This document shows positions 1 to 32,000 of a stretch of 32,000 bases of DNA, piece by piece (the first letter of the stretch is position 1; the number at the start of each line of letters is the position of its first letter). The DNA is taken from positions 1,770,001-1,802,000 of the forward strand of contig NC_014033.1 in assembly GCF_000025925.1 (NCBI RefSeq). The letters run 5' to 3'. The position numbers were made by a program, and so were the translations under genes. The notes below the pieces were generated by a model that was not told the origin of the DNA, did not search any database, and saw nothing but the letters and a program-made list of their open reading frames with translations. Source of the DNA: Xylanibacter ruminicola 23 (GTDB lineage: Bacteria; Bacteroidota; Bacteroidia; Bacteroidales; Bacteroidaceae).

Positions 1-62
1 TTTCAAAGATTCAGTAGTGGACAGTGTGCGCCAAGTAGCCATCAGAAAGGAGGGGGAACGGT

Positions 63-2429
63 ATGGTAAGTGAAAAGTTAAAAGTGAAAAGTGAAAAATT
101 TGCTACCGCAATCCTAGGCTTCATTTTGATGCTGACTGGCTGTAAGAGTGAGGATGACGTGATAGTGTATAAGGACTCGCGTCGATGGGTGGAGAAGACG
201 GTGGCTGTGGTGGCCCCATTGAACGATCCCATTATGAAGGCCCGACTGGAGCGTACGGCTGAGTGGATGCTCAGCAGTCTGCACAACGCCCAGTTGCACG
301 ACACGCTCTGCATCGACCTGAAACTGGAGTGGTACGATGAATACGGCACCGACCTGAAAGCGTTAGGCGAACGGTTGGCTAACCGTGATGACCTGATGGC
401 CGTCATCGGCCCCTTCGACAGCGACAACGTTGACATACTGGCTCCCTACTGCCAGCAGACCCACAAGCCGCTCATCCTGCCCACTGCCACCTGCGAAACC
501 GTGATACGCCGCTTTGCCATTACCAGCACGGGCGATGGGCAGCAGCCCTTCCTCTGGTCGCTCACTGAGACCGATGTGTCGCTCTCGGAGGTGATGTTGA
601 GTATGTATGCAGCCAACATCCAAAGGGGCAAAATGTATGCTAAGTTTTCTGATTATTCCGCACTATTCACGCCCGACGGTAAATTCGGTCAGACATTCTT
701 TGAATGGGGACCTTTCTCGGCTACCGAACTGGGCATAGGCTTCAAGTATAACGAGCAGTATTCCAGCCCGGACATGCTCATACAGAAAATGAAAGCGTAT
801 TACGATGATATCAGCGAAACGTTCGGCCTCTTGACTATACCTGCCTTTGTGGTTTTGGAGAAACCAGAGCCTCTTCCACAGATCAGGAGAATCCAAGCTC
901 AACGTTGGGGGGGGATGGATATTATCGAAGAAATAAAGGAGTGGGAAGCTGATGGCGAGGATATCTTCGAATACAGCAAATCTTCTCTGTATAAATTAAC
1001 AAACATGTTCTCACCCGTCTATTTTGTATTATCGAATCTTACTGATGAAGCGATAGCGGCATTCGATATATACGACAGGACCATTATAGAACTCTATGAG
1101 GGCTTCTCGCCCTATGCCGACCCGATGACAGGCTTTGAGATGAGCTACGAGGCGCGCTACAACACGAAGCCTACCTTTGCCGAGTGTAAATTCTACGATG
1201 CCCTGTTGCTCTCGGCCTTTGCCGCCAACTACATGGAGCACCATCAGGAGGTGGATAACCTCAACGACGCCATCATCGCCATCACCACCACCGACAACTT
1301 CCTGTCGGGCTATGCCTGGAGCGAAACGGGTATGGAACTATACCTTGCAGCCTTGGAGCAGGGACAACTCGTTGGCTTTAAGGGCGCTTCGGGTCCTGTG
1401 CAGTTCGACAAGGAGTGCTACACCGCAGCCCTCAACACCACCTATGTGAACTGGATGATTAGAGACGGGCATGTGTACCACTCGGGCTATTACAGCCGGT
1501 CGGGCAATGCCCAGACGGCGAAGACACTGGCCTCGTGGAACTGGTTGGTGGAGAATGCCGAGGAGATGTTCGACAATACCTACGGCAAGAACATGCCCCC
1601 CATCAACTACCCCACCCTTACCGATCAGTATGCTGTGCTGGTGCAGGGCAGTAACGGCTGGAGCAACTACCGCCATGAGGCCGACGTGCTGAACATCTAT
1701 CAGATGCTGAAGGCTGGCGGCTACGACGACGACCATATCATATTGGTGAGTGCCGACGATGTAGCTAATGCCTCGGAGAATACCGACCGCGGTGCCGTGC
1801 GTACCGATCCTAATGGGGGCAATCTGCGCGAGGGCGCTGTGATAGACTATAAGAATGCCGACCTGACACCGGCCGACATCGTGAATATTCTGAAGGGCAA
1901 CAAGACCGACCGTACGCCAGTGGTATTGCCCAAGGACGAGGGGCAGAACGTGTTCTTCTTCTGGAGCGGACACGGGCGCAGCAAGGCCACCAACGGTGTG
2001 AACGAGATGGCGTGGCGCGACGAGATGGCAGGCAACGGCATGACGGCCGACCTGCTGAGGCAGACACTGCAGCAGATGGCAACGCAGCAGCAGTTCCGCC
2101 AAATGCTGGTTTGCCTGGAGCCCTGCTACTCGGCCAATATGGGCAAGGCACTGGAAGGCATCCCGGGGGTGCTGGCCATCTGCTCGGCAGGGGCTTACGA
2201 ACAGTCGTTTGCCGACTCATGGAGCAACGAACTGGGTGTTTGGATGTGCGACCGATTCAGTCGCAACCTGGTGGGGCATGTATCGGAGAACCCCGACGGC
2301 ACCTACCGCGATCTCTACCTATACTGCGCCCAGCACACGCTTGGCTCGCATGTGGGTATCTACAACTACACCAACTTCGGCAACCTCTACACTACGAGCC
2401 CGAAGGATTTTTTTGTAAAACGTAAATAA
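63..2429 (+). CDS. Lipoprotein: N-terminal type-1 periplasmic-binding-protein-like domain fused to a C-terminal C13 (legumain-like) cysteine peptidase domain
   Basis: 788-aa ORF with lipobox LMLTGC after a K-rich n-region. From about residue 523: YAVLVQGSNGWSNYRHEADVLNIYQ...DDHIILVSADDVA, then FFFWSGHG (His codon 1971-1973) and CLEPCYSANMG (Cys codon 2124-2126), matching the legumain His and Cys strands. The N-terminal half has the VAVVAPL...AVIGPFDS...PLILPTAT pattern typical of Peripla_BP_6/ANF-receptor folds. Confidence 0.85.
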   Translation: MVSEKLKVKSEKFATAILGFILMLTGCKSEDDVIVYKDSRRWVEKTVAVVAPLNDPIMKARLERTAEWMLSSLHNAQLHDTLCIDLKLEWYDEYGTDLKALGERLANRDDLMAVIGPFDSDNVDILAPYCQQTHKPLILPTATCETVIRRFAITSTGDGQQPFLWSLTETDVSLSEVMLSMYAANIQRGKMYAKFSDYSALFTPDGKFGQTFFEWGPFSATELGIGFKYNEQYSSPDMLIQKMKAYYDDISETFGLLTIPAFVVLEKPEPLPQIRRIQAQRWGGMDIIEEIKEWEADGEDIFEYSKSSLYKLTNMFSPVYFVLSNLTDEAIAAFDIYDRTIIELYEGFSPYADPMTGFEMSYEARYNTKPTFAECKFYDALLLSAFAANYMEHHQEVDNLNDAIIAITTTDNFLSGYAWSETGMELYLAALEQGQLVGFKGASGPVQFDKECYTAALNTTYVNWMIRDGHVYHSGYYSRSGNAQTAKTLASWNWLVENAEEMFDNTYGKNMPPINYPTLTDQYAVLVQGSNGWSNYRHEADVLNIYQMLKAGGYDDDHIILVSADDVANASENTDRGAVRTDPNGGNLREGAVIDYKNADLTPADIVNILKGNKTDRTPVVLPKDEGQNVFFFWSGHGRSKATNGVNEMAWRDEMAGNGMTADLLRQTLQQMATQQQFRQMLVCLEPCYSANMGKALEGIPGVLAICSAGAYEQSFADSWSNELGVWMCDRFSRNLVGHVSENPDGTYRDLYLYCAQHTLGSHVGIYNYTNFGNLYTTSPKDFFVKRK
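71..98 (+). repeat. Heptamer micro-array TGAAAAG/TTAAAAG/TGAAAAG/TGAAAAA, translated as SEKLKVKSEK
   Basis: Four tandem 7-nt units read directly. The 29-nt string at 69-97 is identical to 26686-26714. Confidence 0.9.
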
Positions 2430-2438
2430 TGTAACGAT

Positions 2439-3068
2439 ATGAGAAAAAAATTATTATGGGTGCTGGTCATCCTTATTTGCGGATTGGCTACAGCAATTTT
2501 AACCGGCTGCTCGAGCGACGACGATAAGGCCGAGGCTAAGACAGAGGTAACGATGATGTACTACGTGAAGGTGACCGACGATGTGCTGAAAGTGGCCGAC
2601 GTAGAGGTGAACTACGTGGACCAGACGGGCGCCAAGAAGAAGGAAGCGCTGACATCGGCTGAGTGGAAGAAAACTTTTAGTGCCAACGCACTACCACTTA
2701 CCGAGGGCCTCTGGGCCAAGATTACTCCGAAAGCAGCCGTCGGCGCTGGTAATTATCAGCTGTACGTAACTACTGCTGCTGGCTATCAGGCCAAACTGCC
2801 AAGCGGCAAGACCATCGCCGACGCCTTTGGCAACGACCCCGAAGCAGCACCCACCGCTGCACAGACTGCCGCAGAGGTGGCTGTATGGTGCGCCAAGAGC
2901 GGCACAGTTGCTTTTACCGTCAGCCAAGAGGGCTATGCTAAACAGACGAAAGTGGATTTTGGAGGAAATGATGATTATGATGATGCTGATAATGGTCTGG
3001 CTACCTGGTTATGCGAGAAATTTATGAAATTTTGGGGTTACCCAATAAGTTATTGCGCAAGAAAATAA
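2439..3068 (+). CDS. Lipoprotein of unknown function (paralog A)
   Basis: 209-aa ORF with lipobox LTGCSSDD. Long blocks are near-identical to the 3644-4345 ORF. It starts 10 nt after the upstream stop, consistent with an operon. Confidence 0.7.
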   Translation: MRKKLLWVLVILICGLATAILTGCSSDDDKAEAKTEVTMMYYVKVTDDVLKVADVEVNYVDQTGAKKKEALTSAEWKKTFSANALPLTEGLWAKITPKAAVGAGNYQLYVTTAAGYQAKLPSGKTIADAFGNDPEAAPTAAQTAAEVAVWCAKSGTVAFTVSQEGYAKQTKVDFGGNDDYDDADNGLATWLCEKFMKFWGYPISYCARK

Positions 3069-3084
3069 CTATTAGGAATCATCC

Positions 3085-3639
3085 ATGAGAAAGTTTCTGC
3101 TCTGGTTTCTGGCTGCGCTGCTGATGACTGCCTGTGGCGGGTGTTCAGCGACTGGCGACAAGGTTGACGGTGACGAGGTGACTGATGCCGACAGCCTTGT
3201 GGTAGGCGACCAGTTGCCAGAGTTTAAGGTTACGATGAGCGATGGCTCGATGGTGCGCACGGCCGATCTGCTGGGTAAGCCCTCGGTAGTGGTGCTGTTC
3301 TCCATCGACTGTATGGACTGCCGCCACCAGCTGCCACAGATACAGCGGCTGTGGGATATGAATCAAAAAAACAGTGTGATTCAAGGCCAGCGCATACCCA
3401 TCGTGCTGATAGCACGTGAATGTACGGAAGAGGATATCGAGCCGTTCTGGAAGTTTTCCGAGTTCACCATGCCCTACTCGCCACAGCCCAACCGCCGTGT
3501 GTACTCGCTCTTCGCCCCTCGCGTAATCCCCCGCATCTATATCAGCGATGCACAGGGCATTATCCGCTACATGCATGTGGATATAGGCATGCCCACTGCC
3601 GAAACGATAGTTAATGAAATAAAGGAACTAAAACAATAG
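3085..3639 (+). CDS. TlpA/AhpC-like thioredoxin-fold lipoprotein (thiol-disulfide oxidoreductase-like)
   Basis: 184 aa with signal peptide and Cys (LLMTACGGC). GKPSVVVLFSIDCMDCRHQLPQIQ carries a CxxC (Cys codons 3310-3312 and 3319-3321) after a beta strand, as in TlpA/ResA-family proteins. Confidence 0.75.
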   Translation: MRKFLLWFLAALLMTACGGCSATGDKVDGDEVTDADSLVVGDQLPEFKVTMSDGSMVRTADLLGKPSVVVLFSIDCMDCRHQLPQIQRLWDMNQKNSVIQGQRIPIVLIARECTEEDIEPFWKFSEFTMPYSPQPNRRVYSLFAPRVIPRIYISDAQGIIRYMHVDIGMPTAETIVNEIKELKQ

Positions 3640-3643
3640 AACA

Positions 3644-4345
3644 ATGAGAAAAAAATTATTATGGGTGCTGGCCATCCTTATTTGCGGATTGGCTACAGCA
3701 ATTTTAACCGGCTGCTCGAGCGACGACGGCGGAGTAAAGCCTGAGCCCCAACCCGAGGCTAAGACCGAAGTAACAATGATGTACTATCTGAAGGTAAGCA
3801 ACGATGTGCTGCAGGTGGCCGACGTAGAGGTGAACTACGTGGACCAGACGGGCGCCAAGAAGAAGGAAGCGCTGACATCGGCCGAGTGGAAGAAAACTTT
3901 TAGTGCCAACGCACTACCACTTACCGAGGGCCTCTGGGCCAAGATAACGCCTAAAGCATCGATAACCGAAGGCTCTTATCAGCTTAACCTCACTACAGCT
4001 GCTGGCTACGAGGCCAAACTACCTACTGGTAAGACCATCGCCGACGCCTTTGGCAGCAGCGCCAGCACAACACCCAGCACCGCCAAAACGGCCGACAACG
4101 TAGCCACCTGGTGCGCCCAGAGTACCGCCATTGCCTTTACGGTAGGAGCCGAAGGCTATGCCAAAACCGCCACCGTGGATTTCGGAGGCAATAGCCACAC
4201 TGATACCTCATCGCTGTTTCCCGATTGCTTTACTCTCTCGAGTATATTTAATTTCAATTCATATAACTGCAACGAAGAAACAAACAACGAGAAAGCAGGT
4301 ACTTTGAACGATTACGACGTTAACGACAACCGCCTATGGTGGTAA
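3644..4345 (+). CDS. Lipoprotein of unknown function (paralog B)
   Basis: 233 aa. The first ~85 nt and a 131-nt internal block (3815-3945) each differ from paralog A (2592-2722) at a single position. The C-terminus is unrelated and N/S/T-rich. Confidence 0.7.
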   Translation: MRKKLLWVLAILICGLATAILTGCSSDDGGVKPEPQPEAKTEVTMMYYLKVSNDVLQVADVEVNYVDQTGAKKKEALTSAEWKKTFSANALPLTEGLWAKITPKASITEGSYQLNLTTAAGYEAKLPTGKTIADAFGSSASTTPSTAKTADNVATWCAQSTAIAFTVGAEGYAKTATVDFGGNSHTDTSSLFPDCFTLSSIFNFNSYNCNEETNNEKAGTLNDYDVNDNRLWW

Positions 4346-4363
4346 CATAAAAACCCAAACGAT

Positions 4364-5998
4364 ATGAAACATATAAGCATAACCGCACTCGCAATAGCAG
4401 CTATCATGATGGCTGGCTGCACTAACGGCTACGACGATATGATGCCGCAACAGCCCGGACAGCAGGCACAATCAGCCAACCGGGTAGTAACGCTTACCAC
4501 CACCGTTGGTTTCGACGGCAGTGCACAAACGCGCAGCCTGTACGACGACGGACTGAAGATATTTGCCATAGGCGACAAGATAGCCGTGGCTTACCAGAAC
4601 ACCAGCGGCGAGATGGTGAAACAGGAAGTAACCCTTGCGCTGGCCGACATTAAGAACAACGGCAAGTACGCCCGACTGACGATAACAGCCACCAACCCAC
4701 AGAGCGATGGCAAACTAAGGATAGTGTACCCTGCCAGCATGGCCAACGACGACGGCACGGTGGATATGAACCAGATATACAACGAGCAGGACGGCACACT
4801 GGCCACATTCGGCAATAAATACGACGTGGCCGCTTACGATGGTAAGCTGGATGGCGCGGCACTGCCCAAAAACGCACCACTAACCAACCAGCTAGCCGTT
4901 TGTAACTTTACCATCAAGGACGATGGTGATGCATTCATAACCAGTAGCATTACCAAACTTACCATCAAGAACGGAAAGGATGTGTATCACGTTACCACCT
5001 CGTACTTAAACAACATCTGGGTGGGTATAAAGCCCATCACCTCGGGTGATATCGAGATCTATGCAGCCAAGCGCAAAGAGCTGTACCGCAAAAAGGTTAC
5101 CAGCAACACCAGCCTTGCTGCCAACACCATCACCCCCATCAACATTAAAGTATCGCTGATTGAGGGTGCCACATCGGGCTTGTTCACCGCTAACGAAGAT
5201 GGCGACCTGATTTATTTCTCACGGGGTAACCTGACAACGATGTACACCAGCCACTGGAACAATTGGAGCTTTGCCGATAAGCAGTACGGCTATATAGGCG
5301 AAGCACCGGGCAACACCTGTATCGACGACCGCTATTATGGCTGCGTGGTCGACCTTTTTGGCTGGAGTACAAACGCCAACACCAACTATTTTGGCGTTAA
5401 CGTGAGCGATGAAGACGAAACTTACATGGGCGACTTTTACGATTGGGGAATAGCCGACATTCGTAATGGCGGCGGCAGGAACAAGTGGCGAACACCCAGC
5501 GCTACGGAGTTTACCCACCTGCTGTTTCAGCGCTCGGGCACAACTATCAACGGCGTAAGCAACGCCCGCTTTGTAAGGGCCTACATCGGCAATTACAAAA
5601 CAGGTGGTCTGATTCTATTCCCCGATCACTATGTGCATCCTGACGAGCTGAAGTTGCCCGGATCGCAATTTATCAACAACAGAGCACACAGCGAGGCAGA
5701 TGGCGCTGGAACATACGACTTGTATACGACTTTCGAATGGTTGCAAATGGAGGCCGCAGGTGCGGTGTTCCTGCCCGCTGCAGGATTGCGCGTGGGTACC
5801 GAAGTGGCCGTGAGATACTACGGGCAGCGACAAGGCTACCATACATCATCCATATACACTGGCGACTACGTTTGGACCATGGGCACCGACCTGCGACGCT
5901 TAGGTAGCAGCACCGAGTGCAGTTTCGAAACCGGTATATGGGAAAAGAACCGCCACGTAGGCTGCTCGGTACGCTTGATAGGCCCTGTTGAGCAGTAA
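4364..5998 (+). CDS. Lipoprotein with fimbrillin-like N-terminal region and C-terminal FISUMP (Fibrobacter succinogenes major paralogous) domain
   Basis: 544 aa with lipobox MMAGCTNG. The C-terminal part has LFGWST...WRTPSATEFTHLL...FLPAAGLRVG...GYHTSS, characteristic of the FISUMP/TIGR02145-type domain. Confidence 0.7.
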   Translation: MKHISITALAIAAIMMAGCTNGYDDMMPQQPGQQAQSANRVVTLTTTVGFDGSAQTRSLYDDGLKIFAIGDKIAVAYQNTSGEMVKQEVTLALADIKNNGKYARLTITATNPQSDGKLRIVYPASMANDDGTVDMNQIYNEQDGTLATFGNKYDVAAYDGKLDGAALPKNAPLTNQLAVCNFTIKDDGDAFITSSITKLTIKNGKDVYHVTTSYLNNIWVGIKPITSGDIEIYAAKRKELYRKKVTSNTSLAANTITPINIKVSLIEGATSGLFTANEDGDLIYFSRGNLTTMYTSHWNNWSFADKQYGYIGEAPGNTCIDDRYYGCVVDLFGWSTNANTNYFGVNVSDEDETYMGDFYDWGIADIRNGGGRNKWRTPSATEFTHLLFQRSGTTINGVSNARFVRAYIGNYKTGGLILFPDHYVHPDELKLPGSQFINNRAHSEADGAGTYDLYTTFEWLQMEAAGAVFLPAAGLRVGTEVAVRYYGQRQGYHTSSIYTGDYVWTMGTDLRRLGSSTECSFETGIWEKNRHVGCSVRLIGPVEQ

Positions 5999-6046
5999 GC
6001 ATTGTGCTTTTTCTTGCTCACGTTCAAAATCGTTTGATTATATCAA

Positions 6047-6089
6047 TTCGGGTATAATTTTAAGTAATTACAACAAAATTATACCCGAA
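6047..6089. terminator. Bidirectional hairpin between convergent genes
   Basis: Perfect 15-bp stem TTCGGGTATAATTTT (6047-6061) / AAAATTATACCCGAA (6075-6089) with a 13-nt loop. It lies between the stop at 5998 (+) and the stop at 6133 (-). Confidence 0.7.
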
Positions 6090-6132
6090 CAGATATAAAA
6101 ACCTTTCGCAGATCCGAGCGCTTCTGATTATG

Positions 6133-6537
6133 CTATAGTTGGTTTATAAACTCTATAATGGTTATTACTGCAAGCTTTGGCCAGGGGATGTTTTTCAGTA
6201 CATCAAAATGCTTATCGTTAGTAACGATATACTCTGCATTGGCAGCAATAGCACAATCAACGAACTTATTATCATCTGTATCTGATGTTATTAGGCCAAA
6301 ATGGTAAAAAGAATCTTGAAACAAAGTCGTACTTAATCTTGCAATAGCTTCTACAACATTGTGGGCAATCTCTCTTGTTGTTTTGCTAGATATTATCTCT
6401 TCATATTCGTTCAATATCTCAGTATTAACGCACAGTTGTATTTGCCCATCAAGTATATCTGCCCATATCTTATGATACGGGCTGCTAGAGGGGAGCGACT
6501 GCAGAAGGCAGTTGGTATCAAGAACGATTCGCCTCAT
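6133..6537 (-). CDS. PIN-domain toxin of a type II toxin-antitoxin pair
   Basis: 134 aa. N-terminal RIVLDTNCLL and later acidic residues (ITSDTDDNKFVDCA, VTND) fit the PIN fold. It overlaps the upstream small ORF by 20 nt. Confidence 0.8.
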   Translation of the reverse strand: MRRIVLDTNCLLQSLPSSSPYHKIWADILDGQIQLCVNTEILNEYEEIISSKTTREIAHNVVEAIARLSTTLFQDSFYHFGLITSDTDDNKFVDCAIAANAEYIVTNDKHFDVLKNIPWPKLAVITIIEFINQL

Positions 6538-6748
6538 ACTTGTAAGGAGTTCTCATATGTTCTTTGCCCCACTCTTCGATAGTGTCATTGTTAATGGCAC
6601 CATTATCCCATAAAGCATCAATCGCTTTTTGGGCTTTGCCGGCGAAGTATTTCGCTAACATGTTTCTGAACTCAATCAGTTCCGATTCGGATTTAATGCT
6701 ATTAATAGCATTCATGAGTTCCATTTGTGCTAATTCACTATACGACAT
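6518..6748 (-). CDS. Putative antitoxin partner of the PIN toxin
   Basis: 76-aa ORF immediately upstream of and overlapping the PIN gene. Both have visibly lower GC than the neighbouring genes. Confidence 0.55.
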   Translation of the reverse strand: MSYSELAQMELMNAINSIKSESELIEFRNMLAKYFAGKAQKAIDALWDNGAINNDTIEEWGKEHMRTPYKYEANRS

Positions 6749-6776
6749 AATATTTTCCTTTCTTGCTATTCGGTTG

Positions 6777-6784
6777 CAAAGATA
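6777..6784 (-). promoter_or_regulatory. Bacteroidetes -7 box (TATCTTTG)
   Basis: Matches TAnnTTTG on the minus strand, about 29 nt upstream of the ATG at 6748. Confidence 0.45.
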
Positions 6785-6993
6785 GAGTTTATTTTTGAAA
6801 GTTCCAAGTTTTTGGGGACTTTTTGTACATAAAACGGTGATCCCGATCTGACAGATATAAACCAGTGCCCTGAATCAGGGCAGTGGTTGGGGGATGCCGT
6901 CGCGATTCGCGACACTGCCCGGTTTTAGCAGGGAATCCGCGTGAACTGGCAGAAAACAGCTTATCCTACAGAGTAATCCCTTTCGCAGAGTTA

Positions 6994-7250
6994 TCGCTTA
7001 ACGAACAAAGAGAGCCGTGCCGCGGGGCATGGCTCTCTGATTGTTTCTACGCTTGGATGAAGGCTACTTTGTGGCGGTTCTTTGACGAGGGGGTGCTGGG
7101 GCGGACGGCAAAGTGCAGCCACACGGCACCGTAGCGATTCTTTTCTATCAGCAGCTCGTCGAACTCCTGCTGCGATTCCCGGGCGTAGGCCAGCAGGATG
7201 GCGGCATAGGTGATGGCTTGCTCCATGCCGCTGGTACGGATATCGGCCAC
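6994..7250. repeat. Direct repeat copy A (3' end of M15 peptidase gene plus its terminator)
   Basis: Near-identical by eye to 8524-8781, with one 1-nt indel and a few substitutions. Homology starts at TCGCTTAACGAAC and decays after GGTACGGAT.TCGGC. Confidence 0.9.
7047..7250 (-). pseudogene. 3' fragment of an M15 peptidase gene (last ~66 codons, no N-terminal catalytic part)
   Basis: The translation ADIRTSGMEQAITYAAILLAYARESQQEFDELLIEKNRYGAVWLHFAVRPSTPSSKNRHKVAFIQA is identical to the C-terminus of the 8578-9045 protein. Confidence 0.8.
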
Positions 7251-7340
7251 GCATATTCTTGCGAAGATGGTCTAACGAACCGTTACGCCAAGGCGGAATA
7301 ACTGCTGTCCTGACAGCGTTATCTATATTTTTAAGTTCAA

Positions 7341-7375
7341 GTGCTCTGCGCCGCCACGGCGCGGGCACTTTTTTT
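7341..7375 (+). terminator. GC-rich hairpin plus T7, oriented for the plus strand
   Basis: GTGCTCTGCGCCG-CCA-CGGCGCGGGCAC followed by TTTTTTT. It shares its flanks (AAGTTCAAGTGC...GGGCACTTTTTTT) with the minus-strand terminator at 15248-15282. Confidence 0.55.
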
Positions 7376-7376
7376 A

Positions 7377-8423
7377 TTAGAAGTATTCTCTTACGGCAAA
7401 TTCAAATTGCTCGATGAATATTTTCTTGAAAGCATAAAGGTTGTTCTGCTCGTAAAAAATAAGCATTGCCTTTTTGTAATCAATAGAGTCAACGGAACGA
7501 AAACTTAGTGGACAATAGCCATTGGCTATCAGAATGGCATTGCTGGTGATGCGGGCTGTGCGTTTGTTGCCATCCGCGAAAGCCTGAATATATGATAGAA
7601 GCACGAGGGTAAGGAGTGCTTTCTCAAACACATTTTCTTTACTATTGATCAAGTCACACGTGTCATGCAGAGCCTCACGAATCTGGAATTCATTATCAAG
7701 CGGATGATAATTGGTACCAGTGATTCCCACACGACGATGGCGGATACCTCTGTCGACAGATAATTCTTTGGTAAGTAACTGATGAATGTCTTCGATATGG
7801 CTGATTGTCAAATGTTGCAGATAATCAGGATTGTCGAGCACAAATCGTAAGGCATCTTTATGATTAAGCAGCATCACAGCTTCTTCTTTTGTCTTTCCGT
7901 CAGCAGTCTTACTCTCTCGCAGCAGGCGCTCTGTCTCAAGAAGCGAATAAGTATTTCCCTCTATTTGCGATGATTTCCAGCTGAGGTCGATACCCAAACG
8001 TTCCATCTCTTTGCGGTATTCGTTTTCTGTCATTTCACTAATGTGCTGCTTGAACTCTGCCTGCAGTTCATTCAGAAGCGCTATCTCATCGTCGGTAAAA
8101 AGCGTTACAACTGGGAGCTGTTGACGAATCAAATCAAAATTGAAAGAAGTCTGCACCTGTCGTTTATCCTGATCCTGCGAAAAATAGGTATCCAAATTTA
8201 GTGGCATCAGTAAGTGAGCTTGATCTGATAACCGATATCGAGTTGCGCGAGCCTTTCCTTCTACAACGATGCTGCCGTCTTTTACGCCCGACGCAATCAT
8301 ACGTTTCATGGTGGCATCACTACCTTCAAAGGCGATACCCTTTGCTATATCATCACGCGTAGATAGGGGATGATAGTGCAGATACTGTAATAATTCTCTT
8401 GCTATATCCATAACTAAGTTCAC
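7377..8423 (-). CDS. Fic/Doc-family protein with N-terminal winged-helix-like region; active-site His replaced by Gln
   Basis: 348 aa. It has the SSQIEGN inhibitory-helix motif ([ST]xxxE[GN]) and the core motif QAFADGNKRTAR, where the family consensus is HxFx[DE]GN[GK]RxxR. GC is visibly lower than in the flanking repeat. Confidence 0.8.
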   Translation of the reverse strand: MNLVMDIARELLQYLHYHPLSTRDDIAKGIAFEGSDATMKRMIASGVKDGSIVVEGKARATRYRLSDQAHLLMPLNLDTYFSQDQDKRQVQTSFNFDLIRQQLPVVTLFTDDEIALLNELQAEFKQHISEMTENEYRKEMERLGIDLSWKSSQIEGNTYSLLETERLLRESKTADGKTKEEAVMLLNHKDALRFVLDNPDYLQHLTISHIEDIHQLLTKELSVDRGIRHRRVGITGTNYHPLDNEFQIREALHDTCDLINSKENVFEKALLTLVLLSYIQAFADGNKRTARITSNAILIANGYCPLSFRSVDSIDYKKAMLIFYEQNNLYAFKKIFIEQFEFAVREYF

Positions 8424-8433
8424 GAAATCGGTG

Positions 8434-8441
8434 CAAATATA
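8434..8441 (-). promoter_or_regulatory. Bacteroidetes -7 box (TATATTTG)
   Basis: TAnnTTTG match 10 nt upstream of the Fic ATG at 8423, implying a very short leader. Confidence 0.4.
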
Positions 8442-8523
8442 GTGATTTTTCCCTAATTATCGGCTCATTTTGAGCTTAAAAAAGCATAAATAGCAACAGT
8501 TTTGAGCCGATTTAACCTGAACC

Positions 8524-8781
8524 TCGCTTAACGAACAAAGAGAGCCGTGCCGCTGGGGCATGGCTCTCTGATTGTTTCTAGGCTTGGATGAAGGCTACTT
8601 TGTGGCGGTTCTTTGACGAGGGGGTGCTGGGGCGGACGGCAAAGTGCAGCCACACGGCACCGTAGCGATTCTTTTCTATCAGCAGCTCGTCGAACTCCTG
8701 CTGCGATTCCCGGGCGTAGGCCAGCAGGATGGCGGCATAGGTGATGGCTTGCTCCATCCCGCTGGTACGGATGTCGGCGGC
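8524..8781. repeat. Direct repeat copy B (within the intact M15 gene and its terminator)
   Basis: See copy A at 6994-7250. The offset between copies is 1530-1531 nt. Confidence 0.9.
8539..8569 (-). terminator. Hairpin downstream of the M15 peptidase gene
   Basis: AGAGAGCCGTGCC-GCTG-GGGCATGGCTCTCT lies 9 nt after the stop at 8578 and is followed on the minus strand by TTGTTCGTT. The same hairpin is repeated at about 7008-7037. Confidence 0.5.
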
Positions 8782-9045
8782 GCAACCTGTCAGATGGTTG
8801 CTGGTGGGCGCTCCCCCAACCTTCCGGTTCAACTGCGGCGAGCGATAGCCCGAGTTGATCACAATAGATCGTCCGGTCCGTTCTCTCAGCGCTTCCAGCC
8901 ATGTGCATAGGCGTTTTAGATTTGCTATCGCCTCATGGCTAGGGATGTTATACACTTCGGGATGACTACTACTCTTTGTCATCTCACCTAGAGTGAAGTG
9001 CTCGGAGAGGTTTGCATTACTGTTTAACTGAACTATGGATTCCAT
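8578..9045 (-). CDS. Peptidase M15 family (D-Ala-D-Ala carboxypeptidase-like), phage-lysin-type cell wall hydrolase
   Basis: 155 aa. SEHFTLGEMTKSS...INSGYRSPQLNRKVGGAPTSNHLTGCAADI matches the Peptidase_M15_3 pattern (FxxxE, SGYR, SxH, AxD). Confidence 0.8.
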   Translation of the reverse strand: MESIVQLNSNANLSEHFTLGEMTKSSSHPEVYNIPSHEAIANLKRLCTWLEALRERTGRSIVINSGYRSPQLNRKVGGAPTSNHLTGCAADIRTSGMEQAITYAAILLAYARESQQEFDELLIEKNRYGAVWLHFAVRPSTPSSKNRHKVAFIQA

Positions 9046-9080
9046 AATGTTTAATGTTTAATCTTTAATGTTTAATTTAC
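9046..9080 (-). repeat. Heptamer array (minus-strand reading: GTAAATT AAACATT AAAGATT AAACATT AAACATT) abutting the M15 ATG
   Basis: Five tandem 7-nt units fill the whole gap between the 9072 stop and the 9045 start. Confidence 0.9.
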
Positions 9081-9443
9081 CTTTCTCTTCTTGTTCACGT
9101 TCAGTGGTGTACTATGGGGGAAGGCCTGGCTGTAGGCGCTGTCGAGGGCTTTCAGATCTATCTTGTAGTAGCTGATGACTGTACGTACAGCTACAATAGC
9201 GCGCAGCAGTTCGCGGTGCTTGCGCGGATAGAGACTGGGCTTTGGCAACTCGTTCCAGCCCTCCTGCTCGCACAGGTGGCACACGTGCCAGATAAAATCA
9301 TCATTGGCCTGTGGGCCGAACCACAGCTTCAGTATGTTACGTATGCAGTAGCGTTTGCACTGCATGCCAAGCAGGCGCCTTGTGCGCTCCAGCCGTAGCC
9401 AGAGCTGCACAAAGCATTCGCGGGTATTATCTACTTGTATCAT
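9072..9443 (-). CDS. Hypothetical protein
   Basis: 123-aa ORF whose ATG overlaps the upstream stop (ATGA at 9440-9443). I recognised no motifs. Confidence 0.5.
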   Translation of the reverse strand: MIQVDNTRECFVQLWLRLERTRRLLGMQCKRYCIRNILKLWFGPQANDDFIWHVCHLCEQEGWNELPKPSLYPRKHRELLRAIVAVRTVISYYKIDLKALDSAYSQAFPHSTPLNVNKKRKVN

Positions 9444-11056
9444 AGGTTGGCGTATTTTTGTTTAAACTGTTCGGTTTTACAATAGCGACGACTCACCTCG
9501 TCGTACACCAGATGACCGCGGGTTTGCCATTGGCGCAGGGCACTATCGCCATCGCCTTGCCTGCCTTGCTGCTGGCGCATCAGCATATACTGCTCGCGGG
9601 TAAACTCATCGGGCAGCAGGCGCAACAGGTTCTTGGGGCCCGAGCGGCGCTGTATCTCAACTTCCTCGCGCAACTCCTTCTCCAACTGGTCGCCAAAGTA
9701 CAGCATCTTGCACCACAGGTTGTACTGCTCGCTCCAACGCACAAAGTCGGCTATCGTCTTGTCCCATCTATAGCCGTGGGCCACATACAGCAGCATGCCT
9801 TTTAGCCACGAGATAACGTTGGCACGATACGACAGCACGCGATAGGCCTCACTCTCGAACAGCTTGGCAGCCTCCTTGTTTTCTATACGGATATCGAGCG
9901 AGAGTTTCTTGGCCTGCGGGCACTCTATCAGTCCGTTGGCAGCCTCCAACCGGTCGATATAAGGCTTCAGTTCGGCAGCAAACTGCTCGTCGTAGATGCC
10001 CTGTATGGGCGGCTCGTCGTCGTCATCATCGTTGCGGATGATGGTGGCCACATCCAGTCGGCCCACGGTACCATCGTTCACCATCTTATAGAAGAACTTA
10101 CGGGCGTTTGGCGGCGTGGTGCTGGCGTTAAAGTTCCATCTGAGCGGAGCAATACCACTCACGCTATCGGCACCCACGCGCTCCTGACCAGCCAGCGAAT
10201 TATCAAAGGCCTTACGTATCAGCAGCCCCACCTCATCTACCGAGTTTTTCGATGTCACCTTCTTCAGCGCCTCTACCTCATCTACGATGGTAAAAATGTA
10301 GCGCTGCCCGTTGTTGTGGGCATCCACTATGCGCTGGTTAAACACGGCATCGGTCAGGTTATCAATCAGCATCTGTATGCAGATATCAGCGGGGCGCGGG
10401 TCTTTTTTCTGCTTGCCGGTGGGGTTCTTGCGTTTCCACTCGGCCTCACGCTCGCGGTTGGGCTGGTCGCGCTGTCGGATGTCCTCCATGATGTAATCGA
10501 TGGGCTTTTTGATGCTGCCCTTACCGATGGATTGGCGACCCACCAGCAGATTCATAAACGTGGCCTCGTGCTCCACGTTGTCCCAATAGCGGAATTTCAC
10601 ACCGTGCAGATGCGCACCCAGCGCAGGAAATACCGCACTGGCCACGGCTGGTTTGTAATACCATGGCACGTTTTTGGTTAGCAGCTTTATCAGCGGTGGC
10701 AGCTTTTTGGGCATGGGTGGCGGTGCGGTCATGGTGCCGCCACAGGCCTTGATGCCTGCCTGCGATTTAAGTGCTTGCAGCACCTGTTTCAGTCGGTACG
10801 GCATACCCTTACGCGGTTCTTTCAGGGCGTTCTCGATGGTTTTCTGATACTCGTCCATATCGTCCTGGGTGCAGGTGCCATCAGGTGCAGCCCAGTAGTT
10901 GGGTATCACCTGCATCAGCTGCTCCAGATCGTAGCCGCAGATGCTGCGGATGGTAACGGCCAGCTCGAAGGTAAGCGCATTCCTATCGCCCACCGTAGGC
11001 ACCTTGCCGCCATTGTACAGCTCCCAGTACTTGGCAATAATCTCGCCAAACGCCAT
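9440..11056 (-). CDS. P-loop NTPase, DUF3987/P4-alpha-like helicase-type replication protein (putative)
   Basis: Long ORF with a Walker-A-like GRQSIGKGS and a Walker-B-like IFTIVDEVE. The track start at 11077 is a TTG. I prefer the ATG at 11056 (MAFGEII...) because the conserved 35-nt element then sits 12 nt upstream, as it does for the neighbouring gene. Confidence 0.55.
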   Translation of the reverse strand: MAFGEIIAKYWELYNGGKVPTVGDRNALTFELAVTIRSICGYDLEQLMQVIPNYWAAPDGTCTQDDMDEYQKTIENALKEPRKGMPYRLKQVLQALKSQAGIKACGGTMTAPPPMPKKLPPLIKLLTKNVPWYYKPAVASAVFPALGAHLHGVKFRYWDNVEHEATFMNLLVGRQSIGKGSIKKPIDYIMEDIRQRDQPNREREAEWKRKNPTGKQKKDPRPADICIQMLIDNLTDAVFNQRIVDAHNNGQRYIFTIVDEVEALKKVTSKNSVDEVGLLIRKAFDNSLAGQERVGADSVSGIAPLRWNFNASTTPPNARKFFYKMVNDGTVGRLDVATIIRNDDDDDEPPIQGIYDEQFAAELKPYIDRLEAANGLIECPQAKKLSLDIRIENKEAAKLFESEAYRVLSYRANVISWLKGMLLYVAHGYRWDKTIADFVRWSEQYNLWCKMLYFGDQLEKELREEVEIQRRSGPKNLLRLLPDEFTREQYMLMRQQQGRQGDGDSALRQWQTRGHLVYDEVSRRYCKTEQFKQKYANL

Positions 11057-11068
11057 GCCGTTGTAATC

Positions 11069-11103
11069 TTTTTGCAACGGAATACAGGACTTTAGGATTT
11101 TTC
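11069..11103 (-). promoter_or_regulatory. Conserved 35-nt leader element, copy 1
   Basis: TTTTTGCAACGGAATACAGGACTTTAGGATTTTTC matches 11757-11791 at 32 of 35 positions. It lies 12 nt upstream of the ATG at 11056 and spans the stop of the upstream gene. Confidence 0.6.
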
Positions 11104-11745
11104 CTTCGTGCGTTGTCGTGACTGGGGACTGGTACCTGTCACAGGATGTGACTGGCCCTGTCCCCTGTCGCGAGAGGTAACCGATGTTTTCGAACTGTCA
11201 CACTGTATCACTGTATCAACCTGTTCGGCCTCCTCAAATATCGCATCATCCAGATACAGCAGTTCGGCCTCTGTTGTAGTAAAGAACACGCGGGTGATGT
11301 CCTTGGCCCCACTATCATAAGCTACAGATATCAACTCACTCGCCCATTTCAGGTTCTCCTCCTGACTCAGTTCGGGCCTTCGCGCAAACACCAGGTGGTA
11401 GCCACCGCCACGGGCACTCTCCTCCATCATCTTCAATCCCAGCTCATCTTTCTTGCCCAGGATGCGCTCACGAACGGCAGGCATTTCATCGGGTGTCAGG
11501 TGGTCGATATCCATACCCACGGTGGTGCTCATACGGGTGCTGCCCTTCAGGCTGCCATCCTCGTTAGGTAAGCAGCTGTAGTTCATCTGCAGCAGCTTGT
11601 GTTTCAAAGTCTCCTCGCCATTGCGGATACGCGCCACCAACTGCTGCTGCTCGCCACCATTTCGCAAAGCCAGATACTCCTCTCTCGTTAGGACGGGACG
11701 CATCATCTTCGCCCCATCCTTTATATAAATTACATGTACACTCAT
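11092..11745 (-). CDS. Archaeo-eukaryotic primase (prim-pol)/VirE-N-like domain protein
   Basis: 217 aa. GMDIDH (DxD), GGGYHLVF (sGxGxH-like) and ITRVFF resemble the three AEP/prim-pol motifs. The C-terminal ~45 aa are low complexity and are encoded by repeat-rich DNA. Confidence 0.6.
   Translation of the reverse strand: MSVHVIYIKDGAKMMRPVLTREEYLALRNGGEQQQLVARIRNGEETLKHKLLQMNYSCLPNEDGSLKGSTRMSTTVGMDIDHLTPDEMPAVRERILGKKDELGLKMMEESARGGGYHLVFARRPELSQEENLKWASELISVAYDSGAKDITRVFFTTTEAELLYLDDAIFEEAEQVDTVIQCDSSKTSVTSRDRGQGQSHPVTGTSPQSRQRTKEKS
11193..11223 (+). repeat. 31-nt ACTGT-rich block (iteron-like), copy 1
   Basis: AACTGTCACACTGTATCACTGTATCAACCTG has ACTGT three times at 8-nt spacing. It matches the reverse complement of 17102-17132 at 30 of 31 positions. 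Its first 15 nt recur at 17237-17251. Confidence 0.9.
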
Positions 11746-11756
11746 AGTTTTTCATT

Positions 11757-11791
11757 TTTTTTGCAACGGATAACAGGACTTTACGATTTTT
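11757..11791 (-). promoter_or_regulatory. Conserved 35-nt leader element, copy 2
   Basis: It lies 11 nt upstream of the ATG at 11745. Part of it (11762-11779) forms an imperfect 18-nt inverted repeat with 11806-11823. Confidence 0.6.
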
Positions 11792-11836
11792 CTAATCAAT
11801 CTTGTCAGTCCTGTAGTCCGTTGCTAAATTTATTTA

Positions 11837-12508
11837 TCAGAAATTGGGGTATCCCAGTTTTGCGTTCAGGAATCTCACGCCATCAAGGGTCCAGGTCATG
11901 TAAACCTTTACCTTCTTCTGGCCCTTTAAACTATAGGATACGTGCGTGCGCAGGCGTGTAAGGTTGCGGTCGGCCAGATCGTCGCTGATGTTCCAATGCC
12001 CATCGCGGCGGTACTGTATGCCCATATCGCGCAGTATGGCGTTAAAGTCGTAGGTAGTCATGTTAAACGTCTTAGCCACCTGCGTAGCCGTCAGCGTATC
12101 CTCGGCGGGCTCGTTCAGCATGCGCAACCCCTCGCCGATAATCTCATCGGCCAGCGCCAGAATCTTCTTCGGACTTGGCAGTGCCAGCTGCTGCTTACGT
12201 TCCAGCTCCTGCAGTTCCAAGTGTTCCCAGCGCAGCACCAACTTGGCACGCTGCTCATCGTTAAACTTCGTGGCGATGTAGAGGCACTCGGTTTTGGTTA
12301 GCTGATAGCAGGGGGCGTGACGAACGGCACCATTGCCGATTTTTACCTCTCGGAACATCAGCGCAAATTTTCGCCCATGTACTTTTTCCCAGGCCGGCTC
12401 CATGTTTCGGATAGCCTTCATTAAGTCTTTGTGTTGCTTACCTGTCAGCTCAGCAATTTCGAGCGACGTAATTGTTTGTACCTTATTAATATTTATAATC
12501 TGTGTCAT
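11837..12508 (-). CDS. Rha-family phage regulatory protein with C-terminal KilAC antirepressor-like domain
   Basis: ITSLEIAELTGKQHKDLMKAIRNM...YQLTKTECLYIATKFNDEQRAKLVLRWEHLE follows the Phage_pRha pattern. The C-terminal TATQVAKTFNMTTYDFNAILRDMGIQYRRDGHW is KilAC-like. Confidence 0.8.
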   Translation of the reverse strand: MTQIININKVQTITSLEIAELTGKQHKDLMKAIRNMEPAWEKVHGRKFALMFREVKIGNGAVRHAPCYQLTKTECLYIATKFNDEQRAKLVLRWEHLELQELERKQQLALPSPKKILALADEIIGEGLRMLNEPAEDTLTATQVAKTFNMTTYDFNAILRDMGIQYRRDGHWNISDDLADRNLTRLRTHVSYSLKGQKKVKVYMTWTLDGVRFLNAKLGYPNF

Positions 12509-12600
12509 AATTTTGAGTTGTTTAAGCGAGAAGAAGTTTCGGAAATCCGATGGCCATCTTCACGTGAAGACTTCCTCTGCTCCAACTCATGGGTTTTACA

Positions 12601-12885
12601 TTATTTATTAAGCTTTACGATATCAGTGCAAAGTATCTCTTGGAACACTTGGTTCTGATATTCGTGAGTAGAGAAACGAAGTGTGGCTGCCACCACATCA
12701 CCTTCGTAGAACCTGCACGCCGCCAGATTGCCCAGCATAGCGCACACATACTCGTTTTCGAACTTTGATCCACCCATCTCGCGCAGCACAATGTTGCACT
12801 TCTGGATGGTACCGTTTTCTGTTTTCGACGACTGTACGCCAAAGGCCTCGCCCTGGCGTACTACTTTTAAAATTTTTGTTTCCAT
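12601..12885 (-). CDS. Small OB-fold-like protein (DUF3127-like, tentative)
   Basis: 94 aa. Its size and residue pattern (ILKVV..G..F....SK..G...K..IVL.E......YVC..L.......EGDVV...L.F..) resemble DUF3127 proteins. This is a weak call made by eye. Confidence 0.4.
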   Translation of the reverse strand: METKILKVVRQGEAFGVQSSKTENGTIQKCNIVLREMGGSKFENEYVCAMLGNLAACRFYEGDVVAATLRFSTHEYQNQVFQEILCTDIVKLNK

Positions 12886-13073
12886 AATTACAAAAATGTT
12901 GTGTAAGGTTTGTATTTACCATACCCTTTGCGTTTATAAATTGGTTTGTATCAGCATGTCAAAGAACGTGCAAACCGAATACAAAGCGAAAGCTTGCTTT
13001 CAGGCTTTGTTGAGGTGCAGCCGTTTTTCGAGGTGCAGCCTCAATGAGCACCGTCAATCAATGTTTGACGCTG

Positions 13074-13081
13074 CAAAGATA
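13074..13081 (-). promoter_or_regulatory. Bacteroidetes -7 box (TATCTTTG)
   Basis: TAnnTTTG immediately downstream of the 13087-13122 terminator, implying a leader of about 185 nt before the ATG at 12885. Confidence 0.4.
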
Positions 13082-13086
13082 GGCAC

Positions 13087-13122
13087 AAAAAAGAGGTGCA
13101 TGAAACAATGCCATGCACCTCT
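13087..13122 (-). terminator. Rho-independent terminator
   Basis: Perfect 11-bp stem AGAGGTGCATG/CATGCACCTCT with a 9-nt loop, followed on the minus strand by a T-run. It lies 27 nt after the stop at 13149. Confidence 0.75.
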
Positions 13123-13148
13123 GTAGGTAATTCTGTAAGTTCTGTAAC

Positions 13149-13589
13149 TTATTCTGTAAGAGTTTGTAGTTTTAGCCGCTTGCTTACCTCGTTTTTATAG
13201 GCATCAACCAGCCGCAACACACGCTGCTTTGCCCCCTGCTGTTCCCATTTACCAACGGCCAGTCGCATGTAGGGATTATGCCGAAAGGTGTTAGATATCA
13301 GTCCCTCTACACAACCGAAGTCGCGCTCAAACTGACTCATATTGTCAGCATACTGAAAGCAATCGCGGCACACCCCGAAGATAACAGCCATCGAGCTGTC
13401 ACCCCAAAAGAAATCGCGAACCTCGTCCACACTCTCCACTAGCATCTTCACCTCGGGCACATCACTCTGCTGGGACATCACCTGATGGTCGCCCACGCGC
13501 ACCTGCGCCTTATCTACCGAAAGATTCACCACCTCGTTGTCGTGAATGTCGACATACGATCCTTGCACATAAATATTATTTCCTGCCAT
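13149..13589 (-). CDS. Hypothetical protein
   Basis: 146-aa ORF. Its N-terminus (GSYVDIHDNEVV) repeats a motif found at the C-terminus of the upstream protein. Confidence 0.55.
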   Translation of the reverse strand: MAGNNIYVQGSYVDIHDNEVVNLSVDKAQVRVGDHQVMSQQSDVPEVKMLVESVDEVRDFFWGDSSMAVIFGVCRDCFQYADNMSQFERDFGCVEGLISNTFRHNPYMRLAVGKWEQQGAKQRVLRLVDAYKNEVSKRLKLQTLTE

Positions 13590-13602
13590 AGTTTTTATAG
13601 TT

Positions 13603-14103
13603 TTATATACGGGTTACACTACTGTTATCGTGGATGTCGTTATAGTTGCCAGCCACATTCACCACCTTGGGTTCCAACTGCTCATCATCGAGATGCGAAA
13701 GTTCCTCCATAATATCCTCGGGAAAATCCATCTGGGCACTGGCACACAACTCGGTAAACACCATTTTGGCAGCCTCGCGCTTAGCCAGATTCTTGCGCTT
13801 TGATATCTTGAGATAGCTGCGCATAGCCTTCAGGATATCGACTTGCGGCGATTTGCGCGCCACCCCGGCAGATAGTTTATTAAGCTCCGACAGTTTTACC
13901 TCGGCGGCTTGGCGTTGGGCCCTCTCGTCCTGCAGTTCGCTGTTAAGACGGTCGATTTTCGTGAGCAGCTCGTCTGTCAGTTCCATCAGTCGCACCAGGT
14001 TCAGTTTCTGTTCCAGTTTCTCTTTCATTTGCTCGATGTCGTTTTCGAGCATGCGCCTGGCACCATCCTGCCAAGCTTTCAAGTCTTCGTAATTCTGTTC
14101 CAT
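13603..14103 (-). CDS. Hypothetical coiled-coil protein
   Basis: 166-aa ORF, E/K/L/Q-rich with heptad-like regions, ending in GNYNDIHDNSSV. Confidence 0.55.
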   Translation of the reverse strand: MEQNYEDLKAWQDGARRMLENDIEQMKEKLEQKLNLVRLMELTDELLTKIDRLNSELQDERAQRQAAEVKLSELNKLSAGVARKSPQVDILKAMRSYLKISKRKNLAKREAAKMVFTELCASAQMDFPEDIMEELSHLDDEQLEPKVVNVAGNYNDIHDNSSVTRI

Positions 14104-14237
14104 ATTCTTTTTTAGTTTTGAGATTTAATGATATCCGATACCAGCTCGTTGAGAGCCATGATCAGAACGGTTATGAAAAATACATTTGCCATAATTATTT
14201 GATATATTTGTTTGATAAAATTTGGTTTTGGTTGCAA

Positions 14238-14275
14238 AATAAAAAACGAGATGTATCAGAACGCGATACACCTCG
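14238..14275 (-). terminator. Rho-independent terminator after the WYL gene
   Basis: On the minus strand: CGAGGTGTATC-GCGTTCT-GATACATCTCG (one G-U pair) followed by TTTTTTATTTT. It begins 7 nt after the stop at 14282. Confidence 0.7.
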
Positions 14276-14281
14276 AATATT

Positions 14282-15172
14282 TTAATATCTTTTAAGACCT
14301 TCGGCAAATTTCTGCCGCATCTGTTCGCGCACATCGGGCGGCGACAGCACCTCGATGCCAGCACCGTGAGATAGCAGCTGACTCAGGAAATCGTGCGTAG
14401 GACGGATATCAAACGTAAAGTCGGCATAGCTTTCGGCAGTGGCCACCTCGCGTTGTGAGTGGTGCAACGGCAGGGTGCGCAGGTAGTTGGGTGTGTAATC
14501 GTAAGCGCGTATCACCACATGGGCCATGGGCGTGTCGGTAGTCAACACACCGAAGTATTCCGAAAAATAATCCTGAGGCGAGAAATCGTCGGGCATTTCG
14601 AACAAATCATCTGTAGTTGAGAGCTCCGATATGCGATCGAGCGCATAGATGCGCAGCTGCTGCTCATCGTTCAGCGCCAGCAGGTACCAGCGCTGGTGAA
14701 ACAGCTTCAGGGCGTAGGGACACACCGTTTTTACATAGCCCTCGCCATTAAACTTCTGGTAGCCCATACGCAGGCGGCGGCCCGTGTGGAAAGCGTGTAT
14801 GATAGTGCTGAGATACTCGGCCCCAGAGGGGATGTTCTCAAGCACCATACGCTCTTTCAAGCCCACACTCTCGGCCAGCACACCATGCACCGAGAGCGTA
14901 TTGTACAGCCAGTGCGCAATGCTACCATTGGCAAGCACATCGGCATTTCGGATACTATATTTATAAGTAGATGAGTCGGCCTCGATGATGATGCCGAACA
15001 TGTCGAAGATGGAGCGGCGATGACGGGTAAGCGTGCTGCGCGTTAGCTGATTACCGTCGGTAACCCCATCATCACGCCACTTGCGGTCCAGTTCGTCAAG
15101 TGTTAGCGCACGGTGCACCTTAAGCGTGTTGATAAGCCAAATATACTGGTGAAAAATCTGAGCTGGTTTCAT
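14282..15172 (-). CDS. WYL-domain transcriptional regulator (HTH-WYL-C-terminal extension architecture)
   Basis: 296 aa. N-terminal HTH-like region (LTLDELDRKW...LTRSTLTRHRRSI) and a central ...HQRWYLLALN... WYL signature. Confidence 0.8.
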   Translation of the reverse strand: MKPAQIFHQYIWLINTLKVHRALTLDELDRKWRDDGVTDGNQLTRSTLTRHRRSIFDMFGIIIEADSSTYKYSIRNADVLANGSIAHWLYNTLSVHGVLAESVGLKERMVLENIPSGAEYLSTIIHAFHTGRRLRMGYQKFNGEGYVKTVCPYALKLFHQRWYLLALNDEQQLRIYALDRISELSTTDDLFEMPDDFSPQDYFSEYFGVLTTDTPMAHVVIRAYDYTPNYLRTLPLHHSQREVATAESYADFTFDIRPTHDFLSQLLSHGAGIEVLSPPDVREQMRQKFAEGLKRY

Positions 15173-15177
15173 GCCTG

Positions 15178-15185
15178 CAAAGGTA
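15178..15185 (-). promoter_or_regulatory. Bacteroidetes -7 box (TACCTTTG)
   Basis: TAnnTTTG only 5 nt upstream of the ATG at 15172, suggesting a leaderless-type transcript. Confidence 0.4.
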
Positions 15186-15247
15186 CAGTTTTTCTTTGGA
15201 TTATTACGATTTTGGCCGTATTATTTCTTTGGATTTTCCCAAATAAC

Positions 15248-15282
15248 AAAAAAAGTGCCCCTCGCCTCGCGACGAAGGGCAC
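15248..15282 (-). terminator. Rho-independent terminator after the BspA-like gene
   Basis: On the minus strand: GTGCCCTTCG-TCGCGAGG-CGAGGGGCAC followed by TTTTTTT. Confidence 0.75.
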
Positions 15283-15320
15283 TTGAACTTAGAATTACGA
15301 TAACGTTTATTTTGTAATAA

Positions 15321-16892
15321 TCAATCGTTCCAATCACCAACGGCAGTCCAGGTTGCCCAGGTTGAAGGCATTAATGCATCCCAGCTTGCTTTATTTGTTG
15401 TAGTGGTGTGCAACTTAGCACCAGTTGCCGTGCAACCATCGAACATTTGATAACATTCATGATTCAAACTTGTATATGCAGCCTTCACATAAGCAGTGGT
15501 CAGGCTGCTGCAGCCATAGAACATTCTATTGTAGCAGTCTCCTTTCAGCTCCGTGGCGGGCAGGGCGGGTGCTGTAGTCAGGCTGCTGCAGTAACTGAAC
15601 ATGCCAGAGTAGCAGTACTCCTTCAGCGTCGTGGCGGGCAGCGCGGGCGCTGTGGTCAGGCTGCTGCAGTTATAGAACATACTATTGTAGCAGTTGTCGG
15701 CCAGGGCCGTGGCGGGCAGCGCGGGCGCTGTGGTCAGGCTGCAGCCCTGGAACATAGCATAGTAGCAGTACTCCTTCAGCGTCGTGGCGGGCAGCGCGGG
15801 TGCTGTAGTCAGGCTGCTGCAGCCATAGAACATGCCATAGTAACAGAAGGTGGCCAGCGTCGTGGCGGGCAGCAGCAGGCCGCTGGCGTCGGTCAGTTTG
15901 GCGTTAGTATCGAATAATAAGGTGAAAGAAGCCCACCCCGTCAGCGTGATGTTTGTGGCAAAATTTGTCTCGTCCACCAGACTCATGATGTTGCCATACA
16001 CTTTTATATCAGCCGTGCCGCCAGTAATCGTGGTGCCGTCATAACTTGTAATAGTGGTGCCGTTTCCATAGAACGCTACCTTGTCGCCTACAGCCACGTC
16101 GATAGGAGTGCCGTCAGGTACAGCCGTCTTAGCGCCACCGTTCAGCGAATACTGCATGCCTGCCTGCGGATACGAAACCTTAATCGTTCCAGCCGTGAGT
16201 GCCTCCAGTGTGAGCGGTGTGCTCAGCGTTGGAACAATGGTTACCTCAACAGCCGAAGCAGCAATCTCGCTGTCATTATAGCCAGTGTTACCCTTGGCGT
16301 AGTACCATACGTAGTAGGTGCCTACCCCGAGGTTTGCTGCCGTGGGCACTGTGGCACTGAAGCCATCGGTAGTGGTGGGCTTCGCGTTAGTCTCAGTCAC
16401 CTGATACATCATCGTGCCGCCATCGGCCACGCCTGCTGTAACAAGGGCTGTGGTTGAGCCAGTTACGATGTAGCCCGCTGTAGCCTTCGGAGCGGTGGTG
16501 ATAGTAGCAGCTGGGAGGGTGGCTGGTTTAACCGTCAACTTGTATGATTTTGAATCGGCCTGGAAAATCTTTTTGCCGCCGGTGCTGTAGCCAGTGGCCG
16601 TAGCGGTGATGGTGGCTTCGCCTTCGGCAATGGCGGTCACCATGCCCTCGCCATCAACGGTGGCTACCTTGGTATCGCTCGAGGTATATTCCACCACGGC
16701 TGTGATCACCGAGATGGCCTTGCGCCTGTAGGTGTCGCCTACCTTGATTGTTACAGGCTTGTCGCTCATAGAGAGATAAGCCGGTGTGGGATTGTCTTCG
16801 CTGGCGAAGATGTCGTCGCAAGCCGTAAAGAGCACAGCCAGGCAGCACATCAGCGATGCCTGCAGCAGTCTTGAAATACTTTTCTTTGTCAT
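15321..16892 (-). CDS. Cell-surface lipoprotein with Big_2-like Ig domain and BspA-type leucine-rich/Cys-containing repeats
   Basis: 523 aa with lipobox LFTACDD. VATVDGEGMVTAIAEGEATITATA resembles Big_2. Five tandem 26-aa repeats read LPATxLxxxCYxxMFxxCSSLTTAPA. Confidence 0.75.
   Translation of the reverse strand: MTKKSISRLLQASLMCCLAVLFTACDDIFASEDNPTPAYLSMSDKPVTIKVGDTYRRKAISVITAVVEYTSSDTKVATVDGEGMVTAIAEGEATITATATGYSTGGKKIFQADSKSYKLTVKPATLPAATITTAPKATAGYIVTGSTTALVTAGVADGGTMMYQVTETNAKPTTTDGFSATVPTAANLGVGTYYVWYYAKGNTGYNDSEIAASAVEVTIVPTLSTPLTLEALTAGTIKVSYPQAGMQYSLNGGAKTAVPDGTPIDVAVGDKVAFYGNGTTITSYDGTTITGGTADIKVYGNIMSLVDETNFATNITLTGWASFTLLFDTNAKLTDASGLLLPATTLATFCYYGMFYGCSSLTTAPALPATTLKEYCYYAMFQGCSLTTAPALPATALADNCYNSMFYNCSSLTTAPALPATTLKEYCYSGMFSYCSSLTTAPALPATELKGDCYNRMFYGCSSLTTAYVKAAYTSLNHECYQMFDGCTATGAKLHTTTTNKASWDALMPSTWATWTAVGDWND
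15499..15873. repeat. Tandem coding repeat, five units with 78-nt period (one unit of 75 nt)
   Basis: GTCAGGCTGC unit starts at 15499, 15577, 15655, 15733 and 15808. Confidence 0.9.
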
Positions 16893-16960
16893 GATTGATC
16901 GTTTTAGAGAATTATTATATGTTATTACGTAAAAATTTCTTTATCATCAGATATCGGCTA

Positions 16961-16968
16961 CAAAGGTA
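16961..16968 (-). promoter_or_regulatory. Bacteroidetes -7 box (TACCTTTG)
   Basis: TAnnTTTG about 68 nt upstream of the ATG at 16892. Confidence 0.45.
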
Positions 16969-17045
16969 AAAAATTTTCAGCTGCTTTCACCCTCCACTGA
17001 GTTAAATCTTGTTAATCTGATAGATGTTTCTAAGTTTCGTAGCAC

Positions 17046-17086
17046 AAAAAAAACGCCGACATCCCTTTAAAATAAGCAGATATCGG
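17046..17086 (-). terminator. Candidate terminator (weak stem, long T-run)
   Basis: On the minus strand: CCGATATC, a 15-nt loop, GATGTCGG, then CG and a T-run of at least eight. Confidence 0.35.
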
Positions 17087-17101
17087 AGAGAGAAAAAACA
17101 A

Positions 17102-17132
17102 CAGGTTGATACAGTGTTACAGTGTGACAGTT
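17102..17132 (-). repeat. 31-nt ACTGT-rich block, copy 2 (inverted relative to copies 1 and 3)
   Basis: Its reverse complement is AACTGTCACACTGTAACACTGTATCAACCTG. Confidence 0.9.
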
Positions 17133-17155
17133 AGAAAAACGAGGGTGTGATGGTG

Positions 17156-17163
17156 CAAAAGTA
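17156..17163 (-). promoter_or_regulatory. Orphan -7 box (TACTTTTG) inside the repeat-bracketed segment
   Basis: TAnnTTTG on the minus strand. The next minus-strand ATG is about 260 nt away, beyond a candidate terminator. Confidence 0.35.
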
Positions 17164-17166
17164 TAT

Positions 17167-17204
17167 CTATATTATTATATATATAAATATATATAATAAT
17201 ATAG
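17167..17204. repeat. Perfect 38-bp palindrome, A/T except the outermost C-G pair
   Basis: CTATATTATTATATATAT-AA-ATATATATAATAATATAG: 18-bp arms checked base by base with a 2-nt centre at 17185-17186. Confidence 0.95.
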
Positions 17205-17236
17205 CAGTATATACAGCAAGGGAGGGGCGAGAATTT

Positions 17237-17251
17237 TAACTGTCACACTGT
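17237..17251 (+). repeat. 15-nt ACTGT block, copy 3
   Basis: AACTGTCACACTGTA is a perfect inverted repeat of 17118-17132. The midpoint of the pair (17184.5) nearly coincides with the centre of the AT palindrome. Confidence 0.9.
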
Positions 17252-17292
17252 ATTTTTGTGCGGATGATTCGTGAACCGCAATCAAAATATCG

Positions 17293-17300
17293 TACCTTTG
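17293..17300 (+). promoter_or_regulatory. Bacteroidetes -7 box (TACCTTTG)
   Basis: TAnnTTTG about 169 nt upstream of the HU-like ATG at 17470. Confidence 0.45.
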
Positions 17301-17397
17301 CAGTGTTGAAATGAAATGAGACTGATGGCGGCCGCGCGCGGCAAAAATATTTCCCACGTGCACTAAGAAATTCTCCCACACGAGGGCGCTAGAAGCT

Positions 17398-17439
17398 CAT
17401 TAAACATGAAACATTAAACATTAAACATTAACTATTAAA
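17398..17439 (+). repeat. Heptamer array CATTAAA-type, six units
   Basis: CATTAAA CATGAAA CATTAAA CATTAAA CATTAAC TATTAAA, ending 30 nt upstream of the HU-like start. Confidence 0.9.
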
Positions 17440-17469
17440 ATTATTTTTACAAACTTAAAATTTAGCATT

Positions 17470-18006
17470 ATGGCACTGAAAGTTAAAGCACAGGAAAAGT
17501 TGCAGAAGATTGGCAAGTATGAGGGTACTTATCGCTACATCATGATGCCGGAGTTGTACACCTCTCTCAGTCAGGACAAGGTGATTAAGGAGGCTGCCCT
17601 GCGCAGCGGAGTTAGCAAGGGTATTATGCAGGCCTGCTGGGATGCGGCTGGCGAAGTGATTAAGGCTTGGGCCACAGAGGGTCACTCGGTTGCGCTGCCA
17701 GGTTTGGGAACCATGCGATTCGGTATCCGCGCCAAGAGTGTAGCCAAGGTGGACGAGGTGAAAGCCGGACTGGTAACCAGTCGCCGCATTATCTTCACCC
17801 CAGCGGTGGATCTGAAGGAGGAGCTGGCAGGCACGGCCATCCAGATTACCTGCTACGACCGCGATGGCAAGGAGATTAAGCGCGTGACCAGTACCGACCC
17901 AGGTACGGTTGAGGATCCCGATCAGCCATCGAATGGCGGAAATACCAGCGGCGGTGGTAATACCGGTGGCAACGGTGGAAACCACAACGAACCGATCGGA
18001 GACTAA
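17470..18006 (+). CDS. HU-family (Bacteroidales long-form histone-like) DNA-binding protein with G/N-rich C-terminal tail
   Basis: 178 aa. ...VIKEAALRSGVSKGIMQACWDAAGEVIKAWATEGHSVALPGLGTMRFGIRAK...RRIIFTP follows the HU/IHF fold pattern. The tail is NGGNTSGGGNTGGNGGN. Confidence 0.75.
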   Translation: MALKVKAQEKLQKIGKYEGTYRYIMMPELYTSLSQDKVIKEAALRSGVSKGIMQACWDAAGEVIKAWATEGHSVALPGLGTMRFGIRAKSVAKVDEVKAGLVTSRRIIFTPAVDLKEELAGTAIQITCYDRDGKEIKRVTSTDPGTVEDPDQPSNGGNTSGGGNTGGNGGNHNEPIGD

Positions 18007-18033
18007 GGGCTGGGGCTTAGGCCCCACCCTATC

Positions 18034-18068
18034 CATTGACCATTGACCATTAAACATTAAACATTAAA
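18034..18068 (+). repeat. Heptamer array CATTGAC x2 plus CATTAAA x3
   Basis: Five tandem 7-nt units ending 4 nt before the ATG at 18073. Confidence 0.9.
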
Positions 18069-18072
18069 AGCT

Positions 18073-18177
18073 ATGACAAAGAAAGAAACATTGAAGTTTA
18101 TCGTGCAGATGATTGCAAGTATCGCAACGGCGATAGTAACGGCGCTGGGCGCGACATCGTGTATGGGCGCCATGTAA
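18073..18177 (+). CDS. 34-aa hydrophobic micro-protein, 'smalltalk'-like (not in the ORF track)
   Basis: My translation is MTKKETLKFIVQMIASIATAIVTALGATSCMGAM*. It has a basic N-terminus and one TM-like helix. It sits directly downstream of an HU-like gene, where, from my recollection of Bacteroidales annotation, the small 'smalltalk' family is usually found. Confidence 0.5.
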   Translation: MTKKETLKFIVQMIASIATAIVTALGATSCMGAM

Positions 18178-18235
18178 AATAGCCAAGGACCTGCACTTGC
18201 GCGGCCCGCCACGCATACTGCAGCAGGCTCTATTA

Positions 18236-18272
18236 CCCTCAGGTTTCAAATCGAAGCCTGGGGGGATTTTTT
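18236..18272 (+). terminator. Rho-independent terminator
   Basis: CCCTCAGG, a 13-nt loop, CCTGGGGG (one G-U pair), then GATTTTTT. It lies between the micro-ORF and the convergent hipA stop. Confidence 0.6.
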
Positions 18273-18278
18273 GCAGCC

Positions 18279-19529
18279 CTATAAATTATCCCAACGGTTA
18301 CAATAGGGCTCAAGTATTTTGAGGGGAACCTGAAGTTCGGTGGCCGTTGCTCGCCAATCTTTAATGGCGGTACGTACCTGATCTATGATTTCAGAGGCCT
18401 CCTGCTGTTCAAACATATAGCTACCCGAGGCGTGGAGCAGAGTGTTGGCATCCGACTGCTCGGTGTATTGGTCGATAAGCAGGCATTGATGCAACTTTGT
18501 ACCTGGGTTTATATCGTAGGCAGGTGAGAGCGTCCACCCTTTCGGAGTAAGCAAGAAACCGTGATTGCGAAAGTGGTCGTCGGTATTGCCAAACATCACG
18601 TTAAACGCCACTCTACGATATAGTTCTCTGAGGTTCTGCTGTACGTCAACACATCCCTGAAGAATGAAATCTACGATGTCTAAATAACCATTACCTGTAC
18701 TACTGCCGGCACCATCGTCGAAACCAAGCAACGACATAGCTGAAGCAAAATGTTTACGACGGCCATCGGCAGTTCTGTCGAAACGTTCAGAAAGCAACAG
18801 ATGGCGATCTTTTGAAATCTTGATGGTATGGGTATTGGCCACGTTGATACCAGCTGCAGCTGCTAGCCTGTGCGAGAAATGCTCGATAAGTTCGGTGTTC
18901 TCCAAATCCTTCTTCGAAGGGAACTTAGCCACATAGAGTTTGCCGTCGGCATCTATGACATTGGCTTTGGGGCGGGCACCACCAAGCGATGTTCCTGGGT
19001 CGATCAACTGGTCGATCCAACGCTGCTCGGGCAACTCATTACGTTCTTCGGCCGACTCGATTTCATGACAGGCATCGCACAGGGCTCGAAGACTTTCAAT
19101 GGGAGGCACTAGGAATTTTGCAGAATCGTTCATGTAGCTATCACTATCTTCATCTCTGTAGCGTATGCCGCCCATACGTGTAAAATCCTCAATACCCGTA
19201 AGGTAATCAAAGTTGGTAAGCATACGCACAGGTCTGCTCTCAGCTTGTGCTTTCAGGCGCTCTCTGCGGTCGAGCAACAAACGTCCCCAACGATCGGGAA
19301 AAGAGTCCTTCACGAACCCAAACACACTATCTGCACCACGAGGATGCTGCAACGAGGGCACATTCATCAGGTCGCCACTCAACATGATACCGCCATGCTT
19401 TTTCAGCCATTCGCGCGAATACTCAAATACAAAGTGATCTTTGCCACGAATACGTTCGTAGCCTAACGTTCCTATTTCTTGGGGAGTGGCAAGAAAGTCG
19501 AAATCTGCGAATACCGTAATCTTTTTCAT
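18279..19529 (-). CDS. hipA: HipA-family serine/threonine kinase toxin
   Basis: 416 aa. N-terminal HipA-coupling region, SLGGARPKA, and the catalytic-loop GNTDDHFRNHGF. The start overlaps the upstream HTH gene by 4 nt. Confidence 0.85.
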   Translation of the reverse strand: MKKITVFADFDFLATPQEIGTLGYERIRGKDHFVFEYSREWLKKHGGIMLSGDLMNVPSLQHPRGADSVFGFVKDSFPDRWGRLLLDRRERLKAQAESRPVRMLTNFDYLTGIEDFTRMGGIRYRDEDSDSYMNDSAKFLVPPIESLRALCDACHEIESAEERNELPEQRWIDQLIDPGTSLGGARPKANVIDADGKLYVAKFPSKKDLENTELIEHFSHRLAAAAGINVANTHTIKISKDRHLLLSERFDRTADGRRKHFASAMSLLGFDDGAGSSTGNGYLDIVDFILQGCVDVQQNLRELYRRVAFNVMFGNTDDHFRNHGFLLTPKGWTLSPAYDINPGTKLHQCLLIDQYTEQSDANTLLHASGSYMFEQQEASEIIDQVRTAIKDWRATATELQVPLKILEPYCNRWDNL

Positions 19530-19825
19530 TTGCTAAGCAATTCTGCATCCTGAAGCTGACGGCCGAGTGCATCGTCGGCAGCAAGCAACGAGATATCCTT
19601 TTCAAGATTTAGCGCAAAGAGCACACGCGCATAGATACCCATGGAAACCGTAGGGTCGCCATGTTCCACCTTCGAGACAGTCAGTCGTGTAACCGTTGCC
19701 CTGTCTGCTACGTCCTGCATAGAGAGATGCCTACGCTTACGTGCCAGCATAATCTGTTCGCCCATAAGTTGCAACTGCTGAGCCAAAGCCCTCGGCATCG
19801 TCTTTCCGAATGTATTCTTTCCCAT
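19526..19825 (-). CDS. XRE-family HTH antitoxin (HipB-like)
   Basis: 99 aa. ARKRRHLSMQDVADRATVTRLTVSKVEHGDPTVSMGIYARVLFAL is a Cro/C1-type HTH. The gene is translationally coupled to hipA. Confidence 0.75.
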   Translation of the reverse strand: MGKNTFGKTMPRALAQQLQLMGEQIMLARKRRHLSMQDVADRATVTRLTVSKVEHGDPTVSMGIYARVLFALNLEKDISLLAADDALGRQLQDAELLSK

Positions 19826-19844
19826 AATTGTATCTTATCGGGTG

Positions 19845-19852
19845 CAAATATA
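19845..19852 (-). promoter_or_regulatory. Bacteroidetes -7 box (TATATTTG)
   Basis: TAnnTTTG 19 nt upstream of the ATG at 19825. The adjacent palindrome AAAATGTTT (19857-19865) / AAACATTTT (19874-19882) could be an operator and/or the SGNH gene terminator. Confidence 0.45.
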
Positions 19853-19900
19853 AACAAAAATGTTTAATATAACAAACATTTTGCAAGTTTTTTGAATTTA

Positions 19901-21073
19901 TCAGTACTGCTCTTCGTGATCGTAGGTGGATGGGATGTGGCGGATGAGCTTGTGGGCTGCGGCCTGGGCCATGGCCTCGTAGGCGCGCTCGCTGGGGTGC
20001 AGATGGTCGCCACTATCAAAACCGTCGGCAAAGGCCTTGGGGTTAGTGGCACAGCGCACGGCGGCATCGAAATCGATACAGCCATCGAACACAGGCGAGG
20101 TGCGCAGCCACTCGTTAAACTCGCTGCGCATGGCGTCGCGCTTCTCGTTATAGGTACGCCAGCCATAGATGGGCAGCAGGGTACCACTCCACACCTTGAG
20201 GCCCATGGCCTTGGCGGGCTTTACGTAGATATCCTCTACGCCGCGCTGCATCTCCTCGACAGTAGGCAGGTCGCTCCAGGGGCGGAAGGGATTCACATCC
20301 TCGCCCACGGGGTGGATGATATCGTTGATGCCGTGCTGGATAATCACATCGGTGGCACCGGCCACACGCATCTCGATGGGGAAACGGGTGGCGCCTTTTA
20401 AGCCATAAGCCTGATAGGTAATACAATCGTACTGGCGCAGAATGCGGGTACCGCTAACGGCGCGGCGGATGATGGACACGTTGGTGCCAAAGGCGAGCTG
20501 TGCCAGATAATCGGGCCACGACTGGGCGGTGATAGAGTCGCCATAGCACACTACAGCGTGGTTATCGGGCGATGTAAGTACATCGATGGTGTTGAGGAAA
20601 TAGAACCAGTTGGTATGGCGGGTAAGGTCGAGAGGCAGCTCGTCGGCCTCGGCAAAATCGCCATAGGCATAGAAGCCTTTCGACAGCGGACCGGTGATGA
20701 GGGTGCCGCTATTCATCTGGGTGAAATCGGCCAGATACATGCTTACATCCACGGTATCGCCACGATGAACGGCGTAGCTGATGGCATCGCTCTCAACCTC
20801 GTTACCAGGCTGCAGCGTAACGCTGATGGCACCGCCAAAGGTAATGGGGGTGTGACCTACAAACACCTTCGAAAGGGTTACGGGTTCGGTGCCTGTGAGA
20901 TTGGAGAAACGGAAACGCAAGGCGCTACCTGCAAACGGCATGCGTACAGGGTAACGCAAGGTGAGATTCTTGGCATATACGGCCTCGCGACGGTCGGTAA
21001 TCGAGGTGGCATTACCCCAACAGGCCACCCACTTTAAATCGGTATTATTCATATCAGTATGATTTGTAATCAC
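19901..21073 (-). CDS. SGNH/GDSL-family hydrolase with an N-terminal beta-rich domain
   Basis: 390 aa. Block I VVCYGDSITAQ and block V SGDHLHPS (DxxH). Confidence 0.8.
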   Translation of the reverse strand: MITNHTDMNNTDLKWVACWGNATSITDRREAVYAKNLTLRYPVRMPFAGSALRFRFSNLTGTEPVTLSKVFVGHTPITFGGAISVTLQPGNEVESDAISYAVHRGDTVDVSMYLADFTQMNSGTLITGPLSKGFYAYGDFAEADELPLDLTRHTNWFYFLNTIDVLTSPDNHAVVCYGDSITAQSWPDYLAQLAFGTNVSIIRRAVSGTRILRQYDCITYQAYGLKGATRFPIEMRVAGATDVIIQHGINDIIHPVGEDVNPFRPWSDLPTVEEMQRGVEDIYVKPAKAMGLKVWSGTLLPIYGWRTYNEKRDAMRSEFNEWLRTSPVFDGCIDFDAAVRCATNPKAFADGFDSGDHLHPSERAYEAMAQAAAHKLIRHIPSTYDHEEQY

Positions 21074-21448
21074 TTAACCAAGTTTCGACATAAAACGCTC
21101 GCGATCCACCACGAATCGCAGATGACTACCCTCGCCTATCAGCACATCGCCCTGATAGGCCGAAACCTTGAACTCGATCTTCTTGCCATCCACCTTCACC
21201 ACTTCGGCAGTAGCGGTAACTGTGTCGCCCACCTTAGAGGGTTTGAGGTGCGACGAGGCGATATGGCCGCCAACGGTGGTACTACCCTCGGGCAGGGCAT
21301 CGGCCACAGCCAGCATGGCCGCATTCTCCATCAACGCCATCATAGCGGGCGTGGCCAGCACAGCCATATCGCCCGAACCAATCTTAACGGCGGTAACATC
21401 ATCGGTTACCACCAAAGTGCTTGTATGTTTTAATCCTACTTCGATCAT
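21074..21448 (-). CDS. Hotdog-fold thioesterase
   Basis: 124 aa. VLATPAMMALMENAA...GHIASSHLKPSKVGDTVTATAEV resembles FlK/4HBT-type thioesterases. Its stop abuts the SGNH start. Confidence 0.65.
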   Translation of the reverse strand: MIEVGLKHTSTLVVTDDVTAVKIGSGDMAVLATPAMMALMENAAMLAVADALPEGSTTVGGHIASSHLKPSKVGDTVTATAEVVKVDGKKIEFKVSAYQGDVLIGEGSHLRFVVDRERFMSKLG

Positions 21449-21477
21449 TACAACTAAACTTTTGTTAATCTTTGGTG

Positions 21478-21485
21478 CAAAAGTA
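21478..21485 (-). promoter_or_regulatory. Bacteroidetes -7 box (TACTTTTG)
   Basis: 29 nt upstream of the ATG at 21448. Confidence 0.5.
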
Positions 21486-21507
21486 GTAAAATTACATTAG
21501 AATAATG

Positions 21508-21515
21508 TATCTTTG
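21508..21515 (+). promoter_or_regulatory. Bacteroidetes -7 box (TATCTTTG)
   Basis: 51 nt upstream of the ATG at 21567, divergent from the previous box. Confidence 0.5.
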
Positions 21516-21566
21516 CAGTCCATTTTAATAAGAATTGTGAATTAGACTTAGAAGAAAACTACAAAC

Positions 21567-21869
21567 ATGAGTAAAATTGAAAGAGAAAAGCAGACCGTAA
21601 GAAAGATGATTGAACTTTATTGTCGCCATCATCTGCATCAGGAAACAATGACAGAAGAATACCAGCATCTGGCCGACTATGCGTGCCAACGACTGGACCA
21701 CTGCCGATTTGGCGAGAAGAAAACGGTTTGCAAGCGATGCCCGATACACTGCTATGCCCCACAGGAGCGCGAAGCCATACGTAAGGTGATGCGCTGGACA
21801 GGCCCCAGAATGATGATATATGCACCGAAAGCTGCTATCATACATACTTATTATATGTTGAAAAGATAA
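21567..21869 (+). CDS. Nitrous-oxide-stimulated promoter family (YgbA-like) Cys-rich protein
   Basis: 100 aa. ...MIELYCRHHLH...CQRLDHCRFGEKKTVCKRCPIHCYAP...REAIRKVMRW.GPRM is the typical YgbA_NO pattern. Confidence 0.75.
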   Translation: MSKIEREKQTVRKMIELYCRHHLHQETMTEEYQHLADYACQRLDHCRFGEKKTVCKRCPIHCYAPQEREAIRKVMRWTGPRMMIYAPKAAIIHTYYMLKR

Positions 21870-21883
21870 TAAAATGGAACCGA

Positions 21884-22177
21884 CTACGTCCAGAACTCTT
21901 TTTCGCCAGTCGGTTCCATTTCACCATTACACTTGGGGCAGGTGTGCTTATCCCACACCCTGATTTTATCACTGCCGCATTGCAGGCACAGGCGCCCCAC
22001 CTCACTGCGGTACGACGGAGCCACATCGGCTATGATGCCACCCACCACCAGGTTCTGGATGGTGTGGCAGTCGGGGCATGATACGGCCGTGATTTCCTGA
22101 CGGAAGAGTCCGCGCCCCTCGTACACCTCGGCCTCGTAGCCGCATTGCTTACAGCGATATTTCAGTTTCCAAGCCAT
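21884..22177 (-). CDS. Double zinc-ribbon protein
   Basis: 97 aa with four CxxC pairs (CKQC, CPDC, CLQC, CPKC). It starts 3 nt after the LUD gene stop. Confidence 0.6.
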   Translation of the reverse strand: MAWKLKYRCKQCGYEAEVYEGRGLFRQEITAVSCPDCHTIQNLVVGGIIADVAPSYRSEVGRLCLQCGSDKIRVWDKHTCPKCNGEMEPTGEKEFWT

Positions 22178-22179
22178 AA

Positions 22180-22815
22180 TTAATACCCGAGGGTTTCGCC
22201 TACCAATACTACTACATGGCGGCCTTGGGGTGAGTTACGGAGAAAATGAACGTAGCTGCAGATACACTCCGGCGAGTTGCAGTTATGGCACACGCCATCC
22301 GTATGGCAAGGCGTATGAATATCGAAACGGGCCGCATTGATGGGCGATGCCGTGCTACGCGCCCTTGCGAGGGCAGCCTCTACATTCTGAGCCACTTTAT
22401 TCAGACCGATAACGAAGATTACCTTCTTAGGTCCCCAGGTGATGGCAGCCACACGGTTTCCGTTGCCATCGATATTCACGATAACACCGTCTTCCGAGAT
22501 AGCGTTGGCACTCGACAGGTAAACATCGGCCGAAAAAGCCTTGAGATAAACGGATTGTTTCTCTTCAGGCGTTTCTGCCAGGTCGCGATCCAGAACCTCC
22601 AGTGTGCCACGATCTTTCAGATATTGCGGGATACCCAGGTCGCGTACGGTCATCGTACCGCCCCAAGTCACACTGCTGCCGTCGGCGATAAGGTCCGAAA
22701 CTTTCTTCACGGCCTCTTCTGCCGTCGCACAATAGAAACCCTCTATGTGGCGACGTTTCAGATTCTTGATAATCGTCTGAGCCAGGAGCTCATTTCTTTG
22801 CTTTTGTGGTGTCAT
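22180..22815 (-). CDS. LUD-domain (lactate utilization LutC/YkgG-like) protein
   Basis: 211 aa. ...SSANAISEDGVIVNIDGNGNRVAA...KVIFVIGLNKV... and a C-terminal Cys cluster, typical of DUF162/LUD proteins. Confidence 0.65.
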   Translation of the reverse strand: MTPQKQRNELLAQTIIKNLKRRHIEGFYCATAEEAVKKVSDLIADGSSVTWGGTMTVRDLGIPQYLKDRGTLEVLDRDLAETPEEKQSVYLKAFSADVYLSSANAISEDGVIVNIDGNGNRVAAITWGPKKVIFVIGLNKVAQNVEAALARARSTASPINAARFDIHTPCHTDGVCHNCNSPECICSYVHFLRNSPQGRHVVVLVGETLGY

Positions 22816-22855
22816 AACTTAACTCTTTATTTCACAAAACATACTGATTTCATTG

Positions 22856-22863
22856 CAAAGATA
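22856..22863 (-). promoter_or_regulatory. Bacteroidetes -7 box (TATCTTTG)
   Basis: 40 nt upstream of the ATG at 22815. Confidence 0.5.
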
Positions 22864-22885
22864 CATTTTTCTCCACGTTTTTTCG

Positions 22886-22893
22886 TACTTTTG
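22886..22893 (+). promoter_or_regulatory. Bacteroidetes -7 box (TACTTTTG)
   Basis: 32 nt upstream of the ATG at 22926, which is out of frame with the GNAT body. Confidence 0.5.
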
Positions 22894-23004
22894 CACCCAA
22901 GTTTACGATACTTTAAGATAAGGAAATGGTACAATTAGAACCGATACTGCAATAAGAAAACGTTTCAGGAGCTGACCACGAATGAGCTGTACGAATTACT
23001 TAGA

Positions 23005-23403
23005 GTGCGTAGCGAAGTATTCGTGGTTGAACAGAACTGCGTTTATCAAGATATGGACGGAGATGACCAGAAATCCATTCACTTGTGGCTGACAGTAGCC
23101 GACAAGATTGTAGCTTTGGCTCGTGTATGCCCCGCCGGTACTCACATGAAGGAGATATCTATTGGCAGAGTGATCACCACCGAGCGAGGCAAAGGGTATG
23201 GCAAACAAATCATGCTTCATGCCATCGAAGCAGCTGAAAACCATTTCGGCGCAACACTTATCGACATAGAGGCACAGGAATATGCCAAGGGATTCTACGA
23301 AAACGTAGGATTCGAGCAGTCGTCCGACACCTTCATGCTCGACGGCATTCCTCACATCAAAATGACTTGGACTAAAGATCTGGCCGCCGTCTCACGGGGA
23401 TGA
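23005..23403 (+). CDS. GNAT N-acetyltransferase, ElaA-like (5' end uncertain or possibly frameshifted)
   Basis: SEVFVVEQNCVYQDMDGDD...IGRVITTERGKGYGKQIM...GFYENVGF...DGIPHIKM is ElaA-like. ElaA-like sequence (KKTFQELTTNELYELLRV) continues upstream to about 22954 in this frame without any ATG, GTG or TTG. Confidence 0.7.
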   Translation: MRSEVFVVEQNCVYQDMDGDDQKSIHLWLTVADKIVALARVCPAGTHMKEISIGRVITTERGKGYGKQIMLHAIEAAENHFGATLIDIEAQEYAKGFYENVGFEQSSDTFMLDGIPHIKMTWTKDLAAVSRG

Positions 23404-23422
23404 CACCTGGAGAGTATAAAAA

Positions 23423-24325
23423 CTACAGTTGATTTTTCCCTAAGAACTCGCTGGGAGTAAGCCCCGTGATGCGCTTGAAGAGACGAGTAAAATGGTGGGG
23501 GAAATCGAATCCGAGCAGGCGGGAGGTCTCGCTGATGTTGTGACCCTGCATCAACAGACTTTTCGCCTGATTGATTATATAATTATGTATGTAACCGATA
23601 GCCGTGCCACCAGTGGCCTTGTGGACAATATCGCCAAAATAACGAGGCGAATAGGCCAGTTCGGAAGCGCACCAAGCGACGGTAGGCAAACCCTGCATCA
23701 GCTGACGGTTCTCACGAAAATAGGTTTGAAGCAAGTTGTGAAAGCGCTTCAGCAGGTCAGCCTCTCCCCTGTCCTCTTCGAAAAGCTGGCGCTGATAGAT
23801 ACGATTACAGTATTCCAGTATCAGGCGCAGATAAGCCAGCAGCACGCTTCGGAGTGAAGGTGAATCCTCGTGCGTCTGCAACTCTTGTCGCATCTGTGCC
23901 ACCAACTGCGTGATGCTGAGCCATTCGTCGGGCTCCATGCGCAGCGAACCATCAAAGAAATACGAGAAGAACTGATAGCGGTCTATCTGGCGTTCCAGTT
24001 CAGTGCCGTGCAACAGTTCAGGCGACCACAGCAATACCCAACCACACAACGAGATACGCTCGCCATTGTCTTCCAATCCGCCTATCTGTCCTGGTTCTAC
24101 AGCTATAATGGAGGCATCGCTTACCTGCAGCGTCTTCATACCGTAAGAGAGCGTATTGGGAAACTGTCGCTGGATGAACAGACCATACACGCCATAGTTG
24201 TTCAGGCTATGACGGAAGGGCGCCAGCTCGTCGTAATGGATGATGCTAATTAATGGGTGCAACACCGGAGCATCCACAAAACGAGCATAGTCGTTAGGAC
24301 AATCAACCTTCAAAATATTCCTCAT
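23423..24325 (-). CDS. AraC-family transcriptional regulator
   Basis: The C-terminal AraC HTH reads ...SPRYFGDIVHKATGGTAIGYIHNYIINQAKSLL...ISETSRLLGFDFPHHFTRLFKRITGLTPSEF. I place the start at the second Met (MRNILKV) because a -7 box at 24334-24341 lies inside the longer ORF. Confidence 0.8.
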   Translation of the reverse strand: MRNILKVDCPNDYARFVDAPVLHPLISIIHYDELAPFRHSLNNYGVYGLFIQRQFPNTLSYGMKTLQVSDASIIAVEPGQIGGLEDNGERISLCGWVLLWSPELLHGTELERQIDRYQFFSYFFDGSLRMEPDEWLSITQLVAQMRQELQTHEDSPSLRSVLLAYLRLILEYCNRIYQRQLFEEDRGEADLLKRFHNLLQTYFRENRQLMQGLPTVAWCASELAYSPRYFGDIVHKATGGTAIGYIHNYIINQAKSLLMQGHNISETSRLLGFDFPHHFTRLFKRITGLTPSEFLGKNQL

Positions 24326-24333
24326 ATCGGGAA

Positions 24334-24341
24334 CAAAGATA
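24334..24341 (-). promoter_or_regulatory. Bacteroidetes -7 box (TATCTTTG)
   Basis: 8 nt upstream of the ATG at 24325. Confidence 0.4.
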
Positions 24342-24448
24342 CACAAAATAATCTAATAATGGTAGAAATTTAATGGTTTTTTAGCACTTTCTGCGAAATT
24401 GGTATATAATCAGCCAATTTGTGTAATAGCTATATAATATATAATGTG

Positions 24449-24456
24449 TACCTTTG
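24449..24456 (+). promoter_or_regulatory. Bacteroidetes -7 box (TACCTTTG)
   Basis: 27 nt upstream of the ATG at 24484. Confidence 0.5.
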
Positions 24457-24483
24457 CACCCAGAAACTTAGAACAGTTATCCT

Positions 24484-25419
24484 ATGAACATCAACAAACC
24501 TATCAGTCGAAGAAAAGCACTCAAGGTCATGGGCCTTGGAATGTTTGCAGCCTGCGTTCCGACGCTTCCGTCGTTTGGAGAGTCCCCAAAGGAAAATGAG
24601 AAGAAGACCAAACGTCTGATCTTCTATTTCTCTGCAACCGGCAATAGCCTTTATATAGCCAGGCAGTTGGGCGGAGATGAAGCGACCTTGCTGAGCATCT
24701 CACAGGAAATTCACAACGAGCATCCTGATTATGAGGCAGAAGAAATAGGATTCGTGTGTCCCGTCTACTGTTTCATTCCTCCTGCCATTGTCCAGGATTT
24801 CATTGCTCGTTCATCTTTCAAGGCCGATTATTTCTTTACAGTGGGCACTTATGGAGCCCATAGCACGATATTCCCAGAGTTCGTTGATGACCTTGCCAAG
24901 AAGCACGGTTTTCAGATGAATTATATCTCTACCATCCAGATGGTCGATACTTACCTGCCGTATTTCGACATGGAAAGGGAATTGGCCGACCCCAAGCTTC
25001 AGCGTATTCCCGAAAGAGTTGCCACAGTTCTTGCTTCTATCAACAATCGCGAAAACTATATTCAGGAGGTTACAGAGCAGGACAGGATGATATGTGACGG
25101 ATATTACCGCATGTCGGGACGCGACCGCCAGCGCCCGACTATGACAAGATCGGAGAAGATTGTCTTTGCCACGGATGACTGCATCGGATGTGGAGTTTGT
25201 ACTTCGGTTTGTCCGCATGGCTCCTGGAAAGTGATTGATGGTCATTCGGTTGCCAATGGGGTATGCGAAAATTGTCTGGCATGTGTTCACAACTGCCCGA
25301 AGAAAGCAATTTCAATCATTCCCACGCCTCCTGAACCCGAAGAGGCAAACAGGAATGCACGATATCGTAATCCGAATGTCAGCTTAGCTGATCTCATCAA
25401 GGCCAATAGTCAACAATAA
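24484..25419 (+). CDS. Flavodoxin-like plus 2x[4Fe-4S] ferredoxin-domain protein with Tat-type signal
   Basis: 311 aa. SRRKALKVMGLGMFAA (twin-Arg), LIFYFSATGNSLYIA (flavodoxin-like), CIGCGVCTSVCP and CENCLACVHNCP. Confidence 0.75.
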   Translation: MNINKPISRRKALKVMGLGMFAACVPTLPSFGESPKENEKKTKRLIFYFSATGNSLYIARQLGGDEATLLSISQEIHNEHPDYEAEEIGFVCPVYCFIPPAIVQDFIARSSFKADYFFTVGTYGAHSTIFPEFVDDLAKKHGFQMNYISTIQMVDTYLPYFDMERELADPKLQRIPERVATVLASINNRENYIQEVTEQDRMICDGYYRMSGRDRQRPTMTRSEKIVFATDDCIGCGVCTSVCPHGSWKVIDGHSVANGVCENCLACVHNCPKKAISIIPTPPEPEEANRNARYRNPNVSLADLIKANSQQ

Positions 25420-25451
25420 TATGAAAGTAATTTCTTTAAAGAGAATCTGAA

Positions 25452-25898
25452 ATGAAGAGATTGAAGATAACGATTATCTCAATGACTTTAGCTACAACAG
25501 CAATTGCTCAGGGTGTGATGGATGTGCACTCACACCTAGGAGAAAAGCCATCAGCAGCCATCGCCACTGCAAACATGATTGTCCGCATTGCTGAGATTGA
25601 GGTCTATCCGCAGTATATGAAGGAATATCTCGCCTTTGCTAACGAGGTGGATCGCCTGAGTATAGAGCGCGAGCCTGGTGTCATCTGCCTGTATCCCATG
25701 CAGAGTGCCGAAGACTCATGCCAGATTCGCATCCTCGAAATCTATGCCTCCGAGGAAGCTTACCAGCTGCATCTGAAGACCCCTCACTTTCTGAAGTACA
25801 AGCAGGGCACGCTCCACATGGTGAAAGACCTGAAACTGCCCACGATGAAGCCGCTCGACCCAAAGACAATGAAACTGATATTCAAAAAGCAGAGATAA
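25452..25898 (+). CDS. Antibiotic-biosynthesis-monooxygenase (ABM) domain protein with signal peptide
   Basis: 148 aa. IVRIAEIEVYPQYMKEYLAF...ILEIYASEEAYQLHLKTPHFLKY is the ABM/quinol-monooxygenase pattern. Confidence 0.7.
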   Translation: MKRLKITIISMTLATTAIAQGVMDVHSHLGEKPSAAIATANMIVRIAEIEVYPQYMKEYLAFANEVDRLSIEREPGVICLYPMQSAEDSCQIRILEIYASEEAYQLHLKTPHFLKYKQGTLHMVKDLKLPTMKPLDPKTMKLIFKKQR

Positions 25899-25900
25899 CG

Positions 25901-26476
25901 ATGCATAAGTATTTATTATTTTTAGCCGCCATGCTGTTCTGCAGCTGTTCTGCAGACAACGAAGCGAAAGCAGAAACACCTACTATGAATAAAATTTATA
26001 TCACTATCGGTGGACAAACGCAAAGCGCGACACTTGTGGACAATGATGCCACACGCGAGTTGGTTGCTGCTCTGCAGGATGCGCCCATAACAGTGACTCT
26101 CAACGACAACAATTTTGAGATATGGGGTTCTTTAGGCAAATCGCTGACAACGAAAAACGAGCAGATGACAGCCCAACCCGGAGACATCGTTCTTTATAAC
26201 GGCAGCAACATATGCATCTTCTACGAGTCAAACTCCTGGAGCTATACTCGTTTAGGACATATCGACGGACTGTCAGAAAATGAGCTTCGCACATTCCTGA
26301 AGGCTGGCCAAAACAACATCAGTGTGACGCTTTCGCTTACTTCAAGTACGACCGCCATCAAGAGCGTCAATGGTAATCGTTTGAAAAATGGAGATTATTA
26401 TTCTCTGAATGGCGTGAAAGTGGAGAACCCTTCAAAAGGTATCTATATCAAGAACGGTAAAAAAGTTATATTATGA
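25901..26476 (+). CDS. Cyclophilin-like-fold lipoprotein with a short C-terminal sorting-domain-like tail
   Basis: Start placed at the in-frame ATG at 25901 (MHKYLLFLAAMLFCSCSADN). The track ORF start at 25718 would overlap the ABM gene. The IYITIGGQTQSATLVDNDATRELV...GDIVLY.GSNICIFY core is cyclophilin-like. Confidence 0.65.
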   Translation: MHKYLLFLAAMLFCSCSADNEAKAETPTMNKIYITIGGQTQSATLVDNDATRELVAALQDAPITVTLNDNNFEIWGSLGKSLTTKNEQMTAQPGDIVLYNGSNICIFYESNSWSYTRLGHIDGLSENELRTFLKAGQNNISVTLSLTSSTTAIKSVNGNRLKNGDYYSLNGVKVENPSKGIYIKNGKKVIL

Positions 26477-27612
26477 GAACAATAATCATCACAATGCTGC
26501 TGGGCGGAATGCTCGTAGCATGTAACAACAAACAAACTATTAATAACGATATGGAACAGAAGTTAGAATTGACGCAGGAGTGGGATAAGGTGTTCCCGCT
26601 GAGCGAGAAAGTGAACCACCGCAAGGTGACGTTTGAAACACAGTATGGACTGACGCTGGCGGCAGACCTCTATACGCCTGCGGCGAGTGAAAAGTTAAAA
26701 GTGAAAAGTGAAAAGTTGCCTGCCATCGCCGTCTCTGGGCCTTTCGGCGCCGTGAAGGAGCAGTGCAGTGGACTCTATGCCATGAAGATGGCAGAGCGTG
26801 GTTTCGTGGCGCTGGCTTTCGACCCTTCCTATACGGGTGAGAGCAGCGGTGAACCGCGCCGCACGGCTTCGCCCGACATCAATACCGAGGACTTTATGGC
26901 TGCGGTCGATTTCCTGTCGAAGCAGGACAATGTGGATGCCGAGCGTATTGGCATTATCGGTATCTGCGGTTGGGGTGGCATCGCACTGAATGCTGCCGCT
27001 ACCGATACTCGCATCAAGGCTACCGTAGCCTCTACGATGTATGATATGACTCGTGTCAGTGGCAACGACTATAACGATGCTTTCGACAACGAGCAGTGGC
27101 GTCATAGGAACCGCGAAAACCTTTCAAAGCAACGCCTCACCGACCCCAACGCGATGGCTGGAGGTGTGCTGGATACCGTGCCCCCACAGGCACCCAACTT
27201 TGTGCACGACTACTACGACTATTACAAGACCGAGCGCGGATATCATGCCCGCTCCGGCAACTCTAACGACGGCTGGCGCGTCATCGGTACACAGGCCTAC
27301 GCCAACAGCCGCTTCCTCTACTACATCAACGAGATCCGCTCTGCTGTTCTTGTGATGCACGGAGCTGATGCCCATTCACGCTACTTTGGCGAGGCTGCTT
27401 ATCACTATATGGTGGATGGCAAAGCTGAAGGTTATAAATTTGTTGGCGAGCCAAATCCCAACCCCGAGAACAAGCAACTGCTCATCATACCAGATGCCTC
27501 TCACTGCGACCTCTATGATGGCGGCTACGAGGAAAAAGCAGGTCAGGGTCAACCCAAGAACATGATTCCGTGGGATAAGCTGGCAGAGTTTTTCAAAACG
27601 TATTTGAGATAG
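26473..27612 (+). CDS. Alpha/beta hydrolase (dienelactone-hydrolase-like, apparent Cys nucleophile)
   Basis: 379 aa. LPAIAVSGPFGAVKEQ and ERIGIIGICGWGG (Cys codon 26965-26967) at the nucleophile-elbow position. The start overlaps the upstream stop (ATGA). Confidence 0.7.
   Translation: MRTIIITMLLGGMLVACNNKQTINNDMEQKLELTQEWDKVFPLSEKVNHRKVTFETQYGLTLAADLYTPAASEKLKVKSEKLPAIAVSGPFGAVKEQCSGLYAMKMAERGFVALAFDPSYTGESSGEPRRTASPDINTEDFMAAVDFLSKQDNVDAERIGIIGICGWGGIALNAAATDTRIKATVASTMYDMTRVSGNDYNDAFDNEQWRHRNRENLSKQRLTDPNAMAGGVLDTVPPQAPNFVHDYYDYYKTERGYHARSGNSNDGWRVIGTQAYANSRFLYYINEIRSAVLVMHGADAHSRYFGEAAYHYMVDGKAEGYKFVGEPNPNPENKQLLIIPDASHCDLYDGGYEEKAGQGQPKNMIPWDKLAEFFKTYLR
26688..26715 (+). repeat. Heptamer micro-array TGAAAAG/TTAAAAG/TGAAAAG/TGAAAAG inside the hydrolase CDS
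   Basis: Four tandem 7-nt units. 26686-26714 is identical to 69-97 and is read in the same frame (SEKLKVKSEK). Confidence 0.9.
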
Positions 27613-27635
27613 GCTTAGGCACAAGCCACACCAAT

Positions 27636-27672
27636 AAACATCTCCCAAATCGAAAAGATTTGGGAGATGTTT
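27636..27672 (+). terminator. Hairpin terminator after the operon
   Basis: Perfect 16-bp stem AAACATCTCCCAAATC/GATTTGGGAGATGTTT with loop GAAAA, 24 nt after the stop. The only U-tract is the one within the 3' arm. Confidence 0.6.
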
Positions 27673-27743
27673 CGATAAATCTCATTGCCACAAAATAACA
27701 TAATGATAACATACGCTTAACCAATCTTTTTCTTGAGAGTACC

Positions 27744-27751
27744 TATCTTTG
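27744..27751 (+). promoter_or_regulatory. Bacteroidetes -7 box (TATCTTTG)
   Basis: 45 nt upstream of the ATG at 27797. Confidence 0.5.
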
Positions 27752-27796
27752 CACCATCAAATAAACAACTAATAAAAGACATAAGCAGAATATAAC

Positions 27797-28759
27797 ATGT
27801 ACGACATATTGAGGCTATATGGGGGACTTAGAATCAGATGCCTGTGGCGGATGATTAGGGAGCTGAAACTCGCGGCTATTCCCGCCCTGTTGCTCCTTAT
27901 GTTATTGGGAGTAATAACATGGAAAGAATTGGGGACGGCTCCCGTCTATTATAGCGTGCTGGTTGATGTAACCCTGCTATTGGCCTGGCACCTCACGCGC
28001 AGCGATAGCGTGTTTCTCTGCTCCATCTTTTGCGAAAGACGTACGAAGATGTTGTTCTTCGCAGAATACACGCTTCTGTCCGCCCCTTTCCTGTGTTTCT
28101 TCCTCTATCGTAGCGCACCTTGGGCTGTAGCCATCGTTCTACTGGCATTGGTGATCGTGTGCTTCTTGCCTTGCGGAGGCATCTCCTTGCGCCTGCCCAC
28201 ATGCCCGTGTCTGGCCTCCGGCAGTTACGAATATCATCGGGCAGCGCGCCTCACGCTCCCCCTACTCTTGCCACTCATGGCGGCAGGAGCCATTGGTGCC
28301 TACATCGGCAACCGCCATCTGGTCATCGGTGTCAGTATGATAGCCGTTTCTGTCTTCAGCATGTTGATGATGCGCGAGTGGCATATGGAGTATCTGTTTC
28401 ATTACAAGAGTGCTGCGAGGTTTCTCCGGCTGAATTTGCTGTTTGCCCTGAGAAATGCGTGCATCATCTTTCTGCCTTTTATCGTATGTCTGCTACTTGT
28501 TGCCCCCAGTTGGTCGCAGTTGCTTTTAGGCGAATCCTACTGCCTTGGTGCAAGTCTTCTGCTGTTTCAAGTAGAGATGCTTTGCTTCGTAAGCGGCGGA
28601 ACCAACAGTGGTAACGACCTCATATCAGCCCTTGTGTATGTGGCCTTGAATGTCATTTTCTGCGTGTCGGCACTGGTGCCACAGGCCTTAGTGCTCTCCG
28701 TCATCGTGTCCGTCATACTGGCTTATCATGCCTATTTAGTAATCAAGAAATATAAATGA
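27797..28759 (+). CDS. Polytopic integral membrane protein (putative permease partner of the downstream ABC ATPase)
   Basis: 320 aa with about eight hydrophobic segments and no motifs I recognised. It overlaps the next gene by 4 nt (ATGA). Confidence 0.6.
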   Translation: MYDILRLYGGLRIRCLWRMIRELKLAAIPALLLLMLLGVITWKELGTAPVYYSVLVDVTLLLAWHLTRSDSVFLCSIFCERRTKMLFFAEYTLLSAPFLCFFLYRSAPWAVAIVLLALVIVCFLPCGGISLRLPTCPCLASGSYEYHRAARLTLPLLLPLMAAGAIGAYIGNRHLVIGVSMIAVSVFSMLMMREWHMEYLFHYKSAARFLRLNLLFALRNACIIFLPFIVCLLLVAPSWSQLLLGESYCLGASLLLFQVEMLCFVSGGTNSGNDLISALVYVALNVIFCVSALVPQALVLSVIVSVILAYHAYLVIKKYK

Positions 28760-29421
28760 TGATTGAAATCAGGAACTTAACAAAGAAATATCGTGAGCTC
28801 ACGGTCATCGACAACTTCTGCCACTCGTTTGATGGCGGCAAGGTGTATGGCATCATGGGCGAGAACGGCGCAGGCAAGAGCACGCTGTTCAGATGTATTG
28901 CCGGAATCGAGTCGTACGACGGTTCAGTCGTCGTCAACGAGAACAAGCAGATTGGTTACATGAACGATACGCCCTTCTACTACTCTTACGTCACAGGCAT
29001 GGAACACATCGAGTTCTGTCTGCGTGCCAAGGGTAAGACCATCAGCCGAGACGAGATTGAGCAGTTGAATGAGAAGTTCGCCCTGCCGCTCCAGAGATAC
29101 GCCAGCAGATACTCCTTAGGCATGAAAAAGCGCCTGATGCTGCTGACGTTGATGCTGCAGGACAACGACATCGTCATCATGGACGAACCCTTCAACGGCA
29201 TCGATCTTGCCGGAACAATCATCCTAAGACAGTGGCTCAAGGACCTAAAGGCCCAGGGCCGTTGCGTCATTCTTTCCTCACATATTGTTGCTGCCATCGC
29301 TGACATCTGCGACGAGATGACCTACATCCACCAGGGAAAGGCCGTCTGCGACTTCTCTGGTATGTCAGCAGCATCTATCGAGCAATATATCATGGAAGAA
29401 TTCTTGTCACATTTATCGTGA
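28756..29421 (+). CDS. ABC transporter ATP-binding protein
   Basis: 221 aa. Walker A GENGAGKST, signature-like YSLGMKKRL, Walker B IVIMDEP, H-loop ILSSHIV. Confidence 0.85.
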   Translation: MMIEIRNLTKKYRELTVIDNFCHSFDGGKVYGIMGENGAGKSTLFRCIAGIESYDGSVVVNENKQIGYMNDTPFYYSYVTGMEHIEFCLRAKGKTISRDEIEQLNEKFALPLQRYASRYSLGMKKRLMLLTLMLQDNDIVIMDEPFNGIDLAGTIILRQWLKDLKAQGRCVILSSHIVAAIADICDEMTYIHQGKAVCDFSGMSAASIEQYIMEEFLSHLS

Positions 29422-29442
29422 TTATCGTGACGCATAAAAAGA

Positions 29443-29477
29443 GAGCGCAACTCCCGATTTCTCTAGGAGTTGCCCTC
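29443..29477. terminator. 12-bp-stem hairpin after the ABC gene; the T-run lies on the minus-strand side
   Basis: GAGCGCAACTCC, an 11-nt loop, GGAGTTGCCCTC (one mismatch). An A5 precedes it on the plus strand, so as a classical terminator it is better oriented for minus-strand transcripts. Confidence 0.5.
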
Positions 29478-29570
29478 AATTTGCACTTCTCACAATTATC
29501 TGCCATATTGATAAATCATAAAGTATTGTAAAGATGGATGCAAATGTACAAATAATCAATTATAAATCAG

Positions 29571-29578
29571 TACCTTTG
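29571..29578 (+). promoter_or_regulatory. Bacteroidetes -7 box (TACCTTTG)
   Basis: 14 nt upstream of the ATG at 29593. Confidence 0.5.
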
Positions 29579-29592
29579 CAGTGATAATTAAT

Positions 29593-30078
29593 ATGTTTTT
29601 TGAAATTATGATGAAGAAAATAATAAACCCTTGGCGTAACCATGAGGGGTATAACTGTTTCGGTTGCAGTCCAGACAATCCTATTGGACTCCACATGGAG
29701 TTCTACGAAGATGGTGACTATATCGTGAGCACCTGGCATCCTGAGCACAATTATCAGGGCTGGGTAGATACCATGCACGGTGGTATTCTGAGTACTTTGA
29801 TCGATGAAGTGTGCGGTTGGGTAGTCACTCGCAAGTTACAGACAAGCGGCTATACCGTTCAGCTGAATGTAAAGTTCCGCAAGGCGGTTCCTACGACTGA
29901 GCCCGAACTGACTATCAGGGCAAAGGTTACGAAGCAGGTTCGTAATCTGGCCTATATCAGTGCAGAAATAACGAACTCGAAAGGTGAACTCTGCAACGAG
30001 GGCGAGGCCATCTACTTCCTGATGAACGAGGAAAAGGCCAAAGAAATGGGATTCATGCATTGTGATGTTGAAGAATAA
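29593..30078 (+). CDS. PaaI-family (hotdog) thioesterase
   Basis: NCFGCSPDNPIGLHMEF...GWVDTMHGGILSTLIDEVCG is the PaaI/4HBT class II pattern. The start is moved to the first ATG after the -7 box, because the track start at 29581 is a GTG within 3 nt of the box. Confidence 0.75.
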   Translation: MFFEIMMKKIINPWRNHEGYNCFGCSPDNPIGLHMEFYEDGDYIVSTWHPEHNYQGWVDTMHGGILSTLIDEVCGWVVTRKLQTSGYTVQLNVKFRKAVPTTEPELTIRAKVTKQVRNLAYISAEITNSKGELCNEGEAIYFLMNEEKAKEMGFMHCDVEE

Positions 30079-30105
30079 CAACGATAAGAAACTGTTTGAT
30101 TGAGT

Positions 30106-30594
30106 ATGATAACCATCGATACGATAAACATGTGCTCGCACCTGCAACGCAAGCTATTCGAAAAGGATGGCCAATATCATTCTCTATGGATAGCCATACA
30201 GGATGATTCAGAACTGACTGCCGTAGTCCGTTCTCGCCAGCTACATATTTATCGCAATGGCAAGAAAGTGCTTGTACTGGCAGGAAAGTCTGCACCAAAG
30301 ATTATCAGAGAGGACCCGATTTGCAAGCTATTACAAATTGAGCGAATAAAGTGGATGGAGCAACGTTTTAATTATGCCTTGGCTGCCATCAAGAATGGGA
30401 CTGTAGATTCGCAGAAGGCTATCAAAGATGATATTGCCGAACTCAGCAAATACTATGGTAGTGAGTTGTGGAAATTGGACTTTGCTGCTGATGAAGCAGG
30501 AAAACTTCCCCCAGACCTCAAACGCGGAGTTCTATCAGAAGACGGCATTTGGAACCTGCTCGTTGACTATAGTGAGATTCAAAAGAAAAAGTAA
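30106..30594 (+). CDS. Hypothetical protein
   Basis: ORF of about 162 aa starting at the ATG at 30106 (the track start at 30100 is a TTG). No motifs recognised. Confidence 0.5.
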   Translation: MITIDTINMCSHLQRKLFEKDGQYHSLWIAIQDDSELTAVVRSRQLHIYRNGKKVLVLAGKSAPKIIREDPICKLLQIERIKWMEQRFNYALAAIKNGTVDSQKAIKDDIAELSKYYGSELWKLDFAADEAGKLPPDLKRGVLSEDGIWNLLVDYSEIQKKK

Positions 30595-30601
30595 TAAAAA
30601 T

Positions 30602-30636
30602 CCCCGCCAAGGTAAAACTTGACGGGGTTCTTTTTT
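30602..30636. terminator. Bidirectional terminator between convergent genes
   Basis: CCCCGCCA...TGACGGGG stem followed by TTCTTTTTT on the plus strand and preceded by A5. Confidence 0.65.
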
Positions 30637-30652
30637 ATAGTGATTGAAGGGA

Positions 30653-32000
30653 TTACTCTTCAACAGCTGCCTGGGCGGCGGCGAGGCGGGCGATGGGCAC
30701 GCGGAATGGAGAACAAGATGCGTAGTTCATGCCAATCTTAGCGCAGAACTTAACTGAGCTGGGCTCACCACCATGCTCACCACAGATACCGCAACGCAGG
30801 TCAGGACGAACCTCACGACCCTCATTAACGGCAAACTTGATGAGACGGCCAACACCCTTCTGGTCGAGTACCTGGAATGGGTCAACCTTCAGGATCTTCT
30901 TATCGAGGTAAACAGGCAGGAACGATGCGATATCGTCGCGGCTGTAACCGAAGGTCATCTGAGTCAGGTCGTTAGTACCGAATGAGAAGTACTGAGCCTC
31001 TGAAGCAATCAGATCGGCTGTGAGGGCAGCACGTGGAATCTCGATCATTGTACCAATCTCGAACTCAACCTCGATACCATACTCAGCGAATACCTCCTTA
31101 GCGGCATACTGGATAACCTCCTTCTGCTGCTTGAGCTCGTTGATAGTACCAATCAGAGGAACCATGATCTCAGGCATTGGGTTCTTACCCTCCTTCTTCA
31201 GCTCACAAGCTGCAGAAAGGATAGCCTTGGTCTGCATAGCAGTAATCTCAGGGAATGTGATACCCAGACGGCAACCACGGTGACCCAGCATTGGGTTGTT
31301 CTCAGCAAGTGAGTCAACACGGCGCTGGATTTCCTCCAAGCTAACGCCCATCTCCTTAGCCATGGTCTGCTGACCAGCCAGATCGTGGGGAACGAACTCG
31401 TGGAGAGGGGGATCGAGCAGACGGATGTTAACGGGCAGTCCGTCCATAGCCTCGAGGATACCCTTGAAGTCGGCCTTCTGATAAGGCAGCAGCTTAGCAA
31501 GAGCCTTCTCACGTCCGGCAACGCTGTCGGCCAGAATCATCTCACGCATAGCAACAATCTTCTGATCCTCGAAGAACATGTGCTCGGTACGTGTAAGACC
31601 GATACCCTTAGCACCGAAAGCGCGAGCCACCTGTGCATCGTGTGGAGTATCAGCATTGGTACGAACCTGCAGCTTGGTGTACTTGTCGCAGAGGTCCATC
31701 AGCTCCTTGAAGTCGCCAGAAAGCTCGGCAGCCTTGGTTGGAACCTCGCCAGCATATACCTGACCAGTTGTACCGTTCAGAGAGATGAAGTCGCCCTCCT
31801 TATATGTTACACCGTCGATCTCAACAGTCTTATCCTTATAGCTTACATTCAGAGCACCAACACCCGATACGCAGCACTTACCCATACCACGAGCCACAAC
31901 GGCTGCGTGAGATGTCATACCACCACGAGCGGTCAGGATACCCTCGGCAGCAGCCATACCAGCCAGGTCCTCAGGAGAGGTCTCGATACGTACGAGTACT
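30653..32000 (-). CDS. ppdK: Pyruvate, phosphate dikinase, C-terminal ~450 residues (5' part lies beyond the window)
   Basis: GGMTSHAAVVARGMG (phospho-His domain), a PEP-utilizer TIM-barrel region and the ...GICGEHGGEPSSVKFC...SCSPFRVPIARLAAAQA ending. The frame stays open to nt 32000 (VLVRIETSPEDLAGMAAAEG). Confidence 0.95.
   Translation of the reverse strand, partial: VLVRIETSPEDLAGMAAAEGILTARGGMTSHAAVVARGMGKCCVSGVGALNVSYKDKTVEIDGVTYKEGDFISLNGTTGQVYAGEVPTKAAELSGDFKELMDLCDKYTKLQVRTNADTPHDAQVARAFGAKGIGLTRTEHMFFEDQKIVAMREMILADSVAGREKALAKLLPYQKADFKGILEAMDGLPVNIRLLDPPLHEFVPHDLAGQQTMAKEMGVSLEEIQRRVDSLAENNPMLGHRGCRLGITFPEITAMQTKAILSAACELKKEGKNPMPEIMVPLIGTINELKQQKEVIQYAAKEVFAEYGIEVEFEIGTMIEIPRAALTADLIASEAQYFSFGTNDLTQMTFGYSRDDIASFLPVYLDKKILKVDPFQVLDQKGVGRLIKFAVNEGREVRPDLRCGICGEHGGEPSSVKFCAKIGMNYASCSPFRVPIARLAAAQAAVEE

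Follow-up and report, generated by a model that had tools for sequence, protein, structure and literature searches.

On balance, the module at positions 17100-17254 of the window (the whole 32,000-nucleotide stretch of Xylanibacter ruminicola 23 DNA analysed here) is probably the replication origin, or an origin-derived cis site, of a small chromosomal island of the Xylanibacter (Prevotella) ruminicola type. Two arrays of tandem 8-bp units (GNNNCAGT) face each other in this module across an A/T-only palindrome, and the units are very probably iterons whose reader is the primase-ATPase protein of the same island, because one recognition-helix residue of that protein predicts the repeat unit. 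The match between the repeats and a reading residue in the primase-helicase that the island itself encodes is the reason for favouring an origin. The module is best read as a SaPI/P4-type origin in a Bacteroidales island that has no integrase. Searches of the literature on the gene cluster, on its domain names and on iteron satellites of Bacteroidetes yielded gene lists and domain surveys only, with no description of the module among them. The parts of the module are as follows.

17100-17132, plus strand: cargo-side array of putative iterons, AACAGGTT followed by three tandem 8-bp units (GATACAGT at 17108-17115, GTTACAGT at 17116-17123 and GTGACAGT at 17124-17131), oriented toward the palindrome
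17133-17166, no strand: left spacer, 34-35 bp, AGAAAAACGAGGGTGTGATGGTGCAAAAGTATAT, with TACTTTTG on the minus strand at 17163-17156
17167-17204, no strand: A/T-only palindrome, CTATATTATTATATATAT AA ATATATATAATAATATAG, closed by C/G; proposed unwinding or cruciform element
17205-17237, no strand: right spacer, 33-34 bp, GCAGTATATACAGCAAGGGAGGGGCGAGAATTTT
17238-17254, minus strand: HU-side array of putative iterons, inverted, with units GTGACAGT at 17246-17239 and AATACAGT at 17254-17247

An earlier note on this DNA had described an A/T palindrome at 17167-17204 almost concentric with a pair of 15-nt inverted repeats. The results confirmed the palindrome and its placing: the 18-nt arms of the 38-bp element (17167-17184 and 17187-17204) were 100% complementary around a 2-nt AA centre, and the centres of palindrome and repeat fell at 17185.5 and 17185.0, respectively. 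The left repeat copy (TACAGTGTGACAGTT) was found where it had been placed, at 17118-17132, but the right copy (AACTGTCACACTGTA) lies at 17238-17252, one base away from the 17237-17251 given earlier; the pair lengthened to 19 nt at 95% (17118-17136 and 17234-17252). A 31-nt match of the left repeat to 11193-11223, also described earlier, proved real but longer, as 17100-17132 agrees across 33 nt with 11193-11225 read in reverse complement, the single mismatch being at 17117. With up to 3 mismatches allowed, the 15-mer was matched five times where 0.70 matches were expected, and five or more were reached in 0 of 100 shuffles. The window contained three linked array sites and no others; elsewhere in it the 7-mer CACTGTA had a single match (24837-24843), within chance expectation.

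Conservation of this architecture next to homologous primase genes, raised as a check in the earlier note, was found: a module was present in 28 of the 81 sources. Its parts recurred in a fixed order (an array, a spacer of about 35 bp, a perfect A/T palindrome, a second spacer of about 35 bp and an inverted array), always upstream of the primase gene and flanked in every locus by divergently transcribed genes. The type and position of the cargo-side array were repeated in the 28 modules. In most modules 34-36 nt separated the palindrome edge from the nearest repeat unit on both sides; the left spacer was conserved in length and unlike the right spacer in sequence. The palindromes of other loci were perfect, 21-48 bp long and different in sequence, and compensating changes were seen in the palindrome among close strains. 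In Segatella copri, the primase of which is 27% identical, the module was built of entirely different repeat units: its arms are 35-nt perfect repeats of GGTCATTAAGG-type units, lying 87 bp apart around an A/T palindrome. The module was within reach in only 19 of the 40 loci having at least 6 kb of upstream sequence, and primase-less mini-islands (L119, L122 and L008) retained it. Short repeats are thus present on both sides of an A/T-rich region in opposite orientation, while the distance to the primase gene, 0.8-9 kb with the module upstream and not adjoining, differs from the SaPI-type placing of the ori directly after the initiator gene. Two features are unusual: the centre is a strict palindrome whose edges stay at a constant distance from the arrays, and the gene of the putative initiator contains, or is closely followed by, an additional half-site. 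In the window, this half-site and the gene that carries it are arranged as follows.

11193-11225, minus strand: third array (half-site), coding strand AACAGGTT GATACAGT GATACAGT GTGACAGT T, inside the primase linker
11092-11745, minus strand: 5' part of the primase gene, 217 aa, AEP-like (VirE_N / BT4734-like) domain followed by the linker, ended by a frameshift
9440-11077, minus strand: 3' part of the primase gene, 545 aa, P-loop ATPase (GRQSIGKGS, IVDEVE) and C-terminal winged helix
9443-9622, minus strand: predicted winged-helix domain with recognition helix DSALRQWQTR; specificity-predicting Q codon at 9530-9532

The primase gene of the window is split by the frameshift in its linker; an intact one is found, for example, in GCA_900102205.1. 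The protein is tentatively identified as a BT4734-like AEP primase joined to a DUF3987-like ATPase and a winged helix. Close relatives are annotated by their sources as 'VirE N-terminal domain-containing protein', and more than 8000 relatives of the window primase were found among the matches listed. Residues invariant in both sequence clades of the alignment match AEP motifs (D75, D77, H113 and D145), and those of the Walker A/B ATPase are likewise invariant in both (G407, K408, G409, S410 and E489, GKGS being Walker A). The window primase scored 17.2 bits against PF08800 (BT4734-like_N), below the cut-off of 22.4, and gave a weak PADLOC PrimPol match (E = 2e-4); PF13148 (DUF3987) had no match in the window protein, the P-loop ATPase of which is a distant relative of DUF3987, while the S. 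copri relative (tblastn E = 1e-41, 26.8% identity over 588 aa) carries this Pfam domain. A PDB sequence search with the primase profile returned no relative. The AlphaFold model of the N-terminal domain had pLDDT 63-92, and its top three Foldseek matches were AEP enzymes, none at E ≤ 0.001 (NrS-1 prim-pol, E = 9e-3; RepB', E = 0.1; LigD polymerase, E = 0.18). The ATPase core was modelled poorly in the full-length protein (pLDDT <50), because the alignment held only two sequence clades. The C-terminal domain was predicted as helix-helix-helix-hairpin (pLDDT 72-88) with the specificity residue in its third helix; its best fold matches were winged-helix domains, that of MCM8 first, none at E ≤ 0.001.

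The third array sits in the hypervariable linker of this primase-ATPase-winged-helix gene and translates to EQVDTVIQCDS. The repeats keep their 8-nt period within a reading frame and are therefore a DNA-level feature. Arrays of the locus's own unit type were found in the linker in 37 of 80 loci and 2-50 nt past the stop codon in seven of the 80. The linker array differed from the module of its own locus by 3.4 mismatches per 24 nt and from the modules of other loci by 6.7, and none of 10,000 permutations did as well.

The repeat unit also followed the protein. A single column, the Q in ...DSALRQW..., predicted the spacer-proximal unit in 53 loci: Q was accompanied by GTGACAGT in 8 of 8 loci; S, C or K by GTTGCAGT in 17 loci (plus one GCTG and one CTTG); T or A by GCTACAGT in 14 loci (plus three GTTT); and V by GTTACAGT in 8 loci (plus one GTAA). 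The mutual information of this column with the unit was 1.92 of 2.42 bits, compared with 1.20 for the next column outside the linker. Residue and unit type each changed 19 times on the core tree (about 19 independent switches), and the residue differed in all 19 of the nearest-neighbour pairs in which the unit differed. Among four held-out loci, checked after the rule had been found, three fitted fully (L029, L037 and L047) and L051 fitted partly. Co-resident islands of one genome differed in unit type (L011 versus L020, L012 versus L017). It is through this co-variation only that an initiator domain of matching specificity appears to be present, and co-variation indicates which protein reads the repeats, not the purpose of the binding. 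The earlier note's suggestion of a replication origin or cis-replication site served by the adjacent primase/helicase genes fits these comparative data, in that the module is conserved beside primase genes and its repeats co-vary with both the copy in the primase gene and the winged-helix residue.

The same data bear on whether the module acts as RNA, its inverted arrays forming a long stem around an A/U hairpin or pairing in antisense with the array in the primase mRNA. The arms do co-vary, one of them is complementary to the primase mRNA over 15-33 nt, and the single-strand fold is strong (-26.1 kcal/mol for ssDNA of 17100-17255 versus -8.8 ± 2.4 for shuffles, z = -7.1). However, tandem 8-nt units are not needed for pairing, the kind of unit follows one residue of a helix predicted to bind DNA, and S. 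copri and seven further loci have the third array beyond the stop codon. As an RNA element, an A/U-only hairpin of 18 bp closed by a loop of 2 nt would moreover be odd, and neither Rfam at gathering thresholds nor a tRNA scan gave any match in the window. An RNA element is thus highly improbable.

Transcription around the module was examined by a scripted search for TAnnTTTG, which was used because a sigma-70 promoter and terminator scan is uninformative for a Bacteroidales genome. The gene on the right of the module is the following.

17470-18006, plus strand: HU-HIG family gene, the transcription of which runs away from the module

The search found a TACTTTTG box in the left spacer, on the minus strand at 17163-17156, and a further TAnnTTTG box at the module edge, on the plus strand at 17251-17258. 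These boxes, together with the location of the module between divergent genes in every locus and its retention beside the HU gene in primase-less islands, would suit a module that is an operator only. The primase, or a different protein of the island, would then act at the arrays to repress or insulate the transcription of the divergent HU gene and of the island operon, with the intragenic array serving as a roadblock or as a partner in looping. The palindrome would be DNA upstream of a promoter, and the module no starting point of replication. Iterons of iteron plasmids are often autoregulatory sites as well. Yet the boxes within the module were not conserved in other loci, the distance from array to HU promoter was about 40 bp here versus about 170 bp in S. 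copri, unlike a fixed operator, and the repeats co-vary with a primase-ATPase, which is no regulator. An operator would also not account for a strict A/T palindrome with constant spacing to the two arrays, and we consider this explanation unlikely.

The promoter box had further been taken, in the earlier note, as cargo of an invertible segment of 104 bp between the repeats; inversion of a whole 5.9-kb block was suggested there as well. The box is indeed present, but TACTTTTG is absent from the modules of other loci, and each flanking gene has a TACCTTTG box of its own beyond the 104-bp segment, at 16968-16961 for the BspA-like gene and at 17293-17300 for the HU gene. A recombinase encoded elsewhere would have to flip 17133-17237 or 11226-17099 to redirect the promoter. 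Perfect inverted repeats around some 105 bp holding a TAnnTTTG box have a formal likeness to such a switch, and Bacteroidales use distant invertases. The repeats, however, are unit arrays that co-vary with a primase residue, and they are unlike ARACGTWCGT, the repeat core of the invertible promoters of Bacteroides fragilis. The asymmetric spacers, moreover, kept one polarity relative to the flanking genes, which speaks against inversion of either segment; among the assemblies, this single polarity was seen in nine strain contigs, 28 modules of other genomes and two metagenome contigs. When metagenomes were scanned for the flipped junction, two loci came up, and both proved to have the normal orientation, with an HU-side array of three units. 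Inversion of 11224-17101 would in addition break the primase frame, which was contiguous in 80 of 80 related loci, a weak argument because these loci were selected by a primase query. An invertible switch therefore has next to no probability in our estimate.

The remainder of the island is made up of the following genes, all read from the minus strand.

11837-16892, minus strand: island genes between module and primase, namely an antirepressor, ORFs of 94, 146 and 166 aa, and then variable cargo
11837-12508, minus strand: Rha/KilAC antirepressor-like gene
14282-15172, minus strand: cargo, WYL regulator
15321-16892, minus strand: cargo, Big_2/BspA-like protein
8578-9443, minus strand: distal island end, with a 123-aa ORF (9072-9443) and a Peptidase_M15_3 gene (8578-9045)

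The absence of a recombinase from the window, as claimed earlier, held in a Pfam scan of the 30 larger ORFs, and no integrase family was found in that scan either. PADLOC detected no known defence system in the window except the WYL regulator and the weak PrimPol match. None of 35 whole contigs checked was circular, and no relative was found on any plasmid record. The phage collections yielded one unannotated 4-kb phage-labelled record, and IMG/VR one contig, a prophage region. The contigs obtained when viral sequences were scanned with the S. copri repeat mostly terminate at the repeat; these ends were read as assembly breaks at repeated sequence.

At one chromosomal site the island was absent, reduced or full depending on the strain. 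This variation, the break in cargo-side similarity exactly at the outer edge of the cargo-side array (in three island types) and the additional arrays of S. copri, past the HU gene and after the primase gene, are what would be expected if the arrays marked the swapping or deletion of cargo or were transposon-like ends, the module being a recombination site or its scar. On the other hand, the island has no transposase or recombinase, and comparison of filled with empty chromosomal sites revealed neither clean island ends nor a target duplication; there is no clean empty site because the empty site contains 786 bp of other DNA. Only three array sites exist in the window, with the one further CACTGTA match within chance, and recombination would leave the A/T palindrome, the fixed spacing and the residue/repeat code unexplained. 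A recombination or cargo-exchange site or relic is accordingly very unlikely. A MITE or transposon was rejected, given three linked array sites only, no flanking duplications and a module always in the same island context.

For the favoured origin reading, we infer binding, melting and replication from the observed architecture, its conservation and the repeat/repeat and repeat/protein co-variation. The C-terminal winged helix of the island primase-ATPase would read the 8-bp iterons, and because the two arrays face each other across the A/T-only palindrome, the bound protein would assemble on both sides of it. The palindrome would then melt or extrude; extrusion is suggested because the palindrome edges, and not its centre, stay 34-36 bp from the arrays. 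After this opening the primase may start synthesis. The third array in the linker forms an extra half-site, which could act as a second cis site like P4 crr or as an autoregulation or pairing site. Counted against an origin are the lack of any sign of autonomous island life (no integrase, circular contig or plasmid relative), the 0.8-9 kb between module and primase, the primase-less mini-islands that keep the module, the presence of a module within reach in only 19 of 40 loci, the weak identification of the protein, and the frameshift in the window primase. Taken jointly, the data might alternatively describe the integrase-less islands as resident replicons that fire inside the chromosome and are not dead relics, a proposal that is quite unlikely. 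A signal such as phage attack would bring the primase-helicase onto the palindrome, and the adjacent HU-HIG gene would be locally over-replicated together with the defence and surface cargo, which is exchanged rapidly. A boundary or second half-origin would be provided by the lone array within or behind the primase gene, and the one-residue code would prevent cross-firing between co-resident islands.

Primase genes of the VirE_N/DUF3987 type and HU-HIG genes are among the commonest unexplained genes of Bacteroidales, often with several copies per genome. If the module is their origin, these gene clusters could be recognised as one family of small replicons, or of islands derived from replicons, each member having a defined cis site, a reader protein and a testable rule of one helix residue to one repeat unit. 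This would give a handle for annotating such islands, possible compatible origins for Prevotella and Bacteroides genetics, in which vectors are scarce, and a natural system for studying the joint change of initiator and origin specificity. Because the A/T core is strictly palindromic and keeps a constant distance to the arrays, an opening step based on a cruciform is directly testable as well.

Among known systems, the SaPI/PICI islands, the SaPIs being pathogenicity islands of Staphylococcus aureus, resemble the arrangement proposed here in having a helicase-type ATPase initiator with a C-terminal winged helix that reads short repeats around an A/T-rich region. SaPI Rep binds its iterons through this domain, the iterons flanking the A/T-rich region in opposite orientation, and primase and Rep are either fused (PriRep5 of SaPI5) or separate, with specificity varying among islands (PMC9371898). 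The SaPI ori, however, directly follows rep, whereas the module here is 0.8-9 kb upstream of the gene; SaPI repeats are 5-6 bp and the units here 8 bp; and the SaPI centre is A/T-rich but not a strict palindrome, in contrast to the perfect A/T-only palindrome and the extra half-site in or after the gene. SaPIs carry an integrase and are induced by helper phages, while the present islands have no integrase, reside in Bacteroidales and combine a putative BT4734-like AEP primase domain with a DUF3987-like ATPase.

The domain order predicted for the island primase (primase, P-loop ATPase, winged helix) is the same as that of P4 alpha, pRN1 ORF904 and SaPI PriRep. P4 alpha binds octamer repeats at ori and, several kb off and in opposite orientation, at crr; the octamers are comparable to the 8-bp units, and the pair ori/crr to the module with its distant, inverted third array. 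Nevertheless, the P4 primase is DnaG-like and not an AEP, the P4 ori has no palindromic A/T core between inverted arrays, and P4, unlike the island here, is a satellite that integrates, encodes an integrase and can also exist as a plasmid. ORF904 of pRN1, which joins a prim-pol, an SF3 helicase and a winged helix, is a three-part initiator with an AEP-type primase, as predicted here, but pRN1 is an archaeal plasmid without a comparable module of repeats and palindrome. Primase, helicase and winged helix follow one another in a single protein in both P4 alpha and ORF904, and the pRN1 winged helix was proposed to recognise the origin, its cognate site not being identified in that work (PMC2777425).

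Phage lambda and herpes simplex virus offer more distant parallels. In lambda, the initiator-binding repeats lie inside gene O, in the stretch coding for the linker of two domains, much as the array at 11193-11225 lies in the linker of the putative initiator, although O contains the whole origin (four iterons and an A/T-rich region), whereas here one array is in the gene and the A/T core, with its two arrays, is several kb away. The oriS and oriL of herpes simplex virus have an A/T centre in a palindrome and inverted sites for the origin-binding helicase UL9, between divergent genes, but belong to a eukaryotic virus with unrelated proteins and have single boxes instead of tandem 8-bp arrays. 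The gene that diverges from the module belongs, finally, to the HU-HIG family, the genes of which were almost wholly without conserved linkage to other genes in a published survey of Bacteroidetes (PMC5499826). In contrast, here and in S. copri the HU-HIG gene adjoins a conserved module and a primase island.

Analysis of the window showed that the A/T palindrome described in the earlier note is exact, with arms of 18 nt each (17167-17184 and 17187-17204) that are fully complementary around AA. It forms the core of a module (17100-17254) in which a cargo-side array of tandem 8-bp units (candidate iterons) and an inverted HU-side array face each other across two spacers. The 15-nt inverted repeat that had been claimed is real, with its left copy at 17118-17132, although the right copy occupies 17238-17252 and not 17237-17251; the pair stretches to 19 nt at 95% identity. 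Palindrome and repeat are indeed concentric (centres 17185.5 and 17185.0, respectively). The left repeat consists of the tandem units GATACAGT, GTTACAGT and GTGACAGT and the right side of two inverted units, the palindrome-proximal unit being GTGACAGT on either side. The longer copy also stood, except that its length is 33 nt with one mismatch (17117) instead of 31 nt: 17100-17132 is the reverse complement of 11193-11225, a third array inside the predicted primase gene (9440-11745, minus strand). Matches to the 15-mer at ≤3 mismatches numbered five, compared to 0.7 expected, and five was reached in no shuffle. Folding of the region as single-stranded DNA gave −26.1 kcal/mol (z = −7.1). The module is flanked by two divergent genes, listed here together with the third array.

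15321-16892, minus strand, Big_2/BspA-like gene, one flank of the module
17470-18006, plus strand, HU-HIG gene, the other flank of the module
11193-11225, coding strand of the primase gene, third array, within the primase linker

A 15-nt direct repeat (16943-16957 and 17072-17086; ATCATCAGATATCGG and ATAAGCAGATATCGG, 87% identical) lies between the start of the BspA-like gene and the module.

To assess conservation, a script searching for inverted repeats around a perfect A/T palindrome was applied to 80 genome loci encoding relatives of the primase. The architecture, whose presence next to homologous primase genes the earlier note had raised, was found in 28 of 81 sources, with the primase gene lying downstream of it in all 28; of the 40 loci having at least 6 kb of upstream sequence, 19 have it. 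All 28 share the same order of parts: an array of 8-bp units that end in CAGT, then a spacer, a C/G-closed palindrome made of A/T only, another spacer and an inverted array. The palindrome varies in sequence and in length (21 to 48 bp) and is perfect throughout; between close strains, two positions differ per arm and the changes compensate each other. In most modules the last repeat unit lies 34-36 nt from the palindrome edge on both sides, so that the distance between arrays varies solely with palindrome length; if the palindrome extrudes, the arrays would always be ~70 bp apart. In 11 loci it is an HU-HIG gene that diverges from the module; in five others a DUF5675-like ORF takes this place. 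Segatella copri has the same layout with unrelated units: its module lies upstream of HU-HIG, and an A/T palindrome separates two arms spaced 87 bp apart, each a perfect 35-nt repeat of GGTCATTAAGG-type units. A further full array begins a few bases past the S. copri primase stop codon and a degenerate one lies beyond the HU/DUF6486 genes, giving four array sites in one S. copri island (L093), including those at 4959-5050 and 12505-12583. Many viral-labelled IMG/VR contigs (L096-L113) end less than ~50 nt from the S. copri repeat array; these contigs were probably broken during assembly at a multi-copy repeat and do not stop at real genome termini.

The Big_2/BspA-like and HU-HIG genes each have one TACCTTTG box of their own outside the module. 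A purely regulatory role for the module is possible, and would be compatible with an origin; however, promoter-like boxes inside the module are unconserved and its distance to the HU promoter is variable. The proposal of an invertible switch is not supported, as the spacers are unlike and have a single polarity in every assembly examined; two metagenome matches to the flipped-junction pattern turned out to be normal loci with a longer HU-side array. A recombination site is hinted at by three island types (window 17100-17117; ~7640 in locus L001; ~75 in L008; ~6075 in L122), in which similarity on the cargo side stops precisely where the cargo-side array has its outer edge. Against this reading, no recombinase is present, as the earlier note stated for the window; a search for integrase families within the window found none.

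The third array has counterparts in 37 of 80 primase linkers, nearly always with three units, and in seven loci an array lies 2-50 nt past the primase stop codon, with no locus having a reverse-oriented one there. Its 8-nt period inside a reading frame implies that the repeat is a DNA-level rather than a protein-level feature. Linker arrays differ from the module of their own locus by 3.4 mismatches per 24 nt, compared to 6.7 for the modules of other loci (equalled in 0 of 10,000 permutations). Unrelated small palindromic repeats, such as GGCACGGAT...ATCCGTGCC (about 100 nt), TGTCATCTCGACTAAGCG...GAGATCTC and CCCCTCC...GGAGGGG, occur in frame in other linkers (L013, L014, L016, L017, L023, L024, L030, L038, L050 and L053) and have further copies between the genes of these loci. 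The linker seems a tolerated landing place for repeats, and some linker arrays could be of neutral origin, since linkers also tolerate these unrelated elements; the constant strand and matching unit type argue for function. In the window-type island, the cargo-side flank (17100-17117) is similar, over AACAGGTTGA and more weakly over ~30 nt, to the primase sequence immediately preceding the linker array, a resemblance that points to an earlier duplication, or gene conversion, involving both sites.

Co-variation between primase residues outside the linker and unit type was analysed in 53 loci of known unit type. The result showed a single standout column, X of D-S-T-L-R-X-W, which is residue six of the predicted recognition helix. 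The unit was GTGACAGT in 8/8 loci with Q, as in the window (codon 9530-9532); with S, C or K it was GTTGCAGT in 17, GCTG in one and CTTG in one; with T or A, GCTACAGT in 14 and GTTT in three; and with V, GTTACAGT in eight and GTAA in one. Mutual information between X and unit was 1.92 of 2.42 bits, the second-best column outside the linker reaching 1.20. A tree of the remaining protein sequence required 19 changes for residue X and likewise 19 for unit type, and X differed in 19/19 nearest-neighbour pairs with differing units. Among four loci whose arrays were found later, three fitted the rule fully and one partially. These data, drawn from sequence comparison, are strong indirect evidence for binding of the arrays by the primase protein. 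Were the arrays to act as an RNA stem or as antisense, 8-nt units would be unnecessary, and the repeats would not follow an amino acid of a predicted DNA-binding helix. Two islands within one genome carry unlike unit types, as expected if cross-reaction is avoided.

The primase gene is single in related strains, including L001 and L003 (758-771 aa); in the window it is split (11092-11170) by linker deletions of 9 nt and 1 nt (net 10 nt) into a 217-aa and a 545-aa ORF. Over its first 165 residues the protein shows a weak match to BT4734-like_N (17.2 bits, under the 22.4 cut-off) and to a PADLOC PrimPol model, and as a whole it is homologous to an S. copri Pfam DUF3987 protein (E = 1e-41, 26.8% identity over 588 aa). 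Invariant in the window-type and S. copri clades are D75, D77, H113 and D145, consistent with AEP motifs, and G407, K408, G409, S410 and E489, consistent with Walker A and B. AlphaFold modelled the N-domain, a helical domain past the linker and the final 60 residues with fair confidence, and the ATPase core poorly. The top Foldseek matches of the full model were AEP prim-pols; the last 60 residues, with a predicted helix-helix-helix-hairpin fold, best matched winged-helix domains, MCM8 first, both below significance. Both the length and the sequence of the linker that joins the N-domain to the remainder are hypervariable, whereas its flanks are 80-100% identical. The predicted domain order is that of P4 alpha and pRN1 ORF904 (PMC2777425) and SaPI PriRep (PMC9371898), namely primase, ATPase and winged helix. 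Speculatively, the split need not be inactivating, as most SaPIs have separate primase and ATPase-winged-helix ORFs.

The window DNA is chromosomal, from a rumen Xylanibacter (Prevotella) ruminicola-type organism; its gene order is also found in L002 (assembly GCA_019973335.1), whose primase has X. ruminicola proteins as closest named homologues. Left of the module lie a WYL regulator, three small ORFs and a Rha/KilAC-type gene, followed by ORFs 11745-11092 and 11077-9440, a 123-aa ORF and an M15 peptidase. The island is an insertion/deletion polymorphism at a single position of the chromosome, with a GDSL-lipase gene on one side and an OMP/GH115 cluster on the other: L117 and L118 have it at full size, L120, L121, L124 and L125 lack it, and L119 and L122 retain a reduced version that comprises DUF6486, HU, the module, Bro-N and M15 but no primase. 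Its ends are not cleanly definable because the 'empty' site (L116-L125 compared to window 8578-18006) is occupied by 786 bp of different DNA, in which a fragment of a TonB-receptor-like gene lies. Toxin-antitoxin/defence-type genes (PIN, Fic, WYL regulator, HipA/HTH) crowd the island and its edges (6133-8423, 14282-15172, 18279-19825), a HEPN/nucleotidyltransferase occurs in sister strain L004 (2243-2975), and strains with identical HU proteins differ in cargo. The HU-HIG gene has a long leader (17301-17469), as in S. copri, with a G/C palindrome (GGCGGCCGCGCGCGGC, 17328-17343), constant in nine strain contigs except two with two additional bases, and tandem CATTAAA repeats (17398-17432) showing some sequence variation among strains.

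Several features count against an active replicon: the islands are integrase-less, no circular contig was found among the 35 whole contigs checked, nor were useful plasmid or phage relatives, the window primase is frameshifted, and primase-less islands retain the module. Literature on the gene cluster and domain families, including BT4734-like and DUF3987 (PMC5862659, PMC11724360), yielded no description of the module or of the residue/repeat rule; HU-HIG genes are reported to lack conserved linkage almost entirely (PMC5499826), and the remaining matches were gene lists.

We lean towards the module being an origin, or an origin-derived site. Parallels to the module and linker array are found in P4, whose alpha protein binds octamer repeats at ori and at the distant inverted crr; in lambda, where the stretch of gene O that codes for the linker contains the iterons; and in HSV oriS and oriL, where an A/T palindrome lies between inverted UL9 boxes. 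Iteron origins served by a self-loading initiator are a familiar kind of system; new are the strictly palindromic A/T core at fixed distance to the arrays, the half-site within or after the initiator gene, the exchangeable cargo separating candidate origin from initiator gene, and the occurrence in Bacteroidales islands that are very common and have no integrase. The origin reading is preferred because the predicted primase-ATPase reader and the facing arrays across an A/T core match the layout of SaPI origins, in which the C-terminal winged-helix domain of Rep binds iterons that flank an A/T-rich region and point in opposite directions (PMC9371898).
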